Part shown: positions 1 through 15,761 of the stretch, piece after piece
Numbering within the stretch: the first letter of the stretch is position 1
Layout: each line of letters begins with the position of its first letter
Source: a virus
DNA: 15,761 bases
UHGV virus genome: UHGV-0242293
Strand: one strand, 5' to 3'
Program-made: the position numbers and the translations under genes
Notes under the pieces: generated by a model
The model's database searches: none
What the model was told of the DNA's origin: nothing
Seen by the model: the letters and a program-made list of their open reading frames with translations, nothing else

Positions 1-140
1 ATGGATAAATATCAAATCTGGGAAAAACAAAAAGACACCATCGCCCATAAAGAATATTTAAAAATTTCCGACACCAATTTACTTGGACATATACACATTG
101 CCAATTATGAGGTGATTCAAAGTGAATTAAGCAAATTCAA

Positions 141-409
141 CACCTTCCGTGGGGGAGCAGGTGCTGATTCTGGCCGTGGGCGGTGAACTCGACACGGCGT
201 TCGTTCTGCCGGGGATTTATTCCAGTGATAACCCCGCGCCGTCTGCGTCGGAGGATGCCCTGCATATCCGTTTCCCTGACGGGGCGGTGATTGAGTATGA
301 ACCCGAAACCAGTGCACTCACGGCAAGCGGAATTAAAACGGCCAGCGTGATGGCTTCTGATTCTGTTACTGCCACGGTGCCGGTGGTCACGGTGAAAGCA
401 TCAACCCGC
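141..409 (+). pseudogene. Inverted, diverged internal fragment of a P2-type baseplate spike gene V (codons ~63-156), no start codon
   Basis: Plus-strand translation (ORF 149..430) matches residues ~63-156 of the intact gpV encoded on the minus strand at 571-1206, with scattered substitutions (roughly 95% nucleotide identity by eye). Homology begins near 141 (caccttccgtggggga) and ends at 409 (gtgaaagcatcaacccgc). Confidence 0.75.
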
Positions 410-574
410 CTGCGGCTGGTCAATCATTGATGCCAGCAACGAGCCATAATCACGACGCATCACCCGCGAGCCGACCGGTGTACGCAGGATATCGCCGATA
501 CTCTGGCTGATATGCTCAAGGTCAGTGACAGTCAGGCCATCACTGCGATTCATTCCGAGATAACGCGCTGTCAT
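401..574 (-). pseudogene. W: Truncated baseplate wedge gene W: 55 codons of P2 gpW-like N-terminus, then 2 foreign codons and a stop
   Basis: Minus-strand translation from the ATG at 574 reads MTARYLGMNRSDGLTVTDLEHISQSIGDILRTPVGSRVMRRDYGSLLASMIDQPQ, matching the P2 gpW N-terminus from memory, then AG-stop. The start overlaps the V stop as ATGA. The ORF is cut off by the junction with the inverted V fragment at 409/410. Confidence 0.75.
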
Positions 575-1206
575 AAAGGACTCCCGGTTGTGCCGCCGCT
601 GTCGCCGGGGTGTTTATGGGTATGCAGTACCTTACCGTTTGATGAGAGTTCACCGCCGGTGTGTTCAATGTTGCCGCGCATCGTCCCGCCCTTCTGCACT
701 TCCAGCGTGCCGGTAGTCAGTTTGTTGGTGCAGACCACTTCCGGTGTGTCCAGGGTGATGCGGGTTGATGCTTTCACCATAACCACCGGCACCGTGGCAG
801 TAACAGAATCAGAAGCCATCACGCTGGCCGTTTTAACTCCGCTTACCGTGAGCGCACTGGTTTCAGGTTCATACTCAATCACCGCCCCGTCAGGGAAACG
901 GATATGCAGGGCATCCGCCGACGCAGACGGCGCGGGGTTATCGCCGGAATAAATCCCCGGCAGAACGAACGCCGTGTCGAGTTCACCGCCCACGGCCAGA
1001 ATCAGCACCTGTTCCCCCACGGAAGGTGCCCACCATGTGCGCGAACGTCCGGCGCGATGGGTCAGCCACTGAAGCCAGTCGGTGCACATGCCGCCGGTCT
1101 GCACACGGCAGCGACCGGCGTTAAGGTCGGTTTCGACGACAAGGCCGGTGCGGATCATGTTGCGCAGTGCGCGCGCGAGTTCCTGAATATTTGCGAGAGT
1201 GTTCAT
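571..1206 (-). CDS. V: Baseplate spike / tail spike protein gpV
   Basis: 211-aa ORF whose translation (MNTLANIQELARALRNMIRTGLVVETDLNAGRCRV...) matches P2 gpV from memory in length and sequence. Confidence 0.9.
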   Translation of the reverse strand: MNTLANIQELARALRNMIRTGLVVETDLNAGRCRVQTGGMCTDWLQWLTHRAGRSRTWWAPSVGEQVLILAVGGELDTAFVLPGIYSGDNPAPSASADALHIRFPDGAVIEYEPETSALTVSGVKTASVMASDSVTATVPVVMVKASTRITLDTPEVVCTNKLTTGTLEVQKGGTMRGNIEHTGGELSSNGKVLHTHKHPGDSGGTTGSPL

Positions 1207-1272
1207 AACGGGAAGGATGCCGCCGGGTCATACCGGCGGCAATGTGACGATGAGGTGTCGGGGATGGCACAA

Positions 1273-1725
1273 CTAACGGTCGAGGTGCGCCAGAATAATC
1301 TCTTCAATCATCTGCACATCCTCACCGGTAAAGCCGAGCAGAGGACGCGCCGGATAATCAATTTTCTTACCGTCTTTCCGGGTTTCTTCCGACAGACCGA
1401 ACTGATGCACGCTGGCGATTTTCGGTGACTTCCCGCCGTAAAACTCCATTGATGCCTGTTCCGGGCTGGCGCGGATATGCAAAAAACGACTGGTGATAAG
1501 TTTCGCAAACATTTTTCGCTTAACGCGACCGGTCTTTTTTCTGGCGCTCTGCTGCTGGCGTGGCGCGTAGGGGGTGCCGTCCGGGGCTTTCTGTGCCATC
1601 ACACGATGCTGCTGACTCTGCCGCAGACGTTTCGCCAGTTCGGCACTCAGTCGCCGACGCCCTGATGGTGACAGCGACTCAATCAGTCCGGTCAGCCGGT
1701 CTTCAAAACGCTTAAACTCATTCAT
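1273..1725 (-). CDS. S: Tail completion protein gpS
   Basis: 150-aa ORF (MNEFKRFEDRLTGLIESLSPSGRRRLSAELAKRL...) matching P2 gpS; position between R and V is syntenic. Confidence 0.9.
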   Translation of the reverse strand: MNEFKRFEDRLTGLIESLSPSGRRRLSAELAKRLRQSQQHRVMAQKAPDGTPYAPRQQQSARKKTGRVKRKMFAKLITSRFLHIRASPEQASMEFYGGKSPKIASVHQFGLSEETRKDGKKIDYPARPLLGFTGEDVQMIEEIILAHLDR

Positions 1726-2185
1726 CCCACTTGCTCACCAGTTCGCCATTGATATAAAGCTCCACCGGGCGGGTGACCGGCTCCGGCGGCGTGGGTTCCG
1801 GGATATTCTTCACATGCAGCGCGCCGTCCACCTCACTGACCAGCGTGCGCTCGGTCAGCATCAGGCTGATGCTGATATCAAAGCTGCTGTCATTGTTGAT
1901 GTCTGCATAAAACGTGAAACCTTTTTTCTGGCCTTCGTCGGTGGTCATGATGTCGGGCTGATTTTCCCGCAGCCACGCCAGCACCGGCACGATGAGCAGG
2001 TCAAAATCACCGGTAAAGTCGGTCACAATGACATTGAGCGTGTAACGCTTTTCGAATGACAGCGACGTCGCCAGTGTGGAGGCAATACTCCCGTTATCCA
2101 CGAATATCCGCAGCATCTCGGGGCTGGTTTTCAGCACCGTGACGGCATCAGTCAGCGCCCTGCGCAGGCTGTCGGGTTTGAGCAT
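1718..2185 (-). CDS. R: Tail completion protein gpR
   Basis: 155-aa ORF (MLKPDSLRRALTDAVTVLKTSPEMLRIFVDNGS...) matching P2 gpR; 8-nt overlap with S. Confidence 0.9.
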   Translation of the reverse strand: MLKPDSLRRALTDAVTVLKTSPEMLRIFVDNGSIASTLATSLSFEKRYTLNVIVTDFTGDFDLLIVPVLAWLRENQPDIMTTDEGQKKGFTFYADINNDSSFDISISLMLTERTLVSEVDGALHVKNIPEPTPPEPVTRPVELYINGELVSKWDE

Positions 2186-2438
2186 CGTTTTCGTCCTGAC
2201 AGTGTTTAATCATTTTTACCTGGCTGGCACAGCGTGCCAGCGCGTTCTCAAGCTGCCGGATATCGGCACTTAAATCGCCGTTCGTCTGCGGGTCACTGCC
2301 CGGCATCGGGCAAAGACTCACTTTCGGGCAGGCGTTGGGGACAATCACTGGCGTCAGTGCAGGCCGGACGCTGGTGCAACCGGCGCACAGCATCAGGCAG
2401 GTCAGCACCGTACCAGCGGCGAAAATCTTCGTTTTCAT
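2148..2438 (-). CDS. lysC: LysC, Rz1-like outer-membrane lipoprotein spanin, embedded out of frame in lysB and overlapping R
   Basis: Internal ATG at 2438 preceded by a GAGG Shine-Dalgarno. Product begins MKTKIFAAGTVLTCLMLCAGC, with a signal peptide and lipobox (LCAG-C) and a Pro-rich mature part. 96 codons, as in P2 LysC. Confidence 0.75.
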   Translation of the reverse strand: MKTKIFAAGTVLTCLMLCAGCTSVRPALTPVIVPNACPKVSLCPMPGSDPQTNGDLSADIRQLENALARCASQVKMIKHCQDENDAQTRQPAQGAD

Positions 2439-2718
2439 TGAGTAACCTCGTGATGGTTTTCTCGCGCTGTGCTTCACGCTTCGCGGCGTTCTCCAGTTCC
2501 TGACGCAGTGCCACCTGCGCCAGCTCGTTTTTGTCTGCTCTGGTGAGGGCAACATGAAGCTGATTTTTCAGCATGGTGATGGTCACCTGCTGTTCACTGG
2601 CGACGTTGTTCACCCTGTCCAGCGAGGCGCGCAGGCTGGCGTTTTCATGCTTCGCCAGAAACAGACCCGCCACCGCCAGCGATAACAACACAACCATCAC
2701 AATCATCAGCCTTGACAT
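2293..2718 (-). CDS. lysB: LysB, Rz-like inner-membrane spanin
   Basis: 141-aa ORF with an N-terminal TM helix (IVMVVLLSLAVAGLFL) followed by a coiled-coil-like region; position and length match P2 LysB. Confidence 0.85.
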   Translation of the reverse strand: MSRLMIVMVVLLSLAVAGLFLAKHENASLRASLDRVNNVASEQQVTITMLKNQLHVALTRADKNELAQVALRQELENAAKREAQREKTITRLLNENEDFRRWYGADLPDAVRRLHQRPACTDASDCPQRLPESESLPDAGQ

Positions 2719-3131
2719 GGTTCCCGCCCCTCAAAACGCTGACGGCAGGCCGTACGTATCAGCCGGAAGAACACCGATACCACGAGGTAAATCAGCGCAG
2801 TAAAAATCCACCCGGCAGCGACCAGCGAGATAAATGTCGCCACCATCACCACCAGAGCCGCTGCCCGCCTGCGCCACGGCACCGGCTGCAAAAACAGCGA
2901 CGTGACAATCTTCACGGCCAGCGATTCCGGCGGCAGCTCCCGCCCGTAGCGTTCCAGCACATACTCCGTGGCATACACGCCGACACCACCGGCAACCACA
3001 CAGATAACCGTCGCCAGAATCGCCCAGGCAGCGACAAAACTGACGACCACGCTCTGCGGGTAAATCAGGGACAGTGCCAGCATCAGCGCCAGCGACACGT
3101 GCAGCATCAGTGAAAGGGATAATTTCTTCAT
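2706..3131 (-). CDS. lysA: LysA, membrane protein of the lysis cassette (lysis timing)
   Basis: 141-aa ORF with several hydrophobic helices; syntenic with and the same length as P2 LysA. Confidence 0.85.
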   Translation of the reverse strand: MKKLSLSLMLHVSLALMLALSLIYPQSVVVSFVAAWAILATVICVVAGGVGVYATEYVLERYGRELPPESLAVKIVTSLFLQPVPWRRRAAALVVMVATFISLVAAGWIFTALIYLVVSVFFRLIRTACRQRFEGREPCQG

Positions 3132-3145
3132 GGTGTTTACTCCGT

Positions 3146-3643
3146 TTAAGCCGGTACGCCGCCAGCGGTACGCCAGACGGTGACCAGTTTTTCCAGTGAA
3201 TGCTCACGCTGACCGTAACCGGCACCCGGCAGGGACGCCCAGATATTGCGACAGCGTGAAATGGCGCGCTCAATGCGTCCCGCCCGGATGTCATCCAGTG
3301 CTCCGCGTTCGCGGATCAACTGAATGGCGAGTCTGTCCTGTGACAACGGACTAAAATCCGGCAGGGCAAGCTGTTTGCGGTAATGCGGCCAGAACAGGTA
3401 AAGCTGCTGATAGCGACCGGAGGCCGTGGATTTTTCACCGCGACGGTTAAACACCTTCGCCGGTCGGCCATGTGCGAACGGGTGGTCACTGTAGTCGGTG
3501 AAGATTTCCGGCTTTCCGTCCAGTCCGGTGACTATCACGTCATAGCCCCGGTTTTTCGTCAGCGGATGATTCGCCGTCCCTTCGGACACGGCCAGCATGT
3601 CGAGAAAGGCCGCGATATTCTGATGCGTGTTAATTACCGGCAT
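3146..3643 (-). CDS. K: Endolysin gpK (lysozyme-like)
   Basis: 165-aa ORF (MPVINTHQNIAAFLDMLAVSEGT...) matching P2 gpK; directly downstream of the holin. Confidence 0.9.
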   Translation of the reverse strand: MPVINTHQNIAAFLDMLAVSEGTANHPLTKNRGYDVIVTGLDGKPEIFTDYSDHPFAHGRPAKVFNRRGEKSTASGRYQQLYLFWPHYRKQLALPDFSPLSQDRLAIQLIRERGALDDIRAGRIERAISRCRNIWASLPGAGYGQREHSLEKLVTVWRTAGGVPA

Positions 3644-3924
3644 TACTGTTTCCCCCTGCCCTTAAAACGGCGCTGAATGGCAATCTCAATCACCTGATAA
3701 CCGGCGATACCCAGCATGGAGCCGATACCGCACACCGCAGGCAGTGACAGGTCAGGAAACTGCACCAGAACAACACCGGCAACCATCGAGACAAAACCAC
3801 CGAGCAACATGCGCCCGATAAACAGACGCGGGGTGATGGGTTCACCACCGGCAAGCACCTTGCCGACAACAATCAGCACCCCAATCATGAAAAGCGACAG
3901 GACGCTTTTTTCTTCTGCTGTCAT
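3643..3924 (-). CDS. Y: Holin gpY
   Basis: 93-aa ORF with hydrophobic helices and a charged C-terminus (RRFKGRGKQ); matches P2 gpY in length and position. Confidence 0.88.
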   Translation of the reverse strand: MTAEEKSVLSLFMIGVLIVVGKVLAGGEPITPRLFIGRMLLGGFVSMVAGVVLVQFPDLSLPAVCGIGSMLGIAGYQVIEIAIQRRFKGRGKQ

Positions 3925-3927
3925 GCG

Positions 3928-4131
3928 TTACTCCCACAGATTGACAGTTTCAGCCACGGGCGCGGTCTGAACGTCGGGCAGTTCGACGGCGGTGCCGTGC
4001 GGCAGCACCGCACCCAGTTCAGCCAGTCCCGGATTTGCGGCGAGCACGGCCTTGAGCACGCCCTCAGTGCGCCCGTAATACCGGACACAGATGGCGTCGA
4101 GCGTGTCGCCCTGTAGCGCAAAGGTCTTCAT
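3928..4131 (-). CDS. X: Tail protein gpX
   Basis: Internal start at 4131 (MKTFALQGDTLDAICVRYYGRTEGVLKAVLAANPGL...) gives 67 aa as in P2 gpX; ATGA overlap with the L stop. The 90-aa ORF in the track is an upstream extension. Confidence 0.85.
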   Translation of the reverse strand: MKTFALQGDTLDAICVRYYGRTEGVLKAVLAANPGLAELGAVLPHGTAVELPDVQTAPVAETVNLWE

Positions 4132-4640
4132 CAGATTTGACTCACAATGCAGCGCGGCTTGTCCTGGATTCGCGCCACTGCCCAGCGCATATCCCGCCAC
4201 AGCTCATCAATGGTGCTGTCAATGCTGTCGGCCTTCTTGTCGCCTTTGGCACTGGCATCCACGCCGCGATAACGCTCATAAAGCGATGCGGTCGCCATCG
4301 CACACACGGCGCGCTCGTAGTAAAAAACTTTGATGCTTTCACCGTCGATGTCGTCCGCCGGGACTTCCGCCAGACGCGTAAAACCGGCGGCAATTTTCTG
4401 TTCGCGGTACTCGTACAGCTCCGCATTCGTCTCCGCCATGCCTGACTTGATGGCCTCACGCAGACGGGCGGGGGCGACGGTCTGCTCAAGGCGCATACGT
4501 TCCCGGACGCGCTTCGGGTCGATATCGGGAAAAAAGAACGTGTTTTTAATCACCGGCTCGTCGCCTGCCGGTTGCGGGATGACCACCGTACCCTCACCGG
4601 ACACGGGAGCCTCCTTTCGCGGAATAATCAGCGTCATCAT
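4131..4640 (-). CDS. L: Head completion / stabilisation protein gpL
   Basis: Start chosen at MMTLIIPRKEAPVSGEG (4640), giving 169 aa as in P2 gpL; the track ORF extends 20 codons further upstream. Confidence 0.85.
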   Translation of the reverse strand: MMTLIIPRKEAPVSGEGTVVIPQPAGDEPVIKNTFFFPDIDPKRVRERMRLEQTVAPARLREAIKSGMAETNAELYEYREQKIAAGFTRLAEVPADDIDGESIKVFYYERAVCAMATASLYERYRGVDASAKGDKKADSIDSTIDELWRDMRWAVARIQDKPRCIVSQI

Positions 4641-4739
4641 GACTACCTCTGAAAAGTCGGGCGGTGGACGCCGGTGCAGTGTCAGGTGATTCACCCTCAC
4701 TGACCGGCGTGCCGCCCTGGCGCGGGGCGCATTCGGTTG

Positions 4740-5483
4740 TTAACTGGCTTTCTTTTTCGGGCGTCCACGTTTTGCCGGTGTCACGCTCCGGGTCTTACGC
4801 GGGGCGCGGGTGGCCGCTTTGGGCTGCGGCTCCGGCTTCGGTTTCAGCTCCCGCTCCAGTCGTTCAATCTCTTTTTTGACACCTGCCTGACAGTCGAGCT
4901 GTGTCGCACGTTGCAGGTGAGCCAGCGCACCGGCGGCATCACCACCATCACGCAGAAGCAGACCGGTGATTTTGTGCAGCTTTGCGCGCACTTCATCAGG
5001 CATGTCAGCCGTGGCGGTCAGTTCAAGGGTCTCCGTCAGCAGGCGGGTATCCACAGACTCACCGGCAGCGTGGGCGCGCATGGCCGCTAGCGCCACCTCC
5101 TCGGTGAACATGTATGGCGGGGTGCGGCGGTGTTTACCCGGCATGGTCAGACCGTACTTCAGGGCATAACGGGCAATCTCCAGCGCACCGCTAATATCGC
5201 CGGTATCCAGACGCCACAGCATGACCGTCATCAGAATGTCATCCTGTGCACCTTTGCCCTGCTCCAGCACGCCGTTCACCCACGGCAACCAGAACGGCAG
5301 CAGTTCGCGTTTTTTCGCGGCCTTCAGCTCTTTTGAATAAATCGCTTTCAGTGTGCGCTGGTCTGCGGCGAGCTTAACCAGCATCTGCTCATAGACAGTT
5401 GCATGTCGCAGCGGGGCGGCTTCCCGCTGCGCGGTCATCGCTGCCGAGACCCGCATCATGTGGCGCTGTGCGGGACTCGTCAT
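4740..5483 (-). CDS. M: Terminase small (endonuclease) subunit gpM
   Basis: 247-aa ORF (MTSPAQRHMMRVSAAMTAQREAAPL...) with a basic C-terminal tail; matches P2 gpM. Confidence 0.9.
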   Translation of the reverse strand: MTSPAQRHMMRVSAAMTAQREAAPLRHATVYEQMLVKLAADQRTLKAIYSKELKAAKKRELLPFWLPWVNGVLEQGKGAQDDILMTVMLWRLDTGDISGALEIARYALKYGLTMPGKHRRTPPYMFTEEVALAAMRAHAAGESVDTRLLTETLELTATADMPDEVRAKLHKITGLLLRDGGDAAGALAHLQRATQLDCQAGVKKEIERLERELKPKPEPQPKAATRAPRKTRSVTPAKRGRPKKKAS

Positions 5484-5486
5484 CGG

Positions 5487-6560
5487 TTACGCTCCCGGCT
5501 CTGCGGTCGCTTTAGCCAGTGTGGAGAAATCACCGACCTTAATTTTTTCCACCAGACAACCGGCGGCGTAGTCCTCCACCACGTAATCAATGTTCATTGA
5601 CTCGTAGTTCTCCACGCGGTCGAGTTTCGGGTTTTCCTCAATCACGCGGCGATGGCTGTCATCCATGTAGTAGATGGACAGGTTTTCCAGCTTCGTGATG
5701 AGCATCGCATCCGCCGGGAAGTACGGGACGCGTACCGCTGGCAGGTTGCCGATGCGTTTCTGGCTGATGATGACGTCAGCGGCCAGCATTTCGCTGTTGT
5801 CCTGCTCCTTGTTGACGATGGGAAAATACTTGTCCGCCAGTAGCTGACGTCCCACAATCACCACAAGGTCAGGGTCTTCCTGATACCACGGCTCAATCAG
5901 GTTGTTGGTCGCATCCATCACCAGTGCATCAAGGCTGGCATAATCACCGCCCTTACCCACGCGGATGACCTCAGAGGTGGTGTGCCCTTCCTCGTCAGTG
6001 ACCTTGCTCATCACGCGCGCCGGGGCTTCATTGCGGTATTTCTGCAGCCAGCCGACCGCCACATCCTGCAGCATCGGATTGCTGCTGCGGTCAGAGGTTT
6101 CGGCACGCCTCACGCCGTTAAAACCGGCCATGATTAAATCAAGGGACTGGCGTTTGATAATGGCGTTACGGACACGGAGCTGGAAATCCTGATAACGCGC
6201 CCACAGATCCAGCGTTTTGTAGCGGATATAAAAATCGAAGTTAATCTGGTCGCATTCGTACTTGTTTGACGCCAGCTTCGAGAAGTCCTTCGGCTGACGC
6301 TCGGTGCCACCGGCGGTGTCGGTGGTGCTGGCGATGGAGCCGGTGACACCAATACCAATTTTTTCCCCTTTCATTTCGCTGACCGGCACAATGTTGATGC
6401 GGGTCAGAAAGTCAGAGGACTCCTGCATGGTGTTCATCAGGGTCTGGGTGACCGACGGTTCAACGGTGAATTTTTTCGACACATCACCGGCGTCGATGCC
6501 GTTCAGTTCGGCAACACGGGACAGGTAGGCATTAAATTTAAAGCGGGTTTCCTGGCGCAT
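5487..6560 (-). CDS. N: Major capsid protein gpN
   Basis: 357-aa ORF (MRQETRFKFNAYLSRVAELNGIDAGD...) matching P2 gpN in length and sequence. Confidence 0.92.
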   Translation of the reverse strand: MRQETRFKFNAYLSRVAELNGIDAGDVSKKFTVEPSVTQTLMNTMQESSDFLTRINIVPVSEMKGEKIGIGVTGSIASTTDTAGGTERQPKDFSKLASNKYECDQINFDFYIRYKTLDLWARYQDFQLRVRNAIIKRQSLDLIMAGFNGVRRAETSDRSSNPMLQDVAVGWLQKYRNEAPARVMSKVTDEEGHTTSEVIRVGKGGDYASLDALVMDATNNLIEPWYQEDPDLVVIVGRQLLADKYFPIVNKEQDNSEMLAADVIISQKRIGNLPAVRVPYFPADAMLITKLENLSIYYMDDSHRRVIEENPKLDRVENYESMNIDYVVEDYAAGCLVEKIKVGDFSTLAKATAEPGA

Positions 6561-6618
6561 AGTTTTTCCTGAAATTAAGGGTTAATCGTGAAGGTTTTCC
6601 CGGACTGACTGACGCCGG

Positions 6619-7473
6619 TCAGCAGTTCGTCATCAGGGCGTCACCGCCACCACCGGTGGCCTTGCTGCGGCGCTGCTGGGTCAGACTTTCGGTGTGGTCG
6701 AGACTGTTTTTCAGGCGGGTGAATGCCTGGCTGGTTTCATCCGCCCTGTCAGTCACCTCCTGCTTAAGTGCAGAAAAGGCGGTTTCCATCTCAGCGAGGC
6801 GCTGCTCAGTGGCGCTCAGTTTTTCCTGCACATGTTCAGCAACAGCGGTCACCGCTTCATGCACGTCATTCAGACGGGCGTCATCGCTGGCCTGTTTGCG
6901 GCCAAAAATGGATTTCACCTTTTCGGTCAGGGCGGTGAACACGGTTTCAGGCAGGTCTTCAAATTCCAGCTCAACGGGCGTTGCCACTGAAATCAGGTTT
7001 TCAGGGCTTAATTTGAAGCGGTTCAGAGGGTTGTGTTTTGCCGTGCGGCAGAATTCCAGGTATTCCGTGCCGAGGCTTGCCGGGTCATCGGTGACGGCCA
7101 GCCCCACCAGATAACATTTGCCGGTGTTGGCAAAGTTCGGCTGAATTTCCATTGAGGTATAGACCTTCTGCGCGGCCTTGTTCATCGCGATAAGGTCATC
7201 GGTCGGGGTGATTTTCGCAAACAGCGCCCATTTGCCTTTCAGCGCCGAATCATCGTCAATCTTTTCGGCCTTCAGTTCGGCCACATCGCCATAACGTTTA
7301 AAAATACCGTCAGGCAGGATGCCGCGCAGATGTTCCAGGTTAATGCGGCAACCATAGACTCGCGGGTCAAAGGTTTCGGCCATTTCCTGAATATCCTGCG
7401 CACTGATGACACGCCCGTCACAGGTGTCACCCTCAACGCCGATACGAAAGAATTTTGAGACTTTTTTTGCCAT
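6619..7473 (-). CDS. O: Capsid scaffolding protein gpO
   Basis: Start chosen at MAKKVSKFFRIGVEGDTCDG (ATG at 7473), giving 284 aa as in P2 gpO; the track ORF 6619..7539 is an upstream extension. Confidence 0.9.
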   Translation of the reverse strand: MAKKVSKFFRIGVEGDTCDGRVISAQDIQEMAETFDPRVYGCRINLEHLRGILPDGIFKRYGDVAELKAEKIDDDSALKGKWALFAKITPTDDLIAMNKAAQKVYTSMEIQPNFANTGKCYLVGLAVTDDPASLGTEYLEFCRTAKHNPLNRFKLSPENLISVATPVELEFEDLPETVFTALTEKVKSIFGRKQASDDARLNDVHEAVTAVAEHVQEKLSATEQRLAEMETAFSALKQEVTDRADETSQAFTRLKNSLDHTESLTQQRRSKATGGGGDALMTNC

Positions 7474-7646
7474 TGTCAGGAGTCCTGAATAGTGATTAGA
7501 GGAGTCACATGTCGGCATCAGTTTCCCGACGATACGCATCCTCCGCCATCAGTCCCGGATGGCTTATCACTGACACAACAGCACCTTAGCGAATCGCGGG
7601 GCGCGACTCAGTAGCCTTGCCGTGTATTCATCACGGCGAGGTATTC
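7474..7646. promoter_or_regulatory. Divergent O/P intergenic region, expected site of the divergent late promoters
   Basis: 173-bp gap between the divergently transcribed O and P genes. In P2 the late promoters for the O and P operons lie here. I did not find an exact TGT-N12-ACA activator dyad by eye, so promoter elements are not pinpointed. Confidence 0.4.
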
Positions 7647-9419
7647 ATGACCATCACCACAGACACCACTCTTTTACACGACCCGCGTCGTCAGGCGGCG
7701 CTGCTGTACTGGCAGGGGTTTTCCGTGCCGCAGATTGCCGCCATGTTGCAGATGAAACGCCCGACGGTGCAGAGCTGGAAACAGCGCGACGGCTGGGACA
7801 GCGTTGCCCCCATCAGCCGTGTCGAAATGAGTCTGGAAGCGCGGCTGACCCAGCTCATCATCAAACCGCAGAAAACCGGCGGTGACTTCAAGGAAATTGA
7901 CCTGCTGGGACGTCAGATTGAACGACTGGCACGGGTCAACCGCTACAGTCAGACCGGCAACGAGGCAGACCTTAATCCGAACGTCGCTAACCGCAACAAA
8001 GGCGGGCGTCGCAAACCGAAAAAGAATTTTTTCAGTGACGAGGCCATCGAAAAGCTGGAGCAGATTTTCTTTGAGCAGTCTTTCGAATATCAGTTGCACT
8101 GGTATCGCGCCGGGCTTGAGCACCGCATCCGCGATATCCTGAAATCCCGCCAGATTGGCGCGACGTTTTATTTTTCCCGCGAGGCGCTGCTGCGCGCCCT
8201 GAAAACCGGTCATAACCAGATTTTTCTGTCGGCCAGTAAAACGCAGGCGTATGTGTTCCGCGAATACATCATCGCCTTTGCCCGGCTGGTTGACGTTGAC
8301 CTGACCGGTGACCCGATTGTCCTGGGCAATAACGGCGCAAAACTGATTTTTCTCGGCACCAACTCCAACACCGCACAGAGCCATAACGGCGACCTGTACG
8401 TCGACGAGATTTTCTGGATCCCGAATTTTCAGGTACTGCGTAAGGTGGCATCAGGTATGGCCTCACAGAGTCACCTGCGCTCGACCTATTTCTCCACCCC
8501 GTCCACGCTGGCGCACGACGCCTACCCGTTCTGGTCGGGTGAACTGTTCAACCGGGGACGCGCCAGCGCCGCCGAACGCGTGGAAATCGACGTCAGTCAT
8601 AACGCCCTTGCCGGAGGTCTTCTCTGTGCGGACGGCCAGTGGCGGCAGATTGTCACCATTGAGGACGCCCTGAAAGGCGGCTGCACGCTGTTCGACATTG
8701 AGCAGCTCAAACGTGAAAACAGCGCCGACGATTTTAAAAACCTGTTCATGTGTGAATTTGTTGACGACAAGGCGTCGGTGTTCCCGTTCGAGGAGCTGCA
8801 ACGTTGCATGGTCGACACGCTGGAAGAATGGGAAGACTATGCGCCGTTTGCCGCAAATCCGTTCGGCTCCCGCCCGGTATGGATTGGTTACGACCCGTCA
8901 CACCGTGGCGACAGCGCCGGATGCGTGGTACTGGCACCGCCGGTGGTGGCCGGTGGCAAATTCAGAATACTTGAGCGTCACCAGTGGAAAGGCATGGACT
9001 TTGCCACCCAGGCGGAATCCATCCGCAAACTCACCGAAAAATATAACGTTGAATACATCGGGATTGATGCCACCGGCCTCGGTGTCGGCGTGTTCCAGCT
9101 CGTGCGCTCGTTCTATCCCGCCGCGCGCGATATCCGCTACACGCCGGAAATGAAAACCGCAATGGTGCTCAAGGCAAAAGACGTTATCCGCCGTGGCTGT
9201 CTGGAATATGACGTCAGCGCCACCGACATCACCAGCTCGTTTATGGCTATCCGCAAGACCATGACCAGCAGCGGACGCAGCGCCACCTATGAGGCCAGCC
9301 GCAGCGAGGAAGCCAGCCACGCCGATCTCGCCTGGGCGACTATGCACGCCCTGTTAAATGAGCCACTCACCGCCGGTATCAGCACCCCGCTGACATCCAC
9401 CATTCTGGAGTTTTACTGA
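7647..9419 (+). CDS. P: Terminase large (ATPase) subunit gpP
   Basis: Start at MTITTDTTLLHDPRRQAALLYWQGF (ATG 7647, SD ggcgagg upstream) gives 590 aa, matching P2 gpP; the track ORF starts 10 codons earlier. Confidence 0.92.
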   Translation: MTITTDTTLLHDPRRQAALLYWQGFSVPQIAAMLQMKRPTVQSWKQRDGWDSVAPISRVEMSLEARLTQLIIKPQKTGGDFKEIDLLGRQIERLARVNRYSQTGNEADLNPNVANRNKGGRRKPKKNFFSDEAIEKLEQIFFEQSFEYQLHWYRAGLEHRIRDILKSRQIGATFYFSREALLRALKTGHNQIFLSASKTQAYVFREYIIAFARLVDVDLTGDPIVLGNNGAKLIFLGTNSNTAQSHNGDLYVDEIFWIPNFQVLRKVASGMASQSHLRSTYFSTPSTLAHDAYPFWSGELFNRGRASAAERVEIDVSHNALAGGLLCADGQWRQIVTIEDALKGGCTLFDIEQLKRENSADDFKNLFMCEFVDDKASVFPFEELQRCMVDTLEEWEDYAPFAANPFGSRPVWIGYDPSHRGDSAGCVVLAPPVVAGGKFRILERHQWKGMDFATQAESIRKLTEKYNVEYIGIDATGLGVGVFQLVRSFYPAARDIRYTPEMKTAMVLKAKDVIRRGCLEYDVSATDITSSFMAIRKTMTSSGRSATYEASRSEEASHADLAWATMHALLNEPLTAGISTPLTSTILEFY

Positions 9420-10438
9420 TGAGTAAGAAAAAAGGGAAAACACCGCAGCCAGCGGTGAAAACAATGACTGCCAGCGCCCCGAAAATGGAGGCATTCACCT
9501 TTGGTGAGCCGGTGCCGGTACTCGACCGCCGTGATATTCTGGATTACGTCGAGTGCATCAGTAACGGCAGATGGTATGAGCCACCGGTCAGCTTTACCGG
9601 TCTGGCAAAAAGCCTGCGTGCTGCCGTGCATCACAGCTCACCGATTTACGTTAAACGCAATATTCTGGCTTCAACGTTTATCCCGCACCCGTGGCTGTCC
9701 CAGCAGGATTTCAGCCGCTTTGTGCTGGATTTTCTGGTGTTCGGTAATGCGTTTCTGGAAAAGCGTTACAGCACCACCGGTAAGGTCATCAGACTGGAAA
9801 CCTCACCGGCAAAATATACCCGCCGTGGCGTGGAGGAGGATGTTTACTGGTGGGTGCCGTCCTTCAACGAGCCGACAGCCTTCGCGCCCGGCTCCGTGTT
9901 TCACCTGCTGGAGCCGGATATCAATCAGGAGCTGTACGGCCTGCCGGAATATCTCAGCGCCCTTAACTCTGCCTGGCTGAATGAGTCGGCCACGCTGTTC
10001 CGCCGCAAGTATTACGAAAACGGCGCTCATGCCGGATACATCATGTATGTCACCGATGCCGTGCAGGATCGCAACGATATCGAAATGCTTCGCGAAAACA
10101 TGGTTAAGTCGAAAGGCCGCAACAACTTTAAAAACCTGTTTCTCTATGCCCCACAGGGGAAAGCCGACGGCATTAAAATTATCCCCCTCAGTGAAGTGGC
10201 GACGAAGGACGATTTTTTTAATATCAAAAAAGTCAGCGCCGCAGATCTCCTGGACGCACACCGCATCCCCTTTCAGTTGATGGGCGGTAAGCCGGAGAAT
10301 GTCGGGTCACTAGGAGATATTGAAAAAGTGGCAAAGGTCTTTGTCCGCAATGAACTCATTCCATTACAGGAGAGAATAAAGTCAATAAATGAATGGTTAG
10401 ATATGGAAGTAATAAAATTCCTTGATTATAACTTATAA
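9419..10438 (+). CDS. Q: Portal protein gpQ
   Basis: 339-aa ORF (MSKKKGKTPQPAVKTMTASAPKMEAFTFGEP...) matching P2 gpQ; start overlaps the P stop (TGATG). The last ~15-30 codons are AT-rich, suggesting the 3' end was remodelled by the adjacent insertion. Confidence 0.88.
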   Translation: MSKKKGKTPQPAVKTMTASAPKMEAFTFGEPVPVLDRRDILDYVECISNGRWYEPPVSFTGLAKSLRAAVHHSSPIYVKRNILASTFIPHPWLSQQDFSRFVLDFLVFGNAFLEKRYSTTGKVIRLETSPAKYTRRGVEEDVYWWVPSFNEPTAFAPGSVFHLLEPDINQELYGLPEYLSALNSAWLNESATLFRRKYYENGAHAGYIMYVTDAVQDRNDIEMLRENMVKSKGRNNFKNLFLYAPQGKADGIKIIPLSEVATKDDFFNIKKVSAADLLDAHRIPFQLMGGKPENVGSLGDIEKVAKVFVRNELIPLQERIKSINEWLDMEVIKFLDYNL

Positions 10439-10449
10439 GTAAATATATA

Positions 10450-10478
10450 AAGTTGGCGGAATGCAATCCCGCCAACTT
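10450..10478. terminator. Perfect 10-bp hairpin between convergent Q and the retron effector gene; candidate bidirectional terminator
   Basis: aagttggcgg-(9 nt loop)-ccgccaactt read directly from the sequence, lying between the Q stop (10438) and the minus-strand effector stop (10481), with A/T-rich flanks on both sides. Confidence 0.5.
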
Positions 10479-10480
10479 AA

Positions 10481-11188
10481 CTATATATACTTCCTTTTTA
10501 CTCTACTTAATTCTATCACTGATGAGGAGTGACAAAATGACAAATTAATAGTATCGATATAATCCAAAATTTGACTCTCAACCTCAATAAAAATATTTTT
10601 GGGCCCATTACTAATCGATATACCGATTTCATCCAAAACAGCCATCATTTTTCTCTGATGAGTTTTATATTTATAGTCTTTATTTTCCTCTGTAATATGT
10701 GCATTGGCTTCCTCAATAACACATTTGATTCTAGATATTATTTCTAGATAATCTCTCGAAACAGATATATCACCGCCTTGCGCTTCAGGGAACATAACCC
10801 TATACCATCTAAAAAAATTAACTTTCTCTGGATAGATGCTACTTCTTTTAGTTAACTCAGCACTTGCAAATTCTCTAAACATCGTCAGATGACTAGTGTA
10901 ATTACTATTATTATTATTTTTAACTCCAGCGTTATATGTCATCAAAGCAATCATAACACCAAAAACGGTAACAAAAGTTGTTATAAGCCATCCAAACGCC
11001 TGAAAATACATTACTATACCAGATGTTTTTTCCGCAAAAAATTTTAAGCACTGGCTATCGAAGCATATATCACGCTCATATAGCTTTTCATTCTGAATAG
11101 TTTCAAAAAGAGAAATTAGCGAAAAAATCAAAAAAAGAGCTGACGACACACCGACAATATATTTGAGAAGTCTAATATTTGCATTCAT
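10481..11188 (-). CDS. Retron-associated effector: two N-terminal transmembrane helices plus a ~150-aa soluble C-terminal domain of unknown function
   Basis: 235-aa ORF. Hydrophobic stretches LLKYIVGVSSALFLIFSLISLF and IVMYFQAFGWLITTFVTVFGVMIALMTY. Its ATG overlaps the RT stop as ATGA (11185-11188), indicating translational coupling. AT-rich, unlike the phage backbone. Confidence 0.75.
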   Translation of the reverse strand: MNANIRLLKYIVGVSSALFLIFSLISLFETIQNEKLYERDICFDSQCLKFFAEKTSGIVMYFQAFGWLITTFVTVFGVMIALMTYNAGVKNNNNSNYTSHLTMFREFASAELTKRSSIYPEKVNFFRWYRVMFPEAQGGDISVSRDYLEIISRIKCVIEEANAHITEENKDYKYKTHQRKMMAVLDEIGISISNGPKNIFIEVESQILDYIDTINLSFCHSSSVIELSRVKRKYI

Positions 11189-12375
11189 AATGGTTTTAAA
11201 GATGCCAATCTAGATTTAAAACACTCCAGTTTTTCTTTAAATGATTCAGAGCGAGTAAGAATAATCATCTTATATTTCGTCAAATCATATTTTCTTTTAT
11301 ACCAATGTTTATTTTGATTACCTTTCGAATACGACAACTCTAAACTTTTTATAGCTGCATCAATCACAGCAACATCTCTTTTAGATGGCATCGGTTTTAT
11401 TGCCTGCAACTGTTTCTTGAATGATTCATATTTTTCATGCGCAACACGGCCAAGCTTATTCACTCTCCCCATACATCTATTGAATTCTTTTCTGTATGCA
11501 ACACTTGTTTTTGTGTTATTTTTTGCCGCCAGTAATTTCAAATTATGTATAGATGCCCTGATTCTTTTGACTTCATCGGATGGTAGTCGAGGTGAGTCAT
11601 AGTCAACTCTTAAACCATGTACTTTTATAGGTTCAGATGAACAGTGAAATATTTTAGTTTTGCGCTTATTTATCGGCAAGTCATGCTCAGAAAGCATCCT
11701 CTCTATATGGCTTTGCATTTGAGAAAAATCATAATTACTTATTTTAGATGACACGGTAATATCATCTACCAAACGCGTATAAACAAGTCCTTTCCTCTGC
11801 GCACGTCTTACCACATCCCCTTCAACAGCGAATAAACACAAAGTTGCTATATAGCTTGATGTTAAGGCCCCCTGTACGACAAAATCATCCTTAGTACATA
11901 TATCCACCAAGTATTCAAGAGCCTCATCCTTAATATGCAATATCTCCTCAAACACGCTCCTAACCAGATCTCTATGGATATTATCGAAAAAATTACTTAT
12001 ATCCACCTTGAGAACTGTTTTTGCTCCACAATGAGCCTTTGCACATGAAACATAGTCACGTTTGACATTAGAATTTAAAACATCATTTTTACTGGGAACT
12101 GAACCAAACAAAAATGAAGGAAAAACAACCAATTCCTTAAAGATACGTTTATTAATTCTACTCTGTAATAATCTCATTTTAGGATGCAGGGAGTAGACAA
12201 TCCGTTTGCTTCCGTCAATTTTGGGAATTTCTTTTAGAGTATATTTCTCATCTAATGGTAATTCTGCAATAGCTTTAAGCTCTTCAACAGAAATCGATAA
12301 AGCCTTTGACAACTTTTCAAGTGTTGTGATAGGAGCATTGGATTTGCTGTATGGTTTAAATTTATCCATAAACAT
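11185..12375 (-). CDS. Retron-type reverse transcriptase
   Basis: RT motifs in the translation: LKVDISNFFDNI (motif A), QGALTSSYIATLCLF (motif B), YTRLVDDITV (YxDD active site), NKRKTKIF, then KVHGLRV where retron RTs have the VTG signature. Block-by-block similarity to retron Ec86 RT from memory. Start is uncertain: 12375 or 12369 is favoured by alignment, but 12411 and 12459 are in frame. Confidence 0.85.
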   Translation of the reverse strand: MFMDKFKPYSKSNAPITTLEKLSKALSISVEELKAIAELPLDEKYTLKEIPKIDGSKRIVYSLHPKMRLLQSRINKRIFKELVVFPSFLFGSVPSKNDVLNSNVKRDYVSCAKAHCGAKTVLKVDISNFFDNIHRDLVRSVFEEILHIKDEALEYLVDICTKDDFVVQGALTSSYIATLCLFAVEGDVVRRAQRKGLVYTRLVDDITVSSKISNYDFSQMQSHIERMLSEHDLPINKRKTKIFHCSSEPIKVHGLRVDYDSPRLPSDEVKRIRASIHNLKLLAAKNNTKTSVAYRKEFNRCMGRVNKLGRVAHEKYESFKKQLQAIKPMPSKRDVAVIDAAIKSLELSYSKGNQNKHWYKRKYDLTKYKMIILTRSESFKEKLECFKSRLASLKPL

Positions 12376-12443
12376 ACCATTCAAATTCAAAGTTACGTAC
12401 GGTCTTCCCATACTCAAGGGTGGAACAGCAGAGATGCTTACAT

Positions 12444-12593
12444 CAACAATTGTCAGCAACAGCCTCTGCTATCTTTCGACCGTACGTAATGTCGTCGGCT
12501 ACGGCACCATCGTAGTTGACGACGGTGGGGCCTCGCTGATAGGTCCATAGTGGACGCTTTTTTGTAAAAGCAAAAACTGACAATTTAATGTTG
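12444..12593 (-). ncRNA. Candidate retron msr-msd non-coding RNA
   Basis: Immediately upstream of the RT on the same strand. An interrupted inverted repeat (minus strand caacaTTAAattgtcag at 12577-12593, and ctgacaattgttg at 12444-12456) brackets ~120 nt. Inside are stem-loops gcttttacaaaaaagc, gtccactatggac, and a longer imperfect hairpin gtcgtcaactacg/cgtagccgacgac. Boundaries and the branching G are not determined. Confidence 0.4.
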
Positions 12594-12646
12594 TTGACTG
12601 CCGCATACCAAGCGAATCGCTGGTGCGCTAAGAATAATGCAACAAA

Positions 12647-12676
12647 AAAATAAGAATTTCAACCGGGTAACTGCAA
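12647..12676 (-). promoter_or_regulatory. Candidate sigma70 promoter for the retron ncRNA-RT-effector operon
   Basis: On the minus strand: TTGCAG (12676-12671), an 18-nt spacer, then TATTTT (12652-12647), about 50 nt upstream of the proposed a1 repeat. Confidence 0.35.
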
Positions 12677-12700
12677 GCCAGCGACATCGTTTAGCGCGCA

Positions 12701-12719
12701 GTGCTTTCCCCGCCTCGCC
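12701..12719. other. P2-type cos site (19-nt cohesive end)
   Basis: The minus strand reads GGCGAGGCGGGGAAAGCAC, which is the P2 cohesive-end sequence as I recall it, followed by TGCGCGCT. It lies between the terminase/portal genes and the tin/old-equivalent locus, as expected. Confidence 0.8.
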
Positions 12720-12742
12720 CGCCCGCTTCATGGGGCGGTTTT
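12719..12742 (+). terminator. GC-rich hairpin plus T-tract next to cos; possible intrinsic terminator
   Basis: ccgccc-(8 nt)-gggcgg followed by tttt on the plus strand. It abuts the cos core, so it may instead be part of the packaging site. Confidence 0.3.
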
Positions 12743-12925
12743 AATGCAGTAGCATGACCACTCAACTAGCGCGCCAGTCCTGATGTCGCCAGGCAGTTAT
12801 TGTTCTCTGACTTGCGTGCGCTTCGATGCAGAGTAATGCACTTCCTGAATTGCTCGCATTCGCATCGTTATCATGATAGAAAACAGGTAGTTATTTGTGC
12901 GCAACTTAAGAAGAAATCACTAATT

Positions 12926-14470
12926 ATGAAAAAGATTTATGAATTAACTACTGGTAGAGCGCTTAAGTATTTTCTGCAGCATGATTCATACACTACTCTG
13001 GAGCTACCCAGTTATGTCGATTTTTCTTCCTTGCTTGAAGAAATCAACTCCGCGATAGATGAAGGTAAAATCAACTTCCAACCTGACTCCAAGTCATTGA
13101 TGGGGAAGAATATAAATTACGAGGTTTTAGTCAGCAAAGATGGCTTATATAGCTGGCGACGAATAACACTAATTAATCCTCTGTACTACGTGTATTTTTG
13201 TAAACTTATTACATCCCCTTCCAACTGGAAGGCTATAAAGAATAAATTTAGAGAGTTTGAGTCTAATGATCTTTTTTTATGCTCAAGTACCCCAGTGAGC
13301 AAAAAGAACACCTCAAACGTAGCTGCATCTGTTTTAAACTGGTGGGAAGATTTTGAACAAAAAAGTCTTTCATTGGCTCTTGAGTATGAGTTCATGTTCA
13401 GCACAGATATTTCAAACTTCTACCCTTCTATTTACACTCATAGCTTTGAATGGGTATTCATCTCAAAAGAAGAGGCCAAAAAGAAAGAAAATAACAATAA
13501 CCCAGGACGATTGATTGACACTCATATCCAGATGATGATGAGTAATCAGACAAACGGAATACCATTGGGTAGTACGTTGATGGATACATTTGCCGAATTA
13601 ATTTTAGGCGAAATTGATTTACAGCTAAGAAAAAAAACTGAAGAGCAAAAAATAACGGATTACAAAGTAGTTCGCTACAGAGATGATTATCGAATATTTT
13701 CAAGCAGTAAAGATGATTTGGACAAAATCTCAAAGTGTTTGGTTGAGGTCTTAGGTGAGTTTGGGCTTGATTTAAACTCAAGAAAAACAGAACTACATGA
13801 CGACATCATTCTTCACTCTCTTAAATCAGCAAAAAAAGAATATATTATAGAAAGGTCGTTCAACTCCCTACAGAAAATGTTGTATGCAATATATTTATTT
13901 TCTTTAAAACATCAAAACTCCAAAATTACAGTTAGATATTTAAATGATTTCTTGCGAAAATTATTTAGGAAGAAAAAGATCACAAATAGTGGGCATCAAC
14001 TAGATGCAATGCTTGGAATTATTTCAAGCATCATGGCTAAAAACCCAACCACCTACCCAGTGGGAATGGCTATTTTCGCAAAACTCTTGACCTTCCTTTA
14101 TGACGACGATGAACTCAAATTTGGCAAGTTACAACAACTTCATTGTAAACTAGGTAAACAACCAAATACTGAAATGTTAGATATTTGGTTTCAACGAGTT
14201 CAAGGGAAGATACACACACAATGGGAAGGCGATTACAAAACAGCCCTATGTCAACGCATAAATGATGAACTCAAGGGAAAAAAAACATTTACCATTGATG
14301 GCCTGTGGGATGTAGAGTGGATTCCGGGCTCAGCCAAAAGTAAAAACAAACAGAAAATACTATCAATTTTGAAAAAAACAAAAATTGTGGATTTAGATGC
14401 ATTCGAAGAAATGGATAATGATATTACACCAGAAGAAGTGAACTTATTCGACAAGGAACACAGCGCTTAA
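12926..14470 (+). CDS. Abi-like reverse transcriptase (proposed Abi-P2 / UG-Abi class) with a C-terminal alpha-helical domain
   Basis: 514-aa product from the ATG at 12926 (the track ORF begins in GC-rich cos-proximal DNA at 12800). RT motifs FSTDISNFYPSIYTH, GIPLGSTLMDTFAELIL, VVRYRDDYRIF (YxDD), GLDLNSRKTEL; the C-terminal ~200 aa lacks RT motifs. No VTG motif, and no obvious structured ncRNA or partner gene. It sits where P2 carries tin/old, where Abi-P2 RTs have been reported. Confidence 0.8.
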   Translation: MKKIYELTTGRALKYFLQHDSYTTLELPSYVDFSSLLEEINSAIDEGKINFQPDSKSLMGKNINYEVLVSKDGLYSWRRITLINPLYYVYFCKLITSPSNWKAIKNKFREFESNDLFLCSSTPVSKKNTSNVAASVLNWWEDFEQKSLSLALEYEFMFSTDISNFYPSIYTHSFEWVFISKEEAKKKENNNNPGRLIDTHIQMMMSNQTNGIPLGSTLMDTFAELILGEIDLQLRKKTEEQKITDYKVVRYRDDYRIFSSSKDDLDKISKCLVEVLGEFGLDLNSRKTELHDDIILHSLKSAKKEYIIERSFNSLQKMLYAIYLFSLKHQNSKITVRYLNDFLRKLFRKKKITNSGHQLDAMLGIISSIMAKNPTTYPVGMAIFAKLLTFLYDDDELKFGKLQQLHCKLGKQPNTEMLDIWFQRVQGKIHTQWEGDYKTALCQRINDELKGKKTFTIDGLWDVEWIPGSAKSKNKQKILSILKKTKIVDLDAFEEMDNDITPEEVNLFDKEHSA

Positions 14471-14569
14471 CGAAACAATGTTATTAACTCAACATGACTT
14501 CGTTAAGCATTAAAGCGAACAGTCATATGAAATTTCGACATCCCTAACGCCTCGCAAGCTCGTTGTTCA

Positions 14570-14614
14570 CCCCCGCCAGCACTGAAAGCGAGTTTCAGCG
14601 TCGACGGGGTTTTC
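14570..14614 (+). terminator. Candidate intrinsic terminator downstream of the Abi-like RT
   Basis: Imperfect GC-based hairpin (ccccg...ctgaaa-gcgag-tttcag...cgggg) followed by ttttc, about 100 nt after the RT stop. Confidence 0.4.
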
Positions 14615-14635
14615 TATGGTCAACGTGGTGACAGA

Positions 14636-14854
14636 TTATGGGCACGCGTGAAGGTAGAAATATGGACGGTTGGGATTATTGATTTCTCCCATACGGCTGC
14701 AGTTATCACTGACGATCTCAGTCCCTCCGACCAACTCGTAGAGGGTCAGATTCTCTTTGACCATAATTTGTAAACAATAGCCATCAGCCGCAGACTCTTG
14801 CACGAGTACAATGGCGGAACCGGACGCATAGCTAGTAATGTATGCATTAGTCAT
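14636..14854 (-). CDS. Hypothetical small protein (~72 aa)
   Basis: ORF 14636..14896; the internal ATG at 14854 has a GGAAG Shine-Dalgarno 9 nt upstream. Balanced amino-acid composition and ~50% GC. No family recognised. Confidence 0.35.
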   Translation of the reverse strand: MTNAYITSYASGSAIVLVQESAADGYCLQIMVKENLTLYELVGGTEIVSDNCSRMGEINNPNRPYFYLHACP

Positions 14855-14957
14855 AATGACATGCTTCCAAAGCAAGATCGCCACGCAGTTCCGCATGATC
14901 CATCAGTTGCTGATACCAACCATCAAATGGAAGCAAAATCAACCATTTCAATCATTT

Positions 14958-15119
14958 TTATATGTTTGTTGAGAATCCCGGCCACTCATCAGCGACCGGA
15001 TACGTGAATTTTTCCCCGTCATAATTTACGGTCGCGCCACGCGCCAGCGCCTCAAGCTCCCATCGCTGTGGCCTGATACCGTTCTGAGCAAGGTCAACGC
15101 GGATACGGGTAATTTGCAT
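14958..15119 (-). CDS. Hypothetical small protein (53 aa), not in the ORF track (below 60 aa)
   Basis: Hand translation of the minus strand: MQITRIRVDLAQNGIRPQRWELEALARGATVNYDGEKFTYPVADEWPGFSTNI. Lies 61 nt upstream of the previous ORF on the same strand. No family recognised. Confidence 0.3.
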   Translation of the reverse strand: MQITRIRVDLAQNGIRPQRWELEALARGATVNYDGEKFTYPVADEWPGFSTNI

Positions 15120-15188
15120 TCGTTCCGACCGGGTCAGTCTGGCCGATGGCGCTATTTCATGCGGTTTTAACGGGCTTCCGTTTCTTTG

Positions 15189-15208
15189 CTGACATCGTGT
15201 TATGTCAG
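15189..15208. promoter_or_regulatory. Perfect 7-bp inverted repeat with a 6-bp spacer; candidate operator in a divergent intergenic region
   Basis: CTGACAT-cgtgtt-ATGTCAG read directly, about 70 nt upstream of the minus-strand 53-aa ORF and about 60 nt upstream of the plus-strand ORF at 15269. Confidence 0.3.
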
Positions 15209-15268
15209 TTTACTGGATACAGGGCAAGTGAATGCCCCTTTCCATGAATTAGATTAAAGGCTTGCAAA

Positions 15269-15472
15269 ATGAACAATAACAGTAAGAAAACTTTGAGTAA
15301 GAAAAGAACCAAGAAAGCCAAAAAGAAGTCGCTTACCCCTGAACAAAAAGCATTGCAAGCAGAACAAGCAGCAAAAAAAGCGCAAATTATAGAGAATAGG
15401 CGCTCTATTACAGCTCATGCTATTAATCTTTTTCAGCAATATACAGCACTCCGTAAAAAAGGATTGTCGTAA
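15269..15472 (+). CDS. Hypothetical small, very basic, Lys-rich protein (67 aa)
   Basis: ORF with an AAAGG Shine-Dalgarno 8 nt upstream of the ATG. Product MNNNSKKTLSKKRTKKAKKKSLTPEQKALQAEQAAKK... AT-rich context. Confidence 0.4.
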   Translation: MNNNSKKTLSKKRTKKAKKKSLTPEQKALQAEQAAKKAQIIENRRSITAHAINLFQQYTALRKKGLS

Positions 15473-15761
15473 ATGCCACTCTATAGCACTATCTTTTATA
15501 TGTATCTCGCAGACAGGGCATACAATAAGCCCCATAGATGTTACAGGTAGCTTTTTGCCACCGATTAAGCGTAATGTATTTGCATTCTGGTTATGTACTT
15601 TCTTTTGGTTCCTAACAATGAAACAATCAGAAGCGTGGAAACTCGCGACTGATGAAGAATCTAGTATGACTTTTTTAAGCAATCAGTACATAAGTCCATT
15701 AACATCACACGAACCCAATAATGAAATATCTCTTATCATGGATGGAACGGATATAGCCATT

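What the first reader, a model, noticed from the sequence alone, without database searches (positions are those of the whole stretch)
1..574. Rearranged left edge: W truncated and fused to an inverted, diverged copy of part of V, then AT-rich foreign DNA
Gene W stops after ~55 homologous codons at a sharp junction (409/410) with a 269-bp segment that is an inverted copy of the middle of gene V. That copy is not identical to the resident V 330 bp away, so it probably derives from a different P2-like phage rather than a recent duplication. At ~140 the homology ends in AT-rich sequence. The inverted repeats (141-409 versus ~753-1021) could promote further inversion. Tail genes beyond W are absent from this side, so the prophage is probably defective, or the assembly is chimeric.
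Basis: seen in the sequence. Interest (0 to 1): 0.6.

Follow-up and report, generated by a model that had tools for sequence, protein, structure and literature searches.

The report
Scrambled ends of a P2-like prophage contig
The inverted, diverged copy of the phage spike gene V is really in the sequence, but it belongs to a patchwork of short, bluntly joined pieces from other P2-like phages found at both ends of the window, so it is most likely a sequencing or assembly chimera and not a working genetic element.

Summary
Bases 141-409 are a sense-strand copy of V nt 179-447. They lie inverted relative to the resident V (571-1206, - strand) and differ from it at 10 of 269 bases. W stops after codon 55 at 409/410.

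The reading needs revision. All of 1-575 comes from one second P2-like lineage ("B": NCTC9040, a Logan contig and a gut-metagenome contig, 100% identical). It consists of three re-ordered pieces that lie within 1 kb of each other in B. The "AT-rich foreign DNA" is the first 141 nt of a 247-aa moron gene that sits between V and S in B, at the position of P2 orf30.

The right end of the window (15194-15761) is scrambled in the same style, using pieces of an HNH cargo gene from a third lineage. Bases 576-15193 match intact EC9-type prophages (one mismatch outside a B-like patch at 1525-2779).

The five junctions share 1, 0, 0, 1 and 0 bases and create no in-frame fusion. None was found in any collection searched.

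Best reading: chimeric contig ends from a sample holding several P2-like phages (about 0.62). Main rival: a real, private rearrangement scar (about 0.28). Interest is low.

The parts
1..141 (+). Piece L1: first 141 nt (47 codons) of a 247-aa AT-rich moron gene of P2-like lineage B. In B this gene lies between V and S, divergent from V, at the position of P2 orf30.
   Evidence: 100% identical to L001 6881-7021, L009 and L010, and 99.3% to L002. The gene is annotated as hypothetical in strain 144 and NCTC9040. It occurs in 12 of 5426 complete E. coli genomes and has no Pfam or PADLOC family. The P2 orf30 position is shown, and there is no similarity to Orf30.
141..409 (+). Piece L2: V nt 179-447 (codons 60-149) of lineage B, in sense orientation on the + strand, so inverted relative to the resident V. 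It is out of frame with piece L1.
   Evidence: 100% identical to L002, L009 and L010 V. It is 96.3% identical to the resident V and to EC9 V. ORF 1-186 stops at 186, and the V frame is ORF 149-430.
410..574 (-). Piece L3: W codons 1-55, carrying the lineage-B allele. The truncated ORF W' is 401-574 (57 aa).
   Evidence: No mismatch to L002, L009 or L010 over 410-575, and 3 mismatches to EC9 at 446, 467 and 482. Partial GPW_gp25 match. ORF listed.
483..575 (.). 93-nt interval identical in lineages A and B, within which the sequence switches from the B allele to the A allele (a homologous join).
   Evidence: Mismatch positions against L003 and against L002/L010. No complete genome matches 410-1300 at 100%.
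571..1206 (-). Resident, full-length V (211 aa), lineage-A (EC9-type) allele. Bases 760-1028 form the resident arm of the inverted repeat.
   Evidence: Pfam Phage_base_V, Phage_spike and Apex. Identical to EC9 over 483-1524. Repeat shown.
1525..2779 (.). B-like patch (S, R, lysC, lysB) inside the otherwise A-type backbone.
   Evidence: 44 mismatches to EC9 but only 3 to L010 in this stretch. Outside it, 0-1 mismatch to EC9. The best complete-genome match for 483-3400 is 98.5%.
14958..15193 (-). Last 236 nt of replication gene A, which is the right end of the collinear backbone.
   Evidence: The window is collinear with EC9 (L003) up to L003 16794, inside the 'replication endonuclease' CDS.
15194..15465 (+). 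Piece R1: sequence that lies just downstream of A in a third cargo type (upstream region plus the first 197 nt of an HNH-endonuclease gene). It is in fold-back orientation relative to A.
   Evidence: 100% identical to L004 5009-5280 and L005. HNH_2 domain in the intact gene.
15465..15611 (-). Piece R2: HNH gene nt 405-551, inverted relative to pieces R1 and R3.
   Evidence: 100% identical to L004 5634-5488.
15612..15761 (+). Piece R3: HNH gene nt 748-897, running to the end of the window. Its first base coincides with the right flank (CTAAC target duplication) of an IS2 insertion in strain W13-16.
   Evidence: Matches L004 5831-5980 and L005 4470-4619 with 2 mismatches. That IS2 insertion is present in 1 of 5426 genomes.

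Best explanation
The left edge is not a functional element or a single phage's gene arrangement. It is the end of a patchwork sequence. A 14.6-kb backbone (576-15193) belongs to an EC9-type P2-like prophage (lineage A). It carries short pieces of 141-280 nt at both ends, taken from other P2-like lineages and joined bluntly in alternating orientation.

On the left, three pieces of one donor lineage B are involved: moron nt 1-141, V nt 179-447 and W nt 1-165. They lie within 1.02 kb of each other in B. Here they are re-ordered, one is inverted, and the block merges into lineage A through a 93-nt identical stretch.

I think the most likely origin is non-biological. The sample would have contained two or three P2-like prophages or phages, and the ends of this contig would have been extended with chimeric molecules, reads or mis-joined small contigs. 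Possible sources are library or amplification chimeras and in-silico joining.

Shown: the piece map, the donor identities, the blunt junctions, the similar layout of the two ends, and the absence of the junctions from all collections searched.

Inferred: that the cause is technical, and which technical step was responsible.
For: 1. The three left pieces are each 100% identical to the same donor lineage but are in non-native order and orientation.

2. The right end of the window has the same architecture, built from a third lineage's HNH cargo gene: forward, inverted, forward, with 200-260-nt gaps.

3. The two ends are laid out alike. Reading outward from the backbone, the sequence jumps back inward by 350 nt (left) or 270 nt (right). 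It then has a piece of 269 or 272 nt in fold-back orientation, followed by a re-inverted piece of 141 or 147 nt.

4. The five junctions share 1, 0, 0, 1 and 0 bases. That is what random blunt joins would give. E. coli has no NHEJ, and its alternative end-joining uses microhomologies (PMC4872102).

5. None of the junctions, and none of the four chimeric ORFs tested, was found elsewhere. I searched 5426 complete E. coli genomes, INPHARED phages, PLSDB plasmids, IMG/VR, GTDB genome contigs, JGI metagenome contigs and the 153-billion gene-position index.

6. The pieces show no divergence from living relatives and create no in-frame fusion. The structure is therefore either very recent or not biological.

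7. The backbone also alternates between A and B alleles (the 1525-2779 patch), a combination not seen in any complete genome. This fits A and B DNA being present in the same sample.

8. Piece R3 starts exactly at an IS2 flank boundary. That is the kind of place where short-read contigs end.
Against: - No reads, assembly graph or provenance are available, so the technical cause is inferred and not observed.
- De Bruijn assemblers cannot create junctions without k-mer support. Chimeric molecules or a non-graph joining step must therefore be assumed.
- Piece boundaries do not sit at A/B divergence points or at the backbone/cargo boundary.
- The allele switch at 2780-2786 spans only 7 nt relative to L010. 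That looks more like natural mosaicism than a k-mer walk.
- The window starts exactly at the ATG of the moron fragment. That suggests it was cut at a gene boundary from a longer record, possibly a finished one. In that case 'contig end' would not apply to the left side.
- The source record appears to be absent from the collections, so uniqueness only shows that the structure is not shared by other strains.
Confidence: 0.62

Rival explanations
1. A real, strain-private rearrangement scar. In a cell carrying several P2-like prophages, or superinfected by them, breakage of the prophage within W and within A was repaired by illegitimate joining. Short fragments of the other phages were captured, and there was one homologous exchange (483-575). 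The result is a tail-less, non-inducible remnant.
For: - E. coli genomes commonly hold two or more P2-like prophages: the median is 2 matching places per genome.
- P2-like phages are natural mosaics, and the 1525-2779 B-like patch has a switch interval too short for a k-mer artefact.
- The window begins at a gene start, as a prophage region cut from a longer genome would. A remnant's deletion scars would naturally lie at the edges of such a region.
- All left pieces come from one donor and lie within 1 kb of the break.
Against: - It needs five illegitimate joins with 0-1 nt of microhomology in an organism without NHEJ (PMC4872102).
- It also needs three donor lineages and similar piece geometry at both ends.
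- No IS element or host DNA lies at any junction.
- No related strain has any intermediate.
- The pieces are undiverged.
Confidence: 0.28
2. Template switching by a DNA polymerase. This could be in vitro (phi29 multiple displacement amplification) or in vivo (tandem-inversion-duplication or U-turn type events). Either would give 'inverted segments with intervening deletions' within one donor molecule. The in-vitro version is a sub-case of the best explanation, and the in-vivo version is a sub-case of the first rival. It is listed separately because it makes a specific prediction about the junctions.
For: - MDA chimeras are more than 85% inverted sequences with intervening deletions, and intramolecular events are favoured (PMC1855051).
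- Both ends here consist of alternately inverted pieces a few hundred bp apart on the same donor lineage.
- The forward-inverted-forward order on the left matches the tandem-inversion-duplication layout (my own knowledge of Kugelberg et al. 2010, not re-read here).
Against: - More than 70% of MDA junctions use 2-21 nt of complementarity. Here all five junctions have 1 nt or less. If the junctions were independent, that would occur in about 0.3^5 of cases.
- Two or three switches within about 600 nt at each of two ends is far denser than expected.
- A tandem inversion duplication would need the two flanking forward copies to be the same allele. Here they are not: one has the moron, and the other lacks it and carries V of lineage A.
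Confidence: 0.15
3. A programmed system. Either the two V arms are crossover sites of an invertible switch, or they are a template/variable repeat pair of a diversity-generating retroelement that diversifies the spike protein.
For: - There is a 269-nt inverted repeat within and beside a virion gene.
- Two reverse transcriptases are encoded in the window.
- Related prophages carry a Hin/Gin-type recombinase near the tail-fibre genes.
Against: - The left arm is simply the natural V allele of another lineage, 100% identical.
- The 10 differences are mixed and mostly transitions, not adenine-specific.
- The RTs are a type IV (Ec48) retron and AbiP2, not DGR RTs.
- No recombinase gene is in the window.
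- Inversion would break V and restore nothing.
- The arrangement occurs in no other genome.
Confidence: 0.02

Closest known systems
P2 late region S - orf30 - V - W - J (Peduovirus; AF063097)
   Same: The gene order, orientation and identity of S, V and W match. There is an AT-rich non-essential ORF on the opposite strand between S and V in the donor lineage, exactly where P2 has orf30. The 576-15193 backbone matches intact EC9-type prophages.
   Different: In the window the moron is absent from its native site between V and S (1207-1272). Its first 141 nt appear instead beyond W, fused to an inverted V fragment. The moron protein is unrelated to P2 Orf30. W is cut at codon 55 and J is not present in the window.
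Chimeras formed in phi29 multiple displacement amplification (Lasken and Stockwell 2007, PMC1855051)
   Same: Inverted segments with intervening deletions of a few hundred bp, joined within one donor molecule.
   Different: All five junctions here have 0-1 nt of overlap, while most MDA junctions have 2-21 nt. Several switches are packed into about 600 nt. Nothing is known about the library preparation.
Tandem inversion duplication in Salmonella, and DUP-TRP/INV-DUP in humans (from my own knowledge, not re-read)
   Same: The forward - short inverted - forward order of neighbouring segments on the left edge (6881-7021, then 6619-6351, then 6001 onward in NCTC9040 coordinates).
   Different: The flanking copies are different alleles and have different gene content. 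There are no quasi-palindromes or microhomologies at the joints. The right edge has four alternating segments, not three.
Alternative end-joining in E. coli (Chayot et al. 2010, as cited in PMC4872102)
   Same: It can produce large deletions by RecA-independent joining.
   Different: It is described as using microhomologies as joining points. The junctions here use none beyond what chance would give.

Membership tests
P2-like (Peduovirus) prophage late region | Collinear order O-N-M-L-X-holin-lysin-lysA/B-R-S-V-W, with P and Q divergent | tested here: met
   410-15193 is collinear with the annotated EC9 prophage at 99.7%. ORF layout.
P2-like (Peduovirus) prophage late region | Intact V-W-J-I-H-G baseplate and fibre operon following V | tested here: not met
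   W ends after codon 55 at 409/410. What follows is an inverted V fragment and a moron fragment. J and the genes beyond it are not in the window.
gpV spike / baseplate protein | OB-fold domain, spike trimer and apex domains | tested here: met
   The resident ORF 571-1206 matches PF04717, PF18715 and PF18946. The left copy holds only codons 60-149.
MDA-type chimera | Inverted orientation with an intervening deletion, with both partners from the same molecule | tested here: met
   Piece map. All left pieces are 100% identical to one lineage.
MDA-type chimera | 2-21 nt complementary priming site at most junctions | tested here: not met
   The overlaps are 1, 0, 0, 1 and 0 nt, compared with more than 70% of junctions having 2-21 nt.
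Tandem inversion duplication | Two direct copies of the same segment flanking an inverted copy | tested here: not met
   The right-hand forward copy has the A-type V and no moron. The inverted copy and the left-hand copy are B-type.
Site-specific invertible segment (Gin/Cin/Hin type) | Short crossover sites in inverted repeat plus an adjacent serine recombinase, with both orientations functional | tested here: not met
   The arms are 269-nt coding copies. No recombinase ORF is in the window. Inversion would truncate V.
Diversity-generating retroelement | Template/variable repeat pair differing at adenines, plus a DGR-type RT | tested here: not met
   The differences are mixed substitutions. 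The left copy equals a natural allele. The RTs are retron type IV and AbiP2.
Assembly or library chimera | Junctions unsupported, or supported only at low depth, by reads; parental arrangements present in the sample | not testable with these tools
   No reads or assembly graph are available. The only indirect evidence is uniqueness, blunt joins and the similar layout of the two ends.

The most novel reading that the evidence does not exclude
The patchwork is real. In a lysogen carrying, or infected by, three different P2-like phages, both ends of a 14.6-kb prophage remnant were sealed by microhomology-independent capture of several 140-280-nt fragments of the other phages in alternating orientation. 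This would be an end-joining and fragment-capture activity not expected in E. coli. It might be linked to nuclease-based defence chopping incoming phage DNA.
Probability: 0.2. Interest if true: 0.45.

Novelty: not a real feature. Interest (0 to 1): 0.15.

Why it matters
If it is an artefact, the value is practical. The window should not be used to infer a defective prophage, a V inverted-repeat switch or a new fusion gene. The same caution applies to its right end.

If it were real, it would document multi-fragment, microhomology-free joining between co-resident P2-like phages in E. coli. That would be unusual for a species without NHEJ. It would still be a non-functional scar private to one strain.

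Tried and rejected
- **Recent duplication of the resident V.** Rejected. The copy is 100% identical to another lineage's V and 96% identical to the resident V.
- **DGR or invertible switch.** Rejected.
- **One donor phage for both ends.** The moron-bearing prophages I inspected carry other cargo between Q and A: NCTC9040 has none annotated, and strain 144 has a ComEC-like gene. For strain O18 the fetched stretch ended at the record start, inside the terminase gene, before the Q-A region. No genome seen has both the moron and the HNH gene, but the hit lists were truncated, so this is not excluded.
- **Pieces as de Bruijn bubble arms or repeat-bounded nodes.** Piece ends do not coincide with A/B SNP clusters or with the backbone/cargo boundary. 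Only piece R3 starts at a repeat (IS2) boundary.
- **Codon-boundary pattern of the piece ends.** Four or five of about 10 ends fall on codon boundaries, which is not distinguishable from chance (my arithmetic on coordinates).
- **Finding the source record.** Exact look-ups of the chimeric ORFs and of the window's retron RT variant found nothing. The LysB look-up returned only normal B-type contigs.
- **Rfam scan of the window.** No match.
- **Promoter and terminator scan of 1-1400.** Counts were at the level of the shuffled controls.

Full report

Yes. The repeat finder reports one long inverted repeat, with arms at 141-422 and 747-1028 (282 nt, 94%). It is the only repeat of 25 nt or more in the inverted class across the whole 15,761-nt window. 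Other inverted pairs are 15-24 nt at 71-87%.

Alignment shows that true homology covers 141-409 against 760-1028. That is 269 nt with 10 substitutions (96.3%). Bases 410-422 are a chance extension.

ORF 571-1206 (-) is a complete gpV, with Phage_base_V, Phage_spike and Apex matches. ORF 401-574 (-) is gpW codons 1-55 followed by two residues and a stop, with a partial GPW_gp25 match. Bases 1-200 have 41.5% GC, against 55-65% further in.

**2. What are the pieces?**

Megablast against 5426 complete E. coli genomes shows that 410-15193 is collinear at 99.7% with an intact, tail-bearing P2-like prophage, for example in strain EC9, integrated next to pflA. I call this lineage A.

The first 409 bases come from a different lineage, B. 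Examples of B are NCTC9040 and strain 144, plus a Logan contig and a human-gut metagenome contig found through the LysB look-up.

- Window 1-141 is the first 141 nt of a 247-aa hypothetical gene. In B this gene sits between V and S on the opposite strand.
- Window 141-409 is V nt 179-447 in sense orientation. It is 100% identical to V of lineage B.

The P2 record has the non-essential orf30 at the same position and orientation, but the two proteins are unrelated. The moron has no Pfam or PADLOC family. It occurs in only 12 of 5426 genomes and was not matched in any of the 50,697 phage records.

The W fragment itself carries the B allele. Window 410-575 has no mismatch to NCTC9040, L009 or L010, and three mismatches to EC9 at 446, 467 and 482. 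From 576 onward, V carries the A allele.

So the whole of 1-575 is lineage-B DNA in three pieces. In NCTC9040 coordinates these are 6881-7021 forward, 6619-6351 reversed, and 6001 onward forward. The pieces lie within 1.02 kb of each other in B, but here they are in a non-native order. They merge into lineage A inside a 93-nt stretch that is identical in both lineages (483-575).

**3. The right end of the window is scrambled in the same way.**

Collinearity with EC9 stops at 15193, which is 236 nt into the 3' end of replication gene A. Three pieces follow. All come from the cargo that lies downstream of A in a third type of P2-like prophage, an HNH-endonuclease gene (strains PEC41 and W13-16). 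In PEC41 coordinates the pieces are:

- 5009-5280 forward
- 5634-5488 reversed
- 5831-5980 forward

Reading outward from the backbone, the two ends have a similar layout.

| Feature | Left end | Right end |
|---|---|---|
| Jump back inward from the backbone end | 350 nt | 270 nt |
| First piece, fold-back orientation | 269 nt | 272 nt |
| Second piece, re-inverted | 141 nt | 147 nt |
| Span of the two pieces in the donor | 671 bp | 626 bp |

The last piece on the right starts to the base at the right flank of an IS2 insertion seen in W13-16, at the CTAAC target duplication. That insertion is found in 1 of 5426 genomes.

**4. Junctions.**

The five non-homologous junctions are at 140/141, 409/410, 15193/15194, 15465 and 15611/15612. 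They share 1, 0, 0, 1 and 0 bases between the partners. That is what random blunt joins would give.

No in-frame fusion is created. The moron frame runs into V out of frame and stops at 186, and W' ends two codons after the junction.

None of the junction sequences was found in:

- complete E. coli genomes
- INPHARED phages or PLSDB plasmids
- IMG/VR viral contigs
- GTDB genome contigs
- JGI metagenome contigs

The chimeric ORFs are also absent from the gene-position index.

**5. The backbone is also an A/B mosaic.**

Window 1525-2779 (S to lysB) has 44 mismatches to EC9 but only 3 to the B-type contig L010. On either side of that patch the window is identical to EC9, apart from one SNP at 11276. 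No complete genome has this combination; the best match for 483-3400 is 98.5%.

This shows that A-type and B-type DNA met. It could have happened by recombination in a cell or by mixing in a data set. The switch at 2780-2786 spans only 7 nt relative to L010. That favours natural mosaicism for this patch, unless the real B partner differs from L010.

**6. Interpretation.**

I favour a technical origin, at about 0.62. The sample would have held two or three P2-like phages. The ends of the contig would have been extended by chimeric molecules, reads or mis-joined small contigs. Four arguments support this.

- Both termini carry the same unusual architecture, while the 14.6 kb between them is ordinary.
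- The joins are blunt, in a species that lacks NHEJ and whose alternative end-joining uses microhomology (PMC4872102).
- The pieces are undiverged and form nothing functional.
- Nothing like this structure exists in thousands of related prophages.

The geometry of inverted segments with intervening deletions inside one donor molecule is that of phi29-MDA chimeras (PMC1855051). However, more than 70% of MDA junctions use 2-21 nt of complementarity, and none of the five here does. Blunt ligation or in-silico concatenation therefore fits better. I cannot tell which technical step was responsible.

The main rival, at about 0.28, is a real, strain-private scar in a polylysogen. It is kept alive by three points:

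- the window starts exactly at the ATG of the moron fragment, as a region cut at gene boundaries from a longer and perhaps finished record would;
- the edges of a prophage remnant are where scars are expected;
- the natural-looking patch at 1525-2779.

It would need five microhomology-free joins, three donor lineages and a coincidentally similar layout at the two ends.

A programmed inversion switch or a DGR is rejected:

- the left arm is simply another lineage's V allele;
- the differences are not adenine-specific;
- the RTs in the window are a type IV (Ec48) retron and AbiP2;
- no recombinase is present in the window;
- inversion would only destroy V.

**7.

- 'Derived from a different P2-like phage' is supported.
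- 'AT-rich foreign DNA' should be re-labelled as the 5' end of the moron from the donor's own orf30 position.
- 'Prophage probably defective because tail genes are absent' cannot be concluded from a window that ends there.
- 'Or the assembly is chimeric' is the option I consider most likely.

**8. Verdict.**

The sequence observation is real. As a biological feature it is most probably not real, and if it is real it is a non-functional scar private to one strain. Interest is low (0.15). Reads or long reads across the five junctions would settle the question.

Noticed in passing
window 15194-15761: The right end of the window is a second patchwork. It has three pieces (272, 147 and 150 nt) of an HNH-endonuclease cargo gene from another P2-like lineage, in forward/inverted/forward order, attached to the last 236 nt of gene A in fold-back orientation. 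The junctions are blunt and were not found elsewhere.
   Followed up: yes
window 1525-2779: A 1.25-kb patch (S, R, lysC, lysB) carries lineage-B alleles: 3 mismatches to the Logan contig L010 against 44 to EC9. It sits inside an otherwise EC9-identical backbone. No complete E. coli genome has this combination.
   Followed up: partly
window 10481-14470: The Q-A cargo hotspot holds two reverse-transcriptase defence systems. One is a type IV retron (Ec48 family): the 2TM effector at 10481-11188 and the RT at 11185-12369. The other is an AbiP2-type DRT at 12926-14470. This stretch is 100% identical to EC9 apart from one SNP at 11276. Rfam found no retron msr family at gathering threshold.
   Followed up: partly
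L001 6881-7624, L002 6881-7624 (window 1-141 is its 5' end): A 247-aa AT-rich ORF at the P2 orf30 position between V and S. It is present in only 12 of 5426 complete E. coli genomes and has no Pfam or PADLOC match and no similarity to P2 Orf30. It is an uncharacterised moron at an insertion site different from the better-known Q-A hotspot.
   Followed up: partly
window 15612; L005 3138-4469: Piece R3 begins exactly at the CTAAC target-site duplication that flanks an IS2 insertion in the HNH gene of strain W13-16 (O139:H1). That insertion is found in 1 of 5426 genomes. This may be chance, or it may hint that the source genome carries the same IS2 and that a contig boundary lay there.
   Followed up: partly
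window 11276: This is the only difference from EC9 across 2780-15193, and it lies inside the retron RT gene. The resulting 394-aa RT sequence is not on record in the gene-position index.
   Followed up: no
L009 5206-7122: The human-gut metagenome contig ERZ915955 k127_27185 has shortened gene calls for S, the moron and V, caused by 2 indels relative to the otherwise 99.9%-identical Logan contig L010. These are probably frameshift errors or a decaying copy.
   Followed up: no

What the first reader, a model, noticed from the sequence alone, without database searches (positions are those of the whole stretch)
10440..12700. Retron-like module (ncRNA candidate, RT, 2TM effector) inserted between portal gene Q and cos
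A ~2.3-kb AT-rich block interrupts GC-rich P2 backbone between the Q stop and the cos core. It encodes, on one strand, a structured upstream non-coding region, a retron-type RT (YxDD active site, collinear with Ec86 RT) and a translationally coupled (ATGA) two-TM protein. This matches the architecture of retron anti-phage systems with membrane effectors. Because it sits inside the packaged genome end, it would ride with the phage if the prophage were ever mobilised.
Basis: partly seen in the sequence, partly recalled or inferred. Interest (0 to 1): 0.8.

Follow-up and report, generated by a model that had tools for sequence, protein, structure and literature searches.

The report
Known retron Ec48 in P2 prophage

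Summary
An AT-rich block of about 2.25 kb (10440-12692, GC 0.30-0.36 against about 0.55-0.60) lies between the stop of portal gene Q and the P2 cos core (12701-12719).

On the minus strand it carries:
- a promoter-like site
- a structured non-coding RNA
- a retron reverse transcriptase (RT)
- an ATGA-overlapping two-transmembrane (2TM) protein
- a terminator

It is Retron-Eco6 (Ec48), a type IV retron.
- The RT matches PADLOC RT_IV over its full length (586 bits).
- The effector passes the NCBIfam equivalog retron_Ec48_2TM (226.7 bits, cut-off 65).
- The 399 nt that the library holds of Millman et al.'s Ec48 test construct match the window exactly.
- The published Eco6 ncRNA maps to 12648-12463.
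- The same trio (AbiP2 RT, this RT, this effector) is listed in Rousset et al. 2022 as a P2-hotspot arrangement.

One detail was wrong: the catalytic motif is LVDD, not YVDD.

Published work on this sequence shows msDNA synthesis and abortive-infection defence triggered by phage RecBCD inhibitors.

One side result came from 38 homologues. The ncRNA has two covarying long-range helices that cross each other, and published ncRNA boundaries cut through them. Which helix primes reverse transcription stays unresolved.

Verdict: already known, low interest.

The parts
12634..12662 (-). Promoter-like site, TTGAAA-17 nt-CATTAT. It implies a transcription start near 12628.
   Evidence: Consensus scan, 9 of 12 matches. 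By eye, the -35 block is kept in the 7 closest homologues aligned there and a TAnnnT-like -10 in most, while the spacer varies. The start site is inferred, not shown.
12393..12628 (-). Retron Ec48 non-coding RNA region (msr-msd plus a conserved 3' domain), running from the inferred start to the end of helix arm A2.
   Evidence: The printed Eco6 ncRNA in the census supplement maps to 12648-12463 with 184 identical letters and 3 single-base indels in machine-read text. The 399 nt the library holds of Millman's pAA10 Ec48 insert equal 12848-12450 exactly. Across 38 homologues 81% of cells are paired, against 66% in shuffles and 32-45% when partners are slid. No Rfam family matches.
12577..12606 (-). 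Helix B, 5' strand in three segments (12606-12603, 12598-12593, 12585-12577). This is a candidate a1. G12577 at its inner end sits in a UCAG/UUAG context and is a candidate branching G.
   Evidence: It pairs with 12437-12434, 12447-12442 and 12456-12448. In those three segments every pair has changes on both sides in some homologues, and 92%, 96% and 80% of cells are paired. The assignment as a1 is inferred.
12434..12456 (-). Helix B, 3' strand (candidate a2). It lies in the loop of helix C.
   Evidence: It lies beyond the 3' end (12463) of the ncRNA printed in the census supplement.
12543..12571 (-). Two small hairpins, H1 (12571-12556) and H2 (12555-12543), in the position of msr stem-loops.
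   Evidence: 89% and 85% of cells are paired, and compensatory changes occur in most pairs.
12482..12529 (+). Most likely msDNA-Ec48 (48 nt, DNA sense equals the plus strand). The template is the minus-strand RNA. The core is the hairpin 12491-12503 / 12511-12523.
   Evidence: The RT-DNA printed for Retron-Eco6 in the census supplement starts GTACGTAATGTCG, which is the plus strand from 12482. A 48-nt DNA from there folds at -11.1 kcal/mol, against -4.9 and -3.8 for the two alternatives. The inverted repeat was found. The 3' end is inferred from the published length of 48 nt. The supplement's own RT-DNA is 159 nt, so only its 5' end is used here.
12478..12489 (-). Helix A, 5' arm (UUACGUACGGUC). 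The close-homologue-invariant G12477 follows it.
   Evidence: A 12-nt perfect inverted repeat with 12393-12404. All 12 pairs show compensatory changes and 89% of cells are paired. RNAalifold predicts it independently. G12477 is invariant in the 8 closest sequences.
12393..12404 (-). Helix A, 3' arm. It ends 17-23 nt before the RT start codon.
12407..12470 (-). Helix C (12470-12464 / 12433-12427) and the conserved hairpin CCCUUGAGUAUGGG (12420-12407).
   Evidence: 80% and 96.5% of cells are paired. RNAalifold predicts both. The two invariant columns (12418, 12417) and three of the nearly invariant columns of the 38-sequence alignment lie in the hairpin.
11185..12369 (-). Retron Ec48 reverse transcriptase (394 aa from ATG 12369). 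Other annotated starts are 12375 (396 aa) and 12411 (408 aa, which overlaps the ncRNA). The catalytic LVDD is at 11772-11761.
   Evidence: PADLOC RT_IV scores 586.1 bits over residues 6-393 against profile positions 2-385 of 386, while the next best model, RT_V, scores 210.6. Pfam RVT_1 scores 108.7 bits. The D216/D217 numbering of Millman et al. fits the 12411 start. CAKAH replaces NAXXH and VHG replaces VTG, as reported for RT-Eco6.
10481..11188 (-). Retron Ec48 2TM effector (235 aa). Transmembrane segments are at about aa 7-30 and 62-86. The ATG overlaps the RT stop (ATGA at 11188-11185).
   Evidence: PADLOC 2TM_IV scores 282.9 bits. NCBIfam NF038235 retron_Ec48_2TM (equivalog) scores 226.7 against a cut-off of 65. 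The exact sequence carries the name 'Retron Ec48 transmembrane protein ... TM48_ECOLX'. The same sequence is printed in Rousset 2022 Table S5 as 'Type IV retron'.
10450..10478 (-). Intrinsic-terminator-like hairpin followed by a T-rich tail, 3 nt after the effector stop.
   Evidence: 13-pair stem with 6 GC pairs.
12701..12719 (-). P2 cos cohesive-end core. It forms the boundary of the module and belongs to the phage, not to the retron.
   Evidence: Exact match to GGCGAGGCGGGGAAAGCAC. The identification of that 19-mer as the P2 cohesive end is from my own knowledge. P2-family phages match only 12693-12760 here.
12926..14470 (+). Neighbouring cargo on the other side of cos: an AbiP2-class reverse transcriptase (514 aa). 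It is a separate defence gene in the same hotspot.
   Evidence: PADLOC AbiP2 scores 531.6 bits. It is 99.4% identical to the putative RT of P2-EC58 and 74.9% identical to the RT of P2-EC30.

Best explanation
The block is Retron-Eco6 (Ec48), a type IV retron anti-phage system. It is carried as cargo in the cos-proximal variable hotspot (between gpA and gpQ) of a P2-like prophage.

How it works:
1. A promoter just inside the block drives one transcript. This is inferred here.
2. The 5' part of that transcript is the structured msr-msd RNA. The rest encodes the RT and the translationally coupled 2TM protein.
3. The RT copies part of the RNA from a branching G into the 48-nt msDNA-Ec48. This is shown in the literature for this sequence.
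4. RT, msDNA and effector are all needed for defence. RT D216A/D217A mutants and deletion of effector residues 3-85 (the two TM helices) abolish it (Millman et al.).
5. When phage proteins such as lambda Gam or T7 gp5.9 inhibit RecBCD, the system fires and the cell dies before phage release. The authors hypothesised that the 2TM effector causes the death, by analogy with CBASS membrane effectors. That membranes are in fact permeabilised is from my own memory of the published work, not from a passage read here.

How RecBCD status reaches the effector is not known. I regard the msDNA as the most likely sensor.
For: - Family assignment: RT_IV at 586 bits over the full length and 2TM_IV at 283 bits. 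The NCBIfam equivalog retron_Ec48_2TM is passed at 226.7 against 65.
- Identity to the reference: the effector's exact sequence is named TM48_ECOLX. The 399 nt the library holds of the pAA10 'Ec48' insert equal window 12848-12450 exactly. The Eco6 ncRNA from the census maps to 12648-12463. The D216/D217 numbering fits. The CAxxH and VHG variants match what was reported for RT-Eco6.
- RefSeq annotation of identical DNA names the 'retron Ec48 family effector membrane protein'.
- Location: Rousset 2022 describes the gpA-gpQ cos-proximal hotspot and lists WP_001605760 + WP_050516365 + WP_000993280 as 'Type IV retron'.
- Function, from the literature: Millman et al., Palka et al. on the msDNA, and Gam as a trigger of Eco6.
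- Family coherence: RT and 2TM genes are adjacent in 37 of 40 homologous loci, and the ncRNA helices covary.
Against: - Nothing argues against the identification.
- Only the first 399 nt of the tested construct are held as text, so identity of the rest rests on protein names, family scores and 100% DNA identity to RefSeq-annotated copies.
- No expression or msDNA data exist for this particular strain.
- The host prophage here has a truncated gene A.
- The a1/a2 pair and the branching G could not be fixed from sequence.
Confidence: 0.96

Rival explanations
1. The RT belongs to a non-retron class (Abi/DRT, group II intron, DGR), and the upstream structure is unrelated to msDNA synthesis.
For: The catalytic tetrad is LVDD rather than YADD, and the NAXXH and VTG hallmarks are altered. 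No Rfam family matches the upstream RNA. An Abi-type RT lies next door.
Against: The best profile by far is retron RT_IV at 586 bits. The only non-retron RT model among the 25 listed, the CRISPR-associated RT, scores 91.9 bits. The same motif variants are documented for the experimentally validated RT-Eco6. The sequence equals the Ec48 construct. The closest solved structures are retron RTs, with Ec86 at E = 2e-16.
Confidence: 0.01
2. It is Ec48 by sequence but functionally silent here, a passenger in a decaying, rearranged prophage.
For: P2 homology ends at 15193. Gene A is reduced to about 78 codons and fused head-to-head to another hotspot's sequence.
Against: All retron parts are intact and 100% identical over 2401 nt to copies in 57 complete E. 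coli genomes and in phage pro147. The retron has its own promoter-like site and terminator. The same fragment is active when cloned on its own. Its activity therefore should not depend on prophage integrity.
Confidence: 0.08
3. This is a rival on mechanism only. Helix A (12489-12478 / 12404-12393), with G12477 as the branching G, is the priming duplex. The msDNA would then be a copy of 12405-12452, not of the 12491-12523 hairpin.
For: Helix A is the best-supported helix: perfect over 12 bp, with compensatory changes in all 12 pairs. A G follows it directly, it ends close to the RT start as a2 usually does, and 48 nt from A2 ends inside helix B.
Against: The RT-DNA printed for Eco6 starts at 12482 and contains the 12491-12523 hairpin. 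A DNA from 12405-12452 has almost no structure (-3.8 kcal/mol). The census supplement lists 0.66% precise bacterial editing for its Eco6 editing vector, and the ncRNA it prints ends at 12463, outside this region; where the donor sat is not stated in the text I read.
Confidence: 0.12

Closest known systems
Retron-Eco6 (Ec48), type IV retron (Mao et al. 1997; Millman et al. 2020; Mestre et al. 2020)
   Same: It is the same element. The effector is identical in sequence. The 399 nt held as text of the tested construct are identical. The ncRNA maps base for base. The RT carries the same unusual motifs. The RT stop and effector start overlap as ATGA.
   Different: Nothing of substance differs. Annotated RT starts vary (394, 396 or 408 aa).
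P2-like phage cos-proximal defence hotspot, home of old/tin in P2 (Odegrip et al. 2006; Rousset et al. 2022)
   Same: The block lies between gpA and gpQ, directly beside cos. The very arrangement of AbiP2 RT plus type IV retron is listed in Rousset Table S5.
   Different: In this window the flanking gene A is truncated and rearranged.
Type VI retron Retron-Vpa2 and type V Retron-Sen1 (the same RT clade 3)
   Same: They are sister clades. Gam (RecBCD inhibition) triggers Eco6 and Sen1. The type VI RNA has extra arms beyond msr-msd and inverted repeats that tie distant parts together, and its msDNA gains 23 nt at the 5' end when RecBCD is inhibited. Here 24 nt separate helix arm B2 from the reported msDNA 5' end.
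   Different: The effectors differ: an HTH protein plus a small toxic peptide encoded inside the RNA for type VI, and a cold-shock protein for type V. PADLOC RT_V scores 211 bits and RT_VI 182 bits, against 586 for RT_IV. Eco6 makes abundant msDNA without a trigger.
Retron-Eco1 (Ec86)
   Same: General retron logic: ncRNA, then RT, with an effector gene alongside. It has the closest solved RT structure (E = 2e-16).
   Different: It belongs to a different clade (type II-A), its effector is a nucleoside deoxyribosyltransferase-like protein, it has the YADD, NAXXH and VTG motifs, and its ncRNA is a simple nested fold.

Membership tests
Retron (general) | RT of the retron clade with the retron-specific regions X and Y | tested here: met
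   Twenty-four of the top 25 PADLOC hits are retron RT models, with RT_IV best at 586 bits. Region X is present as CAKAH and VTG as VHG, the variants reported for RT-Eco6.
Retron (general) | Structured msr-msd RNA directly upstream of the RT on the same strand, with terminal inverted repeats and a branching G | tested here: inconclusive
   A structured, covarying RNA is present and equals the published Eco6 ncRNA. Two candidate priming helices (A and B), each with a candidate G (G12477 and G12577), could not be told apart.
Retron (general) | Production of branched msDNA | not testable with these tools
   Reported in the literature for this sequence: 48 nt (45 nt by sequencing) in Palka et al., and used as a gel reference.
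Type IV retron / Retron-Eco6 (Ec48) | RT in the type IV branch of clade 3 | tested here: met
   RT_IV scores 586 bits over the full length, against 211 for RT_V and 182 for RT_VI.
Type IV retron / Retron-Eco6 (Ec48) | Effector with two N-terminal TM helices, encoded just downstream of or overlapping the RT gene | tested here: met
   2TM_IV scores 283 bits. NF038235 (equivalog) scores 226.7 against 65. The ATGA overlap and two hydrophobic segments are confirmed. The gene pair is adjacent in 37 of 40 loci.
Type IV retron / Retron-Eco6 (Ec48) | Sequence identity to the reference Ec48 element | tested here: met
   The pAA10 insert matches exactly over all 399 nt the library holds. The ncRNA shares 184 of 185 letters with machine-read text. 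The effector is labelled TM48_ECOLX.
Type IV retron / Retron-Eco6 (Ec48) | Abortive-infection defence triggered by RecBCD inhibition | not testable with these tools
   Known from the literature only.
P2 cos-proximal hotspot cargo | Located between gpA and gpQ next to cos in a P2-like genome, with foreign base composition | tested here: met
   The same protein trio appears in Rousset Table S5.
AbiP2 (the neighbouring gene 12926-14470) | Single-gene Abi-type RT of P2-like phages | tested here: met
   The AbiP2 profile scores 531.6 bits. It is 99.4% identical to the P2-EC58 RT and 74.9% to the P2-EC30 RT.

The most novel reading that the evidence does not exclude
The Ec48-type ncRNA may be a switch rather than a simple nested msr-msd fold.

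In 38 homologues two long-range helices both covary, and they cross each other. Helix B is 19 bp in three segments (12606-12577 with 12456-12434). Helix A with helix C is 12489-12464 with 12433-12393. The 7-nt linker 12463-12457 looks too short for both to be fully formed together.

Published ncRNA boundaries (12648-12463) cut through this architecture. They also include about 20 nt that look like promoter sequence.

The reported msDNA 5' end (12482) lies 24 nt from helix arm B2. That mirrors the 23-nt 5' extension that the sister type VI retron's msDNA shows only when RecBCD is inhibited.

The reading that is not excluded: reverse transcription starts next to B2, and the first 24 nt are removed, or not made, while RecBCD is active. 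Their persistence, or the loss of helix A/C once its 5' arm has been copied and degraded, would then be the signal that releases the effector.
Probability: 0.15. Interest if true: 0.55.

Novelty: already known. Interest (0 to 1): 0.1.

Why it matters
As a finding it adds little, because the system, its mechanism in outline and its genomic niche are all published. It does confirm that a reader without tools can recognise a retron from raw sequence. It also shows a P2-like element carrying two RT-based defence genes, one on each side of cos.

The only forward-looking value is the comparative RNA result. Type IV retron RNAs have conserved crossing helices and a conserved 3' domain beyond the ncRNA the census supplement prints. 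That could matter to people who engineer Eco6 for genome editing. It could also matter for the open question of how Ec48 senses RecBCD inhibition.

Tried and rejected
- Rfam at gathering thresholds gave no match in the whole window.
- The original description (Mao et al. 1997) could not be read by PMC id or PubMed id. The published branching G and msr length could therefore not be checked.
- Full-text searches for 15-16-mers of the ncRNA or of candidate msDNAs found no paper.
- The supplements of Palka 2022 and Simon 2019 hold no Eco6 sequence.
- I looked by hand for an a1 arm followed by G that would pair directly 3' of the reported template start (12481 or 12480). Nothing convincing turned up.
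- The pairing implied by the census boundaries is 12648-12640 with 12471-12463, which is 9 bp, 5 of them G-U. It falls on the spacer and -10 of the conserved promoter and shows no covariation in close homologues. I rejected it as the native a1/a2.
- I considered a circularly permuted retron in which the branching G follows arm A2. It puts the first copied base one position off the reported 5' end, and no conserved G supports it, so I rejected it.
- G12499, in the nearly invariant UAGC motif, cannot be the branching G. The template would run into the branch point after 13 nt.
- MAFFT does not align the variable msd hairpin well (56-57% of cells paired), so that helix rests on the window and its close relatives only.
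- I ran no further search on the effector. No solved relative exists, and a model would not change the verdict.
Full report
**Observation.** The window is a P2-like prophage segment.
- The terminase gene P (7617-9419) and the portal gene Q (9419-10438) lie on the plus strand.
- After the Q stop, GC drops from about 0.55-0.60 to 0.30-0.36 until about 12500.
- The 19-nt P2 cohesive-end sequence lies at 12701-12719. P2-family phages match only 12693-12760 around it.
- On the minus strand, in order, lie:
  - a promoter-like site (12662-12634)
  - about 235 nt of structured non-coding sequence
  - an RT ORF (12369-11185)
  - a 235-aa ORF (11188-10481) whose ATG overlaps the RT stop as ATGA
  - a terminator-like hairpin (10478-10450)
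- The small protein has two hydrophobic segments, at about aa 7-30 and 62-86.
- One detail was wrong. The catalytic tetrad is LVDD, not YVDD, and L is the residue in 19 of the 20 aligned family members.

**Identification from profiles.**
- The RT matches the PADLOC type IV retron RT profile end to end (586 bits, against 211 for type V and 182 for type VI). The small protein matches 2TM_IV (283 bits).
- The small protein passes NCBI's equivalog model retron_Ec48_2TM (226.7 bits, cut-off 65).
- Its exact sequence carries the Swiss-Prot-derived name TM48_ECOLX, 'Retron Ec48 transmembrane protein'.

**Identification from published sequence.**
- The supplement of Millman et al. 2020 gives the insert of plasmid pAA10, the Ec48 system they tested. 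The 399 nt held as text equal window 12848-12450 exactly. The tested fragment itself therefore included the cos site.
- The ncRNA printed for Retron-Eco6 in the retron census maps to 12648-12463. It has 184 identical letters and three single-base indels in machine-read text.
- Millman's RT mutant numbering (D216A/D217A) fits the LVDD aspartates when the ORF is read from ATG 12411.
- The unusual CAxxH (for NAXXH) and VHG (for VTG) motifs are the ones Simon et al. report for RT-Eco6.

**Distribution and niche.**
- The 2.4-kb module is 100% identical in 57 of 5,426 complete E. coli genomes. There RefSeq names the effector 'retron Ec48 family effector membrane protein'. It is also 100% identical in phage pro147.
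- Rousset et al. 2022 describe the region between gpA and gpQ, next to cos, as a defence hotspot of P2-like phages.
- The gene on the other side of cos (12926-14470) is an AbiP2-class RT. It is 99.4% identical to that of P2-EC58 and 74.9% identical to the functional RT of P2-EC30.

**How it works.** The steps below are taken from the literature on this same sequence.
- The RT reverse-transcribes part of the ncRNA into msDNA-Ec48, reported as 48 nt and measured as 45 nt by sequencing.
- RT active-site mutants and deletion of effector residues 3-85 (the two TM helices) abolish defence.
- Lambda and T7 escape by losing Gam or gp5.9. Expressing those RecBCD inhibitors kills cells that carry Ec48, and the plasmid cannot be established in recB cells.
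- Gam alone triggers Eco6.
- The accepted model is a guard of RecBCD that ends in cell death, which the authors attribute to the 2TM effector by analogy with CBASS.
- How RecBCD status is sensed is unknown.
- No solved structure exists for either protein. Ec86 RT is the nearest solved relative.

**Comparative work on the RNA: data.**
- I collected 33 species-level loci with RTs 42-57% identical and six closer ones at 59-78% identity.
- The 2TM gene follows the RT in 37 of 40 loci.
- An alignment of the 265 nt upstream of the RT in 38 sequences supports the following helices with compensatory changes:

| Helix | Coordinates | Support |
|---|---|---|
| A | 12489-12478 / 12404-12393 | all 12 pairs covary, 89% of cells paired |
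| C | 12470-12464 / 12433-12427 | 80% of cells paired |
| Conserved hairpin CCCUUGAGUAUGGG | 12420-12407 | 96.5% of cells paired |
| H1 and H2 | 12571-12543 | 89% and 85% of cells paired |
| B, segment 1 | 12606-12603 / 12437-12434 | 92% of cells paired |
| B, segment 2 | 12598-12593 / 12447-12442 | 96% of cells paired |
| B, segment 3 | 12585-12577 / 12456-12448 | 80% of cells paired |

- For the whole structure, 81% of cells pair. Shuffles give 66% and slid partners give 32-45%.
- RNAalifold independently returns A, C and the hairpin.

**Comparative work on the RNA: reading.**
- Helix B crosses A and C. The RNA is therefore either a pseudoknot or has two alternative folds.
- A 7-nt linker between C and B looks too short for both to be complete at once. 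This is my inference.
- Close homologues keep the TTGAAA -35 block and mostly a -10-like hexamer, while the spacer varies. This places the start near 12628. The first 20 nt or so of the census ncRNA are then probably promoter in the native context.

**What stays open.**
- Helix B looks like a canonical a1-G...a2. It encloses two msr-type hairpins and the msd hairpin (12523-12491).
- The RT-DNA printed for Eco6 starts at 12482, which is 24 nt from B2. A 48-nt DNA from 12482 forms a good hairpin (-11.1 kcal/mol). The alternatives do not.
- Helix A also looks like an a1-G...a2, but it predicts an msDNA that conflicts with the printed RT-DNA.
- The sister type VI retron shows a 23-nt 5' extension of its msDNA only when RecBCD is inhibited. 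The parallel with the 24-nt gap here is suggestive but untested.

**Context of this copy.**
- P2 homology runs from 410 to 15193.
- At 15193 gene A, reduced to about 78 C-terminal codons on the minus strand, is joined head-to-head to other sequence. In strain PEC41 that sequence lies just past a gene A stop and leads into an HNH-endonuclease cargo gene, which is itself truncated here.
- This is either an inversion between two P2-like prophages or an assembly artefact. Either way, this copy lacks a complete replication gene.

**Verdict.** The element is already known, down to the construct used to define its function, and its position in the P2 hotspot is catalogued. Interest is low. The only loose end worth a specialist's time is the crossing-helix RNA architecture and the site where priming occurs.

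Noticed in passing
12926-14470 (+): A second reverse transcriptase of the AbiP2 class lies on the other side of cos. It is 99.4% identical to the putative RT of P2-EC58 and 74.9% identical to the functional RT of P2-EC30. The element thus carries two RT-based defence genes flanking cos, a pairing listed in Rousset 2022 Table S5.
   Followed up: yes
14958-15330: P2 homology stops at 15193. Gene A survives only as about 78 C-terminal codons on the minus strand. It is fused head-to-head to sequence that in strain PEC41 lies just downstream of a gene A stop. This is an inversion between two P2-like prophages or an assembly chimera.
   Followed up: partly
15269-15472 (+): The start of an 'HNH endonuclease signature motif' cargo gene from another P2 hotspot variant. 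It is cut to 67 aa here, against 443 aa in PEC41, and about 400 nt are missing relative to that record.
   Followed up: partly
1-409: The left end does not match the otherwise 99.7%-identical prophages. Positions 141-409 match a different allele of baseplate gene V, which is ordinary P2 mosaicism. Positions 1-140 had no near match.
   Followed up: no
12393-12606 (-): The ncRNA has two covarying long-range helices that cross (B against A/C) and a highly conserved hairpin, CCCUUGAGUAUGGG. Arm B2, helix C's 3' arm, the hairpin and arm A2 all lie beyond the 3' end (12463) of the ncRNA printed in the census supplement.
   Followed up: partly
12629-12648 (-): The first 20 nt of the published (census) Eco6 ncRNA coincide with the spacer and -10 hexamer of the conserved promoter-like site. 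The a1 arm predicted there is probably not part of the native transcript.
   Followed up: partly
12369-12411 (-): Public annotations use three RT starts: 12369 (394 aa), 12375 (396 aa) and 12411 (408 aa). The longest runs through helix arm A2 of the ncRNA. Most homologues are 394-396 aa long, which favours the shorter forms.
   Followed up: partly
12498-12501 (-): A nearly invariant AG within GUAGC sits in the 3' arm of the msd hairpin across 38 homologues. Conservation of primary sequence inside an msd is unusual, and I could not explain it.
   Followed up: no
L037:1-4894, L039, L041: Type IV retron homologues ride on other mobile elements. In Providencia the retron lies next to a P4-like primase and an Ogr/Delta gene. 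Two metagenomic contigs have an integrase next to the retron.
   Followed up: no
10450-10478: The hairpin after the effector stop lies 12 nt after the stop of Q on the opposite strand. It may serve as a terminator for both converging transcripts.
   Followed up: no

What the first reader, a model, noticed from the sequence alone, without database searches (positions are those of the whole stretch)
10440..14620. Two different RT-based modules flank the cos site in one prophage
A retron-like RT and an Abi-like RT lie within ~0.6 kb of each other on opposite sides of cos, divergently oriented, each in its own AT-rich block with its own terminator-like hairpin. This suggests two independent acquisitions at the genome ends. 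Whether they act independently or together is an open question.
Basis: inference. Interest (0 to 1): 0.6.

Follow-up and report, generated by a model that had tools for sequence, protein, structure and literature searches.

The report
Retron Ec48 and Abi-P2 flanking P2 cos
Two already-characterised reverse-transcriptase anti-phage systems, retron Ec48 (Retron-Eco6) and Abi-P2, sit as separate cargo on either side of the packaging (cos) site of a P2-like prophage, in a published defence hotspot where this exact pairing has already been noted.

Summary
The window carries a P2-like prophage that is 100% identical over 10300-14900 to phage pro147. A 19-nt cos sequence identical to phage P2's lies at 12701-12719.

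On the portal (Q) side is a complete type IV retron, retron Ec48 (Retron-Eco6). It comprises a covariation-supported ncRNA (12393-12489), an RT with the LVDD box (11185-12369) and a two-transmembrane effector (10481-11188), all on the minus strand. On the replication-gene (A) side is an intact Abi-P2 polymerase (12926-14470, plus strand). It is 99.5% identical in DNA to P2-EC58 orf544.

The two are separable modules:
- Of 5426 complete E. coli genomes, 57 carry the retron, 64 carry this Abi-P2 allele and 42 carry both.
- Each also occurs with other partners or with an empty slot.
- 46 of 48 type IV retron loci in other species keep the effector, and none has Abi-P2.

Both systems, the hotspot (Odegrip 2006; Rousset 2022) and this exact neighbourhood (Sharifi & Ye 2021; Rousset Table S5A) are published. 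I found no test of functional cooperation between them and no evidence for it. Verdict: real, correctly read, already known, low interest.

The parts
9419..10438 (+). Portal gene Q (context). Its last ~25 codons, from about 10378, belong to the AT-rich retron cargo block.
   Evidence: Pfam Phage_portal. Homology to retron-free P2-like prophages stops at 10377. The C-terminal tail is recoded and 5 aa shorter than in P2 (339 vs 344 aa).
10450..10478 (.). Terminator-like hairpin between the convergent Q and 2TM effector genes.
   Evidence: 13-bp stem, 6 GC pairs, 3-nt loop. Sequence read.
10481..11188 (-). [quoted passage not shown]
   Evidence: PADLOC 2TM_IV 4e-85. NCBIfam equivalog retron_Ec48_2TM, 226.7 bits vs cutoff 65. 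Hydrophobic segments at about residues 5-32 and 58-86. Annotated WP_000993280. The gene overlaps the RT stop by 4 nt.
11185..12369 (-). Retron Ec48 (Retron-Eco6, type IV) reverse transcriptase, 394 aa from the annotated start. An alternative ATG lies at 12375.
   Evidence: PADLOC RT_IV 1e-176. Pfam RVT_1. The catalytic box reads LVDD, as in the title of Mao et al. 1996. The DD pair becomes D216/D217 of Millman et al. if numbering starts at the upstream Met.
12393..12489 (-). Retron msr-msd ncRNA. a1 is 12478-12489 and a2 is 12393-12404. The putative branching G is 12477. The inferred 48-nt msd template is about 12405-12452.
   Evidence: Perfect 12-bp inverted repeat followed by G. Fold z=-5.0. 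The same three-helix architecture sits 4-37 nt upstream of the RT in type IV retron loci of other genera, with compensatory changes: 91.9% of cells paired vs 33-52% for slid controls, and 0/500 shuffles reached the observed value. The branch point and msd limits are inferred, not shown.
12634..12662 (-). Sigma-70-like promoter candidate for the retron operon (TTGAAA, 17 nt, CATTAT).
   Evidence: Consensus scan, 9/12 matches. The number of such sites in the region is no higher than in shuffles, so this is only a candidate.
12693..12762 (.). Conserved cos core, the only sequence between the two cargo slots that is shared with other P2-like prophages. The 19-nt cohesive-end sequence is at 12701-12719 (minus strand).
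   Evidence: Exact match to the P2 cosL/cosR annotation, and alignment to the circularised P2 ends.
12926..14470 (+). Abi-P2 polymerase (514 aa), the P2-EC58 orf544 allele.
   Evidence: PADLOC AbiP2 5e-160. 99.5% nt identity to AM157368, P2-EC58. Colinear with PDB 7R08, the P2-EC30 Abi-P2, E=7e-258; YRDD, Tyr30 (= priming Tyr61) and the helical C-terminal domain are retained.
14571..14615 (+). Terminator-like hairpin plus U-run downstream of Abi-P2.
   Evidence: Fold -21 kcal/mol, z=-2.0. The simple terminator scan missed it because of its long, structured loop.
14636..14896 (-). Small ORF (ORF85 of P2-EC58) that travels with Abi-P2 allele a only. Function unknown.
   Evidence: PHROG 13272, E=2e-54, unknown function. 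Annotated in AM157368 and pro147. Absent from allele-b loci, where the Abi-P2 to A gap is only about 105-122 nt. PGAP does not annotate it in EC9.
14958..15193 (-). 3' end of replication gene A, the right border of the hotspot. It is truncated in this window.
   Evidence: Matches 'replication endonuclease' in L001 up to 15193 and then diverges.

Best explanation
The region is the cos-proximal cargo hotspot of a P2-like (Peduovirus, pro147-type) prophage. It holds two autonomous, previously characterised abortive-infection modules.

(1) Q side: retron Ec48 (Retron-Eco6, type IV). A structured ncRNA of about 97 nt is reverse-transcribed by the LVDD RT into a 45-48-nt msDNA. According to Millman et al., the RT-msDNA complex monitors RecBCD. 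When a phage inhibitor such as lambda Gam or T7 gp5.9 disables RecB, the two-transmembrane effector kills the cell.

(2) A side: Abi-P2, in the position that old and tin occupy in phage P2. This RT-like enzyme forms trimers. It makes untemplated DNA that is covalently primed on its own tyrosine, and it aborts infection; T5 exclusion was shown for the orf570 allele.

The two modules were brought in separately, by recombination in the conserved flanks (Q 3' end, 70-bp cos core, A 3' end). They are expressed from the lysogen and protect it against other phages, each on its own.

Basis of each step:
- Shown here: gene identities, intactness, ncRNA structure, cos position, cargo boundaries and independent assortment.
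- Taken from the literature: the defence mechanisms.
- Inferred: branch point, msd limits, promoters, and the recombination route.
For: Identities:
- PADLOC, NCBIfam and Pfam hits.
- 100% identity to phage pro147 and to EC9, where the 2TM gene is annotated 'retron Ec48 family effector'.
- LVDD box and D216/D217 numbering.
- 99.5% nt identity to P2-EC58 orf544, and colinearity with PDB 7R08 including YRDD and the priming Tyr.

ncRNA:
- 12-bp a1/a2 plus G, and covariation across 27 loci.

cos and slots:
-. In P2 itself the Q-cos gap is empty and old/tin sit on the other side.

Independence:
- 57, 64 and 42 genomes.
- Alternative partners.
- 46/48 type IV retron loci elsewhere keep the 2TM gene, and 0/48 have Abi-P2, Q or P within 3 kb.
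- 16 of 21 Abi-P2 viral loci lack the retron.

Literature:
- Hotspot between gpA and gpQ with 1,650 arrangements, retrons included (PMC9122126). Its Table S5A lists WP_001605760 + WP_050516365 + WP_000993280.
- Ec48 mechanism (bioRxiv 10.1101/2020.06.21.156273).
- Abi-P2 biochemistry (PMC9508834).
- T5 exclusion (review PMC8632793).
Against: - No expression or phenotype data exist for this window.
- Defence by the orf544 allele specifically was not documented in anything I could read. T5 exclusion is reported for orf570, the allele that was crystallised. Its alignment looks about 80% identical; that figure was read by eye and not computed.
- One review says it is unclear whether other elements of the Abi-P2 locus are needed.
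- The retron and an Abi-P2 allele co-occur far more often than chance: 45 of 57 retron loci, and Fisher p~1e-64 for allele a. Independence of function is therefore not proven by distribution alone.
- The window's prophage copy is truncated in gene A. The element may be defective here, although the defence genes would not need a viable phage.
Confidence: 0.9

Rival explanations
1. The two RT modules are functionally coupled or synergistic. The pairing is kept by selection, for example because their phage spectra or escape routes complement each other, or because Abi-P2's untemplated ssDNA interacts with the RecBCD-guarding retron. On this view the pairing is not just physical linkage.
For: - 42 of 57 Ec48 loci carry Abi-P2 allele a and 3 more carry a 74.5%-identical allele b.
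- An Ec48 plus allele-b combination is also present in IMG/VR (L081).
- Abi-P2 alleles a and b are in only about 75 of about 2,100 genomes that have this P2 junction.
- Fisher p~1e-64.
- One review notes that it is unclear whether Abi-P2 needs other locus elements.
Against: - The slots are only 70 bp apart in the prophage. Tight linkage and the clonal spread of one pro147-like lineage (>=99.9% identity among the listed matches) predict the same enrichment.
- Alleles a and b share flanking homology, so allele exchange does not need a separate acquisition.
- Both modules also persist without the other.
- Type IV retrons in 48 other species never have Abi-P2 nearby.
- Ec48 alone is fully protective when cloned.
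Confidence: 0.1
2. The two RTs form one obligate two-RT system, analogous to DRT3 (UG3 + UG8 with an ncRNA).
For: - Two RT genes lie within 0.6 kb with a structured ncRNA between them.
- Abi-P2 scores against Drt3b models (PADLOC 4e-39; NCBIfam 117 bits).
Against: - Drt3b and Drt3a scores are far below the family cutoffs (117 vs 350 bits; 40 and 32 vs 200 bits) and far below the AbiP2 and RT_IV scores.
- The genes are divergent and separated by cos.
- Each occurs without the other.
- The ncRNA architecture co-varies with the retron RT in loci that lack any second RT.
Confidence: 0.02
3. One or both modules are decayed remnants in a defective prophage and have no current function.
For: - In this window gene A is cut at 15193 and the contig ends contain inverted or scrambled P2 fragments.
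- Some related loci do carry frameshifted copies (L072, L073, L085; B7A's shorter Abi-P2).
Against: - All three ORFs here are full length and identical to reference proteins present in dozens of genomes.
- Catalytic motifs, the priming Tyr, the TM helices and the ncRNA stems are intact.
- Defence genes do not depend on phage viability.
Confidence: 0.03

Closest known systems
Retron Ec48 = Retron-Eco6, type IV retron (Mao et al. 1996/1997; Millman et al. 2020; Mestre et al. 2020)
   Same: - Same genes: RT with the LVDD box and the 2TM effector, with >=99% DNA identity across 57 E. coli genomes.
- The reference Ec48 RT is listed at E. coli DE147 LFQP01000005 as a 1191-nt gene, the same length as pro147 ORF31.
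- ncRNA-RT-effector order with overlapping genes.
   Different: Nothing detectable at sequence level. The msDNA and the RecBCD-guard phenotype were not tested here.
Abi-P2 of P2-like coliphages (Odegrip et al. 2006; Figiel et al. 2022, PDB 7R08)
   Same: - 99.5% nt identity to P2-EC58 orf544.
- Same position next to cos on the gene A side (the tin/old 'TO' region).
- YRDD, priming tyrosine and helical domain are conserved.
   Different: It is the orf544 allele. The alignment to orf570 of P2-EC30, the allele crystallised and shown to exclude T5, looks about 80% identical (read by eye, not computed). I found no functional data for this allele.
P2 cos-proximal defence hotspot between gpA and gpQ (Rousset et al. 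2022)
   Same: - Same locus.
- Their Table S5A lists this gene arrangement and Table S5B lists a type IV retron with a 2TM protein.
   Different: The paper treats gpA-gpQ as one hotspot. Here the hotspot resolves into two slots that abut a 70-bp cos core and vary independently. This is a refinement, not a new phenomenon.
Phage P2 old and tin exclusion genes
   Same: Same slot and orientation as Abi-P2: transcribed from near cos towards gene A. Same role, lysogenic-conversion genes that exclude other phages.
   Different: Unrelated proteins. In P2 the Q-cos gap is empty: 167 nt holding only the tQ terminator.
DRT3 (UG3 + UG8 two-RT system)
   Same: Two RT-family genes in one locus with an ncRNA.
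   Different: - The family models do not reach their cutoffs.
- The genes here are separable and divergent.
- The ncRNA belongs to the retron alone.

Membership tests
Type IV retron (Retron-Eco6 / Ec48) | RT belongs to the retron type IV clade | tested here: met
   PADLOC RT_IV E=1e-176 over 2-385 of 386 profile positions. The next best hit, RT_V, is 1e-62.
Type IV retron (Retron-Eco6 / Ec48) | Unusual LVDD in place of YxDD in the catalytic box (title of Mao et al. 1996) | tested here: met
   The sequence reads YTRLVDDITV. L200, V201, D202 and D203 are invariant or nearly invariant in 22 homologues.
Type IV retron (Retron-Eco6 / Ec48) | Adjacent ncRNA with terminal inverted repeats a1/a2 and a G at the end of the a1 stem | tested here: met
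   12-bp perfect a1/a2 with G12477, 23 nt upstream of the RT start. There are compensatory changes in 20 of 22 pairs across 27 loci. Helix 1 was used to pick the loci; helix 2 was not.
Type IV retron (Retron-Eco6 / Ec48) | Downstream or overlapping effector with two transmembrane helices | tested here: met
   NCBIfam equivalog NF038235, 226.7 bits (cutoff 65). PADLOC 2TM_IV 4e-85. Two hydrophobic segments. The effector is conserved in 46/48 homologous loci.
Type IV retron (Retron-Eco6 / Ec48) | General retron-RT motifs NAxxH and VTG (recalled from the retron literature, not checked in a source here) | tested here: inconclusive
   The corresponding positions read CAKAH and VHG. C109, H113, H251 and G252 are invariant in 22 type IV homologues. 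This looks like a clade-wide variant rather than decay.
Type IV retron (Retron-Eco6 / Ec48) | Production of 2'-5' branched msDNA of 45-48 nt, and cell death triggered by RecBCD inhibition | not testable with these tools
   Reported for Ec48 by Mao 1997, Palka 2022 and Millman 2020. Needs wet-lab work.
Abi-P2 (Abi/UG class RT-like polymerases) | Sequence membership of the Abi-P2 family | tested here: met
   PADLOC AbiP2 5e-160 over 4-487 of 489; the next hit, Drt6, is 4e-47. phmmer to PDB 7R08 gives E=7e-258 over residues 1-508. 99.5% nt identity to P2-EC58 orf544.
Abi-P2 (Abi/UG class RT-like polymerases) | Y(R/V)DD active site and the priming tyrosine (Tyr61 of P2-EC30 Abi-P2) | tested here: met
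   YRDD is at residues 251-254. Tyr30 aligns with chain residue 61 of 7R08.
Abi-P2 (Abi/UG class RT-like polymerases) | C-terminal helical domain in place of a thumb | tested here: met
   Gap-poor alignment to the full 7R08 chain through residue 508. No structure was predicted here.
Abi-P2 (Abi/UG class RT-like polymerases) | Template-independent protein-primed DNA synthesis, and phage T5 exclusion | not testable with these tools
   Shown for the P2-EC30 allele. Not shown for this allele in anything I could read.
P2-type cos site | 19-nt cohesive-end sequence and flanking core shared with P2 | tested here: met
   Identical 19-mer. 70 nt align to the circularised P2 ends.
DRT3 (two-RT system) | Drt3a and Drt3b family membership and obligate adjacency | tested here: not met
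   NCBIfam Drt3b 117 bits vs cutoff 350; Drt3a 40 and 32 bits vs 200. The two genes occur apart.

The most novel reading that the evidence does not exclude
The recurrent pairing of retron Ec48 with Abi-P2 is maintained by selection because the two abortive-infection systems cooperate. The pairing covers 45 of 57 retron loci and involves two Abi-P2 alleles that are only 74.5% identical. Cooperation could mean covering each other's escape mutants, or Abi-P2's untemplated ssDNA feeding into the RecBCD-monitoring retron. If so, the cos-flanking pair would be a functional two-RT defence unit rather than two linked passengers.
Probability: 0.08. Interest if true: 0.5.

Novelty: already known. Interest (0 to 1): 0.12.

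Why it matters
It matters little as a discovery. Both systems, the hotspot and this exact neighbourhood are published.

Its value is as a clean worked example. A P2-type phage carries defence cargo in two independently exchangeable slots that abut a 70-bp cos core. One exchange breakpoint lies inside the portal gene's 3' end.

The one open point is whether the strong Ec48/Abi-P2 co-occurrence is only linkage. This is cheap to test with single and double deletions in a pro147-type lysogen.

Tried and rejected
- Rfam scan of 10000-15761 at E<=1 found nothing. The type IV retron ncRNA matched no Rfam 15 family, so I defined it by comparative analysis instead.
- I considered a longer ncRNA bounded by the imperfect repeat 12489-12500 / 12676-12687. 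I rejected it because it is absent from the fold of the full intergenic region and has no counterpart in homologous loci, whereas the compact structure is conserved.
- I first recalled Ec48 as 'Retron-Eco4'. The literature shows it is Retron-Eco6.
- I tried to read Mao et al. 1997 and Odegrip et al. 2006 directly; neither is held. The msDNA sequence and the orf570/orf544 experiments are therefore cited second-hand.
- The supplements of Palka et al. 2022 hold no Eco6 ncRNA sequence.
- The ORFs at 12206-12550(+) and 12585-12731(-), and pro147 'ORF32', overlap the ncRNA or cos. I treated them as spurious.
- I considered DRT3-like coupling and rejected it (see the membership test).
- I did not run structure prediction or fold search, because a solved structure of a close homologue exists (7R08).

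Full report
**Observation**

The window is a piece of a P2-like prophage. ORF listing and family searches show large terminase P (7617-9419, +) and portal Q (9419-10438, +). Two AT-rich blocks follow, with GC 0.30-0.38 against 0.52-0.63 for the backbone.

- The first block holds an RT ORF on the minus strand (11185-12459; annotated start 12369) that overlaps a downstream 235-aa ORF (10481-11188).
- The second block holds a plus-strand RT-like ORF (12800-14470; annotated start 12926).
- Between them, at 12701-12719 on the minus strand, lies GGCGAGGCGGGGAAAGCAC. This is identical to the annotated cosL and cosR of phage P2, and about 70 nt around it align to the circularised P2 ends.
- The two start codons are 556 bp apart and the genes diverge from cos.
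- A 13-bp hairpin sits between Q and the 235-aa gene (10450-10478). A GC-clamped hairpin with a U-run follows the second RT (14571-15).

**Identity of the Q-side module**

- The RT scores 1e-176 against the PADLOC type IV retron RT model. The downstream protein scores 4e-85 against 2TM_IV. It also passes the NCBIfam equivalog 'retron Ec48 family effector membrane protein' (226.7 bits, cutoff 65).
- The effector has two hydrophobic segments at about residues 5-32 and 58-86. This matches the delta-3-85 deletion that Millman et al. used to remove both helices.
- The catalytic box reads LVDD, the peculiarity named in the title of Mao et al. 1996 for the Ec48 RT. With the upstream Met as residue 1, the aspartates become the D216/D217 that Millman et al. 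mutated.
- Ec48 is Retron-Eco6, type IV in the Mestre classification.

**The ncRNA**

Rfam has no match, so I defined the ncRNA comparatively.

- Just upstream of the RT is a perfect 12-bp inverted repeat, TTACGTACGGTC / GACCGTACGTAA (12478-12489 and 12393-12404). It is followed by a G and encloses 73 nt that fold into a long and a short hairpin (z=-5.0).
- I collected 48 loci encoding RT homologues of 41-57% identity, one genome per species. Most show an inverted repeat of 10-14 bp with different sequence, the same 69-78-nt interior and the same distance to the RT.
- An alignment of 27 of them gives three helices, with compensatory changes in 20 of 22 pairs. 91.9% of cells are paired, against 33-52% when partners are slid, and no shuffle of 500 reaches the observed values.
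- Caveat: helix 1 was the criterion for picking coordinates. Helix 2 was not, and it covaries as strongly.
- The branching G (12477) and the 48-nt template (about 12405-12452) are inferred from the general retron mechanism and the reported msDNA length.

**Identity of the A-side module**

- The 514-aa protein scores 5e-160 against PADLOC AbiP2.
- It is 99.5% identical in DNA to the P2-EC58 'ORF544' record from ECOR58.
- It aligns end to end with PDB 7R08, the Abi-P2 of P2-EC30 (E=7e-258).
- YRDD is present. Tyr30 aligns with chain residue 61, the tyrosine whose Phe substitution abolishes protein-primed synthesis.
- Figiel et al. show that Abi-P2 is a trimer that makes untemplated DNA. [quoted passage not shown]

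**Anatomy of the junction**

Comparison with P2-like prophages that carry other cargo shows that only 12693-12762 is shared between the two blocks.

- Homology on the Q side stops at 10377.
- Homology on the A side resumes at 14967.
- The cargo blocks are therefore 10378-12692 and 12763-14966, and both abut a 70-bp cos core.
- The left breakpoint is inside Q. The last ~25 codons are homologous to P2 gpQ but recoded in AT-rich codons and 5 residues shorter. This suggests that the retron arrived together with the Q tail of a more AT-rich P2 relative.
- In phage P2 itself the Q-cos gap (167 nt) holds only a terminator. old and tin occupy the Abi-P2 position in the same orientation.

**Do the modules belong together?**

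Counts in 5426 complete E. coli genomes:

| Feature | Genomes |
|---|---|
| Retron block | 57 |
| This Abi-P2 allele | 64 |
| Both, contiguous | 42 |

Other A-side partners of the retron:
- a 74.5%-identical Abi-P2 allele (3 genomes);
- a DUF7380 gene (6 genomes);
- an AAA ATPase;
- a stretch with no annotated gene.

Abi-P2 also occurs with an empty Q side or with an unrelated 334-aa gene.

Further evidence of separability:
- In IMG/VR, 5 of 21 Abi-P2 loci have the retron and 16 do not. Some of the 16 are outside any recognisable P2 context.
- Among 48 type IV retron loci in other species, 46 keep the 2TM effector and none has Abi-P2, Q or P within 3 kb.

The modules are thus separable. The co-occurrence is nevertheless far above chance (Fisher p~1e-64). 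Two things predict this without any functional link. The slots are 70 bp apart in the prophage. The listed matches among the 42 are nearly identical (>=99.9%), consistent with the spread of one pro147-like lineage. I rate selection for cooperation as possible but unlikely.

**Comparison with the literature**

- The gpA-gpQ region is the 'TO' variable locus of Odegrip et al. 2006. It is also the cos-proximal defence hotspot of Rousset et al. 2022: 1,650 arrangements in 18,150 loci, retrons included.
- Rousset's Table S5A lists 'RVT_1 + RVT_1 + hypothetical: WP_001605760 + WP_050516365 + WP_000993280'. Two of these are the accession numbers of the proteins in this window. Table S5B lists the type IV retron.
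- Sharifi & Ye 2021 state that the neighbourhood of the reference Ec48 retron (E. coli DE147) contains an AbiP2 RT 99% identical to P2-EC58 CAJ43157, plus Q and gpA.
- The whole region is 100% identical to phage pro147.

Nothing here is new. The two-slot resolution and the breakpoint inside Q are small refinements.

**Verdict**

- The interpretation (two different RT-based defence modules, acquired independently) is supported.
- Novelty: already known.
- Interest: low (0.12).
- The only open question is whether the frequent pairing reflects cooperation. Single and double knock-outs and a phylogeny-aware co-occurrence test would settle it.

Noticed in passing
window 141-422 vs 747-1028: There is a 282-nt inverted repeat, 94% complementary, within the baseplate V/W region. 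The left arm is an inverted, diverged copy of gene V sequence that is absent from the otherwise colinear EC9 prophage (L001). It looks like a join with a second P2-like prophage or a contig-end assembly chimera.
   Followed up: partly
window 15186-15761: After 15193 the window leaves gene A, of which only the last ~78 codons remain. It continues with fragments of an HNH-endonuclease cargo gene from another P2-like hotspot (E. coli PEC41, L003). The fragments are in ascending L003 order, with gaps between them. The second (15465-15611, = L003 6634-6488) is inverted; 15186-15465 (= L003 6001-6280) and 15609-15761 (= L003 6828-6980) are forward. No complete E. coli genome matches this end. It is either a real complex rearrangement or a mis-assembly.
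   Followed up: partly
window 10378-10438 (3' end of Q): The portal protein's C-terminal ~25 residues are homologous to P2 gpQ but recoded in AT-rich codons and 5 aa shorter (339 vs 344 aa). The retron cargo block therefore begins inside an essential structural gene. It presumably came from a more AT-rich P2 relative.
   Followed up: partly
window 12491-12523 (minus strand), directly 5' of a1: A 13-bp imperfect hairpin lies immediately upstream of the retron ncRNA. A 39-nt stretch covering it is 85% identical at the same position in the Xenorhabdus and Buttiauxella type IV retron loci (L018, L019). Its function is unknown; it could be a leader, a processing site or a regulatory element.
   Followed up: no
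window 12405-12423 (minus strand); alignment A2 columns 82-103: The short hairpin next to a2 (CCCUUGAGUAUGGG) is the most sequence-conserved part of type IV retron ncRNAs across Gamma- and Betaproteobacteria. It lies where the reverse-transcribed msd should begin. Conservation is unusual for a retron's template region.
   Followed up: no
window 14636-14896 (minus strand): This 86-aa ORF (ORF85 of P2-EC58; PHROG 13272, unknown function) accompanies Abi-P2 allele a. It is absent from allele-b loci and PGAP does not annotate it in EC9. The adjacent 14544-14620 also occurs next to other hotspot cargo, for example a SIR2 gene.
   Followed up: partly
E. coli records (e.g. NZ_AP027694, NZ_CP135719, NZ_LR890508): Many 'complete' E. 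coli chromosomes in RefSeq begin at position 1 with the P2 replication gene A, so the hotspot falls at about 2.3-6.8 kb. The assemblies were apparently rotated to start at this prophage gene rather than at dnaA.
   Followed up: no
L072, L073, L085 (IMG/VR) and L011 (E. coli B7A): Some related loci carry truncated or frameshifted Abi-P2 or 2TM genes, for example a 1389-nt Abi-P2 CDS in B7A. Decay of these cargo genes does occur in other lineages.
   Followed up: no

What the first reader, a model, noticed from the sequence alone, without database searches (positions are those of the whole stretch)
10481..11188. 2TM effector with an unassigned ~150-aa cytoplasmic domain
After two N-terminal TM helices, the C-terminal half (from about NAGVKNNNN onward) has no motif I recognise: no obvious nuclease, NTPase or TIR signature. 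It is the likely effector of the retron and may be a distinct effector domain.
Basis: inference. Interest (0 to 1): 0.5.

Follow-up and report, generated by a model that had tools for sequence, protein, structure and literature searches.

The report
Known retron Ec48 membrane effector
This gene is the already described and experimentally tested membrane effector of the anti-phage retron Ec48 (Retron-Eco6), carried in a P2-like prophage; it is not a new effector, although nobody yet knows what its cytoplasmic helical domain does.

Summary
The ORF is real: 235 aa on the minus strand (10481-11188), with two N-terminal TM helices and a 149-aa C-terminal domain starting at NAGVKNNNN. The protein matches curated models for the retron Ec48 2TM effector over its full length: PADLOC 2TM_IV (E=4e-85) and NCBIfam NF038235, an equivalog model (227 bits against a cut-off of 65). 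Pfam PF28197 (Retron_Ec48_antiviral) is attached to it in the protein database. Its exact sequence carries the UniRef100 name of Swiss-Prot TM48_ECOLX, the effector tested by Millman et al. 2020. It overlaps by ATGA the stop of a type IV retron RT, which lies downstream of an msr/msd ncRNA with a1/a2 repeats. The operon sits in the cos-proximal defence hotspot of a P2-like prophage.

A confident AlphaFold model (pLDDT 91) is a helical bundle with no significant match among solved structures and no Pfam, HEPN or HPt signature.

Most likely mechanism: a RecBCD-guarding abortive-infection effector whose TM hairpin damages the inner membrane under control of the cytoplasmic domain. Verdict: already known; low interest.

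The parts
10481..11188 (-). Effector CDS, 235 aa plus stop: the retron Ec48 (Retron-Eco6) 2TM effector
   Evidence: It is listed as an ORF and translated. It matches PADLOC 2TM_IV at E=4.1e-85, covering residues 3-235 against model positions 5-235 of 235. It matches NCBIfam NF038235 at 226.7 bits against a cut-off of 65. The exact sequence carries the name TM48_ECOLX.
11105..11161 (-). TM helix 1 (residues ~10-28)
   Evidence: Mean hydropathy reaches 2.23 over 19 residues. It is helical in the AlphaFold model. It lies within the delta3-85 deletion that abolished defence in Millman et al..
11018..11104 (-). Loop between the TM helices (residues 29-57), inferred periplasmic, with near-invariant Cys42 and Cys47
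   Evidence: C42 is conserved in 97% and C47 in 96% of 163 family members. The periplasmic location and a disulfide between the two cysteines are inferred from the topology, not shown.
10931..11017 (-). TM helix 2 (residues ~58-86); in the model it continues as one long helix into the cytoplasmic domain
   Evidence: It is supported by the hydropathy scan. The model has a single helix over model residues 55-112, which are true residues 56-113.
10484..10930 (-). C-terminal cytoplasmic helical domain (residues 87-235), specific to the family and of unknown biochemical activity
10450..10478 (-). Intrinsic-terminator-like hairpin (13-bp stem) just after the effector stop, between the convergent effector and portal genes
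   Evidence: It was found by the terminator scan. This is a consensus match only.
11185..12411 (-). Retron type IV reverse transcriptase (408 aa from MGRPYV); its stop overlaps the effector start in ATGA
   Evidence: It matches PADLOC RT_IV at E=1e-176 and Pfam RVT_1. Its nearest solved relatives are retron Ec86 and Kva2 RTs. The catalytic aspartates of the VDD motif fall at 216/217 only with this start, which is the numbering of Millman et al.. Diverged loci align from residue 1 of this form. RefSeq instead starts the gene at 12369, giving 394 aa.
12448..12585 (-). Retron ncRNA (msr-msd), bounded by the a1 repeat (12577-12585) and the a2 repeat (12448-12456). The msd hairpin lies at about 12491-12523. 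The inferred msDNA 5' end lies at about 12457.
   Evidence: There is a perfect 9-nt inverted repeat, AATTGTCAG/CTGACAATT, and a 13-nt internal hairpin. The RNA fold is -52.2 kcal/mol, with z=-4.3 against shuffles. No Rfam family matches. The msDNA ends are inferred, not shown.
12634..12662 (-). Candidate sigma-70 promoter upstream of the ncRNA
   Evidence: It matches 9 of 12 consensus positions. The scan found no more sites than in shuffled sequence, so the support is weak.
12701..12719 (-). P2 cos cohesive-end 19-mer, GGCGAGGCGGGGAAAGCAC. It is context, marking the cos-proximal defence hotspot.
   Evidence: There is one exact match, with none expected by chance. I supplied the 19-mer from memory. 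The flanking 58 nt match P2 genomes at 98-100% identity.

Best explanation
The ORF encodes the effector of retron Ec48 (Retron-Eco6, type IV in the Mestre classification). It is the last gene of a three-part operon, ncRNA then RT then effector, carried as cargo in the cos-proximal hotspot between gpQ and gpA of a P2-like prophage.

Shown here: the identity of the protein, its architecture, the operon context and conservation across the family.

Taken from the literature for this same protein: the system defends against phages by abortive infection. It is triggered when phage proteins (lambda Gam, T7 gp5.9) or loss of recB inactivate RecBCD. Defence needs both RT catalysis and the effector's TM region.

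Inferred: the N-in/C-in TM hairpin is the membrane-damaging part. The 149-aa cytoplasmic helical bundle, which is a direct extension of TM2, is the receiver. It couples the state of the RT-msDNA complex to oligomerisation or opening of the TM hairpins. The effector is therefore held inactive until it is triggered. I put about 0.97 on the identity and about 0.5 on this specific division of labour.
For: Identity: the protein matches PADLOC 2TM_IV at E=4e-85 over its full length and the NCBIfam equivalog retron_Ec48_2TM at 226.7 bits against a cut-off of 65. Pfam PF28197 Retron_Ec48_antiviral is precomputed on it and on its relatives. RefSeq gives the same name in 57 complete E. coli genomes that carry the region at 80% coverage or more, the listed ones 100% identical. 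The exact sequence equals the UniRef100 cluster TM48_ECOLX.

Context: an RT_IV reverse transcriptase lies directly upstream with an ATGA overlap. The a1/a2 repeats and a structured ncRNA lie upstream of the RT. In four distinct diverged loci (Proteus, Buttiauxella, Xenorhabdus, Kosakonia), a 54-56% identical RT lies directly upstream of a 38-41% identical effector.

Function, from the literature: the delta3-85 deletion and the RT D216A/D217A mutation both abolish defence, Gam and gp5.9 trigger death, and the plasmid cannot be transformed into a recB deletion strain (Millman bioRxiv). Gam triggering of Retron-Eco6 was reproduced in 2025, and defence against T7 was reconfirmed in 2026.

Gating inference: the effector alone is not toxic when overexpressed (Palka 2022). 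The model shows TM2 and the first cytoplasmic helix as one continuous helix. The domain has no enzyme-like fold match.
Against: No experiment read here shows membrane damage by this protein. The pore idea in Millman et al. is an analogy with CBASS TM effectors. The TM deletion shows only that the TM region is needed, not that the membrane is the target. The C-domain carries many near-invariant polar residues (E111, H177, Q178, E204, N162 and several Tyr). These would fit a catalytic or ligand-binding pocket at least as well as a protein-protein interface. I could not model complexes, so contact between the effector and the RT-msDNA complex is untested.
Confidence: 0.85

Rival explanations
1. 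The C-terminal domain is a membrane-tethered enzyme or small-molecule-binding module that does the killing, and the TM hairpin only localises it. Possible activities include a hydrolase or phosphotransfer-type activity using H177, Q178, E204 and E111.
Confidence: 0.2
2. The protein is not itself a toxin. It is a membrane anchor or adaptor that positions the RT-msDNA complex or recruits a host factor, and death results from something else.
For: Overexpression of the Eco6 accessory protein alone did not impair growth, unlike the Eco4, Eco9 and Sen2 effectors (Palka 2022).
Against: The operon encodes no other protein. The system works when moved on a plasmid into E. coli K-12. The family keeps a strictly two-gene arrangement in distant genera. 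All other retron types use the accessory gene as the toxic effector.
Confidence: 0.12
3. This is the first reader's reading: a distinct, previously unrecognised effector domain fused to a 2TM anchor.
For: There is no hit in the local Pfam-A copy and no sequence relative in the PDB.
Against: The whole protein, C-domain included, is covered end to end by three curated family models and is identical to the characterised Ec48 effector. All 233 family representatives match the profile across both the TM part and the C-domain, with no alternative architecture.
Confidence: 0.01

Closest known systems
Retron Ec48 / Retron-Eco6 transmembrane effector (Swiss-Prot TM48_ECOLX; NCBIfam NF038235; Pfam PF28197; PADLOC 2TM_IV; Mestre type IV cluster 826_1)
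   Same: The sequence is identical (UniRef100). The length, the two TM helices, the overlap with the type IV RT and the host species are all the same. This is the same thing, not a relative.
   Different: No difference was detected. The prophage context (P2-like, cos-proximal hotspot) is simply made explicit here.
Transmembrane effectors of CBASS, the analogy used by Millman et al.
   Same: They are small proteins with N-terminal TM helices that act as the killing module of an abortive-infection system after a cytoplasmic signal.
   Different: There is no sequence relationship: the PADLOC scan returned only 2TM_IV. CBASS effectors are activated by cyclic nucleotides through known sensor domains, whereas here the cytoplasmic domain is an orphan helical bundle and the signal comes from an RT-msDNA complex.
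P2 Old, the cargo of the same hotspot in phage P2 itself
   Same: It occupies the same gpQ-cos-gpA hotspot of P2-like phages. It is likewise activated by recB loss or by lambda Gam.
   Different: Old is a soluble ABC-ATPase/TOPRIM nuclease, unrelated in sequence and mechanism.
Histidine phosphotransfer (HPt) four-helix bundles
   Different: The scores are not significant: Foldseek E of 1.4 or worse, TM about 0.33, identity 4-12%. No Hpt Pfam signal recurs in the family. This is a resemblance of generic helical bundles, not evidence of membership.

Membership tests
Retron Ec48 family 2TM effector (type IV retron) | Full-length match to the curated family profile above its cut-off | tested here: met
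   NCBIfam NF038235, an equivalog model, scores 226.7 bits against a cut-off of 65. PADLOC 2TM_IV gives E=4.1e-85 over model positions 5-235 of 235.
Retron Ec48 family 2TM effector (type IV retron) | Two N-terminal transmembrane helices | tested here: met
   Hydropathy peaks lie at residues 10-28 and 58-86, and the AlphaFold model has helices there. No dedicated topology predictor was available.
Retron Ec48 family 2TM effector (type IV retron) | Gene lies just downstream of, or overlaps, a clade-3 type IV retron RT | tested here: met
   The upstream ORF matches RT_IV at E=1e-176, far better than any other RT type. The two genes overlap in ATGA. Four distinct diverged loci have the same arrangement.
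Retron Ec48 family 2TM effector (type IV retron) | msr/msd ncRNA with flanking a1/a2 inverted repeats upstream of the RT | tested here: met
   A perfect 9-nt a1/a2 repeat flanks a 138-nt structured segment, with fold z=-4.3. Rfam has no matching family. msDNA production cannot be tested here.
Retron Ec48 family 2TM effector (type IV retron) | Identity with the experimentally characterised protein | tested here: met
   The exact-sequence look-up returns the name 'Retron Ec48 transmembrane protein ... RepID=TM48_ECOLX'.
Retron Ec48 family 2TM effector (type IV retron) | Anti-phage abortive infection triggered by RecBCD inhibition and requiring the TM region | not testable with these tools
   This is known from the literature for this protein (Millman bioRxiv 10.1101/2020.06.21.156273).
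HEPN superfamily | Conserved Rx4-6H motif at the start of a core helix | tested here: not met
   H177 is invariant, but no conserved Arg lies 5-7 residues upstream. Position 173 is K or R in only 53% of members, and positions 170-172 are variable or aromatic.
HEPN superfamily | Significant fold or profile match | tested here: not met
HPt phosphotransfer domain | Significant fold match, plus the Hpt profile or the H-x-x-K-G motif | tested here: not met
Other defence-system TM effectors (CBASS and similar) | Sequence similarity to their profiles | tested here: not met
   The PADLOC scan of 5027 models returned only 2TM_IV.

The most novel reading that the evidence does not exclude
The cytoplasmic domain of the Ec48 effector family is an orphan fold. 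Its near-invariant polar cluster (E111, N162, H177, Q178, E204 and several Tyr) may form a catalytic or nucleic-acid/ligand-binding site. In that case the protein would be a membrane-tethered enzyme or direct msDNA sensor rather than a simple pore-former. The invariant Cys42/Cys47 pair in the loop may form a periplasmic disulfide needed for assembly. This would revise the assumed 'membrane pore' mechanism of a textbook retron, but it would not make the gene itself new.
Probability: 0.2. Interest if true: 0.45.

Novelty: already known. Interest (0 to 1): 0.1.

Why it matters
As a finding it matters little. The gene is annotated under this name in RefSeq, has Swiss-Prot, NCBIfam, Pfam and PADLOC entries, and belongs to one of the best-known anti-phage retrons. 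What remains open is how the effector kills and what its 149-aa cytoplasmic domain does. That question is already recognised in the field: Mestre 2020 says the proteins 'lacked identifiable domains', and Palka 2022 found the effector non-toxic on its own. First, there is a confident model of a helical bundle continuous with TM2 and without structural relatives. Second, there is a short list of family-invariant polar residues to mutate. Third, there is an invariant Cys pair in the loop between the TM helices.

Tried and rejected
- **Local Pfam-A scan** of the protein and of 131 family members: nothing consistent. DUF2207_C appeared in 27 of 131 members; I take it, without checking the coordinates, to reflect the TM region. 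PF28197 is newer than the local copy.
- **PDB sequence searches** with the single protein and with a 131-sequence profile: no relative. The only hit was a designed coiled coil aligned to the TM region.
- **Foldseek against afdb50**: the library was not available. Structural relatives among unsolved proteins therefore remain unchecked.
- **Rfam** at the gathering threshold: no retron ncRNA family matched.
- **Published Ec48 sequences**: I looked for ncRNA or protein sequences in the supplements of Palka 2022 and the retron census. No sequence strings are held. The census gave only the Eco6 RT accession, WP_097505494.1. I did not confirm that the window's RT is identical to that accession.
- **Papers not held**: Mao et al. 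1997 and the Cell version of Millman 2020. The published msDNA-Ec48 sequence and any membrane-permeability data in the Cell version could not be checked.
- **The search for related loci** with the 131-sequence alignment failed because no stretch was conserved enough. The 35-sequence alignment gave three further loci.

Full report
**1.

The window has an ATG-initiated ORF at exactly 10481-11188 on the minus strand, encoding 235 aa. A Kyte-Doolittle scan with 19-residue windows finds two hydrophobic segments, at residues about 10-28 and about 58-86. The ORF's ATG overlaps the stop of the upstream ORF in the tetranucleotide ATGA. A 13-bp-stem terminator-like hairpin follows its stop. The gene has 31% G+C, against 51-57% for the neighbouring phage structural genes.

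**2. What it is**

- A scan against PADLOC-DB returns a single family, 2TM_IV, at E=4.1e-85. The match covers residues 3-235 against model positions 5-235 of 235.
- NCBIfam returns NF038235 'retron Ec48 family effector membrane protein', an equivalog model, at 226.7 bits against a curated cut-off of 65.
- In the large protein database, the protein and all its relatives carry the precomputed Pfam family PF28197, named Retron_Ec48_antiviral. That family is absent from the older local Pfam copy, which is why the direct Pfam scan was empty.
- The 2.35-kb region is held at 80% coverage or more by 57 of 5426 complete E. coli genomes; the 15 listed are 100% identical and are annotated there with that product name.
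- An exact-sequence look-up shows that this very sequence carries the UniRef100 name 'Retron Ec48 transmembrane protein, RepID=TM48_ECOLX'. It occurs on at least 1000 contigs.

The ORF is therefore the Ec48 (Retron-Eco6) effector itself.

**3. Context**

*The RT.* The upstream ORF is a retron RT. It matches PADLOC RT_IV at E=1e-176, against 1e-62 for the next type, and Pfam RVT_1. Its nearest solved relatives are the Ec86 and Kva2 retron RTs. Starting the RT at 12411 (MGRPYV, 408 aa) puts the catalytic aspartates at 216/217. That is the numbering used by Millman et al. for their D216A/D217A mutant. tblastn to four diverged loci also aligns from residue 1 of this form. The RefSeq start at 12369, giving 394 aa, is therefore probably 14 codons short.

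*The ncRNA.* Upstream of the RT lies a perfect 9-nt inverted repeat: a1 at 12577-12585 and a2 at 12448-12456. It encloses a 138-nt segment with an internal 13-nt hairpin. The segment folds well below shuffled controls, at -52.2 kcal/mol with z=-4.3. This is the expected msr/msd layout. No Rfam family matched.

*The prophage.* The operon sits between the P2-type portal gene (9419-10438; Pfam Phage_portal) and the P2 cos 19-mer (12701-12719, with the 19-mer supplied from memory). The flanking 58 nt match P2 genomes at 98-100% identity. Beyond cos lies an AbiP2-type RT, followed by the gpA replication endonuclease. This is the cos-proximal hotspot between gpA and gpQ of P2-like phages, described by Rousset et al. 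2022 as a reservoir of defence systems that includes retrons (PMC9122126). The same retron is present in the deposited phage pro147.

**4. The family**

A profile search of 1.84 billion cluster representatives finds 233 family members at E of 1e-3 or better. Nearly all are 200-270 aa and match across both the TM part and the C-domain. No alternative domain architecture appears. In four distinct diverged loci (Proteus, Buttiauxella, Xenorhabdus, Kosakonia), effectors 38-41% identical to this one are each preceded directly by an RT 54-56% identical.

Across 163 members (21-68% identical to the window protein), the following positions are near-invariant:

- **Loop between the TM helices:** C42 and C47.
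- **TM2:** A81 and Y85.
- **C-domain:** F104 (100%), E111, K/R114, Y129, G139, S144, Y147, N162, H177 (99%), Q178 (96%), G189, P196, R/K197, F200, E204 (99%), N215, F218, R232 and Y234.

**5. The C-terminal domain**

AlphaFold2 with a 35-sequence alignment gives a full-length model with pLDDT 84.6. TM2 continues without a break as one helix of about 58 residues into the cytoplasmic domain. Modelled alone (residues 88-235), the domain reaches pLDDT 91.1 and pTM 0.86, and is a five-helix bundle.

- Foldseek against the PDB gives nothing better than E=1.4 and TM 0.32.
- No Hpt, HEPN or other soluble-domain Pfam family recurs among 131 members scanned at E up to 1.
- A 131-sequence profile finds no relative in the PDB.
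- There is no conserved Rx4-6H motif.

Mestre et al. 2020 said the same: 'lacked identifiable domains' (PMC7736814). But the domain is an integral part of the known family, not a new module.

**6. How it most likely works**

*Established for this protein in the literature.* The Ec48 system defends by abortive infection. The RT catalytic mutant and the effector delta3-85 deletion (both TM helices) each abolish defence. Phage escape mutants map to lambda gam and T7 gene 5.9. Expression of Gam or gp5.9 kills Ec48-bearing cells. The plasmid cannot be introduced into a recB deletion strain (bioRxiv 10.1101/2020.06.21.156273). Gam triggering was reproduced in 2025, and defence against T7 in 2026. 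Palka et al. 2022 found that the Eco6 accessory protein alone is not toxic on overexpression (PMC8989520).

*My inference.* The topology is N-in/C-in. The evidence is R6 and K9 before TM1, and an invariant Cys pair in the loop, which fits a periplasmic disulfide. The TM hairpin is the membrane-active part. The cytoplasmic bundle, rigidly connected to TM2, receives the signal from the RT-msDNA complex and controls assembly or opening. This explains both the need for all three components and the lack of toxicity of the effector alone.

*The main rival (about 0.2).* The conserved polar cluster is a catalytic or ligand-binding site, and the TM hairpin only anchors it. Nothing I could run separates the two.

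**7. Verdict**

Novelty: already known. Interest: low. The remaining open question is the biochemical role of the C-domain, and it belongs to the Ec48 field rather than to this window.

Noticed in passing
window 12926-14470 (+) (longest ORF from 12800): There is a second reverse-transcriptase defence gene of the AbiP2 type (PADLOC AbiP2 E=4.7e-160; RefSeq names it 'RNA-directed DNA polymerase'). It lies on the other side of cos from the Ec48 retron. One P2 hotspot therefore carries two unrelated RT-based systems.
   Followed up: partly
window 12701-12719 (-): The P2 cos cohesive-end 19-mer is present exactly. The retron therefore lies between gpQ and cos, and AbiP2 lies between cos and gpA.
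   Followed up: partly
window 12369-12411 (-): RefSeq starts the Ec48 RT at 12369 (394 aa). Diverged homologues align from residue 1 of the 408-aa form starting at 12411. Only that start reproduces the published D216/D217 numbering. The RefSeq start is probably 14 codons too short.
   Followed up: yes
window 11048-11065 (-), effector residues C42 and C47: Two cysteines spaced CxxxxC in the loop between the TM helices are conserved in 96-97% of 163 family members. They probably form a periplasmic disulfide. None of the papers read mentions them.
   Followed up: partly
window 10481-14470 versus 7617-10438: The cargo genes have 31-35% G+C (effector, RT, AbiP2), against 51-57% for the portal and terminase genes. 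This is consistent with horizontally acquired hotspot cargo.
   Followed up: no
window 10481-12719 (the gpQ-cos part of the hotspot): In phage P2 this hotspot holds old, which is also activated by recB loss or lambda Gam. Here a different RecBCD guard, Ec48, occupies the same position. This suggests functional replacement within the hotspot.
   Followed up: no
window 10450-10478: A perfect 13-bp hairpin lies between the convergent portal and effector genes. It was called as a terminator on the minus strand and could also terminate the portal transcript from the other side.
   Followed up: no

What the first reader, a model, noticed from the sequence alone, without database searches (positions are those of the whole stretch)
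12444..12676. Candidate msr-msd RNA with interrupted a1/a2 inverted repeats and its own promoter
The 5' leader of the RT gene contains a 13-bp inverted repeat interrupted by a 4-nt bulge (12577-12593 versus 12444-12456), enclosing ~120 nt with two short hairpins and one long imperfect hairpin. A TTGCAG-18-TATTTT promoter-like element lies just upstream. This is the layout expected for a retron ncRNA, but it is assigned by structure only.
Basis: seen in the sequence. Interest (0 to 1): 0.6.

Follow-up and report, generated by a model that had tools for sequence, protein, structure and literature searches.

The report
Known retron Ec48 non-coding RNA

Summary
The inverted repeat exists at the stated coordinates and is a real RNA helix. 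It covaries across 27 diverse type IV retron loci, and cognate arms pair far better than permuted partners (0 of 20,000).

The locus is retron Ec48 (Retron-Eco6). The published Eco6 ncRNA maps to window 12648-12463 on the minus strand. The published RT-DNA starts opposite C12482. The effector is sequence-identical to Swiss-Prot TM48_ECOLX, and the RT carries the LVDD box.

1. The conserved promoter is TTGAAA-17-CATTAT (12662-12634), not TTGCAG-18-TATTTT.
2. The conserved structured RNA spans about 12628-12388. It adds a 5' hairpin and a 3' three-way junction (helices X, Y, H). The a2 strand lies in the apical loop of Y, so a1:a2 crosses X and Y, as a pseudoknot or a switch.
3. The msDNA template starts 25 nt upstream of a2, inside helix X, so the canonical layout of a2 abutting the msd start is not met. 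The branching G could not be assigned.

Novelty: already known. The extended, crossing fold of type IV retron RNAs is a modest by-product that I did not find described in the literature available to me.

The parts
12634..12662 (-). Sigma-70-type promoter TTGAAA (12662-12657), 17-nt spacer, CATTAT (12639-12634). The predicted transcription start is about 12628-12626.
   Evidence: It is the only consensus promoter match in 12300-12850. The -35 hexamer is conserved in close homologues. A promoter-like site with its -10 ending 14-18 nt before the invariant P0 loop G is found in 26 of 27 loci. The start site is inferred, not measured.
12608..12623 (-). P0, the 5'-terminal hairpin CCAGCG-AUU-CGC(U)UGG. 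It contains the AGCGA motif with G12620, one candidate branching G.
   Evidence: Compensatory changes are seen. It is 83% paired, with 5 of 6 pairs changed on both sides. The loop-closing pair G12618-C12614 is invariant.
12576..12605 (-). The a1 strand: outer UGC 12605-12603, distal GUCAACA 12598-12592, a 7-nt bulge, and proximal AUUGUCAGU 12584-12576.
12556..12571 (-). msr hairpin 1 (GCUUUU-ACAA-AAAAGC). Its first base, G12571, is G in 25 of 27 loci.
   Evidence: It is 96% paired, with 5 of 6 pairs changed on both sides.
12543..12555 (-). msr hairpin 2 (GUCCA-CUA-UGGAC).
   Evidence: It is predicted and recovered by the blind column-pair scan. Distant loci carry different hairpin sequences at this place.
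12482..12529 (-). msd, the template of the 48-nt msDNA. DNA synthesis starts opposite C12482 and runs towards 12529. Palka et al. report an end 3 nt shorter.
   Evidence: The published RT-DNA string maps to + strand 12482-12641. Text on the 48-nt length and the 3-nt-shorter end comes from PMC8989520. Published Ec48 donor primers match 12536-12513 and 12516-12494.
12478..12489 (-). Helix X, 5' arm (UUACGUACGGUC). It overlaps the first 8 templated bases of the msd.
   Evidence: It forms a perfect 12-nt inverted repeat with 12393-12404. It is 91% paired with 12 of 12 pairs changed on both sides.
12463..12473 (-). Helix Y, 5' arm (GAUAGCAGAGG).
   Evidence: 87% paired, with 10-11 of 11 pairs changed on both sides.
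12435..12457 (-). The a2 strand, lying in the apical loop of helix Y: proximal 12457-12449, distal 12448-12442, outer GCA 12437-12435.
12424..12434 (-). Helix Y, 3' arm (UCUCUGCUGUU).
12407..12420 (-). Hairpin H (CCC-UUGAGUAU-GGG). It contains AUG 12411, the start of the 408-aa RT annotation.
   Evidence: It is 97% paired, with CG-to-UA changes and compensating insertions.
12388..12404 (-). Helix X, 3' arm (GACCGUACGUAA, 12404-12393) plus the conserved tail CUUUG.
   Evidence: Covariance model R1, which covers 12492-12387, hits once per locus in 53 of 56 sources, always just upstream of the RT.
11185..12369 (-). Retron Ec48 reverse transcriptase. It is 394 aa from ATG 12369, or 408 aa from ATG 12411. 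The LVDD box falls at D202/D203, which is D216/D217 in the 408-aa numbering.
   Evidence: Pfam RVT_1 5e-31. PADLOC RT_IV 9.9e-177. RefSeq CDS. DD positions match the D216A/D217A mutants of Millman et al..
10481..11188 (-). Retron Ec48 two-transmembrane effector (235 aa).
   Evidence: NCBIfam retron_Ec48_2TM scores 226.7 bits against a cut-off of 65. PADLOC 2TM_IV 4.1e-85. The sequence is exactly the one named TM48_ECOLX.

Best explanation
The interval is the msr-msd non-coding RNA gene of retron Ec48 (Retron-Eco6, type IV). The retron sits between the cos site and the portal gene of a P2-like prophage of E. coli.

How it works:
1. A sigma-70 promoter (TTGAAA-17-CATTAT) starts transcription at about 12628-12626 (inferred). 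[quoted passage not shown]
2. The leader folds into a conserved structure of about 240 nt (supported here by covariation).
3. The a2 strand is the apical loop of Y. The a1:a2 helix therefore crosses X and Y, either as a pseudoknot or as an alternative conformer.
4. The RT primes from the 2'-OH of a guanosine and copies the msd from C12482 towards 12529, giving the 48-nt msDNA that RNase H1 trims (from the literature).
5. The msDNA, RT and effector complex guards RecBCD. Phage RecBCD inhibitors (lambda Gam, T7 gp5.9) trigger the membrane effector and abortive infection (from the literature, Millman et al.).
6. Which G is the branch point, and how it reaches a template start buried in helix X, remain unresolved.
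For: Identity of the locus:
- The published Eco6 ncRNA aligns to 12648-12463 (minus strand) with only three single-base indels in text extracted from a PDF (probably extraction errors). The RT-DNA string aligns to 12482-12641.
- Published Ec48 donor primers match the msd.
- The effector is exactly TM48_ECOLX.
- RT_IV, 2TM_IV and retron_Ec48_2TM profile hits.
- The LVDD box and D216/D217 numbering match the literature.
- The region is 100% identical in E. coli genomes, where the neighbouring gene is annotated as a retron Ec48 family effector, and in phage pro147.

Structure:
- Plain-MAFFT alignments give 87.5% paired cells against 67.8% in shuffles and 38-43% when slid. 53 of 57 pairs change on both sides, 0 of 500 shuffles. 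The 3' domain alone gives the same result.
- A covariance model of the 3' domain finds exactly one hit per locus, upstream of the RT and on its strand, in 53 of 56 sources. There are no other hits in 329 kb.
- The model-based alignment is 89% paired.
- Permutation test for a1:a2: 0 of 20,000.

Promoter.

Function: Millman et al. 2020 preprint and Palka et al. 2022.
Against: - No Rfam family matches, even at E<=10, and no solved structure of a type IV retron exists. The fold therefore rests on covariation alone.
- The canonical layout of a2 directly next to the msd start is not met.
- The ncRNA sequence given in the census supplement ends at 12463 and so excludes a2, Y', H and X'. If that truncated RNA makes msDNA on its own, the 3' domain is dispensable for reverse transcription.
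- The transcript ends are predicted, not measured.
- Whether a1:a2 coexists with X/Y cannot be decided by computation. Nested-only energies are -74.7 against -84.0 kcal/mol.
Confidence: 0.93

Rival explanations
1. Canonical reading. The repeat 12593-12577 / 12456-12444 is the priming a1/a2 stem, G12577 at its end is the branching G, and reverse transcription begins right next to a2.
For: The helix is real and strongly covarying. In most loci the a1 arm ends in or near a G. It encloses the msr hairpins and the msd as in textbook retrons.
Against: The published RT-DNA 5' end is templated by C12482, 25 nt 5' of a2. Synthesis starting at about 12457 would give a product of about 73 nt, not 48 nt. 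The column of G12577 holds G in only about 14 of 27 sequences. The 25 intervening nucleotides form helices X and Y, which covary.
Confidence: 0.15
2. Annotation-end reading. The priming stem is formed by the two ends of the published ncRNA (about 12648-12622 with 12481-12463), and the branching G is G12620 in the AGCGA motif.
For: The two ends of the census ncRNA can pair at -10.3 kcal/mol, which puts a2 directly 3' of the msd start. The census states that its ncRNAs are bounded by a1/a2. From memory, AGCGA is the same context as the branching G of Ec86 (UUAGCGA). G12620 lies in the most conserved element of the RNA.
Against: Cognate partners pair no better than permuted ones, both for the 28-nt arm (2565 of 20,000) and for the short 7-nt flank (4115 of 20,000). 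The 5' arm overlaps the conserved -10 box and lies upstream of the predicted start site. The 3' arm is occupied by covarying helices X and Y. G12620 is itself paired in P0 and is G in only 22 of 27 loci. That this pairing is the published a1/a2 is my inference from the ends of the sequence; I could not read Mao et al. 1997.
Confidence: 0.3
3. The 3' part (X, Y, H; 12489-12388) is not part of the retron RNA proper. It is a separate cis-regulatory leader of the RT/effector mRNA, and it alternates with a1:a2 as a switch. Copying the first 8 msd bases, followed by RNase H, would destroy the X 5' arm, free X' just upstream of the RT ribosome-binding site, and so couple reverse transcription to translation.
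For: X' ends 16-37 nt before the RT start in nearly all loci. The msd start lies inside X. The sister type VI retrons use a hybrid RNA in which msDNA synthesis derepresses translation (preprint 10.1101/2025.10.22.683967). The X+Y state is more stable than the a1:a2 state in nested folding.
Against: The helices share no nucleotides with a1:a2, so nothing forces them to be mutually exclusive. The ribosome-binding site itself is not sequestered. There are no expression data.
Confidence: 0.3
4. The inverted repeat is a chance match in an AT-rich leader.
For: A 9-bp perfect core is expected about 0.5 times in 500 nt (my estimate), and it ranks seventh of 12 repeats.
Against: Covariation and the cognate-partner test reject this.
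Confidence: 0.01

Closest known systems
Retron Ec48 / Retron-Eco6 (type IV retron; Mao, Inouye and Inouye 1996/1997; Millman et al. 2020; Palka et al. 2022)
   Same: It is this element. The ncRNA and msd sequence are the same. The effector protein is identical. The RT has the LVDD box and the D216/D217 numbering. It has the two-gene RT plus 2TM architecture.
   Different: Nothing differs at the sequence level. The ncRNA sequence listed in the census supplement (12648-12463) is shifted relative to the conserved structured RNA (about 12628-12388). It includes about 20 nt of promoter and lacks a2, Y', H and X'.
Canonical retron ncRNA, for example Retron-Eco1 (Ec86)
   Same: It lies upstream of the RT on the same strand. 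It has a long-range a1:a2 helix, short msr hairpins and an msd that yields a hairpin-forming msDNA. The RT is the nearest solved relative (E = 2.4e-16).
   Different: In Ec86 (from memory) the branching G directly follows a1, and the first templated base lies 1-2 nt before a2. Here the template start is 25 nt from a2 and is base-paired in a further conserved helix. The RNA also has a 5' hairpin and a 3' three-way junction that Ec86 lacks. The a1:a2 helix crosses other helices.
Type VI retron hybrid RNA (Retron-Vpa2; bioRxiv 10.1101/2025.10.22.683967)
   Same: It belongs to the same RT clade 3. Its RNA extends well beyond the msr-msd, has several arms around a central node, and has long-range inverted repeats.
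   Different: The type VI RNA encodes a small toxic protein and makes almost no msDNA until it is triggered. Ec48 makes abundant msDNA constitutively, and its effector is a separate 2TM protein downstream of the RT.

Membership tests
Retron (msr-msd ncRNA plus retron RT) | A retron-clade reverse transcriptase immediately downstream on the same strand | tested here: met
   RVT_1 5e-31. PADLOC retron RT_IV 9.9e-177. The RT CDS is 12369-11185, about 20 nt after the conserved RNA ends.
Retron (msr-msd ncRNA plus retron RT) | Long-range inverted repeat (a1/a2) enclosing the msr and msd | tested here: met
   Proximal, distal and outer segments are 74%, 97% (63% for the two innermost distal pairs) and 100% paired, and every pair changes on both sides. 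One search gives 0 of 20,000 permutations.
Retron (msr-msd ncRNA plus retron RT) | The msd (first templated base) directly abuts a2, and the branching G directly follows a1 | tested here: not met
   The published RT-DNA 5' end maps to C12482 and a2 begins at 12457, a 24-25 nt gap that forms helices X and Y. G12577 is not conserved. This concerns the geometry, not the existence of a branch.
Retron (msr-msd ncRNA plus retron RT) | One to three short msr hairpins 3' of a1 | tested here: met
   hp1 12571-12556 is 96% paired with covariation. hp2 12555-12543 is seen.
Retron (msr-msd ncRNA plus retron RT) | A stable stem-loop in the msd | tested here: inconclusive
   There are two exclusive hairpins. 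12523-12491 is 72% kept and changes break it. 12527-12505 is 94% kept, with one-sided changes only.
Retron (msr-msd ncRNA plus retron RT) | Production of msDNA with a 2'-5' branch to a specific G | not testable with these tools
   The literature reports a 48-nt RT-DNA from this sequence. I could not obtain the branch position, because Mao et al. 1997 is not held.
Retron (msr-msd ncRNA plus retron RT) | Match to a curated RNA family model | tested here: not met
   There was no Rfam 15 hit at the gathering threshold over the whole window, and only noise at E<=10 in 12350-12700. No Rfam family matched this RNA.
Type IV retron (Ec48 family) | RT of the type IV clade with the unusual LVDD catalytic box | tested here: met
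   RT_IV 585.8 bits, with 385 of 386 profile positions matched. TRLVDDITV is at residues 198-206. The title of Mao et al. 1996 is cited.
Type IV retron (Ec48 family) | A two-transmembrane effector gene overlapping the RT stop codon | tested here: met
   retron_Ec48_2TM scores 226.7 against a cut-off of 65. 2TM_IV 4.1e-85. The 4-nt overlap is at 11185-11188. The sequence is identical to TM48_ECOLX.
Type IV retron (Ec48 family) | Leader RNA with the P0, a1:a2, X, Y and H architecture (defined here) | tested here: met
   The window is the top hit of model R1 (99.4 bits). All helices are present.

The most novel reading that the evidence does not exclude
Type IV retron RNAs, Ec48 included, are not canonical a1-msr-msd-a2 cassettes. 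They are a conserved, roughly 240-nt crossing (pseudoknot-like or switching) fold. The a2 strand is the apical loop of a 3' stem (Y), and the first templated bases are locked in a further helix (X:X') that reaches almost to the RT ribosome-binding site. On this reading, the ncRNA sequence listed for Eco6 in the census supplement (ending at 12463) cuts off a functional domain, and priming or RT/effector expression is controlled by this 3' domain. That could explain why the one other type IV retron assayed with a trimmed ncRNA in the census gave no RT-DNA, and why Eco6 edits poorly.
Probability: 0.4. Interest if true: 0.55.

Novelty: already known. Interest (0 to 1): 0.28.

Why it matters
As a finding it only re-identifies a textbook element. 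Ec48 is the retron for which the model of guarding RecBCD was established.

The useful by-products are practical:
- A covariation-backed secondary structure for the whole type IV leader.
- A corrected promoter and likely transcript start.
- The observation that the msDNA start sits inside a conserved helix far from a2.

Ec48 RT and ncRNA are used in retron and prime-editing work. If the 3' domain matters for reverse transcription or expression, constructs built from the truncated annotation would be sub-optimal. The priming geometry of clade-3 retrons (types IV to VI) would also need revisiting.

Tried and rejected
- Rfam at gathering and permissive thresholds gave nothing relevant.
- PDB sequence search found no type IV structure.
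- The original msDNA-Ec48 paper (PMC179752) and the Se72 priming paper (PMC11114809) are not held. Supplements of Simon 2019, Palka 2022 and Mestre 2020 contain no Ec48 RNA sequence or branch position. Full-text searches for sequence strings and for 'msDNA-Ec48' were unproductive.
- G12400, the X' partner of the msd start, would give a permuted retron with the primer strand downstream. I rejected it as the branching G because that column is A in 13 of 27 loci.
- A short priming helix between the 5'-terminal flank of P0 and the bases 3' of the msd start showed no cognate advantage. The same holds for the longer pairing implied by the published ncRNA ends. One search used badly placed zones and was superseded.
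- The alternative pairing CAGUUUUUGCU/AGCAGAGGCUG occurs only in the window and in L056, so I treat it as chance.
- A blind column-pair scan recovered the known helices plus several mutually exclusive 3-bp stacks. One of them is UUG 12573-12571 with 12482-12480, which would put the near-invariant G12571 opposite the msd start. It is too weak to be more than a lead.
- AUG 12411 as a conserved start codon: rejected. The AUG is kept in hairpin H even where it is out of frame (L006) or followed by a stop (L052, L015).

Full report
**1. What is in the window**

The 15.8-kb window is part of a P2-like prophage of E. coli. It carries the terminase (7617-9419) and portal (9419-10438) genes on the + strand. 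Further genes of the P2 late region are annotated in an identical chromosome.

Downstream of the portal gene, on the minus strand, lie a 235-aa gene (10481-11188) and a reverse transcriptase (11185-12369, or to 12411). The RT scores 9.9e-177 against the PADLOC type IV retron RT model. The small protein scores 4.1e-85 against 2TM_IV and 226.7 bits (cut-off 65) against NCBIfam retron_Ec48_2TM. A second, divergent RT on the + strand is AbiP2.

The 2.45-kb retron region is 100% identical in many complete E. coli genomes and covers at least 80% of the query in 57 of them. RefSeq names the small gene a retron Ec48 family effector and annotates no RNA there. Phage pro147 carries the same region. It likewise lacks an RNA feature and has a small, presumably spurious ORF on the opposite strand.

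**2. The observation**

Read on the minus strand, 12593-12577 is CAAC[ATTA]AATTGTCAG and 12456-12444 is CTGACAATTGTTG, exactly as reported. The perfect core is 9 bp, which alone is not beyond chance.

The 165-nt minus-strand RNA folds to -53.1 kcal/mol, with a z-score of -3.84 against dinucleotide shuffles. The repeat closes two short hairpins and the msd region.

The proposed promoter, TTGCAG-18-TATTTT, does not pass the consensus scan. The only site found is TTGAAA-17-CATTAT at 12662-12634.

**3. Identity**

The supplement of the retron census (PMC10849725) lists an ncRNA and an RT-DNA for Retron-Eco6 (Ec48). Aligned to the window, the ncRNA is 12648-12463 on the minus strand. It differs only by three single-base indels in text extracted from a PDF, which are probably extraction errors. 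The RT-DNA string is the + strand from 12482 onwards.

Several independent items agree:
- Primers published for Ec48 donor insertion match the msd.
- Millman et al. inactivated the Ec48 RT at D216/D217. The window RT has LVDD at 202/203 counted from ATG 12369, which is 216/217 counted from the in-frame ATG 12411.
- LVDD is the feature named in the title of the 1996 paper on this RT.
- The effector is letter-for-letter the protein that UniProt calls Retron Ec48 transmembrane protein, TM48_ECOLX.

The finding is therefore the Ec48 msr-msd gene. Palka et al. sequenced its RT-DNA. They report a tight initiation site, the previously reported 48-nt length, and a 3' end three bases shorter than first described. 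This places the msd at 12482-12529 (or 12526).

**4. Comparative test of the fold**

I collected two sets of relatives:
- seven close relatives (RT 60-78% identical);
- 48 species-level relatives (41-57% identical).

In the close set the non-coding region is conserved over about 280 nt, from the -35 box to AACTTTG at 12388. Compensatory changes are visible by eye.

A positional stem search on all loci found three helices almost everywhere, with sequences that differ completely between genera:
- X:X', 10-14 bp, with arms about 70-78 nt apart and ending 16-37 nt before the RT start.
- Y:Y', nested inside X.
- a1:a2, whose 3' arm lies in the apical loop of Y.

Best X stems have a median length of 12 bp, against 7 bp in shuffled sequences.

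The formal counts are as follows.

| Test | Result | Call |
|---|---|---|
| 27 diverse leaders, plain MAFFT, whole structure | 87.5% of cells paired; 67.8% in shuffles; 38-43% when slid | 77 |
| Same alignment, pairs changed on both sides | 53 of 57; 0 of 500 shuffles reach the observed value | 77 |
| 3' domain alone | Same conclusion | 72 |
| a1:a2 cognate against permuted partners | -21.3 against -10.4 kcal/mol; 0 of 20,000 | 82, also 65 |
| Covariance model of the 3' domain | One hit per locus in 53 of 56 sources, on the RT strand, just upstream of the RT; E from 6e-24 to 1e-3; nothing else in 329 kb | 86, 87 |
| Alignment made with that model | 89% paired | 88 |

Per-helix pairing:

| Helix | Cells paired |
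|---|---|
| P0 | 83% |
| a1:a2 outer | 100% |
| a1:a2 distal | 97% (five pairs), 63% (two innermost pairs) |
| a1:a2 proximal | 74% |
| hp1 | 96% |
| X | 91% |
| Y | 87% |
| H | 97.5% |

**5. The resulting model**

All coordinates are minus-strand RNA, 5' to 3'.

| Element | Coordinates |
|---|---|
| Hairpin P0 | 12623-12608 |
| a1 outer / distal / proximal | 12605-12603 / 12598-12592 / 12584-12576 |
| Hairpin hp1 | 12571-12556 |
| Hairpin hp2 | 12555-12543 |
| msd | 12529-12482 |
| X, 5' arm | 12489-12478 |
| Y, 5' arm | 12473-12463 |
| a2 proximal / distal / outer | 12457-12449 / 12448-12442 / 12437-12435 |
| Y, 3' arm | 12434-12424 |
| Hairpin H | 12420-12407 |
| X, 3' arm | 12404-12393 |
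| Conserved tail CUUUG | 12392-12388 |

Because a2 lies between the two arms of Y, the a1:a2 helix crosses X and Y. The helices share no nucleotides, so they may coexist as a pseudoknot or alternate. Nested-only folding gives -74.7 kcal/mol for the a1:a2 state and -84.0 for the X+Y state. A transcript ending at a2 folds into the a1:a2 state.

Homologues use GUCAACA/UGUUGAU.

The former may still matter in the DNA product.

**6. Promoter**

A -35/-10 pair with the -10 ending 14-18 nt before the invariant loop G of P0 is found in 26 of 27 loci. In 15 of these it is the best promoter-like site in the 450 nt examined. This places the start at about 12628-12626, so P0 is the 5'-terminal hairpin. 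The first 20 nt or so of the listed Eco6 ncRNA would then be promoter DNA in the native context. This is an inference; no transcript data were available.

**7. What does not fit the canonical retron**

The first templated base, C12482, lies 25 nt 5' of a2. It sits inside helix X, paired with G12400.

The two ends of the listed ncRNA can pair (12647-12622 with 12481-12464, -10.3 kcal/mol). That would put an a2 right next to the msd start and a G (12620, in AGCGA) two bases after an a1. From memory, this is the same context as the Ec86 branching G. However, this pairing shows no cognate advantage. Its 5' arm overlaps the -10 box, and its 3' arm is taken by the covarying X and Y helices.

Candidate branching Gs:
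- G12620, G in 22 of 27 loci and paired in P0.
- G12577, at the end of a1 and not conserved.
- G12571, G in 25 of 27 loci, at the base of hp1. A weak 3-bp stack would place it opposite C12482.
- G12400 is excluded by non-conservation.

I could not obtain the 1997 paper that mapped the branch, so this point stays open.

**8. Function**

Function is taken from the literature, not tested here. The Ec48 RT, its catalytic aspartates and the transmembrane helices of the effector are all required for defence. Phage RecBCD inhibitors trigger abortive infection. RNase H1 sets the RT-DNA 3' end.

The sister type VI retrons use an extended hybrid RNA in which msDNA synthesis derepresses translation. That makes a regulatory role for the type IV 3' domain conceivable. 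Copying the first eight msd bases would dissolve helix X and free X' next to the RT ribosome-binding site. This is speculation.

**9. Verdict**

- The element is already known and experimentally characterised.
- The conserved, crossing architecture of type IV retron leaders, and its mismatch with the ncRNA sequence in circulation, is a modest new point. I did not find it described in the papers I could search.

Noticed in passing
window 12926-14470 (+); the mechanical ORF runs from 12800: There is a second reverse transcriptase, divergent from the retron. It is AbiP2 (PADLOC AbiP2 4.7e-160, 514 aa in RefSeq). The prophage therefore carries two RT-based defence genes back to back, one on each side of cos.
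   Followed up: partly
window 12701-12719 (-), with shared block 12693-12783: The 19-mer GGCGAGGCGGGGAAAGCAC, which I recall as the P2 cohesive end (from memory), occurs once. P2-like phages share only this block of about 90 nt with the query. Ec48 therefore sits between cos and the portal gene, the same kind of site that a review describes for Ec86 and Ec67.
   Followed up: partly
window 12719-12738 (+): A GC-rich terminator-like hairpin, CCGCCCGCTTCATGGGGCGG followed by TTTT, directly abuts the cos 19-mer. Its role was not examined.
   Followed up: no
window 12499-12502 (-), inside the msd: A G-U/G-A-G motif (GUAG here) has A12500 and G12499 nearly invariant across type IV loci, although the surrounding msd sequence varies. 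It could be a recognition or termination signal in the RNA or in the msDNA (CTAC).
   Followed up: no
window 12409-12411 (-), in hairpin H: AUG 12411 starts the 408-aa RT annotation used in the literature, while RefSeq uses ATG 12369 (394 aa). The AUG is conserved as part of the H loop/stem (UAUGGG) even where it is out of frame with the RT or followed by a stop. It is probably structural rather than a start codon.
   Followed up: partly
window 12206-12550 (+); pro147 ORF32 at L058 3251-3367: Mechanical or annotated ORFs on the strand opposite the ncRNA overlap the msr-msd. They are most likely spurious calls over an unannotated RNA gene.
   Followed up: no
census supplement, retron terminals 506 and 530 (not in the window): Terminal 530, another type IV retron assayed in the census, gave no RT-DNA by PAGE. 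Terminal 506 was not assayed for RT-DNA and gave 0% human editing. The 530 ncRNA as cloned stops within or before X'. Trimming of the 3' domain is a possible cause, but this is untested.
   Followed up: no
window 14958-15761 (-): By coordinate mapping from the identical chromosome, this is the 3' part of the P2 replication endonuclease gene (gpA-like). AbiP2 therefore occupies the position between A and cos where, from memory, P2 carries tin and old.
   Followed up: no

What the first reader, a model, noticed from the sequence alone, without database searches (positions are those of the whole stretch)
12926..14470. Second, unrelated reverse transcriptase at the tin/old position on the other side of cos
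A 514-aa RT with motifs A, B and C (RYRDD) but no VTG, no obvious partner gene, and a long C-terminal helical domain. This composition is typical of Abi-type single-gene RTs (AbiA/AbiK/Abi-P2), which are thought to make untemplated DNA. It occupies the variable locus where P2 has tin and old.
Basis: partly seen in the sequence, partly recalled or inferred. Interest (0 to 1): 0.65.

Follow-up and report, generated by a model that had tools for sequence, protein, structure and literature searches.

The report
Known Abi-P2 antiphage polymerase in prophage

Summary
The ORF at 12926-14470 (+, 514 aa) is real and the coordinates are correct. It is Abi-P2, a UG/Abi class 1 reverse-transcriptase-like polymerase. 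It matches the PADLOC AbiP2 model end to end (E 5e-160). It differs at 3 residues from the P2-EC58 "putative reverse transcriptase" deposited in 2006 and is 100% identical to phage pro147 ORF33. It is 75% identical over its full length to the P2-EC30 protein, whose crystal structure (PDB 7r08) and protein-primed, template-independent DNA synthesis are published. The priming tyrosine (Y30, equivalent to EC30 Tyr61), motif A Asp161, motif B QTNGIPLG and the family hallmark YRDD are all present, and there is no VTG. The gene starts 207 nt from the P2 cos 19-mer (12701-12719). It reads away from cos toward gpA, exactly where P2 has old and tin. I found no conserved partner gene, Rfam match, significant fold or DGR-type repeat. 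In the EC30-type locus the RT is the only gene between cos and gpA. 64 of 5426 complete E. coli genomes carry this cassette, 42 of them together with the retron Ec48 on the other side of cos.

The parts
12701..12719 (.). P2 cos 19-nt cohesive-end sequence (GTGCTTTCCCCGCCTCGCC, the complement of P2 cosR). It marks the centre of the gpQ-cos-gpA cargo hotspot. Similarity to P2 continues to about 12748 and then stops, which is the left edge of the cassette.
   Evidence: Alignment with P2 33350-33593. P2 annotation of cosR, old, tin and the old-tin mRNA start.
12874..12882 (+). Putative extended -10 promoter element (TGATAGAAA) about 45 nt upstream of the ATG. This is inferred, not shown.
   Evidence: CATGATA(A/G)AAA is the best conserved block of the leader in 9 of 10 alleles of 75-100% protein identity. 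It lies at a distance from cos similar to the mapped P2 old-tin mRNA start. The simple promoter scan did not call it.
12926..14470 (+). Abi-P2 gene (514 aa + stop): an RT-like palm and fingers with no thumb, followed by a C-terminal alpha-helical solenoid.
   Evidence: PADLOC AbiP2 E 5e-160, profile positions 4-487 of 489. Pfam RVT_1 at residues 142-291. PDB 7r08 E 7e-258 over residues 1-508. 99.4% identical to P2-EC58, 74.9% to P2-EC30, 100% to phage pro147.
13013..13015 (+). Codon for Tyr30, the counterpart of the priming tyrosine Tyr61 of P2-EC30 Abi-P2 (546-aa numbering; offset 31).
   Evidence: Query residue 1 aligns with chain residue 32 of 7r08. Y61F abolishes DNA synthesis in vitro (PMC9508834). 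P28 and Y30 are invariant down to a 30%-identical homologue.
13406..13408 (+). Motif A catalytic Asp161 (TDISNFYPS).
   Evidence: invariant column D161.
13547..13570 (+). Motif B, QTNGIPLG (residues 208-215).
   Evidence: T209, G211, I212, P213 and G215 invariant.
13676..13687 (+). Motif C, YRDD (residues 251-254). The Arg in YxDD is the hallmark of the Abi-P2 group. Y251 corresponds to EC30 Tyr282.
   Evidence: Simon & Zimmerly 2008 (PMC2602772). Figiel 2022.
14465..14508 (+). Hairpin spanning the stop codon (18-nt arms, 83% complementary, 8-nt loop). In other alleles the same position holds GCCATGTT-N8-AACATGGC followed by T-rich sequence, which looks like the gene's 3' hairpin or terminator.
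   Evidence: the repeat finder I2. Alignment of downstream regions of 6 alleles.
14571..14613 (+). G+C-rich hairpin followed by TTTT, a likely intrinsic terminator of the RT transcript in this allele. Its sequence also occurs next to other cargo genes.
   Evidence: Sequence. The fold shows a 16-pair stem. Window 14544-14612 matches other hotspot contexts at 90-93%.
14636..14896 (-). ORF85/86 (86 aa), an unannotated small ORF convergent with the RT. It travels with this allele only, and it is undecided whether it is a real gene.
   Evidence: The 476-bp stretch is present in 63 genomes, always unannotated by PGAP. It has no Pfam hit and no similarity to P2 Orf91. It is absent from the EC30-type locus and from the 91% allele L028. 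The alleles show 3 third-position and 3 amino-acid-changing differences.
14958..15193 (-). 3' end of the P2 replication gene A. This is the right edge of the cassette. The gene is truncated at 15193 in this window.

Best explanation
The gene encodes Abi-P2, a stand-alone abortive-infection polymerase carried as lysogenic-conversion cargo in the cos-proximal hotspot of a P2-like prophage, in the slot and orientation of P2 old/tin.

**Shown for the 75%-identical EC30 protein, inferred here from conserved residues:**
- The protein assembles into trimers or hexamers.
- It attaches the first nucleotide to the hydroxyl of a tyrosine in the fingers (Y30 here).
- It then extends single-stranded DNA of random sequence without a template, using the RT-like palm (D161, D253, D254). 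The C-terminal helical lobe takes the place of the thumb and forms a channel for the nascent strand.

**Known for EC30 only:** expressed from the prophage, it excludes a superinfecting phage (T5).

**Inferred from relatives (DRT4/DRT6, AbiK):** the cell normally keeps the DNA product low. A phage DNA-binding or recombination protein stabilises or redirects the product, which leads to growth arrest or death before phage release.
For: - **Family identity:** PADLOC AbiP2 at 531 bits, full length, against 160 bits for the next family.
- **Close relatives:** 99.4%, 74.9% and 100% identity to P2-EC58, P2-EC30 and pro147 ORF33.
- **Structure:** PDB 7r08 E 7e-258 over residues 1-508.
- **Functional residues:** Y30, D161, the motif B residues T209, G211, I212, P213 and G215, and RYRDD are invariant down to a 30%-identical homologue.
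- **Published function of EC30 Abi-P2:** trimer, products of about 40 nt and over 100 nt, Y61F inactive (PMC9508834). T5 plating drops by more than 7 orders of magnitude and the effect is lost when the YRDD region is deleted (PMC8632793).
- **Location:** cos at 12701-12719, the same slot and direction as P2 old. G+C is 32-39% against 54-61% in the phage backbone. The gpQ-cos-gpA hotspot and AbiP2 within it are described in PMC9122126 and PMC13586616.
- **Single gene:** in the EC30-type locus the RT is the only gene between cos and gpA. No neighbour cluster is shared by the distant loci. The identical RT occurs both with and without retron Ec48.
- **Trigger model:** DRT4 and DRT6 (PMC12783706).
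Against: - No experiment exists for this allele. In the literature I could read, the T5 exclusion is attributed to P2-EC30 orf570 (PMC2602772) and the polymerase assays used the EC30 protein (PMC9508834). I could not read Odegrip 2006.
- A 2021 review states that it was unclear whether other elements of the locus are needed for Abi-P2 defence (PMC8632793).
- Abi-P2 purified without bound DNA and showed weak activity in vitro (PMC9508834).
- The trigger and the killing step are unknown for Abi-P2 and are borrowed from relatives.
- ORF85 (14636-14896) always accompanies this allele and cannot be excluded as a modifier.
Confidence: 0.87

Rival explanations
1. It is a two-part system. The Abi-P2 RT would need the co-travelling downstream module: the 86-aa ORF85 on the opposite strand, or an antisense or 3' RNA from 14471-14957. 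Such a module could act, for example, as an antitoxin-like regulator.
For: The 476-bp downstream stretch is present in 63 genomes, essentially all that carry this allele. The ORF is intact in all 22 loci examined. It was annotated in the 2006 record and in pro147. A 2021 review left open whether other elements of the locus are needed.
Against: The module is absent from the EC30-type locus, where only 103 nt separate the RT stop from the gpA stop, and that allele is the one shown to exclude T5. It is also absent from the 91%-identical allele L028 and from all alleles at or below 82%. It has no Pfam hit and no homologue in the phage collection outside this cassette. PGAP does not call it. The 3 third-position and 3 replacement differences show no sign of purifying selection.
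Confidence: 0.06
2. It is a template-dependent RT system of the DRT2/DRT9/retron kind that copies a neighbouring non-coding RNA.
For: Several UG/Abi relatives use an adjacent ncRNA (PMC12039810 and PMC12483538, listed). [quoted passage not shown] The leader contains conserved blocks.
Against: No Rfam match at E <= 1 in 10000-15761. The leader and 3' region fold no better than shuffles (z +0.74 and -0.40). The conserved leader blocks look like a promoter and leave about 35 nt of 5' UTR. The downstream sequence is not conserved between alleles beyond a terminator-like hairpin. The EC30 protein makes DNA with dNTPs alone and is primed by a tyrosine. There is no VTG, and retron, intron and Drt models score far below their cut-offs.
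Confidence: 0.03
3. It acts only together with the adjacent retron Ec48, as a paired two-RT defence island straddling cos, for example with one RT guarding or backing up the other.
For: 42 of the 64 complete genomes with this cassette also carry retron Ec48 across cos, as do 9 of the 10 places.
Against: An identical Abi-P2 occurs without the retron (L016). Retron Ec48 occurs without Abi-P2 (H86). The EC30-type locus has no retron. Both systems are published as self-sufficient. The co-occurrence is most simply explained by clonal spread of one prophage.
Confidence: 0.04

Closest known systems
P2-EC58 ORF544 'putative reverse transcriptase' (GenBank AM157368, Odegrip et al. 2006); also WP_001605760.1 and phage pro147 ORF33
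   Same: The same gene. There are 3 amino-acid differences from EC58 (K105R, G451E, S472N) and none from pro147 or the RefSeq protein. The flanks (cos, ORF85, gpA) are the same.
   Different: Only the annotated start differs. The 2006 record adds 30 N-terminal residues that are not conserved between alleles. In this window gpA is truncated downstream.
Abi-P2 of prophage P2-EC30 (orf570; PDB 7r08)
   Same: 75% identity over the whole length. It shares the priming Tyr, YRDD, the palm and fingers without a thumb, the C-terminal helical solenoid and the genomic slot.
   Different: 25% sequence divergence. The EC30 locus has no ORF85 module and no retron Ec48. Function (T5 exclusion, in vitro polymerisation) was measured for EC30, not for this allele.
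AbiK (Lactococcus) and AbiA
   Same: The same kind of enzyme: a tyrosine-primed, template-independent ssDNA polymerase with an RT-like domain and a helical domain, acting in abortive infection (PMC9508834, PMC11077055).
   Different: Much weaker matches: AbiK 105 bits and AbiA 43 bits, against 531 for AbiP2. [quoted passage not shown] AbiA has a HEPN domain and is dimeric. AbiK and AbiA are plasmid-borne in Gram-positives.
DRT4 (UG15), DRT6 (UG12) and UG14
   Same: The next-best families. They are single-gene class 1 UG/Abi RTs. DRT4 also makes random ssDNA from a priming tyrosine and forms a dimer of trimers (PMC12783706).
   Different: Scores of 146-160 bits in PADLOC. NCBIfam Drt4 scores 122 bits against a cut-off of 450. 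The protein is not a member of these families.
P2 old and tin
   Same: They occupy the same slot, with the same orientation relative to cos and the same role as prophage-encoded exclusion genes (PMC9122126).
   Different: The proteins are unrelated (an OLD ATPase/Toprim nuclease, and Tin). Sequence similarity to P2 ends about 30 nt past cos.

Membership tests
Abi-P2 (UG/Abi class 1) | Full-length match to the family profile, clearly better than to any sister family | tested here: met
   PADLOC AbiP2 E 5e-160, 531 bits, protein residues 1-512 on profile positions 4-487 of 489. The next family, Drt6, scores 160 bits.
Abi-P2 (UG/Abi class 1) | Catalytic Y-R-D-D, with Arg at the x of YxDD (the group hallmark per Simon & Zimmerly 2008) | tested here: met
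   RYRDD at residues 250-254, invariant in the 4-sequence alignment. Hallmark cited from PMC2602772.
Abi-P2 (UG/Abi class 1) | Priming tyrosine on the fingers alpha2-alpha3 loop (EC30 Tyr61) | tested here: met
   Y30 aligns with Tyr61 (offset 31). P28 and Y30 are invariant. Whether Y30 actually primes was not tested.
Abi-P2 (UG/Abi class 1) | RT palm and fingers without a thumb or motif 7, followed by a C-terminal alpha-helical solenoid | tested here: met
   Shown by sequence alignment only. Residues 1-508 align without large gaps to 7r08, whose structure shows this architecture (PMC9508834). Pfam RVT_1 covers only residues 142-291. No structure was predicted here.
Abi-P2 (UG/Abi class 1) | Stand-alone gene with no conserved partner | tested here: met
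   In the EC30-type locus the RT is alone between cos and gpA. No flanking ORF cluster is shared among the 28-41% loci or between them and the P2 loci. ORF85 is restricted to alleles of 94% identity or more.
Abi-P2 (UG/Abi class 1) | Template-independent, protein-primed DNA synthesis and phage exclusion (T5) | not testable with these tools
   Published for the EC30 allele only (PMC9508834; PMC8632793).
Retron RT | Retron RT profile above cut-off, a VTG motif, an adjacent msr/msd ncRNA and an effector | tested here: not met
   NF038233 scores 34.8 bits against a cut-off of 235. No VTG. No Rfam match and no significant fold. The retron in this window is the separate Ec48 system at 10481-12459.
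Group II intron RT/maturase | Intron RT profile above cut-off, a maturase/thumb (X) domain and a flanking intron RNA | tested here: not met
   TIGR04416 scores 42 bits against a cut-off of 300. No Rfam group II intron match.
Diversity-generating retroelement RT | A template repeat / variable repeat pair near the RT and a target gene | tested here: not met
   Only three chance-level direct repeats of 19-28 nt occur in 10400-15761.
DRT4 (UG15) | NCBIfam equivalog score above cut-off | tested here: not met
   NF041749 scores 122 bits against a cut-off of 450 and covers only residues 14-291.

The most novel reading that the evidence does not exclude
The 487-bp stretch that always follows this allele (14471-14957) might be an allele-specific regulator of Abi-P2 rather than leftover DNA. 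It holds a stop-codon hairpin, a terminator and the convergent 86-aa ORF85. A small protein or antisense transcript from it might hold the polymerase in check. Alternatively, Abi-P2 and retron Ec48, placed on either side of cos in two thirds of carriers, might cooperate functionally.
Probability: 0.08. Interest if true: 0.35.

Novelty: already known. Interest (0 to 1): 0.1.

Why it matters
It adds little. The window shows the textbook arrangement of the P2 cos-proximal defence hotspot, here loaded with two different reverse-transcriptase-based abortive-infection systems: retron Ec48 on the gpQ side and Abi-P2 on the gpA side.

Two questions remain open about Abi-P2, and sequence analysis cannot settle either. 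One is which phage factor triggers it. The other is how untemplated DNA stops infection.

Tried and rejected
- **Longer start codons.** TTG 12800 (556 aa) and the ATG used in 2006 (544 aa) are rejected. The extension is not conserved between the EC30 and EC58 alleles.
- **ncRNA.** An Rfam scan at E <= 1 found nothing. The leader and 3' region do not fold better than shuffles on the + strand. The one strong hairpin is a terminator-like stem.
- **DGR.** No TR/VR-like repeats.
- **Partner gene.** I clustered all ORFs of 60 aa or more within 2.5 kb of the RT in 32 viral contigs of 28-100% identity. Only the P2 backbone, retron Ec48 (5 loci) and ORF85 (9 near-identical loci) recur.
- **ORF85 as a P2 Orf91 homologue.** No similarity, no Pfam hit.
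- **Coding test on ORF85.** Only 6 substitutions, 3 at third positions and 3 replacements, so it is uninformative.
- **Genome-contig scan.** The single-protein query returned only 3 close loci and gave little.
- **Odegrip 2006 (PMC1367236).** Not held, so I could not read it. Its results are cited through later papers.
- **Structure prediction and fold search.** Not run. A 75%-identical solved structure makes them redundant.

Full report
**1. What is in the window.** The window is the late-gene end of a P2-like (Peduovirus) prophage, read in the reverse of the P2 map. It contains, in order:
- capsid scaffold, terminase and portal genes up to gpQ at 9419-10438;
- a low-G+C block (32-39% against 54-61% in the backbone).

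The low-G+C block has two parts separated by the P2 cos site:
- A complete retron Ec48 lies on the - strand. Its RT (11185-12459) matches PADLOC RT_IV at E 1e-176. Its 2TM effector (10481-11188) matches NCBIfam retron_Ec48_2TM at 227 bits against a cut-off of 65.
- The P2 cohesive-end 19-mer lies at 12701-12719. The next ~30 nt are near-identical to P2, after which similarity ends.
- The ORF of the finding follows on the + strand.

**2. Checking the observation.** ATG 12926 to stop 14470 gives 514 aa, and RefSeq uses the same coordinates in identical loci.

The 2006 GenBank records start 30-31 codons earlier. Those residues are unrelated between the two alleles:
- EC30: MQIDAVKCATASRNTFNFMIKNIIPNKSIIL
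- EC58: MHFLNCSHSHRYHDRKQVVICAQLKKKSLI

Everything after MKK is 75% identical. Residues 1-31 of the longer EC30 construct are not seen in the crystal (PMC9508834). ATG 12926 is therefore the real start.

**3. Identity.**
- The PADLOC AbiP2 model matches end to end (E 5e-160, 531 bits). The next families score far lower: Drt6 160, UG14 150, Drt4 146, AbiK 105 and AbiA 43 bits.
- NCBIfam models for Drt4, Drt3b, group II intron RT, AbiA, retron St85 and Drt5 all score far below their curated cut-offs.
- A tblastn search of phage records gives 100% identity to Escherichia phage pro147 ORF33, 99.4% to the P2-EC58 "putative reverse transcriptase" (AM157368) and 74.9% to the P2-EC30 "reverse transcriptase" (AM157365). 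The three differences from EC58 are K105R, G451E and S472N.
- Against the PDB, chain 7r08_A (Abi-P2 of prophage EC30) matches residues 1-508 at E 7e-258.
- The protein is widespread. 64 of 5426 complete E. coli genomes carry at least 80% of 12600-14900. The exact protein is indexed in 1857 blocks of the assembly collection.

**4. Position.** In P2 the order is A, orf91, tin(-), old(-), the old-tin mRNA start, then cosR. In the window the RT starts 207 nt from cos and reads away from cos toward gpA, whose stop is at 14958 on the - strand.

The region between gpA and gpQ that contains cos is the published P2 defence hotspot (Rousset 2022, PMC9122126). AbiP2 is listed among the systems found in P2 hotspots (PMC13586616; PMC9226505).

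**5. Partner gene or RNA?**
- **EC30-type locus.** In E. coli (L009) the order is portal, cos, RT, then 103 nt, then the gpA stop. The RT is the only cargo gene.
- **Wider survey.** I collected 32 viral contigs whose RT is 28-100% identical and clustered all flanking ORFs of 60 aa or more. The recurring clusters are the P2 backbone, retron Ec48 (5 loci) and a small ORF (9 loci, all with RTs at least 94% identical). Nothing is shared among the distant loci.
- **Independence from the retron.** The identical RT occurs without retron Ec48 (L016). The retron occurs without the RT (H86). 42 of the 64 carrier genomes have both. The two cassettes are independent.
- **RNA.** There is no Rfam match at E <= 1. 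The leader and 3' region fold no better than shuffles (z +0.74 and -0.40). There are no TR/VR-like repeats.
- **Leader.** Alleles of 75-100% identity share blocks in the leader (AATGCAC, CTCGCA, CATGATA(A/G)AAA). I read these as a promoter with an extended -10 (TGATAGAAA, 12874-12882), which leaves about 35 nt of 5' UTR. This is inference.
- **3' end.** A hairpin directly after the stop codon is conserved between alleles: GCCATGTT-N8-AACATGGC plus T-rich sequence. In this allele it is an 18-nt-arm variant at 14465-14508. A stronger terminator-like stem with TTTT lies at 14571-14613.

**6. The one loose end: ORF85/86 (14636-14896, - strand).**
- The 476 bp after the RT travel with this allele in 63 genomes, and the ORF is intact in all 22 loci I held.
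- It is missing from the EC30-type locus and from a 91%-identical allele.
- It has no Pfam hit, no similarity to P2 Orf91 and no relative in the phage collection outside this cassette. PGAP does not call it.
- The six differences among alleles split 3 third-position to 3 replacement.

It is not a conserved partner. Whether it is a gene at all is undecided.

**7. Mechanism.**

*Shown for the EC30 protein (PMC9508834):*
- It has two lobes. One is an RT-like palm and fingers without a thumb. The other is an 11-helix solenoid that occupies the thumb position and forms a channel for nascent DNA.
- It forms trimers, and a dimer of trimers in the crystal.
- It makes DNA products of about 40 nt and over 100 nt from dNTPs alone.
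- Y61F abolishes synthesis, while Y46F does not.

*Inferred here:* the window protein keeps Y30 (equivalent to Tyr61), Y15 (Tyr46), D161, Y251 (Tyr282) and D253/D254. These are invariant even in a 30%-identical homologue, so it should work the same way.

*Not known for Abi-P2:* the trigger and the toxic step. The best available model comes from DRT4 and DRT6, its next-closest families. There, random ssDNA is made and degraded by a host exonuclease until a phage DNA-binding protein protects its 3' end, after which ssDNA accumulates and the cell dies (PMC12783706). For AbiK, phage single-strand annealing proteins determine sensitivity.

**8. Comparison and novelty.** This is the P2-EC58 allele of Abi-P2. 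It has been in GenBank since 2006, is annotated by RefSeq as "RNA-directed DNA polymerase" and is recognised by PADLOC and DefenseFinder. It lies in a hotspot described in 2006, 2022 and 2026. Every family feature that can be tested by sequence is met, and retron, group II intron, DGR and DRT4 membership all fail.

Nothing about the gene would surprise a specialist. I score interest at 0.1.

Noticed in passing
window 14958-15761: The replication gene A is present only as its last ~78 codons (14958-15193, - strand). All related loci have a 758-aa gpA. Beyond 15186 the window is a mosaic of pieces of an HNH-endonuclease cargo gene found in the hotspot of a different P2-like prophage (E. coli K_EC180, L020). 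Window 15186-15465 matches L020 6001-6280 (+). Window 15465-15611 matches L020 6634-6488 (inverted, 100%). Window 15609-15761 matches L020 6828-6980 (+). L020 6281-6487 and 6635-6827 are missing. The junctions overlap by 8, 1 and 3 nt. This could be a real rearrangement (a defective prophage) or an assembly artefact, and I could not decide.
   Followed up: partly
window 10481-12459 (- strand), plus about 12460-12690: A complete retron Ec48 (type IV) sits between the portal gene and cos. Its RT matches PADLOC RT_IV at E 1e-176. Its 2TM effector matches NCBIfam retron_Ec48_2TM at 227 bits against a cut-off of 65. Its msr/msd RNA should lie between the RT start and cos on the - strand, but Rfam gave no match at E <= 1. 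42 of the 64 complete E. coli genomes with this Abi-P2 cassette also carry it, and each cassette also occurs without the other.
   Followed up: partly
window 14636-14896 (- strand): An 86-aa ORF (ORF85 of the 2006 EC58 record, ORF34 of pro147) is convergent with the RT. It is confined to Abi-P2 alleles of at least 94% identity, has no detectable homologues or domains, and is not called by PGAP. It is unclear whether it is a gene.
   Followed up: partly
window 14465-14508; L009, L028, L031 and L037 just after the RT stop: A hairpin immediately after, and here overlapping, the RT stop codon is conserved in position across alleles of 75-91% identity, while the surrounding sequence is not. It is probably the cassette's own terminator or a 3' stabiliser.
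   Followed up: partly
L029, L030, L042, L052 (viral contigs): Several Abi-P2 copies in prophage contigs are interrupted: 504-aa truncations, a 288 + 221 aa split, and a 339-aa fragment. Some copies of this cargo are therefore decaying.
   Followed up: no
E. coli records NZ_CP060946, CP086662, CP116480 and others; L018 and L019: Many finished E. coli chromosomes place this RT at exactly 2335-4635. This means the record starts at the first base of the prophage gpA gene. The assemblies were presumably rotated to a replication-initiator gene that was mistaken for the chromosomal start.
   Followed up: no
L007 and L008 (Martelella alba BGMRC 2031 contigs): An Abi-P2 74-80% identical to the E. coli protein is split across two short contigs of an alphaproteobacterial draft genome. 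This suggests contamination or a recent transfer.
   Followed up: no
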